A stretch of DNA of 64,000 nucleotides, taken from contig CALVTJ010000004.1 of assembly GCA_944362545.1 (NCBI GenBank), forward strand, positions 68,494-132,493, read 5' to 3'. The position numbers were made by a program, and so were the translations under genes. The stretch comes from an uncultured Clostridia bacterium (GTDB taxonomy: Bacteria; Bacillota; Clostridia; Christensenellales; UBA1242). Numbering within the stretch: the stretch's first letter is position 1; each line of letters starts with the position of its first letter. Below, piece after piece: positions 1 to 64,000 of this stretch. Below the pieces are notes generated by a model that was not told where the DNA came from, did not search any database, and worked only from the letters and a program-made list of their open reading frames with translations.

Positions 1-33
1 ATTCGACAATTTCTTCATACGCCATATCCAAAA

Positions 34-951
34 TCATACGCCCTCCACCATTGTTTTGAAGTGATAACCATTCAAAAATGCAGAAGCATCCAAAACCTTT
101 CCGCCAGCAGACTGACATTTCAAAATTTCAAACACTCCATCTTTTGCTTGAATCAGAAAGTGTTTTTTTGTTGATAAAATTTCGCCAATTTTGCCATTAG
201 TCTCTTTTGAAAAAACACGTGCCTTGTAAACTTTTATTCTGTCATCCCCTAAAAAGAAAAATGCCACCGGACTTTCCGCAAACGCTCTGACCTTGTTTAC
301 CAAATTTTCAACATTGCACGAAAAATCGAGCAGAGCATCTTCTTTTTGAATCAATTTGACAAAAGTTGCCTTGCTGTCATCCTGCGGTGTGCGCTTTGCT
401 GTGCCGTTTTCAATTTTCTTCAATGTGTCAACCAAAAGTTCCAGCCCAACATTTGCAAGTTTGTCAAGAAGTGAAACATAATCATCTTCCGGCAGAATCT
501 GCACCTGTTTCTGCACAAAGATATCACCATCATCCATGCCAACTTCGGTTTTCATGATTGTCACACCAGTGGTCGTGTCACCATTGAGAAGTGCCGACTG
601 AATTGGTGTTGCTCCGCGATATTTTGGAAGCATTGATGGATGCACATTTATACATGGCTTGATATCCAAAAAATTCTTTGGCAAAATCTTGCCATATGAT
701 GCTGTCACCGCCAAATCATAGTCCATTGCCTTGAAGTCATCAATATGTTCCCTGATTTTTTCAAATTGATATACCGGCAAATTGTGATTATGCGCAAGTT
801 CAACAATATGTGGGCTTTTCATCTTCTTTCCGCGCCCCGCCGGCTTGTCGTTTTGACAGACAACTCCCACCACATCAAAGTGATGGTCCAAAAGCCCCTG
901 CAAAATAATTTCGGCAAATCGTGGAGTTCCAAAAAACAAAATCTTCATCAT
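34..951 (-). CDS. fmt: Methionyl-tRNA formyltransferase
   Basis: 305-aa ORF with the formyltransferase core (KILFFGTPRFA, HPSMLPKYRGATPIQ) and a C-terminal Fmt domain. Lies in the usual def-fmt arrangement, with 4-nt overlap with def. Confidence 0.92.
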   Translation of the reverse strand: MMKILFFGTPRFAEIILQGLLDHHFDVVGVVCQNDKPAGRGKKMKSPHIVELAHNHNLPVYQFEKIREHIDDFKAMDYDLAVTASYGKILPKNFLDIKPCINVHPSMLPKYRGATPIQSALLNGDTTTGVTIMKTEVGMDDGDIFVQKQVQILPEDDYVSLLDKLANVGLELLVDTLKKIENGTAKRTPQDDSKATFVKLIQKEDALLDFSCNVENLVNKVRAFAESPVAFFFLGDDRIKVYKARVFSKETNGKIGEILSTKKHFLIQAKDGVFEILKCQSAGGKVLDASAFLNGYHFKTMVEGV

Positions 952-1424
952 TCCACCCCATGCTCTTTTTTGTATTCTCTGCCTTCTTCGGTCAAATCGA
1001 CAAACAAAACGCCATTTAAGTGGTCAATTTCGTGACAAACACAACGCGCGATATAATCTTCCGCTTCAAACTCAAACGTTTTGCCGTGTCTGTCTTGTGC
1101 CGTGATTTTGACATATCTTGGTCTTGGCACATCGCAGTAAAACCCCGGTATGCTCAAACACCCTTCGGTATCCTTAACCTTGCCTTTTGTTTTGACAATC
1201 TCTGGATTGATGATTTCAAGGTATTTTCCAGGTTCGGTTTCAACAACAATTGCTCTGCGCAAAACGCCAACTTGCACTGCCGAGATTCCAACACCTTTTT
1301 TTTCAATCATTGTTGCCTTCATGTCATCAAGCAAGATGCCAAGAGACTGATCAAAACTTGTGACAGGTTTTGATTTTTTTCTCAATGTGGCATTCCCCAA
1401 AATTACGATATTTCTTATTGCCAT
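948..1424 (-). CDS. def: Peptide deformylase
   Basis: EGCLSIPG and HEIDHLNG metal-site motifs. Start trimmed from the ORF-track start (1496) to ATG 1424 (MAIRNIV), which is preceded by GGAG. Confidence 0.92.
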   Translation of the reverse strand: MAIRNIVILGNATLRKKSKPVTSFDQSLGILLDDMKATMIEKKGVGISAVQVGVLRRAIVVETEPGKYLEIINPEIVKTKGKVKDTEGCLSIPGFYCDVPRPRYVKITAQDRHGKTFEFEAEDYIARCVCHEIDHLNGVLFVDLTEEGREYKKEHGVE

Positions 1425-1544
1425 AATTTCTCCTTTTTTTGTGTTAAAACGCAAAATGTTCAAAAATTCACATTGCGAGCGCAATTTTTTGTGCATTTAT
1501 CATTTTTCTATTATATATTTTCTAGTGAATAATTTTTCGAAACT

Positions 1545-3716
1545 CTAACTTAAATTGTTTGGATTTATTTCAAAGAAAACACTGCTCTTACACTTTTCAT
1601 CCACGCAATCATAAATTTTCTTTTCAATCTCATCTGCCTTGTCGAGTTTGAAGCGCATCAAAATTTGATAGCGGAATTTGTTTTTGATTTTGTTGAGTGG
1701 CGCTTTCATAACATCCAAATAGACAAAATCTTGCGGATATTGTTCCTTGATTTCTTTCACTTTATTATAGCACACTTTGCAGTCCTGTGCCACAACTTTT
1801 TCATCTTCATGCGTAAACAAAATTCTCACAATGCGTGCATATGGTGGAAAGTTTGTCACTTTACGCAAGTTTGCTTCCTTTTTGAAAAATCCTTTATAGT
1901 CATAATTGCTGGCAAATCTATAGACATAGTGCCTTGGACTGTAAGTTTGCAAAATCACTCGTCCCTGCATTGAACTTCTGCCCGCACGCCCTGCCACCTG
2001 CGTGATAAGTTGAAAAGTTCTTTCAATGGAGCGATAGTCCGACTGATACAAACTTTGGTCGGCATCCACAATTCCCACAAGCACGCAATCCGGAAAATCA
2101 TGTCCTTTTGCAATCATCTGTGTACCAACCAAAATGGCAGGCTTGGTGTTTCGAAATTCATTCAAAATCTGTCTGTGGGCATTCTTTCGTGCGGTGGTGT
2201 CGTTGTCCATTCGCAAAATGCGCACATCCGGAAAGAGTTTGTGCAGTTCTTCCACCACTCTTTCTGTGCCGATTGCACCTTGCTTTATATCTTTGCTACC
2301 GCAACTTGGACAAACATCAAGTGCCCTGTATCTCTTTCCGCAATAATGGCACTTCAAACGATTTTCTGCTCTGTGATAAACAAGCGAAACATCACAATCT
2401 GTGCACTTTGCCACATAACCGCAATTTCGACATCTTTGAAAGGAGGAAAATCCCCGGCGATTTATGAAAATCATGGCTTGTTTTTTCTGTTCTATGACAT
2501 TTTTCAGTTCGTAAATCAGCGGAATAGAAAAGATTTGATTGTTGCCCTGTCGCATCTCCATGAGCATGTCAATAACAACAATTTTTGGCATTTCCATGCC
2601 GTTTACCCTCACCGGCATTTCAACAAGTTGATATTCTCCATCAATCGCCTTGGCATAACTTTCGATGGAAGGTGTGGCACTGCCAAGCACAAGAGTGCAA
2701 CTGTTATATTCTCTTCTAAACTCCGCAATCATGTGAGTATCATAACGCGGATTGCTCTCGGAAACATAACTTTGCTCATGTTCTTCATCAATGATGATAA
2801 TCCCCAAATTTTCAATAGGTGTGAAAATCGCCGACCTTGCACCAACCACCACTTTTGCCTGCCCAAAGAAAATGCGTTTCCATTCATCAAATCTCTCACC
2901 AGCAGAAAGCCCACTGTGAATGAGTGCCACCTTGTCCCCAAAGCGTGCCTTAAAGTTTGCCAGCACCTGTGGTGTCAGTGAAATTTCTGGCACAAGCATA
3001 AGCGCGGTTTTGCCTTGTTCCAGTCGGCGCTCAATCAAATTCATGTAAACTTCGGTCTTTCCGCTTCCTGTCACTCCATGCAAAAGATAGGTTTTGTTCT
3101 CGCATATGGTGTCCACTGCCCTTTGTTGAAGAGGTGTCAAAATCCGCTTTTCATTTTTCATTTCATCAAACACGGGCGTGCGATTTTCTTGTTCGTTTTC
3201 CACCAAAACCGTTCCACTTTTGACAAGTGCAGAAAGTGGTGCATAACCAAACTTGGCTGAAACATCGGCAAATTTTTGTCTTCCGTTGTCCTTCAAAAAT
3301 TTCACAATTTCAAGCTGTTTTTTTGCCCGAGCAGATGGTGACTGAAAGTTTTTGGCAAGTTTGACATAACGCACAATGAGTTCTTTGACCTGACCGGTGC
3401 GCATTTCACTTGGCAAAAACAATCTCAAAATGCTGGCAAGTTTGAGGTGCAACTTGTCCGCCATGAAAAACATGAGAGAAAGCATTTCTTTTTTTATAAC
3501 AGCAAAGCCATCAATGCGTTGCAAAATAGGTTTGATTTTGCTTTCATCAAATTCCGCCTTTTCTTCAAGACCAACAATAAATCCTTGGAGATTTCGCTTT
3601 CCAAACGGAACAATCACTCTCTCTCCAACTTCCACTGTCATGTCCTGTGGAACACTATATTCAAACACCCTGTCGAGTGCTTTGGCATCTTGGTCAATGA
3701 TTATCTTTGCAAACAA
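1545..3716 (-). CDS. priA: Primosomal protein N' (PriA helicase)
   Basis: 723 aa. Walker A GVTGSGKTEVY, DEEH box, and Cys-rich zinc insert (CRNCG..CTDCD..CHYCG..CPSCG). TTG start 6 nt after GGAG. Confidence 0.93.
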   Translation of the reverse strand: MFAKIIIDQDAKALDRVFEYSVPQDMTVEVGERVIVPFGKRNLQGFIVGLEEKAEFDESKIKPILQRIDGFAVIKKEMLSLMFFMADKLHLKLASILRLFLPSEMRTGQVKELIVRYVKLAKNFQSPSARAKKQLEIVKFLKDNGRQKFADVSAKFGYAPLSALVKSGTVLVENEQENRTPVFDEMKNEKRILTPLQQRAVDTICENKTYLLHGVTGSGKTEVYMNLIERRLEQGKTALMLVPEISLTPQVLANFKARFGDKVALIHSGLSAGERFDEWKRIFFGQAKVVVGARSAIFTPIENLGIIIIDEEHEQSYVSESNPRYDTHMIAEFRREYNSCTLVLGSATPSIESYAKAIDGEYQLVEMPVRVNGMEMPKIVVIDMLMEMRQGNNQIFSIPLIYELKNVIEQKKQAMIFINRRGFSSFQRCRNCGYVAKCTDCDVSLVYHRAENRLKCHYCGKRYRALDVCPSCGSKDIKQGAIGTERVVEELHKLFPDVRILRMDNDTTARKNAHRQILNEFRNTKPAILVGTQMIAKGHDFPDCVLVGIVDADQSLYQSDYRSIERTFQLITQVAGRAGRSSMQGRVILQTYSPRHYVYRFASNYDYKGFFKKEANLRKVTNFPPYARIVRILFTHEDEKVVAQDCKVCYNKVKEIKEQYPQDFVYLDVMKAPLNKIKNKFRYQILMRFKLDKADEIEKKIYDCVDEKCKSSVFFEINPNNLS

Positions 3717-3786
3717 AATATGCTCCTAAACAAAAAAATCTACTGCCATTTGACAGTAGAATTATATCACAAAAATTTTTCACAAA

Positions 3787-3990
3787 TCAATCATTTATCT
3801 CGCTTGGCTGGATTTTGCCTTCATAAATTTCATCAAGCGCAATGCTGATGGCTTTTTTGTCGGCAGTTGCAAGTTCGGCGCGTCTAGTGGTTTCAATTTC
3901 TTTTGCACGCTTTGAAGCGATTATAGAAAGAATATATTTGTTTCCATTTGCTTTTTTTGTGAGTTCATCAATAGGCGGTTCAATCATCAT
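3787..3990 (-). CDS. rpoZ: DNA-directed RNA polymerase subunit omega
   Basis: MMIEPPIDELTKKANGNKYILSIIASKRAKEI is a typical RpoZ N-terminus. Start trimmed to ATG 3990, because GAGGAG lies inside the longer ORF-track start. Confidence 0.85.
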   Translation of the reverse strand: MMIEPPIDELTKKANGNKYILSIIASKRAKEIETTRRAELATADKKAISIALDEIYEGKIQPSEIND

Positions 3991-4023
3991 AGTTTTAGTT
4001 CTCCTCAAAATTTAATCACACAA

Positions 4024-4052
4024 ATTTTAGCACACTTTTTTCAAATTGTAAA
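4024..4052 (-). promoter_or_regulatory. Candidate sigma-A promoter for rpoZ
   Basis: On the minus strand: TTTACA (4047-4052), 17-nt spacer, TAAAAT (4024-4029), about 30 nt upstream of the rpoZ ATG. Confidence 0.4.
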
Positions 4053-4391
4053 GTCTTTTTGAAGAAAAATAATCAAATCAATTCTGTTTACCTCTCTCAT
4101 ACTCATAAATTTTGTGTGACAAACTGTCCACATCATCAACTTTAAAAATCAGTGAAAGTTGTTTCACCAATTCTGGATTTCTCCACAAATATTTATTTCT
4201 TACTATATGCACAAATACCAAAATGAATATCAAACTTATTCAAATTTGAATAATCACTTTTCTCAATTATCTCTTTTATTTCCTTTACCATATCATCTAA
4301 ACCTATCAATGTTAATCATTTTCTTTCAATTTTTCTGATTAAAAATCAGTTTTAAATATATTTTACTGATTTTCTGTCAGAAGGTTAAAGT

Positions 4392-4748
4392 CTAGTCAGC
4401 AAAGCCAAGTGAAATCAAAATTGCGCGGTTAACTTCTTTCATTTTCTTTTCATCAACTGTAGTGATTTTCTCTTTCAATCGGCGTTTGTCAAGTGTTCTT
4501 ATCTGTTCCAAAAGCACCACCGAATCCTTTGGCAAATGATAAATTTGTGAGGATAGTTCTATGTGAGTTGGAAGTTTCGCCTTTGACAGTTGACTGGTGA
4601 TGGCTGAGACAATGACAGTTGGAGAATATTTGTTGCCGACATTGTTTTGAATGACAAGCACAGGTCTAACTCCGCCCTGTTCACTTCCAACAACAGGACT
4701 TAGGTCTGCAAAATATATCTCACCTCTTTTAACTGTGTTCTCCATCAA
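4392..4748 (-). CDS. mazF: MazF/EndoA (PemK-family) mRNA interferase toxin
   Basis: 118 aa. [47 protein letters not shown] matches the MazF/EndoA core nearly motif for motif. Confidence 0.9.
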
Positions 4749-4974
4749 TCAAACCTGCCAATTTTTGAAAATCAGAAAGGTCGGCAAGTGTCAAATCATC
4801 AAGTTTCTGATAGACAGCCGACATTTCTTTGAAAGTGGAAGAAATATCTTCCATTCTCATTCTATGTTTTGCCGGAAAAATTGTTGTGCTTGTGACAAAA
4901 TTTTCAAGACTTTGATATCTTTTCTCAATTTCCGCCACTCTTTTTTCCAATTTGGCATAAACATTTTTTGTCAT
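4729..4974 (-). CDS. Putative MazE/EndoAI-type antitoxin
   Basis: 81-aa ORF immediately upstream of mazF, overlapping it by about 20 nt. The N-terminus ([17 protein letters not shown]) fits a ribbon-helix-helix strand plus helix. Assigned mainly by position. Confidence 0.5.
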
Positions 4975-5096
4975 AATCTTATCTCCTGTTTCTCAAGATT
5001 TTATACCTAGTTTGAAGTAGATACAAAATTTTATTCATAAGCAAAAATTGGCAAATTTTTAAATATAAAAACAAAAAAGTGCCACAAATGTGACAC

Positions 5097-5453
5097 CTAT
5101 CTCAAAATTTCCACAACCGCCCCAACAACACTCTTTTGATGAGAGATTGAAATGTTGATTTCTTTGGCTTTCAGGTCATCAAATCTCGCCTTTGCCTTGC
5201 CATAGAGTTTGACAAATGGCGCACCGTTTTCTTTGTGACAAAGTTCTATCTCTTTGAAAGAGATGTCCTCACCTTTCACATCCAACGCCTTGAAAACCGC
5301 TTCCTTGACAGCCCACAGCGATGCTGTTTTTTCTTTTTTGTTTTTGACAAACCTTTCTATGTAAGCAATTTCACTGTCAAGTGCAATTTTTTTCAGCAGT
5401 TGGTCGGCGTTTTTTATGCGTTCAACTTCCTGCAAATCAAAACCAATCATCAT
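5097..5453 (-). CDS. acpS: Holo-[acyl-carrier-protein] synthase
   Basis: 118 aa. MIGFDLQEVERI..WAVKEAVFKAL..ISISH are typical AcpS motifs. An intrinsic terminator (GTGTCAC-ATTT-GTGGCAC plus T-run) follows at about 5069-5096. Confidence 0.9.
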   Translation of the reverse strand: MMIGFDLQEVERIKNADQLLKKIALDSEIAYIERFVKNKKEKTASLWAVKEAVFKALDVKGEDISFKEIELCHKENGAPFVKLYGKAKARFDDLKAKEINISISHQKSVVGAVVEILR

Positions 5454-6069
5454 TTTCTCCTTTGTTTTCTAGGGCAATTTTGGTTGCTTTTTGTGCCACA
5501 TCATAATCATACCCCTTGTAAATGAGATGTGCAAGGCATTTTTGCTTGATTTTTGCATCAATTTGGCGATTTTTCACGAATTTTTCAGCAAGTGCTGTCG
5601 CCTTTTCAATCTCATCATCTTCATTTATATTTTCAAGCAAATTTGCTACTATCTCTGCAGACACTCCCTTTTGCTTCAATTTGCTGGCAATGGCACGCTT
5701 ACCCTTGGTTGCAGAAAGGGTTTCAAAATAGTTCTTTGCAAAACTTTCATCATTGACAAGTCCATAATCTTTCAGTTTGTCCACAGTAGCATTTATCACT
5801 TTAAAATCAAAGCCCTTCTTTTTTAGATAGTCCTTGATTCCTTTTTCACTGACAACATACTTTTCAATATAACTTGTCGCCATGTCAAACGCCACTTTTC
5901 TGTCATTTTCACTCTTTATTTTGGCAAATTCTTCATCATCAAGTTCCTGTCCCGTTTTCAAACCATAAACCGCCAAAATTTCATCCAAAAAAATGCCGTT
6001 CCACTTGTCATCAACATAGATGTGAAAACGATTTGTGTTTGCAATTCGTTTGATTTTTGTAATTGTCAT
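5437..6069 (-). CDS. recX: Recombination regulator RecX
   Basis: 210 aa of three-helix repeats. The pattern (SEKGIKDYLKKKGF..VINATVDKLKDYGLVNDESFAKNY..KGKRAIASKLKQKGV) is typical of RecX. Confidence 0.8.
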   Translation of the reverse strand: MTITKIKRIANTNRFHIYVDDKWNGIFLDEILAVYGLKTGQELDDEEFAKIKSENDRKVAFDMATSYIEKYVVSEKGIKDYLKKKGFDFKVINATVDKLKDYGLVNDESFAKNYFETLSATKGKRAIASKLKQKGVSAEIVANLLENINEDDEIEKATALAEKFVKNRQIDAKIKQKCLAHLIYKGYDYDVAQKATKIALENKGENDDWF

Positions 6070-6422
6070 CCCAGTACCTCACTTGCCACTTTTGTGTATG
6101 CTCTCACAAGTCCGCCTGCACCAAGTTTGATTCCACCAAAATATCTCACCACAAAAACGCAAACATCACTTTGTTTTTTCTTTTGCAAAACCGACAAAAT
6201 CGGTCTGCCTGCCGTTCCGCCCGGTTCTCCATCGTCCACCGCCTTTTCCAAAAACGGTGATTTAAGCGAATAGGCATAACAGATATGTGCGGCTTTTTTG
6301 TGAAGTTTTTTAAGTTCCGCAAGTGCCGATGTCACTTCTTTGACACTTGTGCATGGCAAAAGATAACCAAGAAATCTTGATTTCTTCTCAATCACTTCCA
6401 CCTGTTTTGCAAATTGAACCAT
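6066..6422 (-). CDS. IMPACT/YigZ-family protein (N-terminal domain only)
   Basis: KKSRFLGYL..AAHICYAY..DDGEPGGTAGRPIL..VVRYFGGIKLGAGGLVRAY is the UPF0029/IMPACT signature. At 118 aa it lacks the usual C-terminal domain. Confidence 0.8.
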   Translation of the reverse strand: MVQFAKQVEVIEKKSRFLGYLLPCTSVKEVTSALAELKKLHKKAAHICYAYSLKSPFLEKAVDDGEPGGTAGRPILSVLQKKKQSDVCVFVVRYFGGIKLGAGGLVRAYTKVASEVLG

Positions 6423-6468
6423 TTTCGCTCCACATTTTGTTTTATTTTTTTGAAAGTTTTAAAATCAG

Positions 6469-7701
6469 TCACACTACTTTGACCTTGACAAAACTCTTTT
6501 TCCCTTTTTTGAGCAAGCCATCATTTGCCTCATCTGCTGACACCTGCGTGTCAAATTTTGCCACTTTTTCGCCTTTAAATGTGATTGCCCCGCCTTGTAT
6601 GAGCCTTCTTGCTTCGCTCTTTGACTGTGATAGTCCGCATCTAAACACAAGGTCACAAATCATCATTGGAAATTCACTTTTATTCACTTTCACAATCGGA
6701 GCATCATCTCCGCCAAGAGCAAACAAGTTTTCGCTCATCTTTTGCGCCAAAACAGCATCTTGCTCTCCGCGGACAAACTTTGTCACTTCAAATGAAAGCA
6801 CCTTTTTTGCACCAACAATGTCTTCTTTGACCATTTTTCTAACTTCATCCATTGGCACATCGGTGAAAAGTGCAAACATCATCTCCACGCACGCATCCGG
6901 CGTTTGATAAACTCCTTGATAAAAATCATAAGCCGAAATTTTGTCTTTGTCTATCCAAATCGCGCCCTTTTCAGTCTTGCCCATTTTTTTGCCATCTGGT
7001 GTCATCAAAAGCGGATTTGTTGCACCAACAAGTTGAACATCTGTGCCCTTTTGAAAGTTGAGTTTGCGTTGAAGTTCCACTCCTGCAACAATGTTACCCC
7101 ATTGGTCCTGACCGCCATATTGCAAAGTACAACCATAAGCCTTGTTAAGATGAACAAAATCATATGCCTGCATGAGCATATATCCCATTTCAAAGAAAGT
7201 CAACCCACCCTCTTTCAATCTGCCGGCATAGATTTCGTTTGTTATCATCTTGTTGACATTAAAATGCACACCAATGTCACGCATGAAATCAACATAATCA
7301 TAACCCTTAAACCAATCAGCATTGTTGACAATGATTGCTGGATTTTCGCCATCAAAATCAAGAAAAACCTTCAATGTGTTTTTGATTTTTTTGATGTTTT
7401 CATCCACCTGCTCTTTGGTGAGCATTTTGCGCATCTCCTGCTTGCCACTCGGGTCTCCAATGCAAGCGGTTGCCCCGCCCATCAAAATGATAACCTTGTG
7501 CCCTGCCTTTTGAAATCTTCTCAAAATGCAATATGGCACACAGTGTCCAATGTGCAAACTGTCAGCGGTCGGATCTGTGCCTTCATAAAGCGTGACAGGT
7601 TTTCCGCTTTCAAGCATTTTTTTCAAACCTTCTTCATCTGTGCATTGATACAAGAGTCCGCGCTCTTTCAGTGTTCTAAAAAGACTCGTGTCAACTTTCA
7701 T
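6469..7701 (-). CDS. tyrS: Tyrosyl-tRNA synthetase
   Basis: HIGH motif (LHIGHCV), KMSKS variant (KMGKT) and a C-terminal S4-like domain. Start trimmed to ATG 7701 (MKVDTSLF) after GGAGAG; the longer ORF-track start runs into the leader. Confidence 0.93.
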   Translation of the reverse strand: MKVDTSLFRTLKERGLLYQCTDEEGLKKMLESGKPVTLYEGTDPTADSLHIGHCVPYCILRRFQKAGHKVIILMGGATACIGDPSGKQEMRKMLTKEQVDENIKKIKNTLKVFLDFDGENPAIIVNNADWFKGYDYVDFMRDIGVHFNVNKMITNEIYAGRLKEGGLTFFEMGYMLMQAYDFVHLNKAYGCTLQYGGQDQWGNIVAGVELQRKLNFQKGTDVQLVGATNPLLMTPDGKKMGKTEKGAIWIDKDKISAYDFYQGVYQTPDACVEMMFALFTDVPMDEVRKMVKEDIVGAKKVLSFEVTKFVRGEQDAVLAQKMSENLFALGGDDAPIVKVNKSEFPMMICDLVFRCGLSQSKSEARRLIQGGAITFKGEKVAKFDTQVSADEANDGLLKKGKKSFVKVKVV

Positions 7702-7946
7702 TTTTCTCTCCTTTTCATAACAAAAAACACGCCACCCAAAATTTTGGGACGAAGCGTGCGTTCGTGGTACCAACCCAATTCGGTTTAATCAAACATTTAA
7801 ACCCTGTTTATGCCCGTTCGTGGACCTGACGCAAAACTTGAAACAAGTGTAATTCAATCAGCCAATTCAAAGATTTTTCACCAACCAATCTCTCTCTGCA
7901 TGAAAATGAACAAACCTACTTCTTCTCATTCCACCATTTTGATTAT
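7702..7946 (-). promoter_or_regulatory. T-box riboswitch leader (tyrosine specifier candidate) with terminator/antiterminator
   Basis: On the minus strand: AGAGA box (about 7891-7900); candidate UAC specifier at 7849-7851; T-box core AATTGGGTTGGTACCACGAACGC (7757-7780); then terminator CACGC..CCCAAAATTTTGGG..GCGTG plus T-run (about 7722-7760), directly upstream of tyrS. Confidence 0.85.
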
Positions 7947-7952
7947 GCAAAG

Positions 7953-7981
7953 ATTTTAACATCCATTGCACTTTTTGTCAA
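7953..7981 (-). promoter_or_regulatory. Sigma-A promoter of the tyrS T-box leader
   Basis: Minus strand: TTGACA (7976-7981), 17-nt spacer, TAAAAT (7953-7958). Confidence 0.6.
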
Positions 7982-8142
7982 ACAAAAATTTACTTTTTAA
8001 AAAGAAAGAAAAAAGTTTTTCAATTATATGCTTCGAACATTTGTTTTTCCGTTTTCAATTGAAGTGGATAATATTTAAATATAACAAATTTTTTCTTTGT
8101 TTGTAAATTTTTTTGCTGTGACAAAAAGCATAGCAAAATCAT

Positions 8143-8172
8143 TTGAAAAAATTGAATAGTTTTTGCTATAAT
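8143..8172 (+). promoter_or_regulatory. Candidate promoter of the NifU-like/GGGtGRT operon
   Basis: TTGAAA (8143-8148), 18-nt spacer ending in TG, TATAAT (8167-8172), about 20 nt before the ATG at 8191. Confidence 0.5.
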
Positions 8173-8190
8173 TTTTTTGAAGGAGAGATT

Positions 8191-8880
8191 ATGAAAAAAG
8201 AAAGCAAATTAAACTGCTGTGTAAAAAATATGCATGGCTATGGGCCTTCGCCAATTCCACAAGAAGGCAAGTGGGACCAAGTGAAAGAAATCACTCAAAT
8301 TTCTGGTTTTTCTCATGGTTGTGGCACTTGCGCCCCACAACAAGGTGCGTGCAAACTCACGCTCAATGTAAAAAATGGAATTATCAAAGAGGCATTGGTC
8401 GAAACAATCGGCTGTTCGGGCATGACTCATTCTGCCGCCATGGCTGGAGAAATTTTGGTTGGGAAGACTCTGCTTGAAGCATTAAATACCGACCTTGTGT
8501 GTGATGCCATCAACGATGCCATGAAAAATGTGTTTGAACAACTCGTCTATGGTCGAAGTCAATCGGCATTTTCGCTTGGCGGATTGGAAGTTGGTGCAAG
8601 CCTTGAAGATTTGGGCAAATACAAAACAAGTCAAGTCGGCACCATTGTTTCCACCGAAAAAGAAGGTGTCAAATATCTCAACCTGACCGAAGGCTACATC
8701 ACCAAAATGGCACTTGATGAACATGATGAAGTGATTGGTTATGAATATGTCAACCTTGGGCTTCTTCTCAAAAATCTCAATGATGAAAGTTTGACAAAAT
8801 CACAGGCAATTGAAAAGTCGACAAAGCATTATGGACGCTTTGATGAAGCAAAGAAATTTATCAATCCAAGAGGAGAGTAA
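8191..8880 (+). CDS. NifU/IscU N-terminal-like scaffold-domain protein with a C-terminal extension
   Basis: GCGTCAPQQGACKLTLNVKNGIIKEALVETIGCSGMTHSAAMAGEILVGKTLLEA resembles the three-Cys NifU_N/IscU core. Start set to ATG 8191 after GGAGAG. Confidence 0.65.
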   Translation: MKKESKLNCCVKNMHGYGPSPIPQEGKWDQVKEITQISGFSHGCGTCAPQQGACKLTLNVKNGIIKEALVETIGCSGMTHSAAMAGEILVGKTLLEALNTDLVCDAINDAMKNVFEQLVYGRSQSAFSLGGLEVGASLEDLGKYKTSQVGTIVSTEKEGVKYLNLTEGYITKMALDEHDEVIGYEYVNLGLLLKNLNDESLTKSQAIEKSTKHYGRFDEAKKFINPRGE

Positions 8881-8882
8881 AC

Positions 8883-9881
8883 ATGGAAGAAACAAAAAAA
8901 TATGCCTATCTTTCACAGGCACTCAAAGACAACGGGCTCAAAGACATCCAACAAGCAAAAGATTTTTGCAAAAGTTATGGCATTGATGTGGAAAAGATTG
9001 TGCGCGATATCCAACCTATCTGCTTTGACAATGCTGTTGATGCCTATGCACTCGGGACTTCTATTGCCCTGAAATCAAACTGCAAAAACGCCAGCGAATA
9101 TGCTGAAAAAATCGGCGAAGGACTGCAAGCATTTTGTGTGAAAGGGTCGGTGGCTGATGAACGCAAAATTGGACTCGGTCACGGCAGACTTGCCGGTAGA
9201 CTTTTGGATGAGCACACCAAATGTTTCTGCTTTTTGGCGGGACATGAAAGTTTTGCTGCTGCAGAAGGAGCGATGGGCATTGCAAACACGGCAAACAAAA
9301 TCAGAAAAACTCCGCTCAAAATCATTCTGAACGGACTTGGAAAAGATGCTGCTTACATCATCGCCCGCGTGAACGGCTTCACATATGTCAACACCTACTT
9401 TGACCATAAGGAACAAAAACTCAACATCCTTGGCGAAATTGCTTTTGGCAGTGGCGAACGCGGAAAAGTGAAAATTTATGGGGCTTACGATGTCTCCGAA
9501 GGTGTGGAAATAATGAAATATGAGAGTGTGGATGTTTCCATAACAGGCAATTCCACAAACCCAACCCGCTTCCAGCACCCTGTGGCTGGCACTTACAAAA
9601 AGTGGTGCGTGGACAATGACAAAAAGTATTTTTCTGTCGCTTCCGGTGGTGGAACAGGCAGAACACTTCACCCAGACAACATGCGCTGTGGCCCTGCAAG
9701 TTATGGCATGACAGACACTATGGGCAGAATGCACTGTGATGCACAGTTTGCGGGCAGTTCTTCAGTGCCTGCTCATGTGGCAATGATGGGCTTTATTGGC
9801 ATGGGCAACAACCCGATGGTTGGTGCAACCGTTTCACTTGCTGTTGCAGTTTCTCTCGCCAAAAAGAAAAAGAAGAAATAG
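8883..9881 (+). CDS. GGGtGRT-family protein (unknown function)
   Basis: 332 aa carrying the family-name motif exactly (SVASGGGTGRTLHPDN). Starts 2 nt after the upstream gene and ends in a KKKKKK tail. Confidence 0.75.
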   Translation: MEETKKYAYLSQALKDNGLKDIQQAKDFCKSYGIDVEKIVRDIQPICFDNAVDAYALGTSIALKSNCKNASEYAEKIGEGLQAFCVKGSVADERKIGLGHGRLAGRLLDEHTKCFCFLAGHESFAAAEGAMGIANTANKIRKTPLKIILNGLGKDAAYIIARVNGFTYVNTYFDHKEQKLNILGEIAFGSGERGKVKIYGAYDVSEGVEIMKYESVDVSITGNSTNPTRFQHPVAGTYKKWCVDNDKKYFSVASGGGTGRTLHPDNMRCGPASYGMTDTMGRMHCDAQFAGSSSVPAHVAMMGFIGMGNNPMVGATVSLAVAVSLAKKKKKK

Positions 9882-10015
9882 CCTTTCTTTCTTATTTTTC
9901 CAAAATTTTTTAAATTCTTTAAAATTTGACTTTTTCAAAATTATTACTGCAAAATTTTGTGCAGACTTTGTATAAGTTTTTCATTTTTGCTTACCTTAAA
10001 TATGGGGAGGTTAAA

Positions 10016-10174
10016 ATGAATCAAAAATACAGACCTGGCGAACAAGTTCCAGAATCTGGAGAATATGTCGCCTACGACCGTGATGGCAATAATGGCGGAA
10101 GCACTCACCTTGAAAAAGGCGAAAGATTTCCTGCCACTCAACACGAGGGAAGTTATTACATGATGGAAGAATAA
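10016..10174 (+). CDS. YjzC-like small protein
   Basis: 52 aa. YRPGEQVPESGEYVAYD..LEKGERFPATQHEG resembles the YjzC family pattern. Start trimmed to ATG 10016 after GGGGAGG. Confidence 0.6.
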   Translation: MNQKYRPGEQVPESGEYVAYDRDGNNGGSTHLEKGERFPATQHEGSYYMMEE

Positions 10175-10229
10175 TTCATCACAAAAAAAGATAGGTGTAT
10201 GCCTACCTTTTTTTTATAATTGAAAAATC

Positions 10230-11045
10230 TTACATCTCTCTTTCAATTTCTTCATTAGAATATTTACGGAATGAAACGCCCATCTTTTCCATTTCCCTTT
10301 TTGTAATACCATAAAGGTCATCATCATAAAGTGTGGCAAGCACACGAGAATCTTTCAAAGCACATTCAAGCACAAAATCTTTGTCCTTTTTCAAACTCTT
10401 GTCTGCAAAACCAAAACAAAGGCCATCACCTTCCACAGACTTGAGCACAATGTCCTTGTCAGACTTGATTTTATCGCTTGCATACATCAAAAGATAAGGA
10501 TTTATTTCTACAGCCTTTGACATAAAATCCTTGTCATTCGCAAGTTTCTTTCTAGCCTTCTTTTTAAGGTCATCAAAAGCAAAATTCTTGTCCACTAATT
10601 GCAAAACTATATCCGCATCTTTTTGGACTTGTTTCCCAATTATCCTATATGCACCCTTATGCTTTGCAACCGCAAGCATGGCAATTTGTTTATCATTTTT
10701 AAGTCGCTTGCTAGCAAACATAATGCTCAAACCATTGTCTTTTATAGCTGTTTTAACAACCTTCCTGTTGTCTTTCAAGCGATCACTGGCATATTCGAGG
10801 GCATATCCATTTGATTTAACCGCCCTCATCACAATGTCTTTGTCATCGCGCAAATGCTTACTGGCAAATTCAAGTGCAAGTCCATCTTCTTTAACCGCTT
10901 CAAACACAATCTCTTTGTCATTCTGAAAGCGCTTATTGGCATATTGCAAAAGTTCTCCTTTTTTTAAAACGGCAAATAGAGTTCTTTCTCTATCATTTCT
11001 CATTTTTTTGATAATTTTCTTCTCTTTTCTTTCTCGTTTGAACAT
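10230..11045 (-). CDS. DUF4116 repeat protein
   Basis: At least 6 tandem repeats of about 30 aa of the type DKDIVMRAVKSNGYALEYASDRLKDNRKVV. Start trimmed to ATG 11045 after GGGAGA. Confidence 0.8.
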   Translation of the reverse strand: MFKRERKEKKIIKKMRNDRERTLFAVLKKGELLQYANKRFQNDKEIVFEAVKEDGLALEFASKHLRDDKDIVMRAVKSNGYALEYASDRLKDNRKVVKTAIKDNGLSIMFASKRLKNDKQIAMLAVAKHKGAYRIIGKQVQKDADIVLQLVDKNFAFDDLKKKARKKLANDKDFMSKAVEINPYLLMYASDKIKSDKDIVLKSVEGDGLCFGFADKSLKKDKDFVLECALKDSRVLATLYDDDLYGITKREMEKMGVSFRKYSNEEIEREM

Positions 11046-11074
11046 AAAAATTTGTCTCCCATTCAGTGCCCCAA

Positions 11075-11103
11075 ATTTTATCACGAAACCGCCAAATTGT
11101 CAA
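11075..11103 (-). promoter_or_regulatory. Sigma-A promoter of the DUF4116 gene
   Basis: Minus strand: TTGACA (11098-11103), 17-nt spacer, TAAAAT (11075-11080). A second TTGACT lies 15 nt upstream, within the direct repeat CAAATTGT(C/A)AAT. Confidence 0.55.
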
Positions 11104-11131
11104 TAGTCAAATTGTAAATCTTTGCCAAATT

Positions 11132-11165
11132 AAAAATAGTGAGAATATCTTTTCTCACTATTTTT
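11132..11165 (-). terminator. Intrinsic (bidirectional-looking) terminator after the ttcA-like gene
   Basis: AAAAATAGTGAGAA / TTCTCACTATTTTT perfect inverted repeat with A and T arms. Confidence 0.75.
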
Positions 11166-11221
11166 GCAAAGGCAAGAACAGCACAATCAATCACCCTTCA
11201 ATTTCTCTTCTCATGTACTTT

Positions 11222-12067
11222 TTAGTTTTTCTCTTCCTGCTCATAAATCTCATTAAAGTCAAAGGTTTTGCCGTGATATTTCAGCCCAACCATCGTATCA
11301 ACGTTGACATTGTGTATACTCTTGAAAATATGATTTTCCACTTCTGGTATCTTCTTTTTCAACTCTTTAACAAGTTTTTTCATCTCCAACCTTGCCGATG
11401 GGGAAATTTCTTCGTTTGAAAGATTCTCCGTAAACCTGCACGCACATTGCAAAAATGTCAAATTATTATATTTCTTCCATGCCAAAATATCATCTTCGCT
11501 CACGCAATAAAGTGGTCGGATAAGTTCCATTCCGGCAAAGTTTGTCGAGCGAAGTTTTGGTGGCATTGCCTGAATTTGCGCGCCATAGAGCATGCCCATG
11601 AGGGTGGTTTCAATCACATCGTTGAAGTGATGAGCAAGCGCAATTTTGTTGCAACCGTGTTTTTGTGCTTCGCTGTAAAGATATCCTCTTCGCATCCTTG
11701 CACAAAGATAGCATGGCGATTTTTCAATGTTTGCCACGCTGTCAAAAATTTGAGTTTCAAAGATGTCAAGTGGAATTTCCAACAATTTGGCATTGTCTTC
11801 AATCTGTTTTCGATTTGCTCTGTTATAACCAGGGTCCATGCACAAAAAGATTAAATCAAAATTCACATCACTTATTCTTTTGAGCATTTGCATAAGTTTT
11901 GCAAGCAACATAGAATCCTTTCCGCCCGACACACAAACAGCAATCTTGTCGCCTTCCTGCACAAGATTATATCTTTTGAGTGCCAAAATAAATTTCGTCC
12001 AAATACCTTTGCGAAATCTTTTGTTTATGCTTCTTTCAATCTCTTGTGCTCTTGTCAATTCTTTCAT
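11222..12067 (-). CDS. PP-loop ATPase, tRNA 2-thiocytidine (TtcA)-like
   Basis: PP-loop VCVSGGKDSMLL and CxxC pairs (CYLCARMRRG, LQCACRF). Start trimmed to ATG 12067 (MKELTRAQE). Confidence 0.75.
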   Translation of the reverse strand: MKELTRAQEIERSINKRFRKGIWTKFILALKRYNLVQEGDKIAVCVSGGKDSMLLAKLMQMLKRISDVNFDLIFLCMDPGYNRANRKQIEDNAKLLEIPLDIFETQIFDSVANIEKSPCYLCARMRRGYLYSEAQKHGCNKIALAHHFNDVIETTLMGMLYGAQIQAMPPKLRSTNFAGMELIRPLYCVSEDDILAWKKYNNLTFLQCACRFTENLSNEEISPSARLEMKKLVKELKKKIPEVENHIFKSIHNVNVDTMVGLKYHGKTFDFNEIYEQEEKN

Positions 12068-12217
12068 GTCACAATCATACAACTTTTCCAATAAAAATTC
12101 AAGTATTAGCAAGCATCCATTAATGATCTTAATTAGATCATAATCTAATTTAATGAAAGTGAAAATAGAATGTTTCAAAGAATTGATTTTTTTTGATAAA
12201 TATAATATAATTAAAAC

Positions 12218-13273
12218 ATGGATAATAATATTATTATGGTCAATGCAAAAAAGAAAATTTTAGGTCAATATTTTACCAAAGATAAAACTTGGTTGAAGCC
12301 ACAAATACTTGATTTTATAAAATCAAGTAATTGTGACACAGTTTATGATCCTTTTGCTGGTGACGGAGATTTATTAAACTCTGCAAAGGAATTGGGTTTT
12401 AAAAATATAGTCGGACTAGATATTGATCCTAACTTAGGCTGGAGAAAAAATGATTCTTTAAAAAAAATACCAACTATAAATCAAAATACAATAATAATAA
12501 CCAATCCGCCATATTTATCAAATTACTCAGCTTCTCGCAAGGGCATTTACGATAGTGTTAAAAAATACTTTGAAAACTCGCAATATGATGACTTATATCT
12601 AATTGCCTTATCAAATATGCTCAATGCACAAAAAAAAGTTGTTGCCATTATTCCAGAATCATTTATCAATTCTAACTTTCGTCATAAAAATCTTTTAGCA
12701 TCTATAACCATTTTAGAAGATAACCCATTTAGTGATACATCAACACCAGTCATCGTCGCTTGTTTTGATGGTGAAAAAAAGAATTTATCAGATATATTGA
12801 TTTATAAAAACGACAAAATTGTTAACAATCTACAGTCAATCAATAATCTACGCTTATTCCCCAAAAACACGGTAAAATTAACATTTAATGATATTAATGG
12901 TTGGTTGGCTGTTAGGTGTGTAGATTCTACTGACCCTAATAACACTTTAAAATTTGACTATAAAAATAACATCTCATATGATTGGAAGAATGGCATTAAA
13001 ATTTCTTCTCGACTTTTTACTCTTATTAATGTCACAGTAGAAAATAATAAACAACAAGAACTTATAAATGAGTGTAATCATATCCTACAAGATTTAAGAG
13101 AAGAAACAGATGATGTAATTTTAAGTCCATTTAAAGGTAATATGAAAAATGGTAAGCGCCGAAGAAGATTGGACTATAAAACTTGCAGAGCAATAATTGA
13201 ACTTGCTTATAAAAAGATAAATAACAAAACAGCCAATGATGGAGGAGAAAATGGACAATTTGGCATACTTTAA
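12218..13273 (+). CDS. Type II N6-adenine DNA methyltransferase (gamma class)
   Basis: Motif X LGQYFT, motif I DPFAGDGDLL and motif IV ITNPPY, in gamma order. Very AT-rich. Confidence 0.8.
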   Translation: MDNNIIMVNAKKKILGQYFTKDKTWLKPQILDFIKSSNCDTVYDPFAGDGDLLNSAKELGFKNIVGLDIDPNLGWRKNDSLKKIPTINQNTIIITNPPYLSNYSASRKGIYDSVKKYFENSQYDDLYLIALSNMLNAQKKVVAIIPESFINSNFRHKNLLASITILEDNPFSDTSTPVIVACFDGEKKNLSDILIYKNDKIVNNLQSINNLRLFPKNTVKLTFNDINGWLAVRCVDSTDPNNTLKFDYKNNISYDWKNGIKISSRLFTLINVTVENNKQQELINECNHILQDLREETDDVILSPFKGNMKNGKRRRRLDYKTCRAIIELAYKKINNKTANDGGENGQFGIL

Positions 13274-14216
13274 TTATTCTAGAGAACATTTAGAAACTTT
13301 AAACGATCATTTTTATGAGAGAAAAATGGTAATTCTACCATCTACTCCTTCAACTGAAAATTTATTAACAAAAAATTTTAAAAGAATGATAGATCTTATA
13401 ACTACATTTAAAGTTTTAGTTAATCAAAATACTGAAGAAAGCAATAAGTTGACCAATTCCATCGTAGACGAAATAATTGATATAATGCTGAAAACACCAA
13501 ATATAAATTATACACCATTCTCACAATTCTTTATGGTTTATAACCACACATATAGCCAATTTAAAAGTTTTGATGAAAATAAAAGAAAAGAATTTATATA
13601 TAATATGCTTATCAAATATTGTCAAGAAAGACACGATTTATATCTTAACCACGGATATACCAATTCAATTCTACAAGTAGTTTGCGACAGTTATTCTCAT
13701 AAAAGAAATAGCAAAACAACAATAAATAAAGTTCTTGCTATTTTAGCGCCATTATCATTAATTCATATCAAAAATATTGCAGATGCTGAATTAGATAACT
13801 ATTATTTTCTCCCAGATAAAGGGAACAAAAAACTATTTGACAATTTTCTAGAAAAATTTAATCTCAAAATGAAGTCAAGGGAAATTGAACATGATAAGTA
13901 TCCTGATATTGTTTTTAAACATAATAAAGAATTTTATATTTGTGAATTAAAAACGATGAAAGGTATTGGCGGTGGTCAATCAAAACAAATTGTTGAAATC
14001 AATAACTTTATCAATTACAGCGAAGAATCTTCTTCCTTCCATTATATTACATTTTTAGATGGAGAATATGCAAATACTATTTTTACTTCAAATATGCATA
14101 AAGTTGCAAGACAACGCGAGGAAATTGAAAAATCTTTAAAAAGAAATCCAAATAATTTTTTCTTAAACACAGCGGGCTTGATTAAGTTGATCAAAGATAT
14201 AACTATTAAAAAATGA
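13251..14216 (+). CDS. Putative type II restriction endonuclease (PD-(D/E)XK)
   Basis: YPDIVFKHNKEFYICELK fits PD..(D/E)XK. Follows and overlaps the methyltransferase. Start set to ATG 13251 after GGAGGAG. Confidence 0.6.
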   Translation: MDNLAYFNYSREHLETLNDHFYERKMVILPSTPSTENLLTKNFKRMIDLITTFKVLVNQNTEESNKLTNSIVDEIIDIMLKTPNINYTPFSQFFMVYNHTYSQFKSFDENKRKEFIYNMLIKYCQERHDLYLNHGYTNSILQVVCDSYSHKRNSKTTINKVLAILAPLSLIHIKNIADAELDNYYFLPDKGNKKLFDNFLEKFNLKMKSREIEHDKYPDIVFKHNKEFYICELKTMKGIGGGQSKQIVEINNFINYSEESSSFHYITFLDGEYANTIFTSNMHKVARQREEIEKSLKRNPNNFFLNTAGLIKLIKDITIKK

Positions 14217-14239
14217 TGGGTATAATCCATCATTTTTTA
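14213..14239 (+). terminator. Intrinsic terminator of the R-M operon
   Basis: ATGATGG (14213-14219) / CCATCAT (14227-14233) followed by a T-run. Confidence 0.7.
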
Positions 14240-14269
14240 TTTCACCCATTAATTAAATTATTGTTTTAA

Positions 14270-14386
14270 TTACAAGTCATCCGCATCCTGCACCGGCGTT
14301 TCAAAGTCCTTATTTGGCGTGCCGGTATAAGAACCTAGCGGGTCATTTTTGCTTTCAAATTTTCTTTTCTTCTTTCTCTTTTTCAT
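14270..14386 (-). CDS. Candidate 38-aa small protein (MKKRKKKRKFESKNDPLGSYTGTPNKDFETPVQDADDL)
   Basis: Below the ORF-track cutoff and found by eye. The segment is clearly more GC-rich than its flanks. No convincing Shine-Dalgarno sequence. Confidence 0.3.
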   Translation of the reverse strand: MKKRKKKRKFESKNDPLGSYTGTPNKDFETPVQDADDL

Positions 14387-14445
14387 GACTTTATAATGTG
14401 CTATGTTTGCAAATTTATACCCATTCACAGCAACCCATTTTGCTT

Positions 14446-15297
14446 TTAATGACCATCAGTGCCATCATTGATATACAAAATTCCCAGCGTGTTCTCCCCA
14501 CAGTGACTGGAAATGGTCGCTCCTGCACGTGTTTCGTAAATAGTCTTAAAACCCCTGTCTTTAAGCGCCTTGCGAGCATATTCCAACATCTGGTCGTTGG
14601 CTGTGGTGTAAGTCAAAAATGCGACATTAAGGTCAGGGTTATTAAATTCTGCCAAAGTGTCTCTGCAATAACTTTGCACCACCTTTTCCATTGTTCCGCG
14701 ATACTTTCTATGCACGCCCATTTTGCCACCCTTCAAGATGATTTGTGGCCGAATACGCATCAAATTGGCTCCAAAATATGCAAGTGCTGAACATCTTCCT
14801 CCTTTATAGAGATATTCCAATCTTTTCAACACAAAACTTGCCTGAACATGAGACACCCTCTCGCTTACCTTTTCAAAAACATTCTTGGCATCAAGTCCTT
14901 TTTCAGCCAATTTTCTGGCATAAATTGCCAAAAGTGCAATGCCGGTTGAAAGCGATTTTGTATCAACAATATAAACATTATTCAGTTCTGCCCCCGCATC
15001 CTTGGCATTTTGACAAGCACTGCTTATCTCCCCCGACAAGCAAAAGTGTATGACTGCATCATGGTCATTGAGTTGTTCGGTGAAGAAATCTAGATATTGC
15101 TGTTTGTTTATAGCGGAAGTTTTTGGCAAGATGCCATTTTTGTCCACAAATTCAAAAATTTCTGTCGGCGACATCTCTCCATCCTTAAATTCTTTATCCC
15201 CCAAAATTATCATGTAAGGAATGGTCCTTATGTCATATTGTGCCAAAAGTTCTCTTGGCAAATCTATTGTACTTTCTGCGGTTATTGCAATTTTCAT
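14446..15297 (-). CDS. DegV-family fatty-acid-binding protein
   Basis: 283 aa. MKIAITAESTIDLPRELLAQYDI..., with typical DegV length and N-terminus. Confidence 0.85.
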   Translation of the reverse strand: MKIAITAESTIDLPRELLAQYDIRTIPYMIILGDKEFKDGEMSPTEIFEFVDKNGILPKTSAINKQQYLDFFTEQLNDHDAVIHFCLSGEISSACQNAKDAGAELNNVYIVDTKSLSTGIALLAIYARKLAEKGLDAKNVFEKVSERVSHVQASFVLKRLEYLYKGGRCSALAYFGANLMRIRPQIILKGGKMGVHRKYRGTMEKVVQSYCRDTLAEFNNPDLNVAFLTYTTANDQMLEYARKALKDRGFKTIYETRAGATISSHCGENTLGILYINDGTDGH

Positions 15298-15391
15298 AAA
15301 ATCTAAAATCCTCCATAATTTATTTTACTATATTTTCGAACAATTACAAAACAAATTTCTCAACAAAATGCAAAAACAAAACGCCATTTGG

Positions 15392-15420
15392 TTGACTACA
15401 AAATTTTTTAATGCTAAACT
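15392..15420 (+). promoter_or_regulatory. Candidate sigma-A promoter
   Basis: TTGACT (15392-15397), 17-nt spacer, TAAACT (15415-15420), upstream of the 15447 gene. Confidence 0.45.
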
Positions 15421-15446
15421 CAGTTTATAAGAAAAAGGAGGATTTT

Positions 15447-16445
15447 ATGAGCAAGGCACAAAAAATAACTGCCATTGTGATGGCTTGTGTGTTTGCAGTT
15501 TTGGGCATTTTTGTGATTTTTTGGTATTTTGGCACAAGTTATGGAGATTTTTATAAATATACCAAAAGAGAATTTGCCATTCCGGGACTTGACACATCAT
15601 TCACTCCACAGGGCTTGACACATGATGAACAGGAGAATTTGTTTTTTGTTTCCGGTTATATGAGTGATGGTTCAGGTTCAAGAATTTATGTCATTGATGG
15701 CAGAACGCAAGCGACAGTCAAATTTGTCACCCTGATAAATGAAGATAGAACAGTCTACACCGGTCACGCCGGCGGAATTGCCACAGATGATGAAAACATA
15801 TGGATAGCAGGAGAAGGCACAGTCAATCGCATTTCTGCCGAACAACTTCTGCAAGCAGAAAGTGGCGATGCTGTTCAAATCACCGACTCGTTCGAATCCA
15901 ACAATGGAGCCGACTTTTTGACTGTTGACCGACAAAACAACAGACTTTGGGTTGGCGAATTTCAAAGGGACGGAAATTATGACACTGATGAAAGCCACTT
16001 CATTGAAACTTCAGATGGCACAACAAACAAAGCATTGAGTTTTTGTTATGACATTGCCACAGAAAATCCGGAAGCCACTTGTGGACTTGAATCTTTGACA
16101 CCTGTTATGGCTCTGTCAACACCTTCACTTGTGCAAGGAATGGTCATTGCCGAAGACAGACTTGTGCTCTCAACATCCTATTCTCTTCCTGATTCACATA
16201 TCTACATCTACACAAATGTTTTAAACTATGCCACCGAAGACACATTTGCTCTTGACACCGACACAAACATTCCACTTTTTGTGCTGGATGGCACGGACCT
16301 CCTGAAAGATTTGATTGCTCCAAGCATGAGCGAAGAAATTGAATATGTAAACGGCAGAGTTTTCATCCTGTTTGAAAGTGCCTGCCAAAAATATGGTGCA
16401 GTCACACGCGAACCCCTTCGCAATGTTTACAGTTTTGCTCTATAA
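15447..16445 (+). CDS. Membrane-anchored extracellular protein, unknown function (beta-rich)
   Basis: AGGAGG RBS. N-terminal TM helix (ITAIVMACVFAVLGIFVIFWYF) followed by about 300 aa of beta-rich sequence. No family recognised. Confidence 0.6.
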   Translation: MSKAQKITAIVMACVFAVLGIFVIFWYFGTSYGDFYKYTKREFAIPGLDTSFTPQGLTHDEQENLFFVSGYMSDGSGSRIYVIDGRTQATVKFVTLINEDRTVYTGHAGGIATDDENIWIAGEGTVNRISAEQLLQAESGDAVQITDSFESNNGADFLTVDRQNNRLWVGEFQRDGNYDTDESHFIETSDGTTNKALSFCYDIATENPEATCGLESLTPVMALSTPSLVQGMVIAEDRLVLSTSYSLPDSHIYIYTNVLNYATEDTFALDTDTNIPLFVLDGTDLLKDLIAPSMSEEIEYVNGRVFILFESACQKYGAVTREPLRNVYSFAL

Positions 16446-16446
16446 A

Positions 16447-16485
16447 CAAAAGAATGGTGTAAAAATTACACCATTCTTTTTTTTC
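16447..16485. terminator. Bidirectional intrinsic terminator between convergent genes
   Basis: AGAATGGTGTA (16451-16461) / TACACCATTCT (16467-16477), perfect 11-bp stem, flanked by an A-run and a T-run. Confidence 0.85.
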
Positions 16486-16501
16486 TAAAATTTGCAGGAA
16501 T

Positions 16502-18484
16502 CTAATCCCCATTCTTTTTTCTTGTCTTCCTGTTCTTTGGTTTCTTGTCCTTTACATTTTCTTCTTTGATCGTGTTCTTATCACAGTTGTCTTCGGTGTC
16601 TATTGAGGTTTTCTCGTCTTTTTTCCTTCTAATAATAACAACAGCAACAGTCACAGCAACTGCAACTATAATCACGCTTCCAATGCTCCCCAAAACAACA
16701 TACAATAATGTATTGTCTTGTTGTGGACTTGTAAGTTCTTCCTCTGTATAAGTCAAAATCGAATTTGCATTTGCGGAACTTAATTTGTTTTGAACACTGT
16801 CCCCTGTTTTATAATGATGTGGCAAATCAATCTCAACGCCTCCAGCGATCTGCTTTGGAGTTTGAATTGTGGCAAAATTGCATATTTCTCCAAACATATT
16901 GGTTATGTCGGTATCCGCACCAATGACAAGCCCTGTTAAATTTAATGTGCCAACTGGGACAAAATCTTCCACTTGTTGTGAATATTCTTCGTCAGATATC
17001 AAACTAATACTCCACGAGTTTTCGCTGTTTAACGACTCGGCAAAATCAAGTGCAGCAACATAAATAGTTTGAATGGCTTCACTTTGAGACATCTGTTCAC
17101 TTTCCATAACCGACTGCACATAAGCGTCAAAATCTTGTCCATAATAAATCTCATATGCTTCTCTGACTGTATATGGCAACCCTCTAGATAAATCTAATTG
17201 ATATAATCTTGAATATTGAACCAAACTGTCTAAATCACCAAATACACCCAAATCACACAGTGTATAATGTTCCTTTAAATCTTCGGAATATGCAAATGGT
17301 AAAACAGACTTTTCAAAACTTGTATTCATCCAATCTTCAATCAACTTGCCATGAGTATAATATGTGCTAAACATATAAGACATATCTGTCACCAAACTCG
17401 TATCAAGTCCGGTCAAATCAATATTATGCAAGTTTGGACAATTAAAGAATAAGTTGCTCAAATCAGTTGGTTTCATGCCATCAAAGAAATTGCCAAAATT
17501 TATCTTCTCTAAATTTATGCAATTTTCAAATGCATGAGATAGATCTTTTATATATTCTTGTCCTTTAATGTTTTTCAATGTAATGGTCTTTGCAGGGACT
17601 CCGGAAAACATATAACTGTAATTTGACGAATCTTTTAAATGAGAATTTACAAGACTAGACAGGTCTTGATTTTCAATAATATTATGTATGATTGAAAAAT
17701 CAAAACCGTCAACAATCAATTCGTCAAATGCTGGCATAACAGTTTCTTTCTCATATTGATTCATAACCATCTGATTATACAATAGATTATAAGCAACATC
17801 TTCTCCATTAAATTTTGCTGTGCAACTGCAAATGTTAACTGGAGTATATTCATAAGTATTTGAATTCTCATCATAAGACGCTAGTTCATATGTCCAGCAA
17901 GCCAAGCATCCAACATTTGCATCAATTTCCTCCTGCGTTATTGGATGATCTAAGTAAAGATAAGATGGTGTACTTTGTGTGCACATACAACCAATATCAG
18001 GATCCCATCCACAAGTGCAACTTTCATTAGAACAATCTTCCCCCAATAAAAGACCATTGATAAAAGGAGAAAAAATGCGAGAACAGTCCAATATCGCAAC
18101 ATAACCATACAAGGGGCCTTGATTTGTATAATACATATTAACAGCAGCATCATTGCCATATGCCACGCCTTTTGTTGTGTGAATAACAATGTCAGCCTTG
18201 CCCGCATCGCCTTCAACAATGTAAATTTCTTCATTTATTGCATCGCTAACTTCTGCATCATCTCCTAGAAAATCTGCAACGACTCCTTGTTGCATTATAT
18301 TTTTGCCTTCTATATAACTGCTTACATCACTTGCATAAATTATTTTGCCAATTTGTCCATCATCATATTGTTGCAAAGGAAAAAGACTACCTACACATCC
18401 TGTCAATAAGCAGAAAATCATAAGCAACAACATCGCCAAAACACTCACAGAAAAATATTTTAAAACACTTTTTGATCTTCCCAT
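16502..18484 (-). CDS. BspA/DUF285-type leucine-rich-repeat surface lipoprotein
   Basis: Lipobox LLTGC after a signal peptide (start trimmed to ATG 18484 after GGAG). DUF285-like repeats (SYMFSG.., LSHAFENCINLEKINF.., LSNLFFNCPNLHNIDLTGLDTSLVTDMSYMFS). C-terminal TM helix plus basic tail. Confidence 0.75.
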   Translation of the reverse strand: MGRSKSVLKYFSVSVLAMLLLMIFCLLTGCVGSLFPLQQYDDGQIGKIIYASDVSSYIEGKNIMQQGVVADFLGDDAEVSDAINEEIYIVEGDAGKADIVIHTTKGVAYGNDAAVNMYYTNQGPLYGYVAILDCSRIFSPFINGLLLGEDCSNESCTCGWDPDIGCMCTQSTPSYLYLDHPITQEEIDANVGCLACWTYELASYDENSNTYEYTPVNICSCTAKFNGEDVAYNLLYNQMVMNQYEKETVMPAFDELIVDGFDFSIIHNIIENQDLSSLVNSHLKDSSNYSYMFSGVPAKTITLKNIKGQEYIKDLSHAFENCINLEKINFGNFFDGMKPTDLSNLFFNCPNLHNIDLTGLDTSLVTDMSYMFSTYYTHGKLIEDWMNTSFEKSVLPFAYSEDLKEHYTLCDLGVFGDLDSLVQYSRLYQLDLSRGLPYTVREAYEIYYGQDFDAYVQSVMESEQMSQSEAIQTIYVAALDFAESLNSENSWSISLISDEEYSQQVEDFVPVGTLNLTGLVIGADTDITNMFGEICNFATIQTPKQIAGGVEIDLPHHYKTGDSVQNKLSSANANSILTYTEEELTSPQQDNTLLYVVLGSIGSVIIVAVAVTVAVVIIRRKKDEKTSIDTEDNCDKNTIKEENVKDKKPKNRKTRKKNGD

Positions 18485-18581
18485 ATTATCTCCTGTTTTC
18501 AGGATAACAGCGGGGGAGGGAGTTGTCAACTAAATTTTGCATTTACATAAACAAAAATCTGATTTTATATTTTTAGAACAT

Positions 18582-18613
18582 AAAAAATAGTGGAATTGTT
18601 TATTTCCCACTAT
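18582..18613 (-). terminator. Intrinsic terminator after tilS
   Basis: ATAGTGG (18587-18593) / CCACTAT (18607-18613), with an A-run on the plus strand (T-run on the minus strand). Confidence 0.7.
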
Positions 18614-18657
18614 CCTTAAAAGTAATGCATAGGCAGTTCATTCGACTAGTTTTCTTC

Positions 18658-20004
18658 TTATTCTTTCTTTGACTTGTCAACAGTGAGTTTGAAACAGGTA
18701 GGCACTCCCTTTTCCACTTTCACCTTGTCACTGATTTCCACGCCAGCAATGACATAAACTTCATTTCCACTTGCAAGCACAGGAATATAATCGCGCAAAC
18801 GAACAGGAATTTTTTTGTCAATCAAGAATGATTTAAGTTTTTTTGTTCCGCCACCAAACTTTTCAAACATATCTCCTTCTTCACGATAGCGCCACCTTGC
18901 ATCCTTTGGCACTTTGCGATAGTCAAAATAGAGTGCACCATCTTCTCTCGGTTTGTCAGTTTTGACACGCTTAATGGTCACTGTTCCAAAGTTTGGAGCA
19001 GAAAATTCTTCACATTTGAGCGTGCGAGAAAGGTTTGGTTTTTCAACATAGTTGTTTTCAAAAGTCAAAAAGTTATATTCCTTGCTAACTGTTATATCAA
19101 ATGGCAATTTGAGTTTTTTTCCATTTTCGCCGTTTATGGCAAGGTCTTTGATAAGTGCCAAATGTTTTCTTTCAATGTCTTTGTTGACACCAATGCGTTT
19201 GAGTGCTTCAAACACAATTCTGCTGTAAACTGATGGACTACCTGAAAAATAACTGCATGGCATTTGCACAATTTTGTCATCCACCAAAAGCGCATTTGTG
19301 TCAAGGCGAGATTTGATATATTCATCATCTTCGCTGACAGAAGTGGCAAAATTGTTTATGGCTTCAATGGCGTTTGGCCATTTTTTGAGAATGTCCTTCA
19401 TGATGACATTGCGCACATAATTGCGAGTGATTGAGATGTCTTTGTTGCTTTGGTCTTCAACATATTCAATGTTGTTCAAAAACGCATACTCGTTGATTTC
19501 TTCTTTTGAAACAGGAAGCATAGGTCTGATGTAAATTCCATCGCGAATAGGGTCCATTCCCTTTGCACCTTCCGCTCCACAACCACGAAAGATGTGCATC
19601 AAAATTGTTTCCGCTTGATCACTTTGATGATGAGCAAGTGCAATTTTGTCCACAATGTCCTTTTTGACAAGCGCATCAAAAACACCATATCTACCTTCTC
19701 GTGCAGCGGTTTCTACGCTGATGTGTTTTTCTTTGGCAATTTTTGGAGCGTCAATAGAAAATTTGTAAACTCTCACACCCATTTCTTTACACTTTTGCAA
19801 GACAAATCTTGCCTCATCAAAACTCTCTTCTCTTATGCCATGATTGATGTGAATTGCCACAACTTCTATATCGAGTGCTTCTCTGTGTGCATTCAAAAAA
19901 TGCAAAAGACACATCGAGTCAATGCCACCACTAACCCCAACGCCAATCACTTCGCCGGCCTTTATGAGATTGTGCTTTTTGCTAAAATCCAAAATTTCGT
20001 CCAT
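18658..20004 (-). CDS. tilS: tRNA(Ile)-lysidine synthetase
   Basis: PP-loop GVGVSGGIDSMCLL, 448 aa. spoIIE lies upstream on the same strand, as in Bacillus. Confidence 0.9.
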   Translation of the reverse strand: MDEILDFSKKHNLIKAGEVIGVGVSGGIDSMCLLHFLNAHREALDIEVVAIHINHGIREESFDEARFVLQKCKEMGVRVYKFSIDAPKIAKEKHISVETAAREGRYGVFDALVKKDIVDKIALAHHQSDQAETILMHIFRGCGAEGAKGMDPIRDGIYIRPMLPVSKEEINEYAFLNNIEYVEDQSNKDISITRNYVRNVIMKDILKKWPNAIEAINNFATSVSEDDEYIKSRLDTNALLVDDKIVQMPCSYFSGSPSVYSRIVFEALKRIGVNKDIERKHLALIKDLAINGENGKKLKLPFDITVSKEYNFLTFENNYVEKPNLSRTLKCEEFSAPNFGTVTIKRVKTDKPREDGALYFDYRKVPKDARWRYREEGDMFEKFGGGTKKLKSFLIDKKIPVRLRDYIPVLASGNEVYVIAGVEISDKVKVEKGVPTCFKLTVDKSKKE

Positions 20005-20136
20005 TTTTCCCTCAAATATTTCTCAATTTTTTTCAACCGTATTATACAAAAAAAATGATTAAAAAACAATATATTTTTCAAAAAAAATGCTTTTTAAGGC
20101 ATTTTTTCGATTTTTTTGCGATATTTTTCATATTTT

Positions 20137-22434
20137 TTAAAATTCTAAAATTTTTACAACTATCACAGTCATGTCATCCACAGCATATCCATTGTTGCAA
20201 GCAAGCGCGCGTTCAAGCAGTTCATCTGCAAACTCCTGCGGATTTTTTGTCTTGATTGATTTGATACATTCAACAAGTTCCTCATCGCTTTCAAAACTGT
20301 CACTGACCCCATCGGACACCAAAATGATAAAATCTCTTGCACTTATCACATGTTTGTTAATGAGTGGTTTTGTCTCTTCCACTATTCCAATCGGCAATGC
20401 CCCTGCTTCCACAACCTTGCACTCATTTTCACTCAAAATATATGATTTCGGCGATGCCATTTTCACAAAATCGACAAGCCCACTCTTTTCATCCACAACT
20501 GCAATGTCAAGCGCGCTGAAAATTTCTTCTTTGTGCAGAGCTAAAAGTTTGTTGACAGTGGACAAAATCAGGTCGTTGTCAAAACCCGCCTTGTAAAAAT
20601 TTTCCACCAAACTTATGGCAATTTCACTGGTCTTTTCGGCATTTTTTCCACTGCCCATGCCATCGCTTATAGCAAACATGATTTTGTCTCCATCAAGTTT
20701 GACTATGCTGTAGGTATCACCACTCACAGTTGAACCATTTTTGGTTTTTTGAGAAACTCCAAACAGACAATCTACCTTTGGTGCGGTTTTTAGGTTGACA
20801 ACCATATAACCTGGTCTGGAACAAGGAAAACTCTCAAACACCGACATTTTATGTCCACAGACTTTGCTGACCACATCGACAATTCTTGGTTTTTCACTAT
20901 CTTCATTTCGCACCACCACCGAGGCCATCTGCGTGTAGACATCTCTTTCAAACACCACCACATCAATGCAAATGATATTGTAATATGTTAACTCATCCAA
21001 AATTTTGTTCTCCCGCGTGGTGTCAAAAGAAATGACAGACTCCACTTCTTGCGAAAGACTGGTCATGATTTTTGAAATGCCTAGAAGTTGGTCAGCAATG
21101 ATAAGTTTGCTGGTATCCACATCGTGAACCATGCTCATATATTTTTTATATTGACCGGTCAAGGTGTTGATGCTACCCAAAATCGAACTTGTCTGTTTGC
21201 ACCTTGAAGTCAAGTAAGAAGGGATATCCAAAAGAGTTGCCTTACCTTTTTCAAAAGCAATGGTGATAAGCGTGTCAAAAACCTGTTTTGTGCTTTCGGC
21301 AAATGTGCGATGACAGTGATTGCGCTCCGGACAAAAAGAACAAATCTTCTCCATAATTTCCTGTTGTAAAAGCACCTTAACCTCATCAAGAGTCATGCCC
21401 TGTTTGAGCATATTGCGATAAATGATATTCATGTCGTTGAAGATGTCGGACAGGTTCCCAAGTCGCCTGTGCAAAATTTCTCGACTTCGATTTGCCACAT
21501 TTTTCATGGCAAGTCTATCCTTTGAAAGGTTGAACATCACTGAAATTTCGTCACACCACTTTTTCGGCAAAGCAAAAAAGACAACACATGAGATGACCAC
21601 CGGCAAAATCTCAACATAACCAAAAGATGAGTAGAGATTGAAATAAAATCCAATGACAATCTCCACGCAGATGAGAGAGATAATCATAAAAATGCGATGT
21701 CTCTTTTTAAACAACAGCACAGCAAGAGCCCAAATGACAAAAGGTGCAACATAAATTGGATTGTTTGTGGCAATCAACGAACCGATACCGCCGATTGAAG
21801 CGACAAGCATTGTCAAAATAGGAGTGGAACAATACGCAAAAATCAACAAGATAAAACTCATAAACAACTTCAAAAAACTGAAATTTGCAATGTTGAGCAT
21901 GACAAGTCCACTGCAAAACGCGGCAATAATGGAAAAGAGCGAGACTATTTCAAGACTAGTCAATTTGTTTGTAAAGCCACGAATAATCACCGCTTCAAAA
22001 ATATTTATGCACGCATACATAAAAAGCACACCCAAAAGCACACTCACCGCTGACAAAATTGGAGAAAAGCCAGAGATAACATCAAACACCACATTTGCGG
22101 TTTGACTTAAAATGGCAAAAACTGCAAACTCCCATTTTCGCATATTCTTTTTGCACAACACATGAACAAAATATGGGACAATCAAGCAAAAGACACAAAC
22201 CAAAAGACAGATTGCACGCTCAAGAGTTGGACTTTCCAAAATTCCCGCCAAGATATAAGATATCGCCAAAAGCCATACTTTTTGATTTGCCCATGCAAGC
22301 GCAAAAAACATTCCAAAAGCAAATGGGAAAATGACATAATTTATACTTGCGTTAAACAACACAAAAAACAGGAGAGAAAACAAGATAAATTGCAAAAAAA
22401 GAAGCAAAAATTTGTTAATTTTGATATTCATCAC
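20137..22434 (-). CDS. spoIIE: Stage II sporulation protein E (PP2C phosphatase)
   Basis: 765 aa. About 10 N-terminal TM helices, a central regulatory region, and a C-terminal PP2C domain (FAISDGMGSGKNAEKTS..LVSDGV..DDMTVIV). Confidence 0.88.
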   Translation of the reverse strand: MMNIKINKFLLLFLQFILFSLLFFVLFNASINYVIFPFAFGMFFALAWANQKVWLLAISYILAGILESPTLERAICLLVCVFCLIVPYFVHVLCKKNMRKWEFAVFAILSQTANVVFDVISGFSPILSAVSVLLGVLFMYACINIFEAVIIRGFTNKLTSLEIVSLFSIIAAFCSGLVMLNIANFSFLKLFMSFILLIFAYCSTPILTMLVASIGGIGSLIATNNPIYVAPFVIWALAVLLFKKRHRIFMIISLICVEIVIGFYFNLYSSFGYVEILPVVISCVVFFALPKKWCDEISVMFNLSKDRLAMKNVANRSREILHRRLGNLSDIFNDMNIIYRNMLKQGMTLDEVKVLLQQEIMEKICSFCPERNHCHRTFAESTKQVFDTLITIAFEKGKATLLDIPSYLTSRCKQTSSILGSINTLTGQYKKYMSMVHDVDTSKLIIADQLLGISKIMTSLSQEVESVISFDTTRENKILDELTYYNIICIDVVVFERDVYTQMASVVVRNEDSEKPRIVDVVSKVCGHKMSVFESFPCSRPGYMVVNLKTAPKVDCLFGVSQKTKNGSTVSGDTYSIVKLDGDKIMFAISDGMGSGKNAEKTSEIAISLVENFYKAGFDNDLILSTVNKLLALHKEEIFSALDIAVVDEKSGLVDFVKMASPKSYILSENECKVVEAGALPIGIVEETKPLINKHVISARDFIILVSDGVSDSFESDEELVECIKSIKTKNPQEFADELLERALACNNGYAVDDMTVIVVKILEF

Positions 22435-22525
22435 AACCTCTTTTTTGATTTTATAACTTTCATCACAAAAGCCAAGAGAAGAAAGTTGTCAAAAAAGAAA
22501 GTTTGCTGTCTTGTTTTGACAGGTT

Positions 22526-23218
22526 TTAATCGAAAGCAAAATAAAGCAAAATACCACACAGGACATCATAACAAAATTTGTTTTGGTAATCTTCTTCCTG
22601 CAAAAGCATTTCTTCTTCTGGATTTGACAGAAAGCCACATTCAATCAAAATGCTTGGTGTGTCTGTGCAGTTCAACACAAAATAGTCACCCACTTTGGCA
22701 GTTTTTTGCGCATAATCAAGATTTTTGTGTAAACTATCTTGCACACTTTGTGCCAACTTTTGTCCTTGCGAAGAATTATCGGCATAAAAAACTTGACTTC
22801 CCCGGCTTTGCGAAGATGAAAAACTGTTCATATGAATTGACACAACCACATCTGCCTTGGCACCTTCAATTATTTGTCGGCGCTTTTCCATTTCACTTTT
22901 CTTTTTGTTTGTTGCAAATGGAGAATAGAGTCCATTCATGTCACTGCGTGTCAAAATGACACGAAAACCATACTCCAGACACAACTTTTTGAGCAGAAGA
23001 GAATATTTCAAATTAAGTTCACTCTCTGTCACACCACTTGTCTTTCCAACCGCACCGCCATCCTTTCCGCCGTGCCCTGCATCAATCACAATGGTGTATT
23101 GCGCCTTCGGCGAACTTGTCGCCTTAACTACATAGCAAACACCGACAATCGAACAAATCAAAATTATCCCCACCAAAAGAACACACAATGTGTGCTTTCT
23201 TATTGTCCAAATTTTCAT
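22526..23218 (-). CDS. N-acetylmuramoyl-L-alanine amidase (Amidase_3, CwlD-like)
   Basis: N-terminal TM helix, IVIDAGHGGKDGGAVG and SIHMNS motifs. Size (230 aa) matches CwlD-type germination amidases. Confidence 0.8.
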   Translation of the reverse strand: MKIWTIRKHTLCVLLVGIILICSIVGVCYVVKATSSPKAQYTIVIDAGHGGKDGGAVGKTSGVTESELNLKYSLLLKKLCLEYGFRVILTRSDMNGLYSPFATNKKKSEMEKRRQIIEGAKADVVVSIHMNSFSSSQSRGSQVFYADNSSQGQKLAQSVQDSLHKNLDYAQKTAKVGDYFVLNCTDTPSILIECGFLSNPEEEMLLQEEDYQNKFCYDVLCGILLYFAFD

Positions 23219-23356
23219 ATTGTATTTTATTATGTAAAACTACTTTATATCACAAAAATAAAACAGTTGGCACAAATCATTGAAAACGCAAAATTTCAAT
23301 GTTAATCTCTTTTTGTTTTTTAAAAACTTTCAAATAAATGGAGAATGTGTTAAAAT

Positions 23357-23929
23357 ATGAGTGACTCTGATGACCTGTTTAGAAAAATTTTAGATATCTT
23401 TTTAAATAAATCAAGTGGCCTAACAGCAAAGTTTTTGCAATACCAACACCGTGGCAGTTGTATAAATCCATGCAAAGATTGTCCAGCGAGAAACAAAAGG
23501 ATTTATGAAAATGGCAATGAAGTGAAACTTCCTGCACATCCACATTGTGATTGCTATTACACAAATGTCGAAACAAAAGCAGTTGGAACAATCTCAACAC
23601 GGCAACCTGCCCCTGATGTCTGGCTTAAAGCTTTTGGAGAACTTCCTGATTATTACATAACAAAAGAAGAAGCCGAGCAGTTGTATGGTTGGACCAGAGG
23701 AAAAGATTTGTCTAAACTCGCCCCAGGAAAAATGATTGGCGGAGATATTTATTATAACAATAAACATATTCTACCAGAAAAGGAAGGAAGGATTTGGTAT
23801 GAGTGTGACATTGATTACACAAATGGGAAAAAAAGAAATCCACTAAGACTATATTATTCAAATGATGGGCTTATGTTCTATTCACCAAATCATTTGGATG
23901 GCAATGTCACTGTATATTTGGTTGAGTAA
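23357..23929 (+). CDS. Barnase-family ribonuclease toxin fused to a MuF (SPP1 gp7) C-terminal zinc fragment
   Basis: The C-terminal 110 aa align to barnase with all catalytic equivalents: ITK (K27), WYECDIDY (E73), KKRN / LRLYYS (R83/R87), SPNH (H102). The N-terminus carries CKDCPARN..LPAHPHCDC, typical of the Phage_Mu_F C-terminus. No signal peptide. Confidence 0.85.
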   Translation: MSDSDDLFRKILDIFLNKSSGLTAKFLQYQHRGSCINPCKDCPARNKRIYENGNEVKLPAHPHCDCYYTNVETKAVGTISTRQPAPDVWLKAFGELPDYYITKEEAEQLYGWTRGKDLSKLAPGKMIGGDIYYNNKHILPEKEGRIWYECDIDYTNGKKRNPLRLYYSNDGLMFYSPNHLDGNVTVYLVE

Positions 23930-23941
23930 GGGAGAAAAAAG

Positions 23942-24265
23942 ATGATTGAAAGAGAAATTGTTTTTGACAGAAATAACTATAAAAGTTATAAAGATTTTTA
24001 TTCTCAAATTTACAAGGATTTGGATGGAAAGGATAATCCAGATTTTGAAGAATATGATGATTTCCACTATAATGCAGATTTGTTAGATGAATTTTTATGG
24101 TATTGTCATAATGATAATGTCAAATATATTTTTGTGGGTTTTGATCAGGCAGAAATTGCTTTAGAAAAAACATATGATGATTACGAATTTAATATCGTTA
24201 TTAAAATTTTTAAAAGATTTGTAAACAAATATCCAAACAACGAACTTGAATTTAAAGATAAATAA
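23942..24265 (+). CDS. Barstar-like immunity protein
   Basis: 107 aa, starts 12 nt after the toxin stop. YKDFYSQIYKDL..EYDDFHYNADLLDEFLWY..YIFVGFDQ follows the barstar pattern (..YGENLDALWDCL..). Confidence 0.75.
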   Translation: MIEREIVFDRNNYKSYKDFYSQIYKDLDGKDNPDFEEYDDFHYNADLLDEFLWYCHNDNVKYIFVGFDQAEIALEKTYDDYEFNIVIKIFKRFVNKYPNNELEFKDK

Positions 24266-24268
24266 AAG

Positions 24269-24297
24269 CATATCAATTGATGTGTTTTTTATTTTTT
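24269..24297 (+). terminator. Intrinsic terminator after the barstar-like gene
   Basis: CATATCA/TGATGTG hairpin (one G-U pair) followed by TTTTTTATTTTTT. Confidence 0.6.
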
Positions 24298-24310
24298 CAA
24301 AAAACTGCTA

Positions 24311-24339
24311 TTGACAGTGCAAAAATGCAGTGTTATAAT
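24311..24339 (+). promoter_or_regulatory. Consensus sigma-A promoter of the ankyrin gene
   Basis: TTGACA (24311-24316), 17-nt spacer, TATAAT (24334-24339). Confidence 0.7.
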
Positions 24340-24359
24340 CTAATCAATTGGAGAAAAAA

Positions 24360-25160
24360 ATGCGTATTACACAAGAAAAACATGACCAAATCAATTTGAA
24401 ATTTATGTCTGCTTGCCATGATGGAAACATTAAACAAGTGAAAAAACTTTTGAAAAAAGGTGCAGATATCAATCAAGTTGACAATTTGAAGAACACCGCA
24501 CTTCACTATGCAGTGTTATATCAAGACATTGAACTAGCAATCATTTTGATTATGAATGGCGCGGATGTAAACAAACAAAACTTAAAGGGTAAAACCCCTC
24601 TGCATATTGCAGTTCAAAATGAAGACTCCATGCTTTCTTCAATTTTGCTAGACTCTGGCGCCGATATGGAAATCAGAGATATCTATGATGCAAGTCCGGC
24701 TTTACTTGTTTTAGATGCCGACATGATTAATGGTGATTTGTTGATAATGTTTTTGGAACATAATGTAAATATAAACACAAAAAACTCAAATGGCGAAACA
24801 ATCTTACACAGATTTGCCAAATCATCGTTTACCAAAGGACAACAAATCAAAAGTCTTGTTGAACTTGGTGCAGATGTAAATGTTTTCGATAATGATGGCT
24901 ACACCCCATTGCACTTCGCCACAAAAATGGATAATTTTGAAGTAGTCAAGGCATTGGTGGAATGCAAAGCCGATGTCAATGCTGTCAACAATCATCTTCA
25001 AAACGCACTTTTCTACGCGTTGCAAAATGAAAACAAACAACTTGCCGGCTATTTGTTGGAACATGGAGCAAAAATAAATGTCAAAAGACAGCCAACATAC
25101 AAAACAAGTGAAAAATCTTCAGAAATAACAAAAAATAATGAAAATTGTCTTGCAAAATAA
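24360..25160 (+). CDS. Ankyrin-repeat protein
   Basis: At least 6 ANK repeats (NTALHYAVLYQDIELAIILIMNGADVN, GKTPLHIAVQNEDSMLSSILLDSGADM, GYTPLHFATKMDNFEVVKALVECKADVN). ATG 24360 follows GGAG. Confidence 0.85.
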   Translation: MRITQEKHDQINLKFMSACHDGNIKQVKKLLKKGADINQVDNLKNTALHYAVLYQDIELAIILIMNGADVNKQNLKGKTPLHIAVQNEDSMLSSILLDSGADMEIRDIYDASPALLVLDADMINGDLLIMFLEHNVNINTKNSNGETILHRFAKSSFTKGQQIKSLVELGADVNVFDNDGYTPLHFATKMDNFEVVKALVECKADVNAVNNHLQNALFYALQNENKQLAGYLLEHGAKINVKRQPTYKTSEKSSEITKNNENCLAK

Positions 25161-25162
25161 AA

Positions 25163-25190
25163 AGGTATGCACATGTGCATACCTTTTTTT
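25163..25190 (+). terminator. Intrinsic terminator
   Basis: AGGTATGCACATGTGCATACCT perfect palindrome followed by a T-run. Confidence 0.8.
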
Positions 25191-25235
25191 CTTTCTAAAC
25201 TTGACATAAAAACAGAAAAGTTGTTTAATTGTTAT

Positions 25236-25919
25236 ATGAAAAAAATATCTTTGCTTTTGATTTGTTTGATGTTTTGTCTCTCGTTTGCAAGTGTCAATTT
25301 TGCATTTGCTGATTCTTCACTGTCAACATATGTGATAACGGCAAATCAAGCAACCATATTTGCTGAAGCAAATTTTGCTTCTTCAAAACTTGTCACTCTG
25401 TCAAACAACACCCAGGTGTCAGTAGAGATGCAAGATGAAAAGCCTGTCGAATATAACTCAAATGGTTATGTGTTTTTCAAGATTATAGATTTTCAGGGGC
25501 AAGATGGTTTTGTCTACTCCGACCTTTTGACCCCACAAGCCAATGTTGTCACTGCCATTCCAAGTTTCAATGCACAAACCGCACGACAATGTAATGTCTT
25601 CTTTATGCAGGACAATTCTCTTGTGCAAAGTGATATAACCCTTGCAAGTGGCGAGCGTGTCTATCTCTATCAGGGCTATGACAACACTTTGGTGTTCAAT
25701 GGACATGAATACAATGCCATTGCCTTTGTCAATGACAACGAAGTGCTCTATGGTTATCTGCCAATAGAAAATATCATTCCGGATGGAGTCAATCCAGTGC
25801 TAATTACCTGCATTGTGGTGATAATTGCTCTGCTTGGAATCATTTTTGCATGGCTGTTTATGAAGAACAAAAAAGTCAAAATCAAAAAGAGCAAAACTCC
25901 TATTGTCAAAGAAAATTGA
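25236..25919 (+). CDS. Secreted protein with C-terminal TM anchor (SH3b-like repeats?)
   Basis: Signal peptide MKKISLLLICLMFCLSFASVNFAFA (start trimmed to 25236), two beta-rich modules, a C-terminal TM helix and a KKVKIKK tail. Confidence 0.6.
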   Translation: MKKISLLLICLMFCLSFASVNFAFADSSLSTYVITANQATIFAEANFASSKLVTLSNNTQVSVEMQDEKPVEYNSNGYVFFKIIDFQGQDGFVYSDLLTPQANVVTAIPSFNAQTARQCNVFFMQDNSLVQSDITLASGERVYLYQGYDNTLVFNGHEYNAIAFVNDNEVLYGYLPIENIIPDGVNPVLITCIVVIIALLGIIFAWLFMKNKKVKIKKSKTPIVKEN

Positions 25920-25989
25920 CATAAAATATTGAAAAATTCTCCTTTCTGCTTGTAAAATAGTGAAAAATACAAACAAAAAGGAGTTTTTT

Positions 25990-26496
25990 ATGGCAAATTT
26001 AGACAATCTTGAAACGGAAATTGAAGAAATCAAAAAACAACTAGCTTTTCTTTCCAAAAATTCTGGTGACAATTCCCAAAATTCTAGCGATTGGTCAGTT
26101 TTATTCGACTATGAGAGCGAAGATGAAAATCTCAATTTCGGTCAAACAACTGGAATACATGGTGCCATAGGATATATTGACAACTTTCCAGACCTTGCGC
26201 CATTCAAAGAATTGAAAGTTGTTTGGCAAACCAATGGTGCTTTTGATTCATGGTATTTTGACATCTCAAATCCTGCTATGAACACCTATCACATGATTGC
26301 ATGCTCTCGTGATGCCTCCCAACTGTATTTTGGCAATTTAGTCATTCAATATGAACAAAACACAGCCTTTACTGGCAAGCGAAAAATATCTTTTGCTGAT
26401 TCATACAAAATCACACTTTCAAACAAAGCATATCCGGTTTTTACCAACATTTCTACAAATGATTTATATTTTATTCGCAAGATTTATGCGCGTTAA
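25990..26496 (+). CDS. Hypothetical protein (N-terminal coiled coil)
   Basis: ATG 25990 after AAGGAG. 168 aa. No recognisable family. Confidence 0.5.
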   Translation: MANLDNLETEIEEIKKQLAFLSKNSGDNSQNSSDWSVLFDYESEDENLNFGQTTGIHGAIGYIDNFPDLAPFKELKVVWQTNGAFDSWYFDISNPAMNTYHMIACSRDASQLYFGNLVIQYEQNTAFTGKRKISFADSYKITLSNKAYPVFTNISTNDLYFIRKIYAR

Positions 26497-26548
26497 AATT
26501 ACAGAGAATTAAAAAAATCAAAAATAATAAGAAAAATTTCAGAGAAAA

Positions 26549-27484
26549 TTAAAAATTTGTGCGACTTTTCAAAAAGTCGCTTATTTTTTTCTCATAAATC
26601 ACTCCAGCCACAGAATAGGCCATCGCGTGAGTGGCATCATCAACAAAAAAACTATCCCGCAAATTGCTTGGCGTGGCATTGTAGAGAATTTTAGAATTCT
26701 CAATTGGAACAAAACTATCCTCCTTGCCATGTATATACAAAATTGGTATTTTCGAATTTTTGACCTGTCTTTGTGTGTCAGCCTGCAAAATATCAAGTCC
26801 GTGCAATCGCTTTGTATAACTGTAAAGGTGTCTCCTAAAAAATTTAAACACCATCTTATGTTTTCTCATAACATGACCAATTTGTCTGTCAGCATTGGCA
26901 AAGGCACAATCTGCTATGCAAGCCACCACATTTTTGGGCAATCTTTCACCACAAGCCGAAAGCACCGCGCTTGCACCCATTGAAAGTCCAAAAAGCAATA
27001 TTTTTGTGTCAGGATTTCTGTCTTCTAAAAATTTTACCCATGCCAAGACATCAAATCTGTCAAGCCACCCGAAGCCAATGCACCTGCCTTCACTTTCGCC
27101 ATGTGCGCGGTTATCTACGGCAAGTACATTGAAATTTTTGTCGTGAAAAAATTTGCAATATGGTTGCATTTCGTGATAACTTCCACCAAATCCGTGCAAA
27201 ATGACTGCCGTTTTGTCTGTTCCTGCATCAAAAAAATGTCCTACCAAATTCAAACCATCAAAACTTTTGGTGCTAATCTTTTCAAACTTGACCTTGTCCC
27301 ACCAGCACAAGTCAATCTTGTAATCTTTCAAACGCTTTTCGGTGTCCTTGCGAAAAACTCTGGCGGACAAATTTTTTCTTGAAAAGGCATAACGAAAGAG
27401 CACCGCCCCCACAAGAAGATAATAGACAAGCCCAATAATAATCAAAATGATAACAGCCAAAACTGTCCATGCCAAAATTTTCAT
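26549..27484 (-). CDS. Alpha/beta hydrolase (membrane-anchored)
   Basis: N-terminal TM helix, HGFGGS oxyanion region, nucleophile elbow GLSMGAS, and a late D/H (DDATH). Confidence 0.8.
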   Translation of the reverse strand: MKILAWTVLAVIILIIIGLVYYLLVGAVLFRYAFSRKNLSARVFRKDTEKRLKDYKIDLCWWDKVKFEKISTKSFDGLNLVGHFFDAGTDKTAVILHGFGGSYHEMQPYCKFFHDKNFNVLAVDNRAHGESEGRCIGFGWLDRFDVLAWVKFLEDRNPDTKILLFGLSMGASAVLSACGERLPKNVVACIADCAFANADRQIGHVMRKHKMVFKFFRRHLYSYTKRLHGLDILQADTQRQVKNSKIPILYIHGKEDSFVPIENSKILYNATPSNLRDSFFVDDATHAMAYSVAGVIYEKKISDFLKSRTNF

Positions 27485-27496
27485 TTGTCCTCACTT

Positions 27497-28519
27497 TTAA
27501 TCTAAAATAGCCTTGACAGGTTCGCCTGTTGTGGCATCCTGATAAGTCAACCAATAACCAAAACCTTTTTCATTTTTTCTGTCAAGCGGAAGCCAAATTG
27601 GATAGCCAGAAAGCTCCTTTGGTGGTTCTTCATCAAAAACCGCCGGCACTCCATAACAAACATATCTCACATTTTGTTTGTCATCATACAAGAGCCCAAA
27701 CACAAAAAAATCTCCATCTTCTTCATATTCCACTTTCACCCATTTTGAATCTGGAATGAGATTTTGCAAGTTGTCTTCAACCGGATTATCTTCAAACAAT
27801 TTGTCAATTTGTGGCTTTAGTTTGTCAAAAAAGATGATCTCCGATTCAGTTTTTTGTGCATTTTCATCTTTTTGGCTGTCTTGCGGAATTTTTTCTTTTT
27901 CATCTATAACATCAAAATTATTTTCAAAACTTGAGCCGTTATTTTCTTTTTCATCCGACTGCGCTGTCATCACATTTTGTGAAAATTCCTGTGATTTGTG
28001 ATTTTCATAAAAATATTTTTTGTAAACACATTCGGTACAATTTCCACTCTCACACAATGCGTTGTCAATATCTTTGTCAATTTGTTTTTTCTCTTCTTCA
28101 TCAAAATCAACACCAAACTTGTCAAGCACATTTTTGGTGTTTTGAACGGAACTGTCATTGGAAATTTCGGTTATGATATTTCCATATATGTCATCTTGGT
28201 TTCCATCACTTGAACCATACAAAATTGGTGTTGCTTGTGCATTTTGAAAGTTTACAACGGCACATGAAAACTTGTTTGGAATCTGTAGCAAAGAAAGAAA
28301 AAACTCATACACCATGTGACCTTTCAATGTCAATCCTGCCTTGTAAACCTTTTTATCCACATAAAATCCAAGTGAAGAAATTCCGGCAGGCTCAAAAGAA
28401 AAATTGTACAGTCTCAATCTCCCATTTATCCCCACGCCATCTTCTTCCAAAGACAAAACCGCCTTTTTGTTTGTGTCACCTGTGGCATCACTCAAAACAA
28501 TACTTCTCTTTTTTAACAT
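27497..28519 (-). CDS. Hypothetical acidic protein
   Basis: 340 aa with a GAGGA RBS. Conserved-looking N- and C-terminal beta modules flank an acidic, low-complexity middle. No family recognised. Confidence 0.55.
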   Translation of the reverse strand: MLKKRSIVLSDATGDTNKKAVLSLEEDGVGINGRLRLYNFSFEPAGISSLGFYVDKKVYKAGLTLKGHMVYEFFLSLLQIPNKFSCAVVNFQNAQATPILYGSSDGNQDDIYGNIITEISNDSSVQNTKNVLDKFGVDFDEEEKKQIDKDIDNALCESGNCTECVYKKYFYENHKSQEFSQNVMTAQSDEKENNGSSFENNFDVIDEKEKIPQDSQKDENAQKTESEIIFFDKLKPQIDKLFEDNPVEDNLQNLIPDSKWVKVEYEEDGDFFVFGLLYDDKQNVRYVCYGVPAVFDEEPPKELSGYPIWLPLDRKNEKGFGYWLTYQDATTGEPVKAILD

Positions 28520-28605
28520 AAAAAATCCTCACAACTTATAGATATTATAATGTTGTAAGGATTATGTTTGCTCCACAAAAATTGCTCTTTTTTGTCAAAT
28601 TATGA

Positions 28606-30576
28606 CTATTTTTGTGCTTTCATTTTGCTTTCAACAAACTTGACAAGATTTTTCACTGTAAAGCCTGCTTTTGCCATAACTTCTTCGCCATTTCCACTGC
28701 GCATATAATGTTCCACACCAAAGACAACCCCATTTTCTCCCAGCACTTTATACCACTTTGTGTCATTGCTTGCCTCAATAGCAACGACAAGTGAGGCATC
28801 TTTGCTTATGATTTTGTTTTTGTAGCCATTTGTCTGTTCTTCAAAAACTTCAATGGATGGCATGGACACAACATTAATTTGATATTTCTTTGAAAGTTCC
28901 TTTGCAGTTTTTACCGCCAAATCAACTTCCGCTCCGCTTGCCACAAGCACAATATCTGGTTTTGAAGAACTGTTTTCCAAAAGATAACCGCCCAAAAGTG
29001 CCCCATCATAAGATGTGTTTTCAATATGTGGAATGTTTTGTCTTGAAAGAGCAAATGCCACTGGCTTATAGCCACGAACGCAGGTGTAATATCCAGCAAC
29101 TAACTCTTTGTAATCACATGGTCTGTAAACTGTGTTTCCAATGATGGCACGCAGTTGCGTCAACTGCTCAATCGGCTGATGAGATGGTCCATCCTGACCA
29201 ACAGCAAGTGAGTCATGGGTGAAGAAGGACATAACAGGCAATTGCATCATCGAACGCATGCGAAGGGCTGGAATGGCATAAGTAGAAAATGCCATAAAAG
29301 TGGAATCAAATGTTATGAAATCTTCATAGAGCGCAATGCCATTGCAGATGGCTGACATAGCGTGTTCTCTTACGCCAAAATGTATGTTTTTTCCACGACG
29401 ATAACCAGCAGAAAAATTGCCAGCATTGTCAATTGTCGCCATGCTTGATGGTCCAACATCGGCTGTTCCACCAATGAGTTGTGGGCACTGATAGGCAAGT
29501 TCGCTCAAAGCATAGTGATTGATTTTGCGTGTGCTTTGTCCATCATATTTTGAGATGTTTTTCATTATTCTTTCAAAATTGATTTTCTTTCTGTCAAAAA
29601 ATGCGAGAAGAGATTTGTAAAGTTCTGGATGTGTGCTGGAATACATCGCCAAGTTTTGATTCCATTTTTCATGATTGAGTTTTCCTCGTCTGGTGCTTGC
29701 CATGCAAAGTTCTCTTACATCACTTGGAATGAAAAAACTTTCCTTAACGCCAAGTTCTTCCTTGAAATCGGCAAGTTCCTCTTCTGACAACACTTCTGCA
29801 TGCACGGCGGATGTCCCTTCTTTTTGTGTGCCGATGCCAATGGTTGTGCTGAAAATGATAATGGTTGGTTTTTGGCTCTTTTTGGCTCTCTTAATCGCCT
29901 GTGTGCACCACCAATAACTGTTTCCGTGTGCAACTTTGATAACATTCCAACCCATTGCAGAAAATTTCTTTGCCACATTTTCTCTGTTTGCAAGAGTGAG
30001 CGAGCCATCAATTGTCACTTGATTGCTGTCATAGAGCAAGATGAGTTTGTTCAATTTCAAATTCCCAGCAAGGCTGATGGCCTCATTTGCCACGCCTTCC
30101 ATCAAATCTCCATCACCAACAAAACAATAGGTGTAATTGTTTATGATGTCAAAACCGACAGTGTTGAAACGCTCTTCCATCACCGCTTCGGCAATTGCCA
30201 TGCCGACCGCATTTGCCACGCCTTGACCAAGTGGACCGGTGGAAACTTCCACACCCTCGGTAGTGCGATATTCTGGATGTCCCGGAGTTTTTGAACCATA
30301 TTTTCTAAATTCCTTCAAATCTTGAAGAGAGACATTGAAACCAAACATGGAAAGCAAACTGTAATAAAGTGCACTTGCATGACCTGCTGACATGACAAGT
30401 CTGTCACGATTCAAAAAGTCGGTGTCTGACACATCAAAATTGTAATGGTCCTTGAAAAGCGCAAACAAAATTGAAGAAGCACCCAAAGAAACCCCCAAAT
30501 GTCCAGATTTTGCGTTTGTGATTGTTTCTGCTGAAAGTGCTTTGAGATAATTTATTGCTTTTTGATTGATGTTCAT
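28606..30576 (-). CDS. tkt: Transketolase
   Basis: 656 aa. SGHLGVSLG TPP-binding N-terminus, GDGDLMEGV, then pyrimidine-binding and C-terminal domains. Confidence 0.93.
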   Translation of the reverse strand: MNINQKAINYLKALSAETITNAKSGHLGVSLGASSILFALFKDHYNFDVSDTDFLNRDRLVMSAGHASALYYSLLSMFGFNVSLQDLKEFRKYGSKTPGHPEYRTTEGVEVSTGPLGQGVANAVGMAIAEAVMEERFNTVGFDIINNYTYCFVGDGDLMEGVANEAISLAGNLKLNKLILLYDSNQVTIDGSLTLANRENVAKKFSAMGWNVIKVAHGNSYWWCTQAIKRAKKSQKPTIIIFSTTIGIGTQKEGTSAVHAEVLSEEELADFKEELGVKESFFIPSDVRELCMASTRRGKLNHEKWNQNLAMYSSTHPELYKSLLAFFDRKKINFERIMKNISKYDGQSTRKINHYALSELAYQCPQLIGGTADVGPSSMATIDNAGNFSAGYRRGKNIHFGVREHAMSAICNGIALYEDFITFDSTFMAFSTYAIPALRMRSMMQLPVMSFFTHDSLAVGQDGPSHQPIEQLTQLRAIIGNTVYRPCDYKELVAGYYTCVRGYKPVAFALSRQNIPHIENTSYDGALLGGYLLENSSSKPDIVLVASGAEVDLAVKTAKELSKKYQINVVSMPSIEVFEEQTNGYKNKIISKDASLVVAIEASNDTKWYKVLGENGVVFGVEHYMRSGNGEEVMAKAGFTVKNLVKFVESKMKAQK

Positions 30577-31049
30577 AAAATTCCTCCAAGTTCGGTTATA
30601 ATTTTATTGCAAACAAAGTCAACATCGGTGTTTCTGACATTGACAGTCAGTGTGCTTATATTCTTTAATGTCTTTGTTCTCTCATCATAAGATATAAAAT
30701 TGACAACATTTGATTTTTCTTTCACATATTTTTTCGGCAGATTTACAAAGACAACAAGCCCTTTTGCTTTTAATATATTTATGTGATGAACAAGATAATC
30801 ATAATTTATCGCCACAGTCACATTTTCAAATGATGCAATTTGACTTACAACTTTCTTTTCCGCTTTTTCAAGATATTCTTTTGTGCACAACTTTTCCACT
30901 GCCTTCTTGTCAATAAGGTCATATTCAACAAGGTCTTTGGTGTCACAAAAAATCATGCCCAAATGTTGTGACAGTTTTTTGCCTACACTTTTGGTCAGCC
31001 TGTCACACAGAGATACAATGACAATTTTGTTGAAACCTCTAATATCCAT
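30573..31049 (-). CDS. Shikimate-kinase-like protein lacking the P-loop
   Basis: 158 aa, collinear with AroK (..LGMIFCDTKDL.., LVVFVNLP..), but the GxxGxGKS/T position reads SLCDRLTKS. Overlaps tkt by 4 nt. Confidence 0.4.
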   Translation of the reverse strand: MDIRGFNKIVIVSLCDRLTKSVGKKLSQHLGMIFCDTKDLVEYDLIDKKAVEKLCTKEYLEKAEKKVVSQIASFENVTVAINYDYLVHHINILKAKGLVVFVNLPKKYVKEKSNVVNFISYDERTKTLKNISTLTVNVRNTDVDFVCNKIITELGGIL

Positions 31050-31114
31050 AGTGTTATTTTATCACAAAAGAAAACTAATACAAAATTTTTGAAAAGATAA
31101 ACAAACAATTATTT

Positions 31115-32236
31115 TCAAAATTCGCTGTGCGACAACAATTTTCTGTTTTTCAAAAAAATATTTTTCATCTTCAAAGTTTCATTGATTTCATAAAGTGCAA
31201 CAAACTCCCAGACACACAAACAAACCAAAACAACAATCAAAGGCAAATCGACAAAATTTGAAAGAGTCCTTATCACAAAGTTTCCATCATCACTCACCCC
31301 AACTGCAATCATGCCATCATCCTTTGTACAGAAAATGTTGTCATCCGTAATGCCATTTTCGTGCAGACGAGTCAAAACTTCACCAGATGGATGAAAATTG
31401 TCCTGTGCGCTGATGAAAGCGTATTCAGGTTTTATCGCCTGTAAAAATTCTGTTGTAGTACTATACTTTGAACCGTGATGTGCCACCTGCAAAAAATCAA
31501 CATCAAGATTTTGATTATCCTGCGAAAGTGAGGATAAAAATTCTTCTTCCCTGTCACTTGAAGCATCGCCACAAAAGAGAAAGGAACGATTGAAACTTAC
31601 GAGATTTATGTATGGTGAATAATCATTTGTCTGTGCATAAACATCGTTTTGACATGCAAAAATCTGCACATAGGTTTCACCAAAATTCAGTATTGCATCA
31701 TTGACAAAATCTACCTGACAGTTTGGCTCGCGATAGATTGCCGTTATGGCATCCTGATATACAAGAGATGTGCTGGTGTTTAAATTTTCCGCTTCCACTT
31801 CCAGCACACTGGCGGACAAAATTTTTGGTCTCAAAACATTGTAAACTTGAAAATTTTCCATAAGCGCAACCACGCCACCTGTGTGGTCACTGTCTGGATG
31901 TGTCAGCACAAGATAGTCAATGTCTTTGAGATTGTTTCTTTGCAAAATCAGTTTGACCGATGATATAAATTCTCTTTCACTGTCAACACTTCCTGTGTCA
32001 ATGAGCATTGTGGAATTGTTTGGCATAACAATCAGTGTTGATGAAGCCTGACCAACATCCAACCAAAACACCTGCAATGGTCTTTTGTCCACATCATAAA
32101 AAGCGTTGGCAAAATATTGAATTTCATATTGATTTATAAAAAGCAAGGCACATATCAAAACCAACAACAAAAGAAAATTCCATTTGACAATGGAACTTTC
32201 TTTCATGTTTTTCAGTCTTCGTTTCAGTTTTTCCAT
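31115..32236 (-). CDS. ComEC/Rec2-related metallo-beta-lactamase-fold protein
   Basis: N-terminal TM helix, MBL motif VLTHPDSDHTGG, later HHGS. C-terminal TM helix. Confidence 0.7.
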   Translation of the reverse strand: MEKLKRRLKNMKESSIVKWNFLLLLVLICALLFINQYEIQYFANAFYDVDKRPLQVFWLDVGQASSTLIVMPNNSTMLIDTGSVDSEREFISSVKLILQRNNLKDIDYLVLTHPDSDHTGGVVALMENFQVYNVLRPKILSASVLEVEAENLNTSTSLVYQDAITAIYREPNCQVDFVNDAILNFGETYVQIFACQNDVYAQTNDYSPYINLVSFNRSFLFCGDASSDREEEFLSSLSQDNQNLDVDFLQVAHHGSKYSTTTEFLQAIKPEYAFISAQDNFHPSGEVLTRLHENGITDDNIFCTKDDGMIAVGVSDDGNFVIRTLSNFVDLPLIVVLVCLCVWEFVALYEINETLKMKNIFLKNRKLLSHSEF

Positions 32237-32239
32237 TTT

Positions 32240-33088
32240 CTAAATAAAATCAATTTCATCATCATCAATATCTTTCAGTTTTTTCTTTTTTGCTTTACCC
32301 TGAAAGATTTGCATGATTTTTGGCATCATGTCAATGGCATTTTTGTAGCCCTGTTCTACCATTTCATCAAGACCATCAAGTTTTGTCGATTTAAAACGCT
32401 TGTTGTCTGAAGCAATCATCACATCACTGCACATATAACCTTTCACTGCATTACTCTTCATCAAAATGCGAATAGAACAACCAATGACATCCAAAACTTT
32501 GGTGCTGTCTGTGCCATAGGTGCGCGTGCTGTTGCAATCAACTGCAATGACATAATCACAATCAAAATAGCGTGGAATGTTTGCTGGAATGGTGTTTTGA
32601 AGTCCGCCATCACACAAGAGTCTGTCTCCAAACACCACAGGTTGAAAGAATCCCGGCACACAACAACTGCCTGCCACTGCCTTTGCCAAGTTGCCGTGAC
32701 TTATGCAAACTTCTTTGGTGGACTTGATGTCAACCGCCACTGCAGAAAATGGTTTTTTGAGTTCTTCAATGTTGATATCGCCGAAATTTTCTTTCATCAA
32801 ATCTTCAATACCATCGGTCTTTGAAGGCATAAAGAAAATTTTGTTTGTGCGAATATCCTTAACTTTCAGTTTTTTGGCAATGTCATAAATTTCCTTCCAT
32901 GACATTCCACTTGCATAGGCAGCGCCCATAATGCTTCCAACGCTCGTGCCTGCAACATAATCAAATTCCAAACCAAATTCTTGAAGTGCTTTTATCACTC
33001 CAATATGAGAAAGTCCTCTCGCTCCACCACCGCCAAATGCTATGCCAATTTTTGGTTTTTTCTTAAAAAAATTGAAAATATTTTTCAT
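32240..33088 (-). CDS. Patatin-like phospholipase
   Basis: GGGGARG oxyanion motif, GTSVGS lipase serine, and DGG catalytic Asp. Start trimmed to ATG 33088 (MKNIFNFF). Confidence 0.85.
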   Translation of the reverse strand: MKNIFNFFKKKPKIGIAFGGGGARGLSHIGVIKALQEFGLEFDYVAGTSVGSIMGAAYASGMSWKEIYDIAKKLKVKDIRTNKIFFMPSKTDGIEDLMKENFGDINIEELKKPFSAVAVDIKSTKEVCISHGNLAKAVAGSCCVPGFFQPVVFGDRLLCDGGLQNTIPANIPRYFDCDYVIAVDCNSTRTYGTDSTKVLDVIGCSIRILMKSNAVKGYMCSDVMIASDNKRFKSTKLDGLDEMVEQGYKNAIDMMPKIMQIFQGKAKKKKLKDIDDDEIDFI

Positions 33089-33182
33089 ACAATAATTATA
33101 GCAAAGAAAAATCGAAATTAAAAACAAATTTAAAGACATTTTTAAATGGCATATGTCCTTTTGCCAGCAAATATAATAAACC

Positions 33183-33911
33183 ATGAAAAATTTTTCTCTT
33201 CTTTCACTTTTGATTGTTGTTTTGGGCATTTGTGCATGCATATCATGTGGTTATTTACTCTCCACCGCACTCGTGGCAACCAACCTTTTTCAACACACCG
33301 CTGTGGTCGCCAGTGAAGAGCAGACAGTCTATGGCGTCAGTTTGGCAAACTCCACTGAAAAAGAAGAACTTGCTAGCAAGATAATCCCACTGCAAGCGCA
33401 AAATGGTGCTGGGTATGTGTTTGAACAAAATGGCAAATTTTTTCTGGTTTCAAGCATATATGAAAATCTCAATGATGCCGAACTTGTCAAAAACAACCTT
33501 CAAGCAAGCGGAACAGAGTGCGAGGTGGTCAGTATTGGACTTTCAACCATTTCGGTTGAAGGCAATTTTTCAAATGATGAGAAAAATATTTTGACAAATT
33601 GCTTGAAAGCAAAAATGGATATTTTCAAAAAACTTTATGATGTTTCCATAAGTCTTGATACCAATCTTTTGGATGAAACCAAAGCCAAACTTGAATGCAA
33701 CAGCATCTATTCTTTTGCTGTGACAACAAAAGCAAACTTTGACACCTGTTTTGGCACGCAGACCAACAATGTCTCTTTGAACAATCTGCAACAATTGCTC
33801 GAAAAAACAAACACCACTCTCGAAAATCTTATAAATGAAAATTATGATAATGACAATCAAACTTTTTCATCGCTCATAAAACTTTCCTATTGTCAAATTT
33901 TGCTTGACTAG
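33183..33911 (+). CDS. Secreted/lipoprotein-like protein with a possible SPOR-like domain
   Basis: Signal-like N-terminus LLIVVLGICACISCG. YGVSLANSTEKEELASKI..GAGYVFEQNGKFFLVSSIYENLNDAELV resembles SPOR. Confidence 0.5.
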   Translation: MKNFSLLSLLIVVLGICACISCGYLLSTALVATNLFQHTAVVASEEQTVYGVSLANSTEKEELASKIIPLQAQNGAGYVFEQNGKFFLVSSIYENLNDAELVKNNLQASGTECEVVSIGLSTISVEGNFSNDEKNILTNCLKAKMDIFKKLYDVSISLDTNLLDETKAKLECNSIYSFAVTTKANFDTCFGTQTNNVSLNNLQQLLEKTNTTLENLINENYDNDNQTFSSLIKLSYCQILLD

Positions 33912-33966
33912 TCTTGTCACAAAAGATTGATGAGCATCCAAATTTGGTCAAGAATTTTCAAACAAA

Positions 33967-34002
33967 TAAAAAATAGTGGAAGCAATTTATGCCACTATTT
34001 TT
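33967..34002. terminator. Bidirectional intrinsic terminator
   Basis: AAAAAATAGTGG..CCACTATTTTT between convergent genes. Confidence 0.75.
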
Positions 34003-34061
34003 GCAAATTTTAAAGTTCATATATCTTTTTTGATATTTTTCTAATTTAATGCCGAAAAACA

Positions 34062-34937
34062 TCAAAACTCTTTGACAACAACATTGTGCTTTTCATCTGC
34101 CAAAATGCGCACACCAAAGACCTTGTCTTTTATGCAACGCACTGTCTCGCGTGCAAACTTATCCGCCATGGCAAGTTCTTTTTTCGTTGGTTTTCCACCC
34201 CTTTGTGTTCTGCCGACAATCTGTGTTTTGACAATAGGCTCACCTATCATTTGATTGAGTTTTTCCGCAATCTTGTCAATGTCCATGATATTTTCTCTCA
34301 CCACAATTTTGGCACTTTCTCCAACTCTACGCCTTGCCAAGATGACCTTTTTCATGTTTTCAAAATCAAGTTCGTTTTCATCCGCAACGCAAAAGTCTGC
34401 CTTTACCTTTTTTGCCACTTCTCTGCAAATTGCACCATCCTCTCTGCCCATGGTTTCAAAAAGACAGGCATTCAAAAAAGCATCAATGCTTGGCATGGTG
34501 TTTTCAATCGTGTAGCAACATTCTTTCACAGCAGTGGAAAAACCTATGCTGTATGCACATTCGTTTACATCATTATCAATTGTTCCAGGCACAAAGATGG
34601 TGTTCACATTGTTTCTATAAAGTTCTTCTGCACCCTTTTGTGAACCATTTCCGCCAATGATGATGACCACATCAAAATCTTTGGCATTTTTAAGTCCCTT
34701 TGCAAACACTTTTGCTTCCTTAAATTCAGGCAAACGCGAGGATTTTGTGACAGTGCCTGCATAATTTTTCAATTTTCTATCCACAGCATTTTTGAGTGGA
34801 TAAATTTTGTTATTTACAAGCCCGTAAAAACCAGCATAAGCATAAAATGTTTGCTTTTTAAACTTTTTATACACATTCCAAATAAATCTATTCATTCCCG
34901 GGGCATCGCCACCGCTTGTCAAAATCAAAATTTTCAT
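34062..34937 (-). CDS. pfkA: ATP-dependent 6-phosphofructokinase
   Basis: MKILILTSGGDAPGMN, IIGGNGS and PGTIDND motifs. 291 aa, which is short for the family. Confidence 0.85.
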   Translation of the reverse strand: MKILILTSGGDAPGMNRFIWNVYKKFKKQTFYAYAGFYGLVNNKIYPLKNAVDRKLKNYAGTVTKSSRLPEFKEAKVFAKGLKNAKDFDVVIIIGGNGSQKGAEELYRNNVNTIFVPGTIDNDVNECAYSIGFSTAVKECCYTIENTMPSIDAFLNACLFETMGREDGAICREVAKKVKADFCVADENELDFENMKKVILARRRVGESAKIVVRENIMDIDKIAEKLNQMIGEPIVKTQIVGRTQRGGKPTKKELAMADKFARETVRCIKDKVFGVRILADEKHNVVVKEF

Positions 34938-34945
34938 CTTTTCAC

Positions 34946-37900
34946 CTATTGAAACACAATATTTTCATTCCCAATAATTCCACGAAGTTCATTTAACAGA
35001 TAATTGTTCACACGAACGTGTTGTTGATAATTGAATGCTTTGTTTGTCGAAGAACACTTTATAACCACCTGTGTATCGCCCGGATATGAGGCAATAGAAT
35101 TTTTCACCTTGCTATAAACATCTGGATTTTTGGTGTCAAACTTCAAAAACAATCGTTCTTTTGGCTTTGGCTTTTGTTCTTTTTCTTCTTCGTCCTTCCA
35201 AAGCAACACAACTTCTCCGACCGCACTTGGTGGCATACCATCGCGGATGTTGATTCTCCCCTTGACAGTCACCAAATTGTCTTCTTCTAGTAAATCGCGA
35301 TATCTTGAAAACGCATTTGAGAAGAAGGTAAGTTCGATTGTGCCCTTCAAATCTTCAAGTTTGACATAACACATCTCTCTGCCACTCTTGGAGCGCTTGC
35401 GATTGACCTCTGTGATGATTCCTCCACAAATGAAAGGTTGTCCATCTTGCAAAGTGGTTTCGCTTGTAAATTTATCATCTTGATATTCATCACTTTCAGA
35501 CAATTCATCATCATTCTCTTGTGCAAGCATATCAGAAGTAAGCGTGTAATTTTCAAATTTTTTGCCATAATCTTGAAGTGGATGTCCTGACATATAAACG
35601 CCAATGATGTCGCGTTCATTTTTCAGCAATGTCTTTTTGTTAAATTCCTTGATATCAGGATAATCAGTTGTATCAACAATTTTGTCCTCACCAAAGAAGG
35701 AAAGTTGACCGATTTGATTGCTCTTTTTATCCTTGTTTGCTCTGTCAACAAGTTTTTCATACACCGCCATATATTGCGAACGAGTGTGACCAAAACAATC
35801 AAATGCTCCACTCAAAATCAAACATTCAATGGCTTTTTTGTTTATGCCAAGTTTGACTGCGCGCTTGATAAAGTCATCAAAATTTTTATATTCTCCATGT
35901 TCTTCGCGTTCTTTAACAATGTTGTCAGTCAGTGCTGTTCCGACATGTTTGAGCCCGCCAAGCCCAAAACGAATGCTCTTTCCTTCAACATTAAAATCCG
36001 ACATACTCTTGTTGATATCCGGTGGAAGAACCTCAATGTTTTCGGTGCGCGCAAAGGAGACATACTTTTTGATGTCATCCGCATTTGTTATACGGTCATT
36101 GAGAATTGCTGTGATAAATTCCACTTCGTAATAACACTTGAGATACGCTGTTTGATATGCCACATAGGCATATGCAGCGGCATGCGACTTGTTGAAGGCG
36201 TATTTTGCAAACTCTTTCATTTCATCAAAAATCTTGTTTGCAACTTCTGGGTCATGTCCAAGTTTTATCGCACCAGGGATACTCTTTTTGCCTTCTGGGT
36301 CAACCCAACCATTGATGAACTTTTCTCTTTCTTTGTCAATTTTGTCAACCTGCTTTTTGCCCATGATACGACGGATGTTGTCGGCTTGTCCAAGGCTGTA
36401 TCCTGCCATGACCTGCACAATTTTCATAACCTGTTCCTGATAGACAATGCAACCGTAAGTGACATCCAAAATGCTTTCAAGACATGGATCCTCATAAACC
36501 ACTTTTGATGGGTCTTGTTTGTTGCGCACAAAGGTTGGAATAAAGTCCATAGGCCCTGGACGGTAAAGCGAAACGCCGGCAATAATATCATCAAGACAAC
36601 TTGGTTTGAGTTCTTTCATAAACTTCTTCATGCCGGCACTTTCAAGTTGGAACACTGCATCTGTCTTTCCACTGGCAATAAGATTGTAGACATTAGGGTC
36701 GTTGTATTCCATACTGTAAAAATCAATCTTCACACCATAATCTTTGTAGATATAATCACACGCCTTTTTGATGTCAGTTAGAGTTCGAAGTCCCAAAAAG
36801 TCCATCTTCAAAAGTCCAAGGTGTTCAAGCTCTATCATGTTGTATTGTGTCACGCGCTCGTTGTCTGATTTTGCCACCGGTACAAAGTTTGAAACCGGCT
36901 CTGGAGCAATCAAAACACCGCAAGCATGTTGTGATGTGTTTCTTGGCACACCTTCAAGTTTGATTGCCATGTCGGCAATGCGTTTGATGTTTGGGTCGCT
37001 GTCATAAAGTTCGCGGAGTTCTGGGATGATATACTTTTCATTTTCTGGCTTGCCCGTTGTGCCAAAATAATATTTGAGCACAGGTGGTTTTTTGATACCA
37101 TCCGGCAGTTTGTTTGGAATGAGTTTTGTGATTTTCATAACTTCCGGATTTGGCGTGCGCAAAACTCTTGCCACATCTCTTATGGCATTTTTCGCCTGCA
37201 TACAACCAAATGTCACAATGCAAGCCACATGGTCCTGCCCATAGCGCCTTTTGACATATTCGATGACTTCACCGCGTCTATCCATACAAAAATCGACATC
37301 AAAATCGGGCATGGAAACACGCTCTTTGTTAATAAAACGCTCAAAAATCAAGTTGTACTTCATCGGGTCAACTTTGGTGATGCCAGAACAATAAGCCACC
37401 AAACTGCCCGCACCGCTTCCACGGCCGGGTCCAACCGGAATGCCCTGACTTTCTGCATAGTGAATGTAATCCCACACAATCAAAAAGTATTCAACAAACC
37501 CCTGTTCTTTGACAATTGAGAGTTCCATTTCCAGCCTTTCCAAAAGTTCTGGCGTGATTTCTTTGTATTTTTTGTGCAAGCCTTCAAAAGAGATTCTGCG
37601 CAAAAAGTCATATGGAGTTTCTCCTGTTAAAGTTTTGTAAACAGGGATATAGTTTTTCGAAGCCGGAAGTTTATATTTTTTGTCAACTTCAGGAATTTCT
37701 CCAAGCGACTTTGTTTGTATGATAACTTCACACTTGTTGGCAATTTCCACCGTGTTTGCCACTGCCTCTTCAAATCCGGTCATAGCATCCATCATCTCAT
37801 CATAAGTTTTGAGATAAAATTCATCCGTTCCAAATTTGAGTCGGTCAGTGTCATCGAGATATTTCCCCATCTGCACACACATCAAAACATCTTGCATTTC

Positions 37901-38539
37901 AGCATCTTCTTTGTAAAGATAATGCACATCGTTTGTTGCCACCATTTTAATTCCAAACTTTTTGGACATTTCGGCAAGGTGCTGATTGACAATTTTTTGT
38001 TCAGGAAGGTTGTGATTTTGAATTTCAAGATAAAAATCTCCTTCATCAAACATATCTTTAAGTTTCAATGTAAGTGCTTCCGCCTCATCATAACGCCTTT
38101 GCAAAATGAGTGAAGGGATATGTCCTGCAAGGCAAGCGGACAGACAAATAACCCCCTTGCTGTGCTGTGCAAGAGCCTCATAGTCAATTCGTGGTTTGTA
38201 GTAAAATCCTTCGCAAAAAGCAATCTCATTGAGTTTCATAAGATTGTGATAACCCTCATTGTTTTTTGCCAGCAAAATGATGTGTCCAATGTCATCCTTG
38301 CCCTGTTTTCTGTGCAAGTCATTGCAGATATAAAATTCGCATCCCAAAATTGGCTTAATGTTGGCTTTTATGCACTCTTCATAAAACTGCAAGGCACCAT
38401 ACATATTGCCGTGGTCGGTGATAGCAACAGCACTGTAGCCACGCTCTTTTGTGATTTCTACCAATTTTTTTATGCGCGCAATGCCATCCAAAAGCGAGTA
38501 TTCTGTGTGAACATGCAAGTGAACAAAATCTTTCATCAT
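34946..38539 (-). CDS. dnaE: DNA polymerase III alpha subunit (DnaE)
   Basis: 1197 aa. PHP domain FVHLHVHTEYSLLDG, polymerase core (PDFDVDF), OB-fold region. Confidence 0.95.
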   Translation of the reverse strand: MMKDFVHLHVHTEYSLLDGIARIKKLVEITKERGYSAVAITDHGNMYGALQFYEECIKANIKPILGCEFYICNDLHRKQGKDDIGHIILLAKNNEGYHNLMKLNEIAFCEGFYYKPRIDYEALAQHSKGVICLSACLAGHIPSLILQRRYDEAEALTLKLKDMFDEGDFYLEIQNHNLPEQKIVNQHLAEMSKKFGIKMVATNDVHYLYKEDAEMQDVLMCVQMGKYLDDTDRLKFGTDEFYLKTYDEMMDAMTGFEEAVANTVEIANKCEVIIQTKSLGEIPEVDKKYKLPASKNYIPVYKTLTGETPYDFLRRISFEGLHKKYKEITPELLERLEMELSIVKEQGFVEYFLIVWDYIHYAESQGIPVGPGRGSGAGSLVAYCSGITKVDPMKYNLIFERFINKERVSMPDFDVDFCMDRRGEVIEYVKRRYGQDHVACIVTFGCMQAKNAIRDVARVLRTPNPEVMKITKLIPNKLPDGIKKPPVLKYYFGTTGKPENEKYIIPELRELYDSDPNIKRIADMAIKLEGVPRNTSQHACGVLIAPEPVSNFVPVAKSDNERVTQYNMIELEHLGLLKMDFLGLRTLTDIKKACDYIYKDYGVKIDFYSMEYNDPNVYNLIASGKTDAVFQLESAGMKKFMKELKPSCLDDIIAGVSLYRPGPMDFIPTFVRNKQDPSKVVYEDPCLESILDVTYGCIVYQEQVMKIVQVMAGYSLGQADNIRRIMGKKQVDKIDKEREKFINGWVDPEGKKSIPGAIKLGHDPEVANKIFDEMKEFAKYAFNKSHAAAYAYVAYQTAYLKCYYEVEFITAILNDRITNADDIKKYVSFARTENIEVLPPDINKSMSDFNVEGKSIRFGLGGLKHVGTALTDNIVKEREEHGEYKNFDDFIKRAVKLGINKKAIECLILSGAFDCFGHTRSQYMAVYEKLVDRANKDKKSNQIGQLSFFGEDKIVDTTDYPDIKEFNKKTLLKNERDIIGVYMSGHPLQDYGKKFENYTLTSDMLAQENDDELSESDEYQDDKFTSETTLQDGQPFICGGIITEVNRKRSKSGREMCYVKLEDLKGTIELTFFSNAFSRYRDLLEEDNLVTVKGRINIRDGMPPSAVGEVVLLWKDEEEKEQKPKPKERLFLKFDTKNPDVYSKVKNSIASYPGDTQVVIKCSSTNKAFNYQQHVRVNNYLLNELRGIIGNENIVFQ

Positions 38540-39501
38540 TCCTCCAAATCGTGTGCAATTTTGATAAGTTTTCTAAATCTGTGATTGAGCCCCGAACGTG
38601 TCAATTTAATTGTGGAAAGTTTCAAAAGTTCATCCAAACTCTCCTCTTGATTTGCAAGGCGCAACACTGCCACTTCCTGCAAATCTTCCGGCAAACTTTC
38701 CAGTCCAATCGTGTTTATAATAGTGTTTATGGCATTAACCTGTTTAAGTGATGCCTCCACCGTTTTGTTAATGTTGGCATTGATGCAGTTTACCTGTCTG
38801 TTGACCTTGTTTCGAAGTTCGCGCGTGACAATCTCATTTGACAGTTTGAGCACGCTTTCACTTGCTCCCACAAGAGCCAACAAATCTTGAATAGTGTTGA
38901 CATCTTTTATGTAAAGCACAAACGCGTTTTTTCTCTCAAAAATTTTGCCGATGATGTTATACTCCGCCAAAATGCTAGAAAATTCCAACAAAAATTCGTG
39001 ACTTGGTGAAGAAAATTCCATATGATACCCCGAACCACAACTCTGCGCCGAGTCCGTGGAGAGTTTGATTGAAGAGGTGCTTGCTCCAATGTAGACACCT
39101 TTGATAAATGCTCTGCGTGCTTCATCTTCATGCAAAAGGTTTTTGTCAATTTCAAAATTGAAAGAAAGCCCATTTGTAGCATCCAAAATTCCGACATCCA
39201 CAAGCATCTGCTTAAACTTTTCCACATCAAACGAAATCTCATAATATGTGTTTTTGTTGATGTTGTTATAACTCTCTGCCACTTCCGCCTCAACATTGTC
39301 ACCATAGAGTTTTTTTATAATCTTTTGACAATATCCAAACAGTTTGTCAACATCCGACACAATCTTGACATAAACATGATTGTTTTTCTTTTCAATTTCT
39401 CCACAGGAGTGCAAAAGACCGGACAAAAAAGCAAGTGATGCACTGTCATCTTCTATGTCCGTTTTCAAAATCTCTTCTTTTGACTCTCGTGAAAAACTCA
39501 T
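38536..39501 (-). CDS. whiA: Sporulation/cell-division regulator WhiA
   Basis: 321 aa. SFSRESKEEIL..AFLSGLLHSCG degenerate LAGLIDADG scaffold plus a C-terminal HTH (LTRSGLNHRFRKL). Confidence 0.9.
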   Translation of the reverse strand: MSFSRESKEEILKTDIEDDSASLAFLSGLLHSCGEIEKKNNHVYVKIVSDVDKLFGYCQKIIKKLYGDNVEAEVAESYNNINKNTYYEISFDVEKFKQMLVDVGILDATNGLSFNFEIDKNLLHEDEARRAFIKGVYIGASTSSIKLSTDSAQSCGSGYHMEFSSPSHEFLLEFSSILAEYNIIGKIFERKNAFVLYIKDVNTIQDLLALVGASESVLKLSNEIVTRELRNKVNRQVNCINANINKTVEASLKQVNAINTIINTIGLESLPEDLQEVAVLRLANQEESLDELLKLSTIKLTRSGLNHRFRKLIKIAHDLEE

Positions 39502-40266
39502 CTAATTCCCTCTTTTCTTGTGAAATTTTGGCAATTTGTCAATATTGACCACCTGTGAAAGCGGAATGTCATATTTGTAAATCAAATTCAATCCTCTGTT
39601 CACTTCGCCGACATTTTCTGGTTTGTGAGCATCAGAATTGACAATAAACTTCACTCCTTCTGCGCTCATTGTGCGGATTTCATCTTCAGTGAAATTGATT
39701 CTCTTGCCATTAAGTTCAACATAAATCCCCTTCTGCTTTGCCATTTTTGCCACTGCAATGGTGTCCGTTTGAAAACCATAATTCAAATGCGTTATGACAT
39801 CAATTGGATATTTGTCCATTGCCTTCAAAATGGCGGTGGTGTTTCTGTTAGTGCGCTCCTTACTCTCTCCAAAATGTTTGCCAATGTTGTTTGCCCAACA
39901 GAGCAAAAATTTGTCTCTCATCGAACTTGTGTGCACCATTCTGTGATATCCCATCAGGAAAATATCCAAAAACTCATAATCTTCTTCTTTGACATCAACA
40001 TCCCCATCAAGTGATATAAGGTTTGCTTCCACACCAAGCAAAATATCCACGCCAGTGATTTCCTTGGCATTTAAGATATCCTCTTGCAAAGATGGAATAT
40101 TTTTTCTGCGAATTCCAAAAAACTCATGATTAAAGCCATGGTCGGTGATAGCAATCTGCTTCAAACCCTTGTCGGCAGCGACAGAAGCATTTTCAAGCAC
40201 CGTACCTTTCCCGTGATGATTACGCGAATAGGTTGTATGAGTATGATAATCTCCATACAAAAGCAT
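39502..40266 (-). CDS. PHP-family phosphoesterase
   Basis: GDYHTHTTYS..ITDHG..GYHRMVH..THLNY..SDAH metal-ligand pattern of the PHP/histidinol-phosphatase fold. Confidence 0.8.
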   Translation of the reverse strand: MLLYGDYHTHTTYSRNHHGKGTVLENASVAADKGLKQIAITDHGFNHEFFGIRRKNIPSLQEDILNAKEITGVDILLGVEANLISLDGDVDVKEEDYEFLDIFLMGYHRMVHTSSMRDKFLLCWANNIGKHFGESKERTNRNTTAILKAMDKYPIDVITHLNYGFQTDTIAVAKMAKQKGIYVELNGKRINFTEDEIRTMSAEGVKFIVNSDAHKPENVGEVNRGLNLIYKYDIPLSQVVNIDKLPKFHKKRGN

Positions 40267-40296
40267 AAAATCCCCCTTAATAAAACAACTACACTA

Positions 40297-40324
40297 ATTA
40301 TATAATATTTTGTCAAAAAGTCAA
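40297..40324 (-). promoter_or_regulatory. Sigma-A promoter of the PHP-whiA-dnaE-pfkA transcription unit
   Basis: Minus strand: TTGACT (40319-40324), 16-nt spacer, TATAAT (40297-40302). Confidence 0.6.
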
Positions 40325-40353
40325 ACAAGAAAACAAAAAAGGTCCTTTCAAAA

Positions 40354-40380
40354 GAAAAAAATGATGACCAAAGCCATCAT
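40354..40380 (-). terminator. Intrinsic terminator downstream of dtd
   Basis: Minus strand: GATGATGGC-TTT-GGTCATCAT (one mismatch) followed by TTTTTTT. Confidence 0.6.
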
Positions 40381-40544
40381 CCCTTTAAAATCTAACAATT
40401 CCCACATGTCATTCTGCCGTTTCGTGACCGTTTTGTATAAAACAGCACAAGGTACCAGTCGTTCTGATGGTCAAAGAGCGGTTTTTTTCTAATATCCCTG
40501 TCATTCTGAGCCGTGCAAAGCACGTGTCGAAGAATCTCGGTGTT

Positions 40545-40985
40545 TTATTTCTCTAATATGAGCGTGAATGGTCCCTGATTTTCTTGCACAATCTTCATGT
40601 CCGCACCAAAAACTCCCAATTTGACAGAACAGCCATAATCACCTTCCAATATTTCTGCAAGTTTATGATAAAGTGCATTGGCACGCTCTGGAAGTTCCGC
40701 AGTCACAAAACTTGGTCGGTTCCCATGTTGACAATCTCCCGCAAGAGTAAACTGTGACACTAGCAAAATCTCGCCTTTCACATCGGCAAGTGAAAGATTT
40801 GTTTTTCCGTTTGAATCAGGAAAAATTCTCATGCCGGCAAGTTTCTTTGCAAAAAATAAAAGTTTGTCTTCGCTGTCATCCTTCTCTACACAAAAATAAA
40901 CCACCATGCCCTTGCCAATCTTTGACACGAGTCTTTCTTCCACTGACAACTCGGCACCATTTACTATCTGCACAATTGCTTTCAT
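40545..40985 (-). CDS. dtd: D-aminoacyl-tRNA deacylase
   Basis: MKAIVQIV.., SQFTLAGD, NQGPFT motifs. Start trimmed to ATG 40985. Confidence 0.9.
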   Translation of the reverse strand: MKAIVQIVNGAELSVEERLVSKIGKGMVVYFCVEKDDSEDKLLFFAKKLAGMRIFPDSNGKTNLSLADVKGEILLVSQFTLAGDCQHGNRPSFVTAELPERANALYHKLAEILEGDYGCSVKLGVFGADMKIVQENQGPFTLILEK

Positions 40986-41076
40986 TTTTTTCTCCTTTTC
41001 GCTTGTCCAAAACATTCAAAGTGGCAAAAATTTCACATAAAAATTGTCAAAATGTTCAAAAAACAGGCTCCGCGAT

Positions 41077-42003
41077 TCACTTTTTTGAACATTCGTTTTT
41101 CAAAACAACAATTTCTCTTTCAGGAAAAACACCCAAATTTGCCAGTTTGTTTTCCAAGAATTGCACAAGTTTCTGCACATCTTCGCTTGTTGCTCCACCT
41201 GTGTTGACTACAAAACCTGCGTGCTTTTTTGACACTTCTGCTCCACCTATTTTAACACCTTTCAGTCCCATGTTGTCAATCAATTTTGCGGGGTAGACAA
41301 TTTCCTCCTTCGTAATCACTCTTTTAAAAACACTTCCAAGCGATGGCAAATCGCATGGTTGCAGTCGGCGTTTTTCTTCCAAAGTGGAGAGCATTTTGGC
41401 TTTTATCACATCGGCATTGTCAAGTCGCAAACGCAGTTTCACTTCCAGCACAACACAACTGTCTTTCAAACTTGAATGGCGGTAAGAAAATTCTATCTCA
41501 TCTCTCTTTAAGGTCAAAATCTGCAAATCCTTCAAAACTGTCACTTCTTCCACAAACTCACATATCTCATGCCCAAAGCATCCACCATTGCAAACAACAA
41601 ACCCACCCAACGTTGCGGGCACGCCATAACTCCATTCCAAACCGCTCAAGTTATTCTTTTGAAGATACAAATTGAGATAAAACAAGTTCATTCCGGCACC
41701 AATAAATGCACTTTCGCCGGAAATTTTTATGTCATTAAAATGTTTAAGGTTGACAAGCACTCCATCAAAACCGCTGTCATCAAACAGAATATTGCTACCA
41801 TTGCCGACAACATAAAATCTCATCCCTTGTCCGTGGCAAATTTTCAAAACTTTGACAAGTTCCCTTTTGCTGCGTGGAAAGACAATATATTTTGCCCTTC
41901 CGCCTGTTTTCATAGTGGAGTAGTTTTTCAAATCAACATTTTCAAAAAAATCAAACCCCCGAAATAGATGTTTATTTCTCATGACATCTATATATGCAAG
42001 CAA
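41077..42003 (-). CDS. murB: UDP-N-acetylenolpyruvoylglucosamine reductase
   Basis: NYSTMKTGGRAKYIVFP FAD-binding region, GNGSNILF, and C-terminal GSVFKR..AGF. The exact start is uncertain (42003 or 41982). Confidence 0.9.
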   Translation of the reverse strand: MLAYIDVMRNKHLFRGFDFFENVDLKNYSTMKTGGRAKYIVFPRSKRELVKVLKICHGQGMRFYVVGNGSNILFDDSGFDGVLVNLKHFNDIKISGESAFIGAGMNLFYLNLYLQKNNLSGLEWSYGVPATLGGFVVCNGGCFGHEICEFVEEVTVLKDLQILTLKRDEIEFSYRHSSLKDSCVVLEVKLRLRLDNADVIKAKMLSTLEEKRRLQPCDLPSLGSVFKRVITKEEIVYPAKLIDNMGLKGVKIGGAEVSKKHAGFVVNTGGATSEDVQKLVQFLENKLANLGVFPEREIVVLKNECSKK

Positions 42004-42018
42004 AATTCAAAAGGCAAA

Positions 42019-42047
42019 AGAAAAAACAGAACCTACGCAAGTTCTGT
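42019..42047 (-). terminator. Terminator-like hairpin immediately upstream of murB
   Basis: Minus strand: ACAGAAC-TTGCGTAG-GTTCTGT followed by TTTTTT, about 15 nt before the murB start. Confidence 0.5.
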
Positions 42048-42387
42048 CTTTAAAACTTTCATGATTGTGCGATAAGATTTTTCTTCTTCGCCATGTTTTA
42101 TGCTCTGTGTCCACTTTATGTCGCCATATGTGGTGTTTGTCAGAAACTCAATCGCTTAATATCAAAACACCCATAAATCAATATAATTATTACAGCAAAT
42201 TTATAAATTGTAATTTAGTTTTAAATAATTTTTTTACAGTAATTTAGGTGCAAAGAAATGTTTTTATTTTTTAAAAAAAATAAATAATCAATTTTTTCGG
42301 TTGCATTTTTTACCTAATGAAATCAATTATTTATTTTAATGAAAAACCCATCCAAACACAAGGTGTTTGAAGAGATTTGTTATTCAA

Positions 42388-42897
42388 TTAAACAAGTTCC
42401 AACAAAGCCATCTCTGATGCATCGCCACGGCGAGTGCCAAGTTTGATGATTCTTGTGTAGCCACCACCTTGTCCGCTTGTCTTTGCTCTTTCTGCATATT
42501 TTGGTGCATAGACATTGAAAATCTTTTCAATAATTGGATGATTAATTCCTTCAATGCGTGCCTTGTAAGCAGTGATAGATTCTTTTGGCTTTCTCTGTTC
42601 TTGCAAATCATAAACATAAGCCATGATTTTCTTTCTTGCTGCAAGTTTCTTTGGTCCATCATTGAGAACTTCTTTCTTTGTCTTCTTTCCATCAGCGCCC
42701 TTGACTTCTTTGACCACTCTTGTTGTATCTTGGTAAGTATTGATAGCAAGTGTCAAAAGTTTTTCAGCAACTCTTGCAGTTGACTTTGCTTTTGCCAAGG
42801 TTGTTTCAATCTTTCCATTCCAAAGAAGAGAAGAAACCTGTCCACGAAGCATGGCATCTCTTTCTTTTGATGGTCTGCCCAATTTATCGTTAGCCAT
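42388..42897 (-). CDS. rplQ: 50S ribosomal protein L17
   Basis: LGRPSKERDAMLRGQVSSLLWNGKIETTLAKAK N-terminus. At 169 aa it has an internal insertion relative to compact L17s. Confidence 0.93.
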   Translation of the reverse strand: MANDKLGRPSKERDAMLRGQVSSLLWNGKIETTLAKAKSTARVAEKLLTLAINTYQDTTRVVKEVKGADGKKTKKEVLNDGPKKLAARKKIMAYVYDLQEQRKPKESITAYKARIEGINHPIIEKIFNVYAPKYAERAKTSGQGGGYTRIIKLGTRRGDASEMALLELV

Positions 42898-42927
42898 AAT
42901 TGTGCTCCTTTTAAAATTTTTCTAAAA

Positions 42928-43881
42928 TTATTCCTCGTCCGTTCTCAGACTAAGGCCATAACTGTCAAGTTTTTGGATAACTTCTTCAACAGATTTTGCT
43001 CCAAGGTTTCTCACCTTCATCATGTCGCTCTTTGACTTCTTGAGCAAATCTTGAATGGTGTTTATCCCTGCTCTCTTCAAGCAGTTGTAAGAACGAACCG
43101 AGAGATCCATTTCTTCAATAGGAAGTTCCATAAGTTTCACTTGTTTGTCTTCTTCTTTTGAAACGAGAATTGACATGTTGCTCATTTCTGCGCAAAGATC
43201 GATAAACAAATTTACATGTTCATTGACAATCTTTCCTGCAAGCGCAACAATTTCTCTTGCGGATGTTGTGCCATTTGTTGTCACTTCAAGTGTAAGTTTG
43301 TCAAAATCAATGCTGTGACCAACTCTGGTTGCATCAACATTGAAGTTAACTTTCTTGACAGGCGAGAAAATGCTGTCCATTGCAATGAAGTCAATGTTGT
43401 CAAACTTCTTTTTGTTGTCTTCGCTTGAGACATATCCACGACCATTTCCAATCATGACATCCATATCCAAAACGGCGCCTTCATCCATTGTGCAGATGTG
43501 AAGGTCTGGATTCAAAATTTCTACTTGGTCATTTGGTTCAAAGTCTTTTGCAGTCACTTCGCCTGGTGTGTTTTTGCGAAGTTTGAGATATGTGACAAAA
43601 TCTCTGTCTTGATTTGTGCATTTTACTGCCAGTCCTTTCAAGTTCAAAACAATGTCCACAACATCTTCTGTCACTCCACGAATTGTTGAAAATTCATGTG
43701 CCACACCTGCAATTCTAAATGCGATTGGTGCAGAACCTGGAAGTGCAGACAAGAGAGTTCTTCTCATGCAGTTTCCAAGAGTGATGCCGTAGCCCTTTTC
43801 AAGAGGTTCAACAACAAATCTTGCAAAAGCGCCACCATCTGTTTCTTCACAAGTGATTCTTGGTTTTTCCATTTCCATCAT
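42928..43881 (-). CDS. rpoA: DNA-directed RNA polymerase alpha subunit
   Basis: 317 aa. N-terminal dimerisation domain and a C-terminal domain (LSVRSYNCLKRAGINTIQDL). Confidence 0.95.
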   Translation of the reverse strand: MMEMEKPRITCEETDGGAFARFVVEPLEKGYGITLGNCMRRTLLSALPGSAPIAFRIAGVAHEFSTIRGVTEDVVDIVLNLKGLAVKCTNQDRDFVTYLKLRKNTPGEVTAKDFEPNDQVEILNPDLHICTMDEGAVLDMDVMIGNGRGYVSSEDNKKKFDNIDFIAMDSIFSPVKKVNFNVDATRVGHSIDFDKLTLEVTTNGTTSAREIVALAGKIVNEHVNLFIDLCAEMSNMSILVSKEEDKQVKLMELPIEEMDLSVRSYNCLKRAGINTIQDLLKKSKSDMMKVRNLGAKSVEEVIQKLDSYGLSLRTDEE

Positions 43882-43899
43882 AATTAAATCCCCCTAATA

Positions 43900-44520
43900 T
43901 TATCTCGAATACAATTCGACAATGAGTTGTTCTTTGATGTCAGAATCAATATCTTCTCTTGTTGGCAAAGCAACAATCTTTCCTGTCAAGGTTTCAGTGT
44001 TGAATTCCAACCACTTTGGCATAACAATCTTCATACCCTTGAGATCCTTGAACATTTCAAGGTCTTGCTTGTTTTCTTTAACAGAAACAACATCTCCAAC
44101 TTTGACTCTGTATGAAGCAATTGTCACACGCTTGCCATTTACACAGATGTGTCCATGGTTTACGATTTGGCGACATTCTGCTCTTGAAGCACCAATACCC
44201 ATTCTGAAAATGACATTGTCGAGTCTTCTTTCAATGAGGGACAACATATTTTCACATGTGACACCCTTCATCTTTGTTGCATCTTCATAATATTTTCTAA
44301 ATTGTTTTTCCAATATGCCGTACATTCTCTTAACTTTTTGTTTTTCGCGAAGTTGAAGTCCATATTCAGTAACTCTCTTTCTTGAAGCACCATGTTGTCC
44401 AGGAACAACAGGTCTTCTTTCCATAGCACACTTTTTGGTTGTGCATCTTTCACCTTTAAGGAAAAGTTTGCGTCCTTCTCTTCTGCATTGACGGCAATCT
44501 GGTTCAATAGTTCTTGCCAT
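43900..44520 (-). CDS. rpsD: 30S ribosomal protein S4
   Basis: MARTIEPDCRQCRREGRKLFLKGERC zinc-type N-terminus. Start trimmed to ATG 44520. Confidence 0.95.
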   Translation of the reverse strand: MARTIEPDCRQCRREGRKLFLKGERCTTKKCAMERRPVVPGQHGASRKRVTEYGLQLREKQKVKRMYGILEKQFRKYYEDATKMKGVTCENMLSLIERRLDNVIFRMGIGASRAECRQIVNHGHICVNGKRVTIASYRVKVGDVVSVKENKQDLEMFKDLKGMKIVMPKWLEFNTETLTGKIVALPTREDIDSDIKEQLIVELYSR

Positions 44521-44534
44521 TTTTCTCTCTCCTT

Positions 44535-44954
44535 TTAAACTCTTCTTCTTTTTGGAGGTCTGCAACCGTTATGAGCGATTGGAGAAACATCCTTAATAAG
44601 TGTCACATTGAAACCAAGAGTTGAAAGGCAACGAATAGCACTTTCTCTGCCATTTCCTGGTCCTTTTACATACACTTCAACGGTCTTCATTCCGTTGTCG
44701 AGCGCAACCTTTCCTGCTGTTTCAACACAAGTCTGTGCAGCAAATGGTGTGCTCTTCTTTGAACCTTTCAGCCCAAGTCTTCCTGATGAGCAAGAAGAAA
44801 TTACATTACCTTCCATATCAGTGAAAACGATAATGTTGTTGTTGAAAGAAGTTGTGATATGCACTTGTCCTTTTTCAACATTTCTATTTACTCTTTTTCT
44901 TGTCTTGACAGCCTTTTTCTTGTTGGCTGTGGTAGCAGTTTTTACGTTTGCCAT
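44535..44954 (-). CDS. rpsK: 30S ribosomal protein S11
   Basis: [34 protein letters not shown] overlap with rpsM. Confidence 0.95.
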
Positions 44955-45340
44955 TATACACCTACCTTACCTTTCTTAGCGCTTCCGCTAACGATTTTCT
45001 TTGGACCCTTTCTTGTTCTTGCGTTATTCTTTGTGCTTTGTCCACGAACAGGAAGTCCTTTTCTGTGACGAATACCACGATAGCAACCAATTTCGTTGAG
45101 TTTCTTGATATTCATGCTAACTTTTGATTTAAGTTCACCTTCAACGATAAGATTGTGTTCAATATAATTACGAAGTTTGGCAACTTGGTCTTCTGTCAAG
45201 TCCTTTACGCGTATGTCCATTGAAATACCTGTTGCTTTGCAGATATTTCTTGATGTTTCAACGCCAATTCCGTAAATATAAGTCAAACCATATTCCAATC
45301 TCTTTTCTCTTGGAAGGTCAACACCAGCAATTCTTGCCAT
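44954..45340 (-). CDS. rpsM: 30S ribosomal protein S13
   Basis: [26 protein letters not shown]. Confidence 0.95.
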
Positions 45341-45416
45341 TATTTTGTTCTCCTTTTGAGGGGCTCGCCCTTTTTTGTTTTTGTTTGATTTTTAAATGCA
45401 ATATATCTTTGAAAAA

Positions 45417-45533
45417 TTAGCCTTGTGTTTGTTTATGCTTTTTGCTCTTGGAACAAATAACCATAACTTTGCCATTTCTCTTGATAACTTTGCACTTATC
45501 ACACATAGGTTTAACCGATGCTCTGACTTTCAT
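45417..45533 (-). CDS. rpmJ: 50S ribosomal protein L36
   Basis: Below the ORF-track cutoff, translated by eye: [38 protein letters not shown] (zinc form, C..C..C..H). Confidence 0.9.
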
Positions 45534-45546
45534 TTTTTGCTCCTTT

Positions 45547-45768
45547 TTAACCCTTTTCTCTCCAAGTGATTCTTCCTTTTGAGAGGTCATACGGACTCAT
45601 CTCAATTTTCACTTTGTCGCCTTCAATGATTCTGATGAAATTTTGTCTAAGTTTTCCAGAAATGTAAGCAGTGATAACATGCCCATTTGACAAGGTGACT
45701 TTGAATGTCATGCTTGGCAAAACTTCTGTGACAACTCCTTCAAATTCAATTACATCTTCCTTTGACAT
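45547..45768 (-). CDS. infA: Translation initiation factor IF-1
   Basis: [41 protein letters not shown]. Confidence 0.95.
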
Positions 45769-46028
45769 AAAAGGCTCCTTTCTTTTAAAAATTTTCGAAT
45801 TTCCGCATTTGTTTTTTCCTGTTCAGATTTGAGTTTCTGCGCATCAAACCCAATTTTTGAAGCCTTCTGAACATGTTTGAGGCTCTTTTTTTTCGGTTTA
45901 GTCAATTTAAGTCGGTCGCCATCAACCAAAAAGCAAAATTTGTCATCAAGTTTGGCTACCACAAAAATCTGATTTTTTTCTTTTCCGGCAGTGGCAATGA
46001 CAACATCACCTGTTTGCAAATTCATCAT
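45750..46028 (-). CDS. KOW-domain small RNA-binding protein (YbzG family)
   Basis: 92 aa between map and infA, the position of B. subtilis ybzG. Carries a KOW-like [18 protein letters not shown]. Confidence 0.7.
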
Positions 46029-46785
46029 CTTTCTCCAAAGTCAAAATTTGCACTCCTGTCTTTGTGAAAAGAACAGTGTTTTCATAATGTGCCGAAGGTT
46101 TGCCATCGCGAGTGACAATTCCCCAGCCATCACGAAGCATGTAGATTTCTTTCTTTCCCGCGTTTATCATAGGTTCAATCGCAAGAACGGCATTTTCTGC
46201 AATGATTGGACCATCTGTTTCTTTCCCGTAGTTCAAAACGGATGGAGCCTCATGCATTCTTCTGCCAATGCCATGTCCACAGAGTTCACGAACAACCGAG
46301 AATCCGTTTGACTCTGCATGAGTTTGAATAGCATGAGAGAGTTTTCCAAGTCGGTCGCCAATACGAATGTTTTCAATACCTTTGAAAAAACATTCTTTGG
46401 TGACTCTAATCAGTTTTTTCTTCTCTTCGCTAATCTCGCCGACAGGGTAAGTTCTTGCAGCATCACCATGATAGCCTTTGTAGGCAACCACAAGGTCAAC
46501 GCTGACAATGTCGCCTTCTTTTAAGATTATGTCCTTGCTAGGAATGCCATGAACCACCATTTCATTGACTGAAATGCAGGTTGCAGCCGGATAGCCTTCA
46601 TAGCCCAGACATGCAGGCGAACCACCACTTTCTATTATAAACTTTTCTATGGATTTGTCAATATCATAAGTGGAAACTCCTGGTTTTATCAGAGTTTTCG
46701 CATACACCAAAGCATCGCGAGTAAGTTCGCACGCTTTTTTGATAAGCACAATCTCTGCAGGTGTCTTTTGAATCAACTCAATCAC
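46006..46785 (-). CDS. map: Type I methionine aminopeptidase
   Basis: Pita-bread metal ligands in context (VSVDLVVAYKGYHGDAA, CGHGIG, AIEPM). Confidence 0.93.
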   Translation of the reverse strand: MIELIQKTPAEIVLIKKACELTRDALVYAKTLIKPGVSTYDIDKSIEKFIIESGGSPACLGYEGYPAATCISVNEMVVHGIPSKDIILKEGDIVSVDLVVAYKGYHGDAARTYPVGEISEEKKKLIRVTKECFFKGIENIRIGDRLGKLSHAIQTHAESNGFSVVRELCGHGIGRRMHEAPSVLNYGKETDGPIIAENAVLAIEPMINAGKKEIYMLRDGWGIVTRDGKPSAHYENTVLFTKTGVQILTLEKDDEFANR

Positions 46786-47398
46786 TCCTTTTTAAAAAGT
46801 TTTTCACAGGTTTGTATGTTTCTTGAGGAGAATTCTCTCCTTTGACAACAAACAACCTATCAGCGTAGAAGTTTATGAGTGGTGATGTCTGTTTTTCATA
46901 AACTTCCAGACGATGATTGACTGTTTCCAAATTATCGTCATCTCTTTGGAACAGTGGTGAACCGCATGCCTTGCAAGTAGTTTTATTATAGGTAGAAGTG
47001 TTGTAAATCTCACCACATTTACTGCACACCCTTCTGCCTAGACATCTGCGTCTGACTTCGTCAAACGAAACATCCAATTCAATTACAGCATCAATTTTTG
47101 CTATCTTTTCGAGCGCTTTTGCTTGCTCAATAGTCCTTGGAAAGCCATCAAGCACAAAACCTTTTTTGCAATCTTTTTGTGATATGCGCTCTTTAAGCAT
47201 CGCAATTGTCACGCTGTCCGGAACAAGTTGTCCTTTGTCCATATAAGATTTTGCCAGATTTCCAACTTCTGTTCCATCTTTTATATTTTCGCGGAAAAGG
47301 TCGCCAGTGGAAATGTGCACCAAACCAAAGTCTTTTGCAATTTGCCTTGCCAGCGTTCCTTTGCCTGAAAATGGAGCACCGAGAAGAATTAAATTCAT
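46778..47398 (-). CDS. adk: Adenylate kinase (zinc-lid form)
   Basis: GAPFSGKGT P-loop. Lid with CSKCGEIY..CKACG. Confidence 0.95.
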   Translation of the reverse strand: MNLILLGAPFSGKGTLARQIAKDFGLVHISTGDLFRENIKDGTEVGNLAKSYMDKGQLVPDSVTIAMLKERISQKDCKKGFVLDGFPRTIEQAKALEKIAKIDAVIELDVSFDEVRRRCLGRRVCSKCGEIYNTSTYNKTTCKACGSPLFQRDDDNLETVNHRLEVYEKQTSPLINFYADRLFVVKGENSPQETYKPVKNFLKRSD

Positions 47399-47420
47399 AA
47401 TTCAACCTCCGTGATTTGTT

Positions 47421-48722
47421 TTAATTTAAAAAGCCTTTATAGTTTCTCATAAGCATCTGTGCTTCCAAACTCTTGTCAAATTCAAGTGCAACAGAAACAA
47501 TAATCATAAGTCCTGTTGTGCTGAATGCGTTGATAAGACTTGCAAGTGTCACATCATCAATAGCCTTAAATGCTAAAGATGGAATGAGGGCGATAAACGC
47601 CAAGAAGATTGCACCAAAAAGCGTAATCCTTTTTGAGATTTTTCGCAAATAATCCGAAGTGGTTTTTCCTGGTCTAATACCTGGAATAAATCCGCCTTGT
47701 TGTTGCATACGCCTTGATATGTCATCCGTGTCAAATGTGATTTGAGCATAGAAGAACGCAAATGCCAAAATGAGCAATGCCAACAGCACAATGTAAACCC
47801 AAGAGCCTGTGCCCAAATAGGTGTTATACCAATTGAGTGCACCTTCCCAAGAAGGAACAATGCTCATAATAAGTTGTGGAAGTGTCAAAAGAGATGTCGC
47901 AAAGATGATTGGCATAACTCCGGAAGCATTCAATTTGATTGGAATGAATGTGTCCTGACCACCATACATTCTTCTGCCTTTAATCTGTTTTGCATACTTA
48001 ACCCCCACTCTTCTTTCGGAAGAATCGATGAAAACGATAAGCCCGAAAATCAAAACGAGTGCCACAAGATAGATGATAACCATCCAAAGATTTGTGATGT
48101 CGTTTCCTACCTGTGAAATAGCATTTGAAATGCCATTTGCAGATGATGAAATGATACCAACAAAAATCAAAAGGCTCATGCCGTTTCCAACACCAATTTG
48201 TGTGATTTTTTCACCAAGCCAAACGGTAAACATTCCGCCTGCTGTCAAAATCAAGACAATTCCTGCTGCAATCACCCAAAGTGGAAGATTGAGAATGTCA
48301 GTGTCGATATAACTTTGGAAGGAAACCACAATTCCAATTGCCTGTGCCAAAGCCAAAACCAAAGCACAAATACGAGTGTAAAATGTGATTTTTCTTCTTC
48401 CATCTTCACCCTGTTTTGACAATCTTTCAAGTGATGGTATGGCAACTGTCAAAAGTTGAATAACGATTGATGCCGTGATATAAGGCGACACGCCCAGAGC
48501 AAGAATCGAACCATTTGACAATGCATCACCAGAGAGCAAATTCATAAGTGAGAAGAATGTTGTTCCTTCTGCTGAACCGCTTTCTGCAATCGCACCAGAA
48601 AGGTCAAATCCAGGACACACCAATGCACAACCCACTCTGAAAAGAATGAGAAGACCAAGCGTGATGAGAATTTTCTTTCTCAAATCCTTGATTTTAAAGG
48701 CATTTACGAGAGTCTTAAACAT
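47421..48722 (-). CDS. secY: Preprotein translocase subunit SecY
   Basis: 433 aa, 10 TM helices, in the canonical position after rplO. Confidence 0.95.
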   Translation of the reverse strand: MFKTLVNAFKIKDLRKKILITLGLLILFRVGCALVCPGFDLSGAIAESGSAEGTTFFSLMNLLSGDALSNGSILALGVSPYITASIVIQLLTVAIPSLERLSKQGEDGRRKITFYTRICALVLALAQAIGIVVSFQSYIDTDILNLPLWVIAAGIVLILTAGGMFTVWLGEKITQIGVGNGMSLLIFVGIISSSANGISNAISQVGNDITNLWMVIIYLVALVLIFGLIVFIDSSERRVGVKYAKQIKGRRMYGGQDTFIPIKLNASGVMPIIFATSLLTLPQLIMSIVPSWEGALNWYNTYLGTGSWVYIVLLALLILAFAFFYAQITFDTDDISRRMQQQGGFIPGIRPGKTTSDYLRKISKRITLFGAIFLAFIALIPSLAFKAIDDVTLASLINAFSTTGLMIIVSVALEFDKSLEAQMLMRNYKGFLN

Positions 48723-48725
48723 AGA

Positions 48726-49175
48726 TTACTCCTCTATTTCGATTTTTCCACCTGCTTTTTCAATTTTTTCAATTGCAGATTTTGTGGCCTTTTTAGCCTT
48801 GATTGTGAGAGGTTTTGTAATCTCTCCATCGCCAAGCACTTTAAGTCCATAAGGTGCTCTCTTGCCGATAACTCTGTATTCATACAAGAGTTCTTCGGTG
48901 ATAACTGTGTTTGGTTCAAAAATCTCCAAATCGCCAACATTTACTGTGGAGTAAACTTTGCGATAGTTGTAGTTATTGAACCCACGAATTGGAATCTTTC
49001 TGATAAGTGGAATGTTTCCGCCTTCAAATCCAGGCTTAACACCGCCACCACTTCTTGACCATTGACCCTTTTGACCTTTTCCAGAGGTTTTGCCAATGCC
49101 AGAGCCGATTCCACGACCAACTCTAACCTTTTTAGTTGTTGAGCCAGCGGCAGGTTTAAGATTTTCTAATTTCAT
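48726..49175 (-). CDS. rplO: 50S ribosomal protein L15
   Basis: MKLENLKPAAGSTTKKVRVGRGIGSGIGKTSGKG. Start trimmed to ATG 49175 after AAGGAGG. Confidence 0.95.
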   Translation of the reverse strand: MKLENLKPAAGSTTKKVRVGRGIGSGIGKTSGKGQKGQWSRSGGGVKPGFEGGNIPLIRKIPIRGFNNYNYRKVYSTVNVGDLEIFEPNTVITEELLYEYRVIGKRAPYGLKVLGDGEITKPLTIKAKKATKSAIEKIEKAGGKIEIEE

Positions 49176-49185
49176 TTTTGCCTCC

Positions 49186-49374
49186 TTACTCTTCAACCAC
49201 TTCAACGAGGTGTCTTACATGGAACAAACTTCCACGAATGCTGTCGTTGTCTGGTAAAATTCTAGTTTGGTTAAGTTTTTTAAATCCAAGGGCTTCCAAA
49301 ATTTTCATTTGGTCTTTGTTATAACCAATATTACTTCTAACCCAAGTGACTTTCAATGTTTTCTTGTTTTTCAT
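49186..49374 (-). CDS. rpmD: 50S ribosomal protein L30
   Basis: 62 aa. LKVTWVRSNIGYNKDQMKILEALGF. Confidence 0.93.
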   Translation of the reverse strand: MKNKKTLKVTWVRSNIGYNKDQMKILEALGFKKLNQTRILPDNDSIRGSLFHVRHLVEVVEE

Positions 49375-49386
49375 AACGCCCTCCGA

Positions 49387-49935
49387 TTAAATTTCCTCAG
49401 GCTTTTTGCCACGACGAGTAGCAATTTCTTCTCTTGTTTTGAGAGAAAGAAGCCCATTCATAGTTGCTCTAACAACATTGATTCTGTTTGTAGAACCGTG
49501 AATCTTTGTCACAATATCCTTAACGCCAGCAACTTCCAAAACAGCTCTGGCAGCACCACCAGCGATAACTCCGTGACCTTCTTCAGCAGGAAGCATCAAA
49601 ATCTTTGTTGTGCTAAATTTTCCAACTGTTTCATGAGGAATTGTTCCGTTTACAACAGAAATCTTCCTCATGTTTTTCTTTGCAACAACTGTTGCTTTGT
49701 CAATTGCGTTTGGAACTTCAGCACCCTTGCCGATGCCCATTCCAACATTGCCCTTGCCATCTCCAACGACAACAAGTGCGGAGAAACGCATGGTCCTTCC
49801 ACCCTTGACAACCTTTGTCACACGGCGAACATGGACAAGTCTTTTTTCCATGCCATCATCTTCTTTTTTGACAGGTCTTTCACGACGGTTGTTTGCAGGT
49901 CTATCTTCTCTCTTCTTCTTAATTTCTTCTGCCAT
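49387..49935 (-). CDS. rpsE: 30S ribosomal protein S5
   Basis: [36 protein letters not shown]. Confidence 0.95.
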
Positions 49936-49944
49936 GACATCCTC

Positions 49945-50313
49945 CTAAAACTTAAGTCCTGATGCTCTAGCACCATCAGCGACTGCCTGAACTCGTCCTG
50001 TGTAGATGTAGCCACCTCTATCAAAAACGACTTCTTTGATTTTCTTTTCCACTGCTCTCTTGCCGATAACTTCACCAACAATCTTTGCAGCTTCTGTCTT
50101 TGTCTTGCCTTTAATCTGTTCTGCAACTTCTTTGTCGAGAGTAGAAGCAGAAACGAGAGTCTTGCCGTTTTCATCATCAATGATTTGAGCATAGATGTTT
50201 GTCAAACTTCTGTAAACATTAAGTCTTGGTCTTTTTGCAGTGCCAACAACTGTTTTTCTTACTCTTGCATGACGAACAAGTCTATCTTTGTTCTTATCTT
50301 TAACAGTAATCAT
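49945..50313 (-). CDS. rplR: 50S ribosomal protein L18
   Basis: [33 protein letters not shown]. Confidence 0.95.
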
Positions 50314-50327
50314 TTCTCAATTTCCTC

Positions 50328-50870
50328 CTACTTCTTTGCCTTGCTTGCAGCCTTACCAACCTTTCTTACAAGGTGTTCACCATCATAGTGAATTCCATAG
50401 CCATGATAAGGTTCATATGGTCTTTTGCTTCTAATAACAGAGCAGAATTTGCCAACACTATCTCTGTCAACGCCTGAAACAACAATTTCAGTTGCGGATG
50501 GGCAAGCCACTTTCAAATCAGAAGGAATGACAACTTCAATTGGATGAGAATAGCCAAGTCCCATAACAAGTTTATTGCCAGAAACCTGTGCCTTATAACC
50601 AACTCCGGCAATAACAAGTTTCTTTTCCCAACCCTTTGTCACACCAACAACCATGTTGTGAACAAGTGCTCTTGAGAGTCCTTGTTTTGCGCTCAATTCT
50701 TCATTTTCATACGTGAAATGAACTTCATTGTCCTTTACTTCTGTTTTGATACCTTTGTCAATCACAAATTTCAATGTGCCCTTTGGTCCTGAAACAGTGA
50801 TTTCTTCTCCATTTCTGGTGAAAGTTGCACCATTTTCAAGTTTAACTGGTTTATTTCCTATTCTTGACAT
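50328..50870 (-). CDS. rplF: 50S ribosomal protein L6
   Basis: MSRIGNKPVKL..VSGPKGTL. Start trimmed to ATG 50870 after AAGGAGG. Confidence 0.95.
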   Translation of the reverse strand: MSRIGNKPVKLENGATFTRNGEEITVSGPKGTLKFVIDKGIKTEVKDNEVHFTYENEELSAKQGLSRALVHNMVVGVTKGWEKKLVIAGVGYKAQVSGNKLVMGLGYSHPIEVVIPSDLKVACPSATEIVVSGVDRDSVGKFCSVIRSKRPYEPYHGYGIHYDGEHLVRKVGKAASKAKK

Positions 50871-50881
50871 AATGCACCTCC

Positions 50882-51280
50882 TTACCATACATAAGCGAGA
50901 ACTTCGCCACCAACATTCAAACTTCTTGCAACCTTGTCAGTCACAATGCCCTTGTTTGTTGAAATGATAGCGATTCCAAGCCCGCTTATAACCTTTGGAA
51001 GATGTTCTTTGTCAGAATAAATTCTAAGTCCAGGTTTTGAAATTCTCTTCAAACCCTGAATGACACTCTGTCCATCTTCATCATACTTGAGTGTGATTTC
51101 GATGTTTTTAAAAGAACCAGAGTCAACGAGTTTATATTCTGCAATATAACCTTCATCCAAAAGGATTTTTGTTATTTCCAATTTTTCTTTTGATGCAGGA
51201 ACTTCAACAGTCTTATGTTTTGCACTTATAGCATTTCTAAGACGAGTCAACATATCTGCAATTGGGTCTGTCACAAACAT
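50882..51280 (-). CDS. rpsH: 30S ribosomal protein S8
   Basis: [27 protein letters not shown]. Confidence 0.95.
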
Positions 51281-51290
51281 AATTCCCTCC

Positions 51291-51476
51291 TTACCAACTT
51301 GACTTCTTCACGCCAGGAATTTCCCCGCGGTTAGCCATTTCTCTAAAACAGATTCTGCAAATGCCATATTTGCGAAGCACTGCGTGAGGTCTGCCACAAA
51401 TAGAGCAACGAGTGTATGCTCTTGTTTTATATTTAGGTGTTCTTTTCTGTTTTGCAATCAATGATTTTTTAGCCAT
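51291..51476 (-). CDS. rpsN: 30S ribosomal protein S14 (type Z, zinc form)
   Basis: 61 aa. [23 protein letters not shown]. Confidence 0.95.
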
Positions 51477-51487
51477 GAACTTTCCTC

Positions 51488-52036
51488 CTATCTAGCGAAA
51501 GGCAAACCAAGTGCCTTCAAAAGTGCTTTTGCCTCTGCATCAGTTTTTGCAGTGGTAATAAAAGATACATCAAGCCCTCTAATTTTTTCCACTTTGTCGT
51601 AAGCGATTTCTGGGAAAATAAGTTGTTCCTTAATGCCCATTGAGTAGTTTCCTCTGCCATCAAATGACTTATCGGAAATTCCTCTGAAGTCTCTCACTCT
51701 TGGAAGTGCAATTCCTGTAAGTCTGTCGAAGAATTCATACATTCTTCTGCCACGAAGTGTGACCATTGCACCAATCTTGAGCCCCTGTCTAACCTTGAAG
51801 TTTGAAATAGCTTTTTTAGCCTTTGTTGCAACAGGCTTTTGTCCAGAGATAAGTGCCAATTCTTCAACGGCTGTGTTAAAACTCTTTGAATTGTCCTTAA
51901 CATCTCCAAGTCTCATATTCAAAACGATTTTAACAAGTTTTGGAACTTCATTTACGTTTTTATAGCCAAACTCTTTGACAAGTGCTGGAACAATTTCTTC
52001 TTTATAACGCTTTGCTGTTTGATTTTGTTCTTTCAT
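51488..52036 (-). CDS. rplE: 50S ribosomal protein L5
   Basis: [36 protein letters not shown]. Confidence 0.95.
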
Positions 52037-52047
52037 CTTCCACCACC

Positions 52048-52584
52048 TTATGCTTCTGTTTTAGCAGCTGGTTTCTTTGTCGACTTTTTTGTTGTTGAGG
52101 TTTTTGCCTCTTTTGTTTTGCTTGCTGTTGTCTTGACTGTCTTTGAAGTGTTCTTCTCTTCAGTCTTCTTTTCTTCTGCTTTCTTTGTTGTCTTTGCAGT
52201 TTTTGCATTTTCAACCTTTGCAGAAGAGATGTTTTTCTTTGCATCTTTCTTTGTTGCTTTCACAAATTCTTTGTCAAGAGAAGCGGAGCATTTTTTGCAA
52301 ACTCTAACTTTCTTGCCATCAATTTCTTTATGTCCAACTCTTGTAGCTTTTCCACAAGTTGGGCAAACAACCAAAACATTTGAAGCCTCAATTGGAGCAG
52401 TTTGCTTTACAATTTCACTCTTTTCATTTTGCTTTCTTGCCTTCTTGTGTTTTGTCACAATGTTGACACCATCAACCAAAACCTTGTTATTTTTTGGGAA
52501 AACATCCAAAACTTTTCCGGTTTTGCCCTTTTCTTTTCCTGTGATAACCAAAACGGTATCACCTTTCTTTATTGTCATACTCAT
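52048..52584 (-). CDS. rplX: 50S ribosomal protein L24 with a Cys4 insert and a lysine-rich C-terminal extension
   Basis: KOW core [30 protein letters not shown] sits where B. subtilis L24 has no cysteines. About 70 extra K/A/T-rich residues bring it to 178 aa. Confidence 0.9.
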
Positions 52585-52599
52585 TTCGATGTTCTCCTT

Positions 52600-52968
52600 T
52601 TAAATAACTTCCGGAGCAAGTGATATTATCTTCATGTATCCTTTGTCACGAAGTTCTCTTGCAATAGGCCCAAACACACGAGTACCCTTTGGTTGTTTTT
52701 GATTATCTATAATCACAGCAGCATTGTCATCAAAACGGATATGAGAACCATCAGGTCTGTTCAAACCCTTTGTTGTTCTGACAATAACTGCCTTCACAAC
52801 ATCACCTTTCTTAACTGAACCACCAGGGATGGCTTTCTTGACAGATGCGACAATAACATCACCGATGTTTCCGCTTCTTCTAAAAGAACCACCAAGAACT
52901 CTGATACACATAATTTCTTTTGCACCTGTGTTGTCAGCAACTTTAAGTCTTGTTTGAGGTTGTACCAT
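52600..52968 (-). CDS. rplN: 50S ribosomal protein L14
   Basis: [28 protein letters not shown]. Confidence 0.96.
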
Positions 52969-52978
52969 ATCTATCCTC

Positions 52979-53242
52979 CTATTCCGCTTTTTCTACGATT
53001 TTAACAACTCTGTGATATTTTTCTTTTGAAAGAGGACGGGTTTCCATAATAAGCACGGTATCCCCAACTCCACATTCATTGTTTTCATCGTGTGCTTTAA
53101 ATTTCTTTGTTTTTTGAACGACTTTTTTGATTTTTGGATCCTTAACTCTGTAAGTGACCTTAACAACGACAGTTTTGTCCATTGTGCCAGCGCTTACAAC
53201 AACGCCTTGTCTTGTATTTCTCAAATTTCTACTTTGTTCCAT
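52979..53242 (-). CDS. rpsQ: 30S ribosomal protein S17
   Basis: [25 protein letters not shown]. Start trimmed to ATG 53242 after GGAGG. Confidence 0.93.
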
Positions 53243-53447
53243 CGTTGTTTCCTCCATTTGCTATTTCCTTTTCTCTGATAGCAGTTTGAACTCTGGCAAT
53301 TTCTCTTCTCACATTTCTGATTGCAAGAGGGTTTGCCAAGTTTCTCGTAGCATGTGAAAAACGAAGATTAAAGAGTTCAGTTTTAAGTTCTTTAAGTCTT
53401 GCGTTCAATTTATCAAGAGAAAGAGTTTTGATTTCTTCATTCTTCAT
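53229..53447 (-). CDS. rpmC: 50S ribosomal protein L29
   Basis: [36 protein letters not shown]. Start trimmed to ATG 53447. Confidence 0.93.
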
Positions 53448-53877
53448 TCTTCTCACCACCTTCTACGGCGTTTTCCTTCTTGACAAATTTGGTCTTGCAA
53501 GGAAGTTTGTTTCCAGCAAGTCTGAGAGCTTCCTTAGCCGTAGCTTCGGAAATTCCTTCAATTTCAAAAAGGACTCTGCCTGGTTTTACAACTGCAACCC
53601 AAAATTCTGGATTACCTTTTCCAGAACCCATACGAGTTTCAGCCGGTTTCTTTGTCACTGGTTTATCTGGGAAAATCTTAATCCAAACTTTTCCACCGCG
53701 CTTGATGTATCTTGTAAGAGCGATACGAGCAGCTTCAATTTGATTTGATTTAATCCAGCAAGGTTCGCACGCAATAATGCCGTAAGTGCCATAAGTCAAG
53801 GTGTTGCCCTTTGTAGCCTTTCCGGTCATTCTTCCACGCATAACTTTTCTTCTTTTAACTCTCTTAGGCATTAACAT
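53437..53877 (-). CDS. rplP: 50S ribosomal protein L16
   Basis: [25 protein letters not shown]. Confidence 0.96.
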
Positions 53878-54541
53878 TGTTTTTGTCCTCCTTTATAGGT
53901 TGTTTAGACAAAATCTCGCCCTTGTAAATCCAGCATTTGATTCCAAGTTTTCCATAGTTTGTAAGTGCTGCTGATTCTGCATAATCAATGTCCGCACGAA
54001 GAGTGTGAAGTGGAAGAGAGCCTTCCATATACTTTTCTGTTCTTGCGATTGAGTTTGCGCCATCAATAACACCACTAACTTGAACCTTGCAACCTTTTGC
54101 TCCTGCCTTCATAACTCTTTGAATGGCCTGTTTCAAGGCTCTTCTCCAAGCCACACGCTTTTCAAGTTGTGAAGCGATTGAATCAGCAACAAGTTGCGCG
54201 TTAAGGTCAGGTTTTTTAACTTCCTTAACATTTAAAACAAGGTTTTTAACAGGTCTAACAATCTTGTTAAGATCTTTCTTAATTGCCTCGATTCCTGCAC
54301 CCTTTGTGCCGATAATCATACCAGGTTTTCCTGTGTAAATATCGATTTCAAGTTTGTTTTCTGTTCTTTTGATTTCAACTTCAGCGATACCTGAATTTGA
54401 ATGTTTTTTCTTAAAGTAAGTTCTTACATCATGGTCTTCTTTAAGATTTTTGGCAAAATCTTGTTTATTGGCATACCAAGTTGATTGCCAGTCTTTGTTG
54501 ATACCAATTCTAAGTCCGTATGGATTAACTTTCTGCCCCAT
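53864..54541 (-). CDS. rpsC: 30S ribosomal protein S3
   Basis: [24 protein letters not shown]. Start trimmed to ATG 54541. Confidence 0.96.
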
Positions 54542-54936
54542 TATTTTGCCTCCTTCAACTCGTCCAAAACGATTTTGATATGACAAGTTTTCTTCAAAAT
54601 TCTGTCTGCTCTTCCTCTTGCTCTAAAAGAAATTCTCTTCATAAGTGCACCGGAAGTGGAATAGCACTCAGCAACATAAAGGTTGTCTGCTGAAAGACCT
54701 TTGTTGTTTTCAGCATTTGCAATCGCACTCTTCAAAACTTTCAATGCTTCACTAGCACCAACCTGTGGCATGTAAGTAAGAATGGCAACAGCCTCGTTTG
54801 CTTTCTTTCCTCTGATGTTGTCAAGAACAATTCTAACCTTTGATGAGCTCATGCGAACATCTTTTGCAACAGCATAAGGACGATTGTCTTTGTTTGTGGC
54901 TCTTTTTTCAGCCTTTTGTCTAATTCTTGTAGCCAT
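54541..54936 (-). CDS. rplV: 50S ribosomal protein L22
   Basis: AKDVRMSSSKVRIVLDNIRGKKANEAVAILTY. Confidence 0.95.
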   Translation of the reverse strand: MATRIRQKAEKRATNKDNRPYAVAKDVRMSSSKVRIVLDNIRGKKANEAVAILTYMPQVGASEALKVLKSAIANAENNKGLSADNLYVAECYSTSGALMKRISFRARGRADRILKKTCHIKIVLDELKEAK

Positions 54937-54946
54937 TTTTCTCTCC

Positions 54947-55231
54947 TTATTGACTCAATTTTGCGGCAGTTTGTTTTTGTCCCGCATGTCCTTTGAAAGT
55001 TCTTGTTAAAGAGAATTCGCCAAGTTTGTGACCAACCATATCAGCAGTCACATAAACAGGAATATGTTTTTTGCCATTGTGAACAGCAAATGTAAAACCT
55101 ACAAATTCTGGATAGATTGTTGAACTTCTTGACCATGTCTTGATAGGTTTTTTAACACCGCTTTCTGCCATTTCATTAACTTTTTTCAAAAGTCTTGGGC
55201 TGACATAAGGCTTTTTCATTTCTTTTTTCAT
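54947..55231 (-). CDS. rpsS: 30S ribosomal protein S19
   Basis: [32 protein letters not shown]. Confidence 0.96.
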
Positions 55232-55245
55232 TTATGGCCTCCTCC

Positions 55246-56073
55246 TTAATTTACTCTCTTAACCATCAAACGGTTAGATCTGTTTTTCTTCTTTCTGGTC
55301 TTAAGACCAAGTGCAGGTTTGCCCCAAGGTGTCACAGGTGACTTCATACCAACAGGGCTCTTGCCTTCACCACCACCATGTGGGTGGTCGTTAGGGTTCA
55401 TAACAACACCACGAACGGTTGGGCGAACACCCATATGTCTTGTTCTTCCAGCCTTACCGATAGAAACAAGTTCGTGGTCAAGATTTCCAACAGTGCCGAT
55501 TGTTGCACGGCAGTTGAGAAGAACTTTTCTCATTTCTCCTGATGGAAGTCTGAGTGTTGCATAATTTCCTTCTTTTGCCATAAGTTGCACTTCTGCACCA
55601 GCAGAACGAGCAAGTTGGCCACCTCTTTTTGGTTCAAGTTCAATGTTGTGAACAAGTGAACCTACAGGGATATCTGAAAGTGGAAGGTTGTTTCCAACTT
55701 TGATTTCCACTCCACTTCCGCTCATAAGCACATCTCCAACCTTAAGTCCGACAGGAGCAATGATATATCTCTTTTCTCCATCAGCATATGAAAGCAGTGC
55801 GATGTAAGCGGTTCTGTTTGGATCGTATTCGATTGCAACCACCTTTGCAGGGATGTTGTCTTTGTTTCTCTTAAAGTCGATGATACGATACTTTCTTCTG
55901 TTTCCGCCACCCTTGTGACGAACAGTGATCTTTCCTTGTGCATTTCTTCCAGAATGTTTCTTCTTAACAGCAAGGAGAGACTTTTCAGGTTCTTTCTTTG
56001 TCAATTCTTCTGTCGAAAGTTTTGAATAAAATCTTCTTCCGGCTGAAGTTGGATTACTTTTTATAATAGCCAT
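55246..56073 (-). CDS. rplB: 50S ribosomal protein L2
   Basis: [36 protein letters not shown]. Confidence 0.96.
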
Positions 56074-56086
56074 TTTCTCCTCCTAA

Positions 56087-56389
56087 TTAAGACAAACTTT
56101 CAAAGAATGCGATTGGCTTTGACTTTTCTGTAAGTGTGACAATTGCTTTTTTGTAGTCACTTGTCTTGCCAACTGTTCTTCCTTGTTTTGTGTTTTGCGA
56201 TTTTTCATGCCCTTTAACGATGCATGTGTTGACTTTTGCCACTTCGACATTAAAGAGTGTTTCAACTGCATGAGCAATTTGAATTTTGTTTGCTCTCTTA
56301 TCTACAACAAAACCGTAAATCTTGTTTTGAATGCCTGCATAACTTTTTTCTGTAAGAAGTGGTCTGATAATGATTTCATTTGCTTCCAT
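56087..56389 (-). CDS. rplW: 50S ribosomal protein L23
   Basis: IIRPLLTEKSY..FVVDKRANKIQIAHAVE. Confidence 0.95.
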   Translation of the reverse strand: MEANEIIIRPLLTEKSYAGIQNKIYGFVVDKRANKIQIAHAVETLFNVEVAKVNTCIVKGHEKSQNTKQGRTVGKTSDYKKAIVTLTEKSKPIAFFESLS

Positions 56390-57012
56390 TATGCGTTTGC
56401 CTCCTCTAAGAATTTAACTGCGGACTCTGTCAAAACAACATTTCTGTTTGAAACAACATCATATGTGTTCAAAAGTTCAACATTTACGGTGCTGAGATTT
56501 GGGATGTTGTTTGTTGCTTTGAGTTCTTTGTCAGTGTTGTTTGCAGAAACAACCAAAACTGAACCATTAAACTTGAAAGCGTCCATAAATTTTTGAGCAT
56601 CCTTTGTCTTTGCGCTTGCCACCTCAAACTTGTCCAAAACTGTAAGTTCTTTCTGTGCAAGTTTTTGGCTAAGTGCTGACAAAAGGGCTGTTCTTTTCGC
56701 TTGCTTGTTGACTTTCTTTGAAAAGTCTCTTGGCTTTGGAGCAAACACAACTCCACCACCAATGAATTGAGGTCCTTTTGTGGAACCCTGTCTTGCTCTA
56801 CCTGTTCCTTTTTGTCTGTAAGGTTTTGCAGAGTGTCCTCTCACTTCACTTCTTGTAAGTGTGCTTTTGTTCCCTTGTCTTTGGTTTGCGTTGTAAGCAA
56901 CCACAACTTCATGGATGAGAGGTTCGTTATATTCTACGCCGAAAACTTCATTTTTGAGGTTCAAAGAACCAACTTCTTCGGCTTTCATGTTATAAACTTT
57001 AACCTTTGCCAT
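56389..57012 (-). CDS. rplD: 50S ribosomal protein L4
   Basis: NQRQGNKSTLTRSEVRGHSAKPYRQKGTGRARQGS. Confidence 0.96.
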   Translation of the reverse strand: MAKVKVYNMKAEEVGSLNLKNEVFGVEYNEPLIHEVVVAYNANQRQGNKSTLTRSEVRGHSAKPYRQKGTGRARQGSTKGPQFIGGGVVFAPKPRDFSKKVNKQAKRTALLSALSQKLAQKELTVLDKFEVASAKTKDAQKFMDAFKFNGSVLVVSANNTDKELKATNNIPNLSTVNVELLNTYDVVSNRNVVLTESAVKFLEEANA

Positions 57013-57028
57013 TTCCGTTCTCCTTAAA

Positions 57029-57646
57029 TTACTTTACAGATTGTCTGATAGTAAGGATGGAACCTTTGCTACCTGGAACATTACCCTTTATCAAAAGTAA
57101 GTTTCTATCTGCATCGACTTTGACAATTTCCAAGTTTTGAATGGTCACCTTTTCGTTTCCATATTCACCTGGCATATGCTTGTTTTTGAAAACTCTTGAT
57201 GGAGTGGAGTTTGCACTCATAGAACCAACTTCTCTGTGAACAGGTCCTGTTCCGTGAGTCATCTTAAGTCTGTGTTGGTTCCATCTCTTGATAACGCCTG
57301 AAAATCCGTGACCCTTTGTTATTCCAGAAACATCAACTCTGTCTTTTGCACTGAAGATATCTGCCTTAACAACTGCACCAACTTCCAAATTTCCGTCAAG
57401 CGCAAATTCTCTCAAAACCTTGAATGGTTCGGTCTTTGCCTTGTCAAAAATTCCCTTTTGTGGTTTTGTCACATTTTTCTTCTTCTGGTCAAAGGCACAA
57501 ACATAAGTGTCATAGCCATCAACTTCTTTTGTCTTTTTCTGCACAACTGTCATTGGACCAGCTTCAACAACAGTCACAGGTATAACCAAACCGTCATCAG
57601 TAAAGACTTGTGTCATACCGAGTTTTTTACCTAATATACCTTTCAC
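57029..57646 (-). CDS. rplC: 50S ribosomal protein L3
   Basis: [31 protein letters not shown]. Confidence 0.96.
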
Positions 57647-57660
57647 TTCTCTTTACCTCC

Positions 57661-57969
57661 TTACAGTTTGATGCTAATCTCAACGCCGGCAGGCAATTCA
57701 AGTTTCATAAGTGCATCAATAGCCCTTGCGTTTGGATTGTAGATATCAATAAGTCTTTTGTGGGTTTTGCTTTCAAATTGTTCTCTTGAATCTTTATCCT
57801 TGTGTGGAGAACGAATCACAGTGACCACTTCTCTGTCTGTTGGAAGTGGAATAGGCCCAGAAACCTTTGCACCATTCTTGCCAGCAGTTTCAATAATTCT
57901 CTTGCAAGCTTCATCAATAAGTGTGTGTTCATAGGCTTTAAGTTTAATTCTCATTTTTTGTGTTGCCAT
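57661..57969 (-). CDS. rpsJ: 30S ribosomal protein S10
   Basis: [34 protein letters not shown]. Start trimmed to ATG 57969 after AGGAGG. Confidence 0.95.
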
Positions 57970-58241
57970 TTTTCTTTTCTTAACCTCCTGTATCAACTTA
58001 CTCAAAATGTTGCATTTTTTCAAACGGGTGATGTGTTTTTTGTGCAAGCATTGTTCCCACAACAATTTTTCTTGACAGTGTCGAACACTATCCCGTGTGT
58101 GTCATGCTGTTTGACTTAAAAAAATGTCATTTTGGTCGCCCCGGCATCTTTGACCGAAACTCTGGTCCATGCAAATTTTCTTGTTGTCGCTTGTTTGACA
58201 CAAGTAACCTTGCACTTCATCCCATAAATAACAGCAAGCTT

Positions 58242-58270
58242 ATTATAACAGACAAAACATCATTTGTCAA
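58242..58270 (-). promoter_or_regulatory. Consensus sigma-A promoter of the S10-spc-alpha supercluster
   Basis: Minus strand: TTGACA (58265-58270), 17-nt spacer, TATAAT (58242-58247). This leaves a leader of about 265 nt before rpsJ. Confidence 0.7.
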
Positions 58271-58433
58271 CACATTTTCAAAAGAAAAAAAATTTCTTGT
58301 CATTTTCCAAAATTTTAATATATTTGGTCAACCGTTATATATTTTAAATTTAAATATATCAACATAAAGAAAAACCATATATCTCACACATCTCAAAATA
58401 AAAAACAACCATTTTAGGCTGTTTTATAAGTTG

Positions 58434-58979
58434 TTATTTGTTTAACTCATCATTAAAATCATTATATGGAGGTTTTTTAGGTTCTTTCTCATACATTTCT
58501 TCAAACCAGTCAAAGCCATACTCTCTCTTGCGCTCAACACGATTATCTACTAAAATTTCAAACTTGTCAAAGTTTTGTCTGCTGTCCCACATTTTCTTCA
58601 AATCAGCAGATACTAGATTCACAACAAATCCCTCCATTTTCATTCCTTTAATTTTTTGATTTACTCGTGGAACGACAAATTCTCCTGGAATATTGTCAAA
58701 TAAAAAGACCCAAAATGCTTCTTTCAATTCAAAAACGGCATTTTTAATGATGCCTTCCAATTTTTTGTTGACCATAAAAGGTCTCAATTCGCCATTTTCA
58801 CCTTTTTCTATTTTTGTAGTAAATTTAACTGTCGGATCAATCTCTGCAACATATTTGCCAGAAAAATAAAGTTTGTATATTCTTTGGTCATAAATACTGT
58901 TCCCAAGGACTTTCAAAAGCCCCTTAAATGGTCTTTCAAATTCTACCTGCCAATCTAAAATGGCCTTCTTTTTCTCCAT
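58434..58979 (-). CDS. Hypothetical protein (orphan, AT-rich)
   Basis: 181 aa with a GGGGTG RBS. No recognisable motifs. Confidence 0.55.
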   Translation of the reverse strand: MEKKKAILDWQVEFERPFKGLLKVLGNSIYDQRIYKLYFSGKYVAEIDPTVKFTTKIEKGENGELRPFMVNKKLEGIIKNAVFELKEAFWVFLFDNIPGEFVVPRVNQKIKGMKMEGFVVNLVSADLKKMWDSRQNFDKFEILVDNRVERKREYGFDWFEEMYEKEPKKPPYNDFNDELNK

Positions 58980-59052
58980 ATTTCACCCCTTCAACAAAGG
59001 AATTATAAATCACGTATAATTATAAGTCAATAGTAAAAAGTGTTATTTCCCA

Positions 59053-59703
59053 TTAGAATTGAAAATGAATTGTTTTACAATGACCAATTACATTTGTCTT
59101 TGTCAATGTTCTGAAATATTTTTCCGCTTGGTCCTTGCAATAATTTTTGTTTATGGCATTTTCATCCATAACATTTTTAAATTCCATTTTTTGTCTCTCA
59201 AAATAAAGCAAAACATTATCAACAAATTCATTATTTTCGATACATTCTTTTGGCATTGATGCACAAAAATGCTCATACCCTTGCATACTTTTTGTGACAT
59301 CATATGTGTTTAAAAGAGTGGAAACTGTCATCTCAATTTCACGATTATCAAGCAAATCATCCACACTTTCAATGTCAAGTTTTTTGGAAAATTGTGGATA
59401 TCTCAACACCCCGTTTCTGTGTATCACAGAAAGGTTTGTGCCATTCTTGTTTTCCACTAAACAAAAATTGCCTTCAAAATAACCATTTTCAATCGCATAT
59501 AATCTTACATCAGAATTTTTTGAGATATAAATACGATTTTCGTTTTTAAATTCCAAATAAATGTACTCCCAGTTTGGTTGTGATACAACATAACAATTTG
59601 GAAAGTTTTTCACCTTAACACCCAATGCTTTTTCAAAAGGAATTCTTTCGTTGAGACCATTGTCAATGTCAAGTTGTAAATAATTTTCACTTAAGTTCCT
59701 CAT
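59053..59703 (-). CDS. Hypothetical protein (orphan, AT-rich)
   Basis: 216 aa with a GAGGAG RBS. No recognisable motifs. Confidence 0.55.
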   Translation of the reverse strand: MRNLSENYLQLDIDNGLNERIPFEKALGVKVKNFPNCYVVSQPNWEYIYLEFKNENRIYISKNSDVRLYAIENGYFEGNFCLVENKNGTNLSVIHRNGVLRYPQFSKKLDIESVDDLLDNREIEMTVSTLLNTYDVTKSMQGYEHFCASMPKECIENNEFVDNVLLYFERQKMEFKNVMDENAINKNYCKDQAEKYFRTLTKTNVIGHCKTIHFQF

Positions 59704-59906
59704 AATTTTCTCCTCAACCGCAAAATGCGGACAGCCAATATTCTATCATTCACCTATATAAAAGTCAATAGCTAAAAAATGCCAAATTTGTCGAATTTCT
59801 TCAAGAGGCATCTGATTTTTGAAACAATTTTTCTTCCTTTCTTGAAAATCGTGCTAAAATATTGTGAAAAAAAACAGATTGTGCTAAAATAGCACTATCA
59901 AACTTT

Positions 59907-59981
59907 CGGAGTGTAGCGCAGGGGTAGCGCGCACGGTTCGGGACCGTGAGGCCATGAGTTCAAATCTCATCACTCCGACCA
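59907..59981 (+). tRNA. tRNA-Pro (anticodon CGG), CCA encoded
   Basis: Folded by hand. Acceptor CGGAGTG/CACTCCG, D stem GCGC/GCGC, anticodon stem CACGG/CCGTG with loop TTCGGGA (CGG, G37), T arm ATGAG-TTCAAAT-CTCAT, discriminator A plus CCA. Confidence 0.9.
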
Positions 59982-60014
59982 AAAAAATGGTGCTCTGTTT
60001 TGCGCCATTTTTTA
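59982..60014. terminator. Bidirectional intrinsic terminator (tRNA-Pro / ABC exporter)
   Basis: ATGGTGC (59987-59993) / GCGCCAT (60002-60008), one G-U pair, A-run before and T-run after. Confidence 0.7.
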
Positions 60015-60053
60015 TTTTATTTTTTGATAATTTTTCTTTGTTTTCCGTTATTT

Positions 60054-61904
60054 TTAAATATTCTCTGCCAAAAACATGGTTTTGAATTTTTCATTGCGAT
60101 TAAACAATTCATCAAACGTGCCGGTGTCGATGATTTTTCCTTCATCCAAAAAGAAGATTTCATCGGCATCCTTGATTGTTGAAAGCCTGTGCGCAACAAT
60201 CACCACTGTGCTTTTGCCCTTCAGTCCATCAATACTCTCTTTGATGGCATTCTGTGCAAAATTGTCCAGCGAACTTGTGCTTTCATCAAAAATGATGATA
60301 TTTGAATTTCGAAGTAGTGCCCTTGCAATTGCCAAACGCTGTTTTTGTCCACCTGATAGTTTTATTCCGCTTTCTCCAACCTTTGTGTCCATGCCCTTTG
60401 GAAGAGAGGAAACAAATTCATCCAAATTAGCCTTTTTGATAGCATCCCAAACTTCTTCATCGGTGGCATCTTCTTTTGCCAAAATCAAATTTTCTTTGAT
60501 TGTCATGTCAAAGATGTAAGGAAATTGATTTACAAGTGAAATTGTGCTACGCAAAGTTGATTTGTCAAGTGTGGTTATGTCCACACCATTAATCAAAACC
60601 TGTCCAGAGTCCGCTTCATACATCTTGCTCATCAAATTCAGAATTGTCGATTTCCCACTTCCGCTCTTTCCAACAAATGCTACAGTGGTGTTTGGCTCAA
60701 TCTTAAATGACAAATTGTCAAAAATTTTGTTCTCCGATACAAGATTTTTAACAACCTTGGCATTTTTCTTCTTTTTTCCATCTTCATCATTTTCTGTTTT
60801 GTATTCATATTCTCGGAAAGTGAAGGAAACATTTTTAAATTCAATTTCGCCGGCAAGATTGTCGATGTGGCGTGTACCAAAATGCTCGGTCACAAACTCA
60901 TTTTCATCAAAGAGTGAAAACATTCTCCTGTGACAAACTTTGATGTTGACAAAAATATTTCCCAAATTGCCGATTCCATAAACAACATGCCACAGAGAAT
61001 CTCTGTTTGAATAAACAATCAAAAATGCTGTCAAAGTCAATAATCCCTTATCCATGAGATACAATCCCAAAATCAATACACAAAATGTGCCGACATTTAT
61101 GATAAAGTTTCTCAAAGACCAAAAAGATGTGTCCACCATGTCAAGTTTAAATCTGTGATTTCGATAATCCTCATAATAATCATTTGAGACTTTTGACAAC
61201 TTTGTCTCCAAACCAAGAGATTTGATGTCCTTTTCACTTCTAACAATTTCTGTCGTCAAAGAATGAACTTTGTCATTTTTCTTTCTGACAATCCATCTGT
61301 TTTTCCTTCTGATTTTCACACGAAGATACTCAACAATTCCCGCAATGATTATAATGCCCACCATTGCAATGGCAATCCAAGGATTGAGCGTGATAATGTA
61401 GATAAGCATAACTACAGCAGTGATGACACTTGTTATCACATCAACAACCGTGGCAAGATTGTCCACAATTTGCGCAGGATCTTCAACAATTCTCTGCACA
61501 AATGTGCCGGTGTCGTGATCATTGTATGTTTTTGAATTGAGTTTAAAAGCCTGTTTTGCCAAATCCAAATTTAGGTCAGCCATGATTCTGTTGGAATATT
61601 TAAAGTAAACAATATTTGTACAATACCAGCAAATCCTTTGTACAACACATATTCCAATAATAATCAAAAGCAAATAAAGTGGTCTGCTAAAATCTGATGA
61701 AACAACCGAGACACTTATTTCATCAATCAAATTTGCTAAAAAAAGTGTCAGGAAAATATCACAAACACAAGCCACAAGTGTCAAAAAAATATACAGCGCA
61801 ATCCATCCATTGTATTTTTTTAGATATTTCCAAAGACTTGGTTTTTGTGTTTTCTGCACCACCGATTCGGTTTTTTGTGCATTTGACTGTGTTTTTGCTC
61901 TCAT
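60054..61904 (-). CDS. ABC transporter, fused permease/ATPase (type I exporter, MsbA-like)
   Basis: 616 aa. 6-TM domain, then Walker A GKSGSGKST, signature LSGGQKQR, Walker B IIIFDE. Confidence 0.9.
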   Translation of the reverse strand: MRAKTQSNAQKTESVVQKTQKPSLWKYLKKYNGWIALYIFLTLVACVCDIFLTLFLANLIDEISVSVVSSDFSRPLYLLLIIIGICVVQRICWYCTNIVYFKYSNRIMADLNLDLAKQAFKLNSKTYNDHDTGTFVQRIVEDPAQIVDNLATVVDVITSVITAVVMLIYIITLNPWIAIAMVGIIIIAGIVEYLRVKIRRKNRWIVRKKNDKVHSLTTEIVRSEKDIKSLGLETKLSKVSNDYYEDYRNHRFKLDMVDTSFWSLRNFIINVGTFCVLILGLYLMDKGLLTLTAFLIVYSNRDSLWHVVYGIGNLGNIFVNIKVCHRRMFSLFDENEFVTEHFGTRHIDNLAGEIEFKNVSFTFREYEYKTENDEDGKKKKNAKVVKNLVSENKIFDNLSFKIEPNTTVAFVGKSGSGKSTILNLMSKMYEADSGQVLINGVDITTLDKSTLRSTISLVNQFPYIFDMTIKENLILAKEDATDEEVWDAIKKANLDEFVSSLPKGMDTKVGESGIKLSGGQKQRLAIARALLRNSNIIIFDESTSSLDNFAQNAIKESIDGLKGKSTVVIVAHRLSTIKDADEIFFLDEGKIIDTGTFDELFNRNEKFKTMFLAENI

Positions 61905-62027
61905 TTTTCTCCATAATTGGCATTTTTCAAATGTTTTTCCCCGTTTAATATAGCATCAAAAAATCATTTTGTCAATATTTAAAAAAACTATAAAAAAATG
62001 TGGAATTTCACATCCACATTTTAAATA

Positions 62028-62381
62028 TTAAAGTTGTTTTTCTGCCCCTTTTACAAGATGATTGTTGATGTACTTTGTCATTTCTTCTTTCATCCTCGCT
62101 CGGGCTTCTTCCACAGTCTTAGTCATAAAAAGCACCCCAACCAAATCTTTTTGCTTCTCACTCCAAACACCAGCAAAATATTCGGTCTTTGCCGATCTGT
62201 TTGGATCTTTTTCAATTACTCCATAATATGCTGTCCATTTTCCATTTTCTCTAACTCTCTTCATGAAGTAGACCTCTGCTTCTCCACCATTCCGCCTGCT
62301 GTTATCCTCAACATAAGAGAGAGTGTCGAGCATCTCCGGCGACAACTCCCTTATTTGTTTTGGTGTCAAATTCAATCTCAT
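62028..62381 (-). CDS. Hypothetical protein
   Basis: 117 aa with a GGGAGG RBS. No family recognised. Confidence 0.55.
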   Translation of the reverse strand: MRLNLTPKQIRELSPEMLDTLSYVEDNSRRNGGEAEVYFMKRVRENGKWTAYYGVIEKDPNRSAKTEYFAGVWSEKQKDLVGVLFMTKTVEEARARMKEEMTKYINNHLVKGAEKQL

Positions 62382-62435
62382 ATTTTATCCTCCCTTTTTC
62401 ATATAAGTTTATTTTATCACAATTATCTTTTTATG

Positions 62436-63194
62436 TCAATTTTCATTCGTTTTATTTGATGAACTAGCATCTGTTTGCTCATTATTTTCATCCGGGACAT
62501 TAGTTTTTTGAACATTTTGATTTTTCAATTCATTTTGTTCACTAATTTCCATATTCTCTTCATTGGATATATTTGAATCTTTTTTCGTTCTCTTTTTGCT
62601 TTTATTTCCTTGTTTCTTCTTGTCCTTCTTCTTACCAAAATGGAAAATACTCAAAATCTTCCCCAAAATCAAAATGATTTGATCGGCATGCTCCAGTGAG
62701 TATCTCTTCATAAATGCCTTGCCAGAAATAAGAAGCGCCGCAATCACAGCCGAAACAAGGGAAGATACCACAACGCCCATGATGTCGCTCATATTCTGTG
62801 TGATTAGTGCGGTTGCTACGGCAGCACCAGCCGCACCACTCAAGATTGAGCATATATCGCCCAAAATGTCCGCAACAATGCTTGAAACCCTGTCCGCGTT
62901 TTTCTGCAGAATGATTGCTTCCTTCGCCCCTCTAACCTTTCTTGATGCCATGGCACGATAATTCTTTTCATCGCACGCAGTGATAGCCACTCCAATCATA
63001 TCTGTCAAAATGGCAATCACCAAAAAGACCACAATGACCACAATTGCCACAGCAATGTTTGCACCATTGAGTGCCACTTCGCTCAAAACACCAAATGCCA
63101 TTGAAAGCGAAAATGACAAAACCAGCACAATCAGTGGCCAGCGAAAATATTTTTTAAATTTGGATTCAGTTTGCTTTTTCTTTTTGGGGTGCAT
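62436..63194 (-). CDS. Four-TM membrane protein with a DUF21/CNNM-like core and a disordered basic/polar tail (OapA-like context)
   Basis: TAGGAG RBS. 4 predicted TM helices. SRKVRGAKEAIILQKNADRVSSIVADILGDICSILSGAAG resembles the DUF21 inter-helix pattern. The C-terminal tail of about 70 aa is K/N/E-rich. Confidence 0.65.
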   Translation of the reverse strand: MHPKKKKQTESKFKKYFRWPLIVLVLSFSLSMAFGVLSEVALNGANIAVAIVVIVVFLVIAILTDMIGVAITACDEKNYRAMASRKVRGAKEAIILQKNADRVSSIVADILGDICSILSGAAGAAVATALITQNMSDIMGVVVSSLVSAVIAALLISGKAFMKRYSLEHADQIILILGKILSIFHFGKKKDKKKQGNKSKKRTKKDSNISNEENMEISEQNELKNQNVQKTNVPDENNEQTDASSSNKTNEN

Positions 63195-63250
63195 AAATTT
63201 TTACTCCTATTATATTCTAAAAATAAATTTGTTTTGTCAGAAACTTTTAC

Positions 63251-63279
63251 ATTATAACATGAAGAAAACAAATTTACAA
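63251..63279 (-). promoter_or_regulatory. Sigma-A promoter of the 62436-63194 membrane-protein gene
   Basis: Minus strand: TTGTAA (63274-63279), 17-nt spacer, TATAAT (63251-63256). Confidence 0.55.
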
Positions 63280-63285
63280 ATAATC

Positions 63286-63310
63286 AAAAATAGAGCCATG
63301 CTTGGCTCTA
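63286..63310 (-). terminator. Intrinsic terminator ending the large ncRNA candidate
   Basis: Minus strand: TAGAGCCA-AGCA-TGGCTCTA (63291-63310) followed by TTTTT (63286-63290). Confidence 0.8.
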
Positions 63311-63875
63311 CTTGAAGACAGCAAAATCAGTAAACCTTGTGTCATAGGTTCGGTCGGATTTCCCGTTTCCGCACTCCATGTCACCATGTGAGCAGTTTCC
63401 TTTTAAGCAGAAACAAACACCGAATCGCCACTTAGAACACACTATAATCCTGTTTTTGCTTGCAAAAATGCAACAGTCTAGAAGTTTTCCTTGACAATTT
63501 CAGATGTTATTATCTTCTTTTGCAGACATAGTTTCATGAGCAGATAACAGTTTGTGTTGGCCGACACGAAACAGTTATGAAAACCTCAATTCCCATTATG
63601 TCCACTCAAAGCAGGCTACACTGCACACAGTTATTCCCGCAATGCAGGTTCTTCCCTAGAGAGTGGAGAATTTGTAATTCTGCACCCTGTTAGGTCTCCA
63701 CGAAAATTGGGTCGCCAGCTGTATGCCATTACAACCTGCCCAAAATTCTTAACTTCCAGCACCTGCCCCGATTTGGGCAATCAAAGCACGCACCAGAAAC
63801 TTCATCGGTGTGCCCTTCAACGCATTTTCATCGTCTTTCTAACAGTGAAACTGACTAGAATACTGCATCTTCAAG
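63286..63875 (-). ncRNA. Candidate large structured non-coding RNA (about 590 nt; OLE/ROOL size class)
   Basis: No ORF of 60 aa or more on either strand. Has its own consensus promoter and terminator. GC-enriched (30/60 at 63601-63660) against flanks (14/60 at 63901-63960). 8-bp closing helix 63868-63875:63311-63318, plus many local and long-range complementary segments. Confidence 0.6.
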
Positions 63876-63879
63876 ATAT

Positions 63880-63908
63880 ATTATAACATATCTATGTAAA
63901 AAAATCAA
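63880..63908 (-). promoter_or_regulatory. Near-consensus sigma-A promoter of the ncRNA candidate
   Basis: Minus strand: TTGATT (63903-63908), 17-nt spacer, TATAAT (63880-63885). The predicted start falls a few nt before the closing-helix strand CTTGAAGA. Confidence 0.65.
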
Positions 63909-63948
63909 CTATTGCATTTTGACTCTTGTCACTATCAAAATTTTCAAA

Positions 63949-63981
63949 TAAAAAATAGTGAAACTCATTTTTATCCACTAT
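63949..63981 (-). terminator. Intrinsic terminator of a gene lying beyond the window end
   Basis: Minus strand: ATAGTGG..CACTAT hairpin followed by TTTTTT. Confidence 0.55.
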
Positions 63982-64000
63982 CTTGTTGATTGAAAAATTG

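Follow-up and report, generated by a model that had tools for sequence, protein, structure and literature searches.

Within the window, the 64-kb stretch of DNA analysed here, two forward-strand genes form a compact unit: a putative toxin gene, which begins with a short zinc module that we call mini-MuF, and a predicted immunity gene (Table 1). Both open reading frames and the gap between them lie where the preliminary description had placed them, and a toxin-immunity spacing of 10–15 nt recurs in dozens of related loci. Each of the two sigma-70-like matches upstream scored 9/12 by consensus scan only; the intergenic region possibly holds the promoter and ribosome-binding site of the pair. The terminator said to close the unit was borne out in part: an AT-rich hairpin (dG −11 kcal/mol, z −2.6) and a T-run are present, but the terminator scan did not call them, the G+C criterion having failed. 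The next gene has a perfect promoter of its own (TTGACA-17-TATAAT, 24311–24339) on the 3′ side of this hairpin.

Table 1. Features of the toxin-immunity locus (positions within the window)
Feature	Position	Strand	Remarks
Upstream intergenic region	23267..23356	+	Two weak sigma-70-like matches; GGAG 12 nt before ATG
Toxin gene, 190 aa	23357..23929	+	N-terminal helix, mini-MuF zinc module, barnase RNase domain
Predicted amphipathic helix, aa 1–22	23357..23422	+	Poorly conserved; without signal-peptide character
Mini-MuF module, aa 23–74	23423..23578	+	Homologous to last ~50 positions of PF04233
Barnase-family RNase domain, aa 78–186	23588..23914	+	PDB, PF00545 and Foldseek matches
Spacer, 12 nt, with RBS GGGAG for immunity gene	23930..23941	+	GGGAG 7 nt before ATG
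Immunity gene, 107 aa	23942..24265	+	Divergent barstar-family inhibitor (predicted); acidic helix D46..E50
Weak hairpin (24269–24284) and T-run	24269..24297	+	Likely end of two-gene transcript

The flanking genes encode, as first described, an Amidase_3 protein (E 7e-47) and an ankyrin protein, and the window as a whole is core chromosome (priA, tyrS, tilS, spoIIE, dnaE, murB, secY, rplB). No phage genes or phage debris were found across its 64 kb, which agrees with the earlier statement that no prophage surrounds the pair. The immunity gene is present there in a single copy, with no orphan cassette. A sporulation link (neighboring spoIIE, cwlD-like amidase, and spoIVA) was dropped because only 7–8 of 81 loci have those neighbors, through plain synteny.

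The barnase domain and its divergent barstar partner

Toxin residues 89–180 matched the barnase chains of the PDB (E ~1e-21 to 5e-21, 42–44% identity), and PF00545 scored 32.9 bits on the toxin, above the Pfam cut-off of 24. K103, E149, R160, R164, and H179 aligned with barnase K27, E73, R83, R87, and H102; all five catalytic equivalents that had been claimed are thus kept. Among 120 relatives the general base was E in 102, H in nine, and Y in seven. The AlphaFold2 (AF2) model of the toxin (pLDDT 91, pTM 0.84) contains a domain that superposed on barnase 1bsd and related entries with an rmsd of 1.3 Å and a TM of 0.86–0.87 (Foldseek E 4e-11). The initial identification as a barnase-type toxin was therefore sound, and the product is, as judged from its sequence, a complete barnase-type RNase and a putative toxin.

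The immunity protein is acidic (net charge −11, pI 4.5). Pfam and NCBIfam scans of the protein, and PDB sequence searches with the protein and with its profile, gave no real match; PF01337 reached even E 0.077 in only one of 53 relatives, and hhalign of the immunity profile against a single barstar sequence was not significant. Against a profile of 24 barstars from distant loci, every one of them PF01337-positive, the same method aligned 89 columns (96.3%, E about 2e-9 [1.9e-9]). The AF2 model (pLDDT 96) has the barstar order of elements, b-a-a-b-a-a-b, and its best full-length fold match in the PDB was barstar 1x1x_D (prob 0.95, TM 0.60/0.71), at a Foldseek E of only 0.18. The acidic helix NADLLDEFLWY, reported at first reading, is present as D46-L-L-D-E50, with E50 and F51 invariant in 53 homologues; its register against barstar D35/D39 differs between two alignments. 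The barstar fold occupies the whole length of the protein, and HTH, RHH, and AbrB domains are absent. Behind the more distant mini-MuF-barnases, the next gene encodes a canonical PF01337 barstar. Profile-profile homology and predicted topology together uphold the proposal of a barstar-like partner: the second gene encodes a divergent barstar homologue, putatively the inhibitor of the product of the first.

The pair shares with barnase-barstar of Bacillus amyloliquefaciens (PF00545/PF01337) the RNase fold, the catalytic residues, and the order of toxin then inhibitor; both inhibitors are acidic alpha/beta proteins with the same order of elements, and the acidic helix was aligned, in differing registers, to the D35–D39 helix of barstar. 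The differences are that Pfam Barstar does not recognize the divergent inhibitor, which has a DxxxE motif in place of the DxxxD of barstar, and that the toxin has an extra N-terminal zinc module and no signal peptide. On the last point the preliminary description was correct: by sequence inspection the N-terminus, MSDSDDLFRKILDIFLNKSSG, is acidic and amphipathic without a hydrophobic core. AF2 places a helix at residues 3–19 (pLDDT 66–74), and residues 1–22 have a mean top-residue frequency of 0.31. A secreted scavenging RNase of the Bacillus kind, with barstar shielding the producer before export, would be in line with the 44% identity to barnase and the same partner logic. We consider it highly improbable, however: the signal peptide is missing, the acidic N-terminus is followed by a zinc module of cytoplasmic type, and the barnases of Bacillus and of plasmids have no such module, matching only toxin residues 70–181 (PLSDB plasmids gave barnase-domain matches only).

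The N-terminal module and the phage MuF domain

The motif CKDCPARN..LPAHPHCDCYY, which had been read as the C-terminal end of a phage MuF/SPP1 gp7 head-morphogenesis protein, is present in the toxin. The putative zinc ligands of the module are C39, C42, H61, C64, and C66, plus H31 and C35. In 26 diverse N-domains Q28, H31, C39, C42, H61, C64, and C66 were invariant, and the first five ligands fall on the C, C, H, C, C that do not vary in genuine PF04233 proteins. PF04233 (Pfam) and NCBIfam gave no match at E ≤ 1 for the toxin or for 26 relatives, a negative result that the preliminary description had named as counting against it, and that was overturned by more sensitive profile and fold searches. 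Compared by hhalign with a profile of 12 MuF-like proteins, five of which were checked and pass PF04233, residues 23–74 fell on positions 214–265 of a 291-aa MuF protein (98.3%, E 2e-14). Searching a word index for homologues of the N-domain profile gave only fragments, and an exhaustive representative search was used instead; full-length MuF proteins were matched at whole-library E values of 1e-4 to 1e-5 (1.84 billion proteins). PHROG 1657, 'head morphogenesis', was matched by 12 of 26 relatives, and the best fold matches of the module among the viral models of BFVD (Foldseek) were minor capsid or head morphogenesis proteins. PDB sequence and profile searches with the N-domain gave nothing real, and no solved MuF structure was found.

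The agreement of hhalign, profile search, PHROGs, and Foldseek confirms that the N-terminal zinc motif originates from MuF. The extent needed correction, from the first ~90 residues to residues 23–74; on sequence evidence this stretch is the last subdomain of the phage MuF/SPP1-gp7 head protein domain and keeps only ~50 of the 112 PF04233 positions. No linker separates it from the barnase domain; in the AF2 model the two pack as one compact body, and their junction (GTIS..PD..LK) is highly conserved. Such a body would be just as compatible with the module having a regulatory or substrate-binding role. A basic, nucleic-acid-binding module was also considered; its mean net charge of about 0 (pI about 7) does not support that.

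Distribution, residence, and modular use in relatives

Homologues of the toxin make up more than 236 protein clusters at 90% identity, with a median length of 189.5 aa, and the ~190-aa architecture was found in 468 stretches of species-representative genomes. The best 79 of these 468 loci belong almost entirely to gut Clostridia; one is from a MAG labelled Bacteroidaceae. In all contexts sampled, core genes surround the pair. Portal, terminase, and other phage or export genes were absent from its vicinity in the window and in ~10 distinct Pfam-annotated contexts. Across 81 loci the only gene families in common were toxin and immunity, with no secretion or delivery apparatus. No copies were found in 50,697 GenBank phages; one IMG/VR phage contig has a 181-aa member beside structural and lysis genes. 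At a syntenic site the divergence of the pair about equals that of the flanking core genes, which suggests that the pair has been resident there about as long as its neighbors have diverged. Mini-MuF barnase-barstar is a widespread, conserved family of gut Clostridia, hitherto not described as such.

These observations bear directly on the first of two readings initially offered for the pair, a decayed remnant of a prophage MuF-barnase toxin kept only by addiction. Truncation of a MuF toxin is the likely evolutionary origin of the gene, since the module corresponds to the C-terminal end of MuF; a short member still occurs on the one phage contig, and some loci adjoin smpB, a classical island site. 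As an account of the present pair, decay is barely credible. The family is uniform in length, its metal ligands are invariant, and it is spread over hundreds of independent lineages; it has diverged in step with the core genes beside it, and phage debris is missing from all 64 kb. Genuinely decayed copies in relatives look different, having lost the zinc knuckle or been truncated at the 5′ end.

The module is not confined to barnase. Of 87 matches to the N-domain profile, 13 had a barnase C-terminus and about 30 had other C-termini, including, among others, a 12-member DUF6883-like cluster; a further 16 were MuF-like, with the module 90 or more residues from the N-terminus. A DUF6883-like toxin (P0239) had no PDB relative. 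Relatives of the pair keep the toxin-then-immunity order, with one to four tandem immunity genes and with duplicated pairs. A degraded toxin copy (L013) and a 5′-truncated one (L077) each still have an immunity gene, and a syntenic islet (L005) holds a second mini-MuF toxin (7334..7849), a further case of the module on a different C-terminus, with its immunity gene, plus an orphan immunity paralogue. Tandem immunity genes and immunity genes beside degraded toxins are typical of toxins that act between cells, unlike toxin-antitoxin (TA) pairs. Apparent orphan cassettes of a barnase fragment and immunity gene at three other loci (L017, L053, L021) were rejected, being cut by locus or contig edges.

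An alternative is that the zinc module is an accessory domain, for substrate or nucleic-acid binding, folding, or autoinhibition, with no part in trafficking, and that this is a plain barnase-barstar pair; its role (RNA turnover, stress, release on lysis) would then be like that of other simple barnase-barstar pairs. The absence of an interdomain linker, the compact body (pTM 0.84), and the conserved junction favor this view, as do the binding of DNA by SPP1 gp7 (PMC10083569), the finding in one study that a fused toxin is less toxic with full-length MuF, and the wide occurrence of simple barnase-barstar pairs (Zhang et al. 2012). We nonetheless rate it as distinctly unlikely: the module is not basic, its presence on unrelated C-termini argues for a generic rather than a barnase-specific role, and arrays of immunity genes and orphan immunity genes imply exposure to the toxins of other cells.

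The part of the barnase subfamily that varies most is the N-module, not the toxin tip, and the identities of N-module and barnase domain show only weak coupling (r 0.29), which is what one would expect of an N-module that follows a variable partner. A further alternative is an intracellular TA or abortive-infection module: barnase would remain in the cytoplasm with its barstar bound, and mini-MuF, whose ancestor binds the portal, would sense the portal or procapsid of an infecting phage (or DNA) and free or activate the RNase, and the infected cell would die. MuF/gp7 naturally pairs with the portal (PMC6316719), diversification of the N-module uncoupled from barnase would be in keeping with an arms race against phage proteins, and the pair has long resided at its site as an autonomous two-gene unit, without signal peptide or linked export genes, in a family scattered beside housekeeping genes. 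Like type II TA modules it is small, chromosomal, and composed of an RNase toxin and a protein inhibitor; unlike them, it has the toxin first, an antidote without a DNA-binding domain, relatives with as many as four immunity genes in tandem, and immunity genes kept beside degraded toxins, and the pair matched none of the PADLOC defence models. Barstar binding is, moreover, classically very tight, and its relief by proteolysis is not known. On balance this alternative seems unlikely.

Relation to known toxins and a proposed role in delivery

The MuF polymorphic toxins of temperate phages were described by Jamet et al. (2017; PMC5576092), who do not mention barnase, and a table in Zhang et al. 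(2012; PMC3482391) includes MuF in the trafficking modes of Tox-Barnase and names Imm-Barstar as the immunity protein. The present pair resembles MuF toxins in its MuF-derived N-terminus, C-terminal toxin, small downstream immunity ORF, and Firmicutes bias; the C-terminal extension of at least 100 aa by which they are recognized corresponds to the barnase domain, ~110 aa long, behind which lies a small ORF of 107 aa. It departs from them in having the last ~50 positions of PF04233 where they have a MuF region of ~250–300 aa, and no PF04233 match where a complete N-terminal MuF domain (PF04233 or MuF1–4 profiles) would be expected. Nor does the gene lie in the head-morphogenesis module of a phage or prophage, next to portal and terminase, and the family is absent from GenBank phages. 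With polymorphic toxins in general (Zhang et al. 2012) it shares an N-module common to different C-termini, the toxin-immunity order and, in relatives, tandem and orphan immunity genes (arrays and cassettes) and degraded copies; it is unlike them in its very short proteins, without stalk or repeats, and in having no recognizable secretion system.

We favor, at a probability of roughly 0.5, the reading of the pair as a toxin-immunity module of polymorphic-toxin type, in which mini-MuF serves as a loading or adaptor tag. The proposed sequence of events is as follows: the 190-aa protein would act as a cytotoxic endoribonuclease of the barnase family. In the producer cell it would be kept inactive in a tight 1:1 complex with the divergent barstar, which would be translated from the toxin's own transcript, 12 nt downstream. 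The N-terminal ~75 residues would form a conserved zinc-binding module rather than debris, most likely an adaptor through which the toxin would be loaded onto a carrier encoded at another place in the genome; for this carrier the portal or capsid of a phage, or of a phage-like particle, is the obvious candidate. The carrier would then take the RNase into neighboring cells that lack the matching barstar. RNase toxicity, neutralization by the partner, and zinc binding are parts of this account that we infer, as is, above all, the route of delivery. A minimal delivery tag had been proposed at the outset beside an addiction or abortive-infection TA pair; of these two candidate readings the tag fits better because the module heads other toxin domains and relatives have immunity arrays.

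A more specific version, which we offer tentatively and regard as possible rather than probable, is that mini-MuF is a capsid-boarding pass that docks on the portals of the cell's own particles or, in mirror image, a decoy that senses the portal of an invading phage. Under the former, a chromosomal, prophage-independent toxin would pirate phage capsids for interbacterial warfare; under the latter, sensing of the invader's portal would unleash the RNase. Either would account for the independent diversification of N-module and barnase domain.

MuF-fused toxins are a recognized class whose mechanism is unsettled, as regards both the capsid ride and the targeting part of MuF: the literature has yet to prove capsid packaging even for full-length MuF toxins, and does not establish which part of MuF binds the portal. 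The family described here reduces MuF to a ~50-residue zinc module, long kept on chromosomal toxins far from phage genes. With it come a large barstar subfamily and an N-terminal toxin module, both overlooked by present Pfam and NCBIfam models, which is why hundreds of such pairs from gut Clostridia bear no annotation beyond 'ribonuclease' or 'hypothetical'. Mini-MuF is a minimal, tractable construct for finding what the conserved end of MuF binds and, if either portal reading is true, its ~50-residue zinc knuckle would be what determines portal recognition throughout the MuF family.

The toxin: a barnase domain behind a fragment of MuF

The C-terminal part of the toxin is a barnase domain. 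Residues 89–180 matched barnase chains in the PDB (E about 5e-21), Pfam PF00545 scored above threshold, and the AlphaFold2 model, built from 54 relatives (pLDDT 91, pTM 0.84), agreed with barnase to an rmsd of 1.3 Å (identity 42–44%). The residue-by-residue alignment to barnase and the catalytic equivalents proposed in the preliminary description were correct: K103, E149, R160, R164, and H179 align with barnase K27, E73, R83, R87, and H102. At the position of E149, the general base in barnase, 9 of 120 homologues (P0001-P0120) have His and 7 have Tyr; the other catalytic residues were conserved in these variants, which may have an altered mechanism or be inactive.

The N-terminal zinc motif had been attributed to phage MuF proteins. 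Neither Pfam PF04233 (Phage_Mu_F) nor NCBIfam returned a match at E ≤ 1 or E ≤ 10 for the toxin and 26 diverse relatives, but four more sensitive tests found MuF, and all agreed. PHROG 1657 'head morphogenesis' was matched by 12 of 26 N-domains (best E 8e-5), as were further head-morphogenesis PHROGs. When 1.84 billion representative proteins were searched with an N-domain profile, full-length MuF/gp7-type proteins (226–626 aa) were matched precisely at their C-terminal Cys/His motif, with whole-library E-values of 1e-4 to 1e-5; PF04233 was above threshold in all five MuF-type matches checked with Pfam, the matched stretch being the end of the model. Alignment of the N-domain family with 12 MuF-type proteins by hhalign scored 98.3% (E 2e-14) and paired toxin residues 23–74 with residues 214–265 of a 291 aa MuF protein; the 12 were picked via the profile search, a choice on which their membership of PF04233 does not depend. 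Finally, the top local Foldseek matches of the toxin model among predicted viral structures were 'minor capsid protein' and 'phage head morphogenesis domain' (47–68 columns, prob 0.85–0.99), with weak E-values, as expected for such a short stretch. The invariant C39, C42, H61, C64, and C66 of the N-domain correspond to the invariant C, C, H, C, and C of MuF proteins. Homology thus holds for residues 23–74 of the first ~90 residues originally assigned to MuF, residues 1–22 being a poorly conserved helix. The mini-MuF module comprises the last ~50 of the 112 PF04233 positions and no other part of that domain, and it adjoins the barnase domain without a linker.

The immunity protein and the gene pair

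The downstream gene had been called barstar-like, and its product is a divergent barstar, although Pfam (barstar profile included) and PDB sequence searches returned no match for it or its 58 homologues. In the AF2 model (pLDDT 96) the secondary elements follow barstar's order, and no full-length PDB fold match was better than barstar 1x1x_D (prob 0.95, TM 0.60/0.71, E 0.18). What decided the matter was the relatives: more distant mini-MuF-barnase loci have a canonical barstar (..PDYYG.NLDALWDCLT..) in the downstream position, PF01337 was matched by 24 of 24 sampled, and profile-profile comparison of these with the immunity family gave 96.3% (E 1.9e-9) along the full length. The window's immunity protein is acidic (net −11, pI 4.5), and it retains an acidic helix (D46..E50) in which E50 and, next to it, F51 are invariant. 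Barnase is an RNase and barstar its inhibitor; with the homologies found, this makes a predicted RNase toxin, held in check by a co-translated barstar-type partner, the safe core of any interpretation.

Features of the window and of related loci (handles beginning with L).
Sequence	Feature	Position	Details
Window	Toxin ORF	23357..23929	190 aa; same strand as immunity ORF
Window	Immunity ORF	23942..24265	107 aa; same strand as toxin ORF
Window	AT-rich hairpin	24269-24284	3' of immunity ORF; T-run up to 24297
Window	Perfect promoter, TTGACA-17-TATAAT	24311-24339	for ankyrin gene
Window	Ankyrin gene	24311-25160	promoter included; directly 3' of pair
Window	GGGtGRT family protein	8883-9881	14 kb upstream
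Window	675 aa protein	16502-18529	next to tilS
L005	Second short toxin	7334..7849	
L005	Second toxin and putative immunity gene	7334-8226	129 aa (immunity)
L005	Two further ORFs	8868-9629	97 aa, 151 aa
L005	Orphan immunity paralogue	11557-11871	104 aa
L012	Toxin	8553-9098	181 aa
L092	Two toxin/immunity pairs	10001-14851	
L095	Toxin and three immunity-type genes	10001-11627	

The two genes are separated by 12 nt, with GGGAG 7 nt 5' of the immunity ATG. The flanks are as first described, an Amidase_3 protein (E 7e-47) upstream on the opposite strand and an ankyrin-repeat protein gene downstream. Of the terminator claimed at 24269-24297, the hairpin (−11 kcal/mol, z −2.6) and T-run are present, but a terminator scanner rejected it under its G+C rule. 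Since hairpin and T-run are followed by a separate promoter for the ankyrin gene, the pair appears to form a transcription unit of its own.

The ankyrin promoter is a perfect sigma-70 consensus with TG. The ankyrin protein matched the PADLOC candidate-defence model PDC-M72A (E 3e-33), and its gene is missing from the same islet in the related loci L005 and L010. Since ankyrin-repeat proteins form one of the established immunity classes of polymorphic toxin systems, the gene may have an orphan immunity function or a role in defence.

A chromosomal family with a mosaic N-terminus

The toxin belongs to a family and is very probably not a relic. Its homologues form more than 236 clusters that share one two-domain layout (median 189.5 aa), and 468 stretches encode a relative when one genome per species is searched; the best 79 loci come nearly all from MAGs of Clostridia from gut or rumen (Christensenellales, 'Onthoplasma', Oscillospiraceae, and others). 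Related loci were surveyed by ORF calling and HMM. Clustering of all neighbouring ORFs left toxin and immunity as the only families common to 81 loci. The immunity gene lies 10–15 nt 3' of the toxin and occurs in one to four tandem copies; duplicated pairs are also present, and in L092 two pairs in one genome flank tilS. Immunity genes are retained beside a degraded toxin that has lost its zinc knuckle (L013) and beside a 5'-truncated one (L077). The last of the three immunity-type genes in L095 is a canonical PF01337 barstar, so divergent and canonical barstars coexist in a single array.

The absence of a prophage around the pair was borne out. Throughout its 64 kb the window is core chromosome (priA, tyrS, tilS, spoIIE, dnaE, murB, secY, rplB), as is every annotated context of relatives. 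In three related lineages the pair occupies the same variable islet, which has a block of amidase, spoIIE and tilS on one side and a block of hydrolase and transketolase on the other; a fourth lineage has a pair on either side of tilS, with spoIIE and the amidase alongside, and in further lineages the pair adjoins spoIVA or smpB. Compared with those of two syntenic relatives, the toxin and immunity proteins of the window are 58–73% identical, within the range of flanking core genes (59–83%), which points to long-term residence at this site. With this divergence and the uniform layout of the family, the decaying relic first suggested fits the data poorly and is very improbable. A secreted scavenging RNase is also a poor fit, and hardly to be expected.

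GenBank phages held no relative of the toxin, and PLSDB plasmids held barnase domains only, without the mini-MuF module. A single IMG/VR contig (L012, IMGVR_UViG_3300032167_005571) encodes a mini-MuF-barnase; its gene lies where the contig ends, behind capsid-like, amidase, and further genes for structure or lysis, rather than at the portal/MuF position, and the contig stops before any immunity gene. Elsewhere in the window, the GGGtGRT family protein (PF14057, E 3e-173) has no relation to the pair, and the 675 aa protein, conserved in identical metagenome contigs, shows weak similarity to the DUF285 ('Mycoplasma') repeat.

The module is not confined to barnases. Of 87 N-domain profile matches, 13 were mini-MuF-barnases, in about 30 mini-MuF headed a different C-terminal region (among them a DUF6883-like cluster of 12 members, besides several smaller clusters), and 16 were MuF-like, with the module at least 90 aa from the N-terminus; the remainder were short proteins or fragments. 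The syntenic islet of L005 encodes two barstar-type immunity genes and a second short toxin with a mini-MuF-like N-terminus (HCVTC...HPNCH) and a DUF6883-like C-terminus; a putative immunity gene follows, with its orphan paralogue further downstream. Also in this islet, an ORF rich in W/H/G/Y (..WSHGGGYHDWPHDHY..) precedes one with two CxxC pairs; these may be a further toxin-tip and immunity pair. That the zinc module is a purely enzymatic accessory is decidedly unlikely. Identities in the N-module (window residues 23–74) and barnase domain (78–186) were weakly coupled in the family alignment (r 0.29), one relative being 79% identical in barnase and 34% in the N-module. Three N-module subtypes are recognisable within the barnase subfamily, one of them bearing an additional Cys-rich insertion (GPC...CCAPFI.C.HAS). 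Such sequence patterns suggest that domains have been shuffled or that the interface with a partner evolves fast.

Known systems and a possible route to other cells

Zhang et al. (2012), who define polymorphic toxin systems, include MuF among the trafficking modes of Tox-Barnase and name Imm-Barstar as the immunity protein. The domain combination is therefore not new; theirs was the only work in the literature searched to bring barnase, barstar, and MuF together. The family resembles their systems in its toxin-first order, immunity arrays and orphans, degraded toxin copies, and shared N-terminal module, and these features suggest a toxin that would reach other cells. Unlike the MuF toxins of Jamet et al. 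(2017), which are full-length MuF proteins in prophage head modules (barnase is not mentioned), the present pair is chromosomal and phage-free, with a truncated MuF.

[quoted passage not shown] No carrier genes linked to the pair were found in the window or the annotated contexts, and the literature examined held no demonstration that full-length MuF toxins are packaged. An intracellular toxin–antitoxin or abortive-infection module, its MuF piece acting as a phage sensor, is unlikely.

What is new is the truncated yet conserved mini-MuF module, its use on several toxin types, its mosaic character, the long-term, phage-free residence of its toxins on the chromosome, and a previously unrecognised barstar subfamily. 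Were mini-MuF a portal-recognition element, the significance would be much greater.

Follow-up and report, generated by a model that had tools for sequence, protein, structure and literature searches.

The analysed window, a 64,000-nt stretch of DNA, harbours SpoIIE and housekeeping genes of the kind usual in Firmicutes, together with two neighbouring features on its minus strand. The first is an RNA gene of about 587 nt (63286–63872, from its inferred start to the U-run of its terminator), which matches the OLE (Ornate Large Extremophilic RNA) family RF01071. The second, directly downstream, is a gene for a 252-aa membrane protein (62436–63194, minus strand), preceded by an AGGAG ribosome-binding site (63208–63204). 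Judged from the sequence, this is almost certainly an ole-oapA locus, in which the OLE RNA gene is followed by the gene for OapA.

OLE RNA, a structured bacterial ncRNA of about 600 nt in which many nucleotides are highly conserved, was described in 2006 and is represented in Rfam. When the whole window was scanned with Rfam 15, RF01071 matched positions 63299–63887 of the minus strand with 412.2 bits (E = 1e-117), the gathering score of the family being 50, and the match spans positions 1 to 616 of the 616 model positions, untruncated. Once the cmscan alignment is mapped to window coordinates, canonical pairing is seen for 134 of the 147 model base pairs in which neither residue is missing, and the identity at the upper-case, highly conserved OLE consensus positions is 210/245 (86%). 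This full-length match at 412 bits settles for OLE the choice, posed by the initial annotation, between an OLE-family locus and a new large-RNA class: the first half was correct, as borne out by the match itself, by the hallmarks of OapA and by the ole-oapA order kept in 11 of 11 related loci, and the second half is excluded by the full-length OLE model match. The RNA is an ordinary member of an already described family and does not stand for a new class. As for ROOL, GOLLD, raiA and HEARO, which are likewise large, ORF-free, structured bacterial RNAs and had been put forward along with OLE for a cmscan search, none was matched at E values up to 1 when positions 63200–64000 were searched. Two sub-threshold hits of this permissive search, SMAD5-AS1_3 and MIR169_2, were set aside as chance matches. 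Across the window, OLE was the sole non-tRNA match of the Rfam 15 scan.

The signals expected of a transcription unit were found at both ends of the RNA gene. A sigma-70-type promoter (63880–63908, minus strand) is composed of TTGATT (63908–63903), a 17-nt spacer and an extended -10 element TGtTATAAT (63888–63880), with TATAAT at 63885–63880. In a consensus scan, it shows 10 of 12 consensus matches plus the TG extension, and the -35 TTGnnT, the TGnTATAAT -10 and the spacing between them are conserved in the related loci. From the promoter spacing, transcription would start near G63872. At the other end, the intrinsic terminator (63286–63310, minus strand) has a UAGAGCC/GGCUCUA stem (TAGAGCC/GGCTCTA at 63310–63291) with an AAGCAU loop, then UUUUU (T-run at 63290–63286). 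The terminator scan calls this hairpin at 63313–63288, and RNAfold gives -15.1 kcal/mol for 63280–63320, flanking pairs included. Ten of the 11 aligned sequences have an unchanged stem, and the loop varies in both sequence and length. Concerning composition, the G+C content is 43% for the OLE RNA, 37.5% for the window and 17–25% for the flanking spacers. The promoter and the strong terminator had both been read correctly from the letters, and so had the G+C enrichment, for which the two 60-nt counts given (30/60 at 63601–63660 and 14/60 at 63901–63960) proved exact.

The presence of its own extended -10 promoter and of a strong terminator suggests that ole is transcribed separately, and since both elements are conserved in the clade, it looks like an autonomous unit. 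In this it would differ from H. halodurans, where ole forms part of a cluster copied into a single polycistronic RNA (PMC12265935). The genes that usually adjoin ole are also missing here. Between ole and oapA, another promoter-like site (63251–63279, minus strand: TTGTAA, 17 nt, TATAAT, with a TG extension) has counterparts in 9 of the 11 loci. It is weak evidence for an oapA promoter, chance matches being common in AT-rich spacers.

The RNA body is poor in coding potential. As the initial annotation had stated, it contains no ORF of at least 60 aa on either strand, the largest having 59 aa (plus strand) and 49 aa (minus strand). The 32-codon minus-strand ORF mentioned there has its ATG at 63729–63727, where 63727 had been given. 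In 6 of the 11 sequences, ACG stands in place of this start codon, the frame is broken by stops or shifted by length changes in most relatives, and the variable columns are spread over the three codon positions (16, 13 and 14 of 32). Across the 11 aligned sequences, no frame shows any 3-nt periodicity over the whole RNA. The ORF was therefore rejected as a peptide gene on account of its lost start, its stops and its lack of periodicity, and the coding conservation that had been named as an argument against a structured RNA was not found.

The fold was analysed in an alignment of the window RNA and its flanks with ten relatives (11 sequences, mean column identity 80%). Taken together, the Rfam structure and the closing helix are paired in 88.3% of the cells across the 11 sequences, vs. 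40–48% in a control in which the 3' partners were slid by 1–3 columns. Pairs changed on both sides number 56 across the 11 sequences, and 0 of 500 column shuffles reached the observed value by any measure. The maintenance of the ornate OLE fold by covariation in the clade is thus strongly supported. Substitutions in the homologues do not break the helices: they preserve them, a statement that applies to the Rfam fold and to the closing helix.

The closing helix spans the whole unit and joins a 5' arm, U-GAAGA-U (63867–63873, minus strand), to a 3' arm, G-UCUUC-A (63313–63319, minus strand). The pairs of G63872–U63867 with G63319–C63314 are G-C, A-U, A-U, G-C, A-U and U-G. The proposal of this helix in the initial annotation, as CTTGAAGA/TCTTCAAG, holds: both arms lie where they had been placed, and the helix is real and displays compensatory changes. 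It is in register with Rfam consensus columns 16–21 (aGUGGU) and 596–601 (AcCAcu), which are mutually complementary and which the Rfam annotation leaves unpaired. Four of its pairs differ on both sides from the Rfam family consensus, a further compensatory change (GAAGG/CCUUC) is seen in the related locus L010, and 96.8% of its cells are paired in the 11 sequences. Because transcription would start near G63872, the RNA itself would hold only about six pairs of the helix, and the three outermost ones (CUU/AAG) of the 8-bp helix proposed in the initial annotation may be absent from it. The helix is probably the published P1, which is placed in OLE "domain 2", together with P2 and P10–P15 (PMC12265935). 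Clean covariation support is thereby provided for a 5'/3' closing helix that is left unannotated in the Rfam OLE model.

The internal helices traced by hand in the initial annotation fared differently, although all the quoted arm sequences are present at the coordinates given. Out of seven, only the inner AGAATT/AATTCT stem is part of the Rfam fold, and its outer GTGG/CCAC arms and the six other helices did not stand. In the family structure, the nucleotides of GTGG/CCAC, TGCCC/GGGCA, TTTTTG/CAAAAA with its CTG/CAG flanks, GAGGTTTTC/GAAAACTTC, GCAGGTT/AACCTGC, ACACCGA/TCGGTGT and TCCACTC/GAGTGGA are paired differently or are unpaired. ACACCGA/UCGGUGU is 96% paired within the clade, only through one-sided changes compatible with G-U pairs; it was rejected since part of it falls on the P12.2 strand established by crystallography and since the consensus of the family shows no such complementarity. 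Jointly, the rejected helices include one pair changed on both sides, a value equalled by 448 of 500 shuffles, and hence show no covariation. An OLE-like unit could be recognised from raw sequence alone, while its hand-traced internal helices were mostly wrong.

Two elements of the fold deserve separate treatment, for which, as elsewhere in this text, helix names such as P7–P9 are those of the published numbering, to which we matched the Rfam helices ourselves. The first is the apical loop of the long P9 arm, where a palindromic GGCC (63559–63562, minus strand) aligns with the uuGGCCaa loop of the Rfam model. Across the alignment, this palindrome is GGCC in eight sequences, UCGA in two (L003 and L004) and GCGC in one (L009). 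Such a switching between palindromes in the P9 apical loop has been reported as evidence for an intermolecular kissing loop in OLE homodimers (PMC12286853), and the palindrome-to-palindrome covariation in the present clade matches that report.

The second is P13, which in most full-length OLE RNAs is a bulged GNRA hairpin and the primary binding site of OapB (PMC7936274). No P13 GNRA hairpin was found here: at its site (63415–63417, minus strand), 21 model positions are reduced to 3 nt (UUU) in the cmscan alignment, the gap being flanked in the model by the P12.2 strand and P14. In L010, cmscan reduces 19 model positions to 1 nt at this site, and the hairpin is missing from all 11 aligned sequences. 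The GNRA loop of the neighbouring P14.1 hairpin, a weaker second OapB site, is retained in the aligned sequences as GUGA or GCGA. P13 does not define the family, since published OLE variants also lack it; moreover, nucleotides of the OapB site are lost in the "variant 1" OLE RNAs of the TANB77 clade, a group with reduced genomes from which OapB and OapC are largely missing (PMC11332333). As P13, the hairpin bound by OapB, is missing, the OLE particle of the present lineage probably works without OapB. The clade adds evidence that P13 is dispensable in lineages with reduced genomes.

The hallmarks against which the downstream gene product was compared were taken from the published descriptions of OapA (PMC11332333, PMC12265935) and include a CNNM similarity that is weak and falls short of that of MpfA. 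Hydropathy analysis gave four hydrophobic segments (residues 20–38, 45–63, 114–132 and 138–156), and long helices cover the same four spans in the AlphaFold model, the mean pLDDT of which is 62, with 70–82 in the membrane core. The DxxxD motif is present as DILGD (residues 109–113), with D109 and D113 unchanged in all 20 homologues aligned, which reach down to 51% identity, and a basic loop, RAMASRKVRGAKEA, is conserved between the second and third hydrophobic segments. The protein ends in a poorly conserved, low-complexity C-terminal tail of 67 residues rich in Lys, Asn and Glu.

With respect to other proteins, the only Pfam resemblance is to CNNM (PF01595), at a sub-threshold 22.1 bits (cut-off 28.4), and NCBIfam returned nothing meaningful. 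The only PDB sequence matches are to the archaeal CNNM protein CorB (7M1U and 7M1T, E of about 0.35), and the top five Foldseek matches are transmembrane domains of CNNM CorB/CorC proteins. These matches are weak, with E values ranging from 5e-3 to 0.16 and, in the case of CorB, a TM-score near 0.35. CorB 7M1U has also been reported as a top structural match to H. halodurans OapA (PMC11332333). The protein therefore shares with the CNNM/CorB/MpfA Mg2+ transporters its four transmembrane helices, a weak PF01595 resemblance and CorB as its nearest structure, whereas the DxxxD motif, conserved in OapA, is missing from true CNNM domains (PMC11332333, PMC12265935). On these published hallmarks and on its position, and with H. 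halodurans OapA compared by description, the gene at 62436–63194 is identified as oapA. What had been noted as a gene for a membrane protein with four transmembrane segments, possibly oapA, is thereby confirmed by the four segments, the DxxxD motif and the CNNM/CorB resemblance. In H. halodurans, OapA binds OLE RNA in a 2:1 ratio and is required for the membrane localisation of the RNA (PMC12265935).

A protein search with OapA recovered 396 homologues, none of them named. Relatives 73–86% identical to OapA are found in eight GTDB-representative genomes, all uncultured Clostridia MAGs, one of which is Candidatus Onthoplasma faecigallinarum. Onthoplasma is placed in Christensenellales at NCBI, and a 2025 paper assigns it to UBA1242, a GTDB family of gut bacteria whose genomes are smaller than 1 Mb (PMC12306168). 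These relatives, uncultured Clostridia MAGs and Ca. Onthoplasma (Christensenellales), agree with the anaerobic or extremophilic Bacillota known as hosts of OLE, for which a GTDB survey counted 2,822 representatives in this phylum (PMC11332333).

The related loci were found through the OapA homologues, and comprise ten distinct ones in uncultured gut Clostridia and one from a near-identical strain. At all eight GTDB-representative loci, a full-length OLE match (359–394 bits) lies directly upstream of the oapA homologue and on the same strand. The same order was observed in two more distant loci (OapA 52–63% identical) and on the contig of the near-identical strain, so that ole and oapA co-occur in 11 of 11 related loci plus the window. 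In the OLE family at large, the two genes are nearly always found together, with oapA as the next gene downstream. This answers the question of co-occurrence with homologues of the 62436–63194 gene, and shows that homologues are not restricted to near-identical strains, as had been envisaged as an objection. The genes flanking ole-oapA differ even among close relatives; for instance, an ABC-transporter gene is located downstream here and upstream of ole in L008. None of the isoprenoid-biosynthesis or DNA-repair genes typical of ole clusters was found among the flanking genes examined. A downstream 117-aa ORF (62028–62381) has no Pfam or NCBIfam match and is missing from eight related loci, and it was accordingly discarded as a candidate for a new OLE-associated gene.

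When compared with the full-length OLE RNAs of Halalkalibacterium halodurans and Clostridium acetobutylicum, the present RNA shares the full-length match, the sequence blocks, the helices and the closing helix, as well as the GGCC loop of the P9 arm and the oapA gene directly downstream. The P7, P8 and P9 lengths reach 40 of 44, 27 of 29 and about 100 of 98 nt of the consensus, respectively, P7 being shorter by about 11 nt in L003, L004 and L007. One difference lies in P13, where 3 nt stand in place of 21 model positions. As for the variant 1 and variant 2 OLE RNAs, their hosts are likewise uncultured gut bacteria with reduced genomes, and the loss of the OapB-binding P13 nucleotides is often reported for variant 1 (PMC11332333). 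However, the shortening of P7–P9 known from variant 1 is not seen here, nor is the loss of P7 and P8 known from variant 2. In addition, the nearest named relative, Ca. Onthoplasma, belongs to UBA1242 within Christensenellales (PMC12306168), and not to TANB77 or RF39. A distinct, uncatalogued OLE subtype in UBA1242 and its relatives, with a full-size domain 1 (P7–P9), no P13 and an autonomous unit beside oapA, can be proposed tentatively, as the less probable side of the question. If it were true, this subtype would be a natural minimal OLE-OapA particle without OapB, and a handy comparator for finding the essential parts of the RNP.

Other readings of the region have to be weighed against that of an ole-oapA locus. 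A new class of large ornate ncRNA, separate from OLE, has practically no chance of being right: the sole departures from OLE, namely the missing P13 hairpin and some slightly shortened loops, gave it no support after testing, and against it stand the OLE covariance model matched from end to end at eight times its gathering score, the 86% identity at conserved OLE positions and the usual partner gene of OLE adjoining downstream. It is also very improbable, if slightly less so, that the region is no stand-alone RNA, being either a long structured 5' leader of oapA (riboswitch-like or an attenuator) or a 32-codon peptide gene. A leader would agree with the location immediately before oapA and in its orientation, with the polycistronic transcript that includes ole in H. 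halodurans (PMC12265935) and with some read-through that could occur at the terminator. However, ole and oapA are separated by a strong, conserved intrinsic terminator followed by a promoter-like site, and the OLE family is established as a component of a trans-acting RNP (PMC12265935); the 32-codon ORF, for its part, is neither conserved nor codon-periodic.

The shrinking of genomes raises the further idea that the RNA gene is a decayed OLE pseudogene from which no functional RNA is made, an eventuality to which we give just as little credit. Rare genomes devoid of oapA are reported to carry defective ole genes. At the present locus, the deletion of the P13 hairpin and the 13 non-canonical pairs among the 147 of the model could be taken as signs of decay, and the lineage of the relatives has genomes below 1 Mb (PMC12306168). 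Such a decay is at odds with the compensatory changes that keep the helices across 11 diverged sequences, with the conserved promoter and terminator, and with the intact oapA, its DxxxD motif invariant, that accompanies the RNA at every locus. The loss of P13 is, besides, common to the whole clade, and hence represents an old and tolerated state.

For the ole-oapA locus, a mechanism can be transferred from the distant species Halalkalibacterium halodurans, Clostridium acetobutylicum and C. botulinum, on the basis of published work on OLE function and structure (PMC12265935, PMC11332333, PMC12286853, PMC7936274). The OLE RNA of about 587 nt, which at this locus is probably made from its own promoter and ended at the intrinsic terminator, would dimerise through conserved loop contacts, including the GGCC kissing loop of P9. 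Dimers of the four-helix, CNNM-like OapA would bind this RNA and tether the RNP to the cell membrane, where the complex may help the cell withstand short-chain alcohols, cold, excess Mg2+ and poor carbon sources. Devoid of P13, the particle of this lineage would act without OapB, as has been suggested for other gut lineages of reduced genome size.

As a whole, the discovery value of the locus is small, since the family is known and was caught at once by standard annotation. Its residual interest resides in the clade-specific architecture, in which P13 is missing, domain 1 is intact and the unit looks autonomous, all in a host with a very small genome. The locus represents another drastically reduced genome in which an ncRNA of about 590 nt has been retained with its membrane partner, and it supports the importance of the OLE-OapA core.

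Across the 11 aligned sequences, the RNA of the window and those of ten related ole-oapA loci, the long P9 arm is capped by an apical loop (window 63559-63562 (-)) that keeps a palindrome while its sequence varies: GGCC is found in eight sequences, UCGA in two related loci (L003 and L004) and GCGC in one (L009). As judged from this alignment, such switching from palindrome to palindrome fits the published homodimer kissing loop.

As for the P13 hairpin of OLE, which is the primary OapB-binding site, its 21 model positions are reduced to 3 nt at window 63415-63417 (-). The hairpin is likewise absent at the aligned position in 10 of the 10 relatives (L001-L010), and the GNRA loop of P14.1 is retained in the window and in the relatives.

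A pairing traced by hand in the initial annotation, ACACCGA with UCGGUGU (63805-63811 with 63417-63423 (-)), is 96% paired over the 11 sequences, the changes among them being one-sided and G-U-compatible only. The pairing shares nucleotides with a strand of P12.2, and the corresponding positions of the Rfam consensus are not complementary. Chance could explain this complementarity, as could a clade-specific alternative pairing.

Concerning OapA, residues 186-252 (window 62436-62636 (-)) form a low-complexity C-terminal tail of 67 residues (15 K/R, 12 D/E and 29 N/Q/S/T), which varies widely in length and sequence between homologues and is predicted by structure modelling to be disordered (pLDDT about 30).

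Elsewhere in the window, a ribosomal-protein gene cluster (about 45000-58065 (-)) starts ~5 kb downstream of ole; its members S10, L3, L4, L23, L2, S19, L22 and S3 were assigned via the near-identical contig L011, and SecY (47421-48722) lies within the region. Genes reported to cluster with ole include a 'translation' class. Also encoded are a SpoIIE sporulation phosphatase (20137-22434 (-)) and a protein of 675 aa that carries a DUF285 'Mycoplasma' repeat (16502-18529 (-)). Genomes <1 Mb are described for the relatives of this organism.

A solitary tRNA-Pro (CGG) gene (59907-59981 (+)) sits on the opposite strand, with an ABC-transporter gene (60054-61904) on one side and, on the other, two ORFs (59053-59703 and 58434-58979) that lack annotation and have no match in Pfam. 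Directly 3' of oapA, a 117-aa ORF (62028-62381 (-)), with no match in Pfam or NCBIfam, is found in the near-identical strain contigs L011 and L012 but is lacking at the eight related ole-oapA loci. In L011, ole is immediately preceded on its own strand by a gene (144-569 (+)) for a 141-aa CsxB-family (PF27268) protein; this gene lies outside the window, just past its end (64000).

The genes flanking ole-oapA are rearranged between close relatives. When positions 3-353 and 5013-5528 of the related locus L008 were compared with window 60054-61904 and 59053-59703, the ABC-transporter gene was found upstream of ole in L008 vs. downstream in the window, the L008 homologue being 91% identical to the window gene over the last 117 residues. 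Amid these variable surroundings, ole-oapA behaves as a conserved two-gene module.
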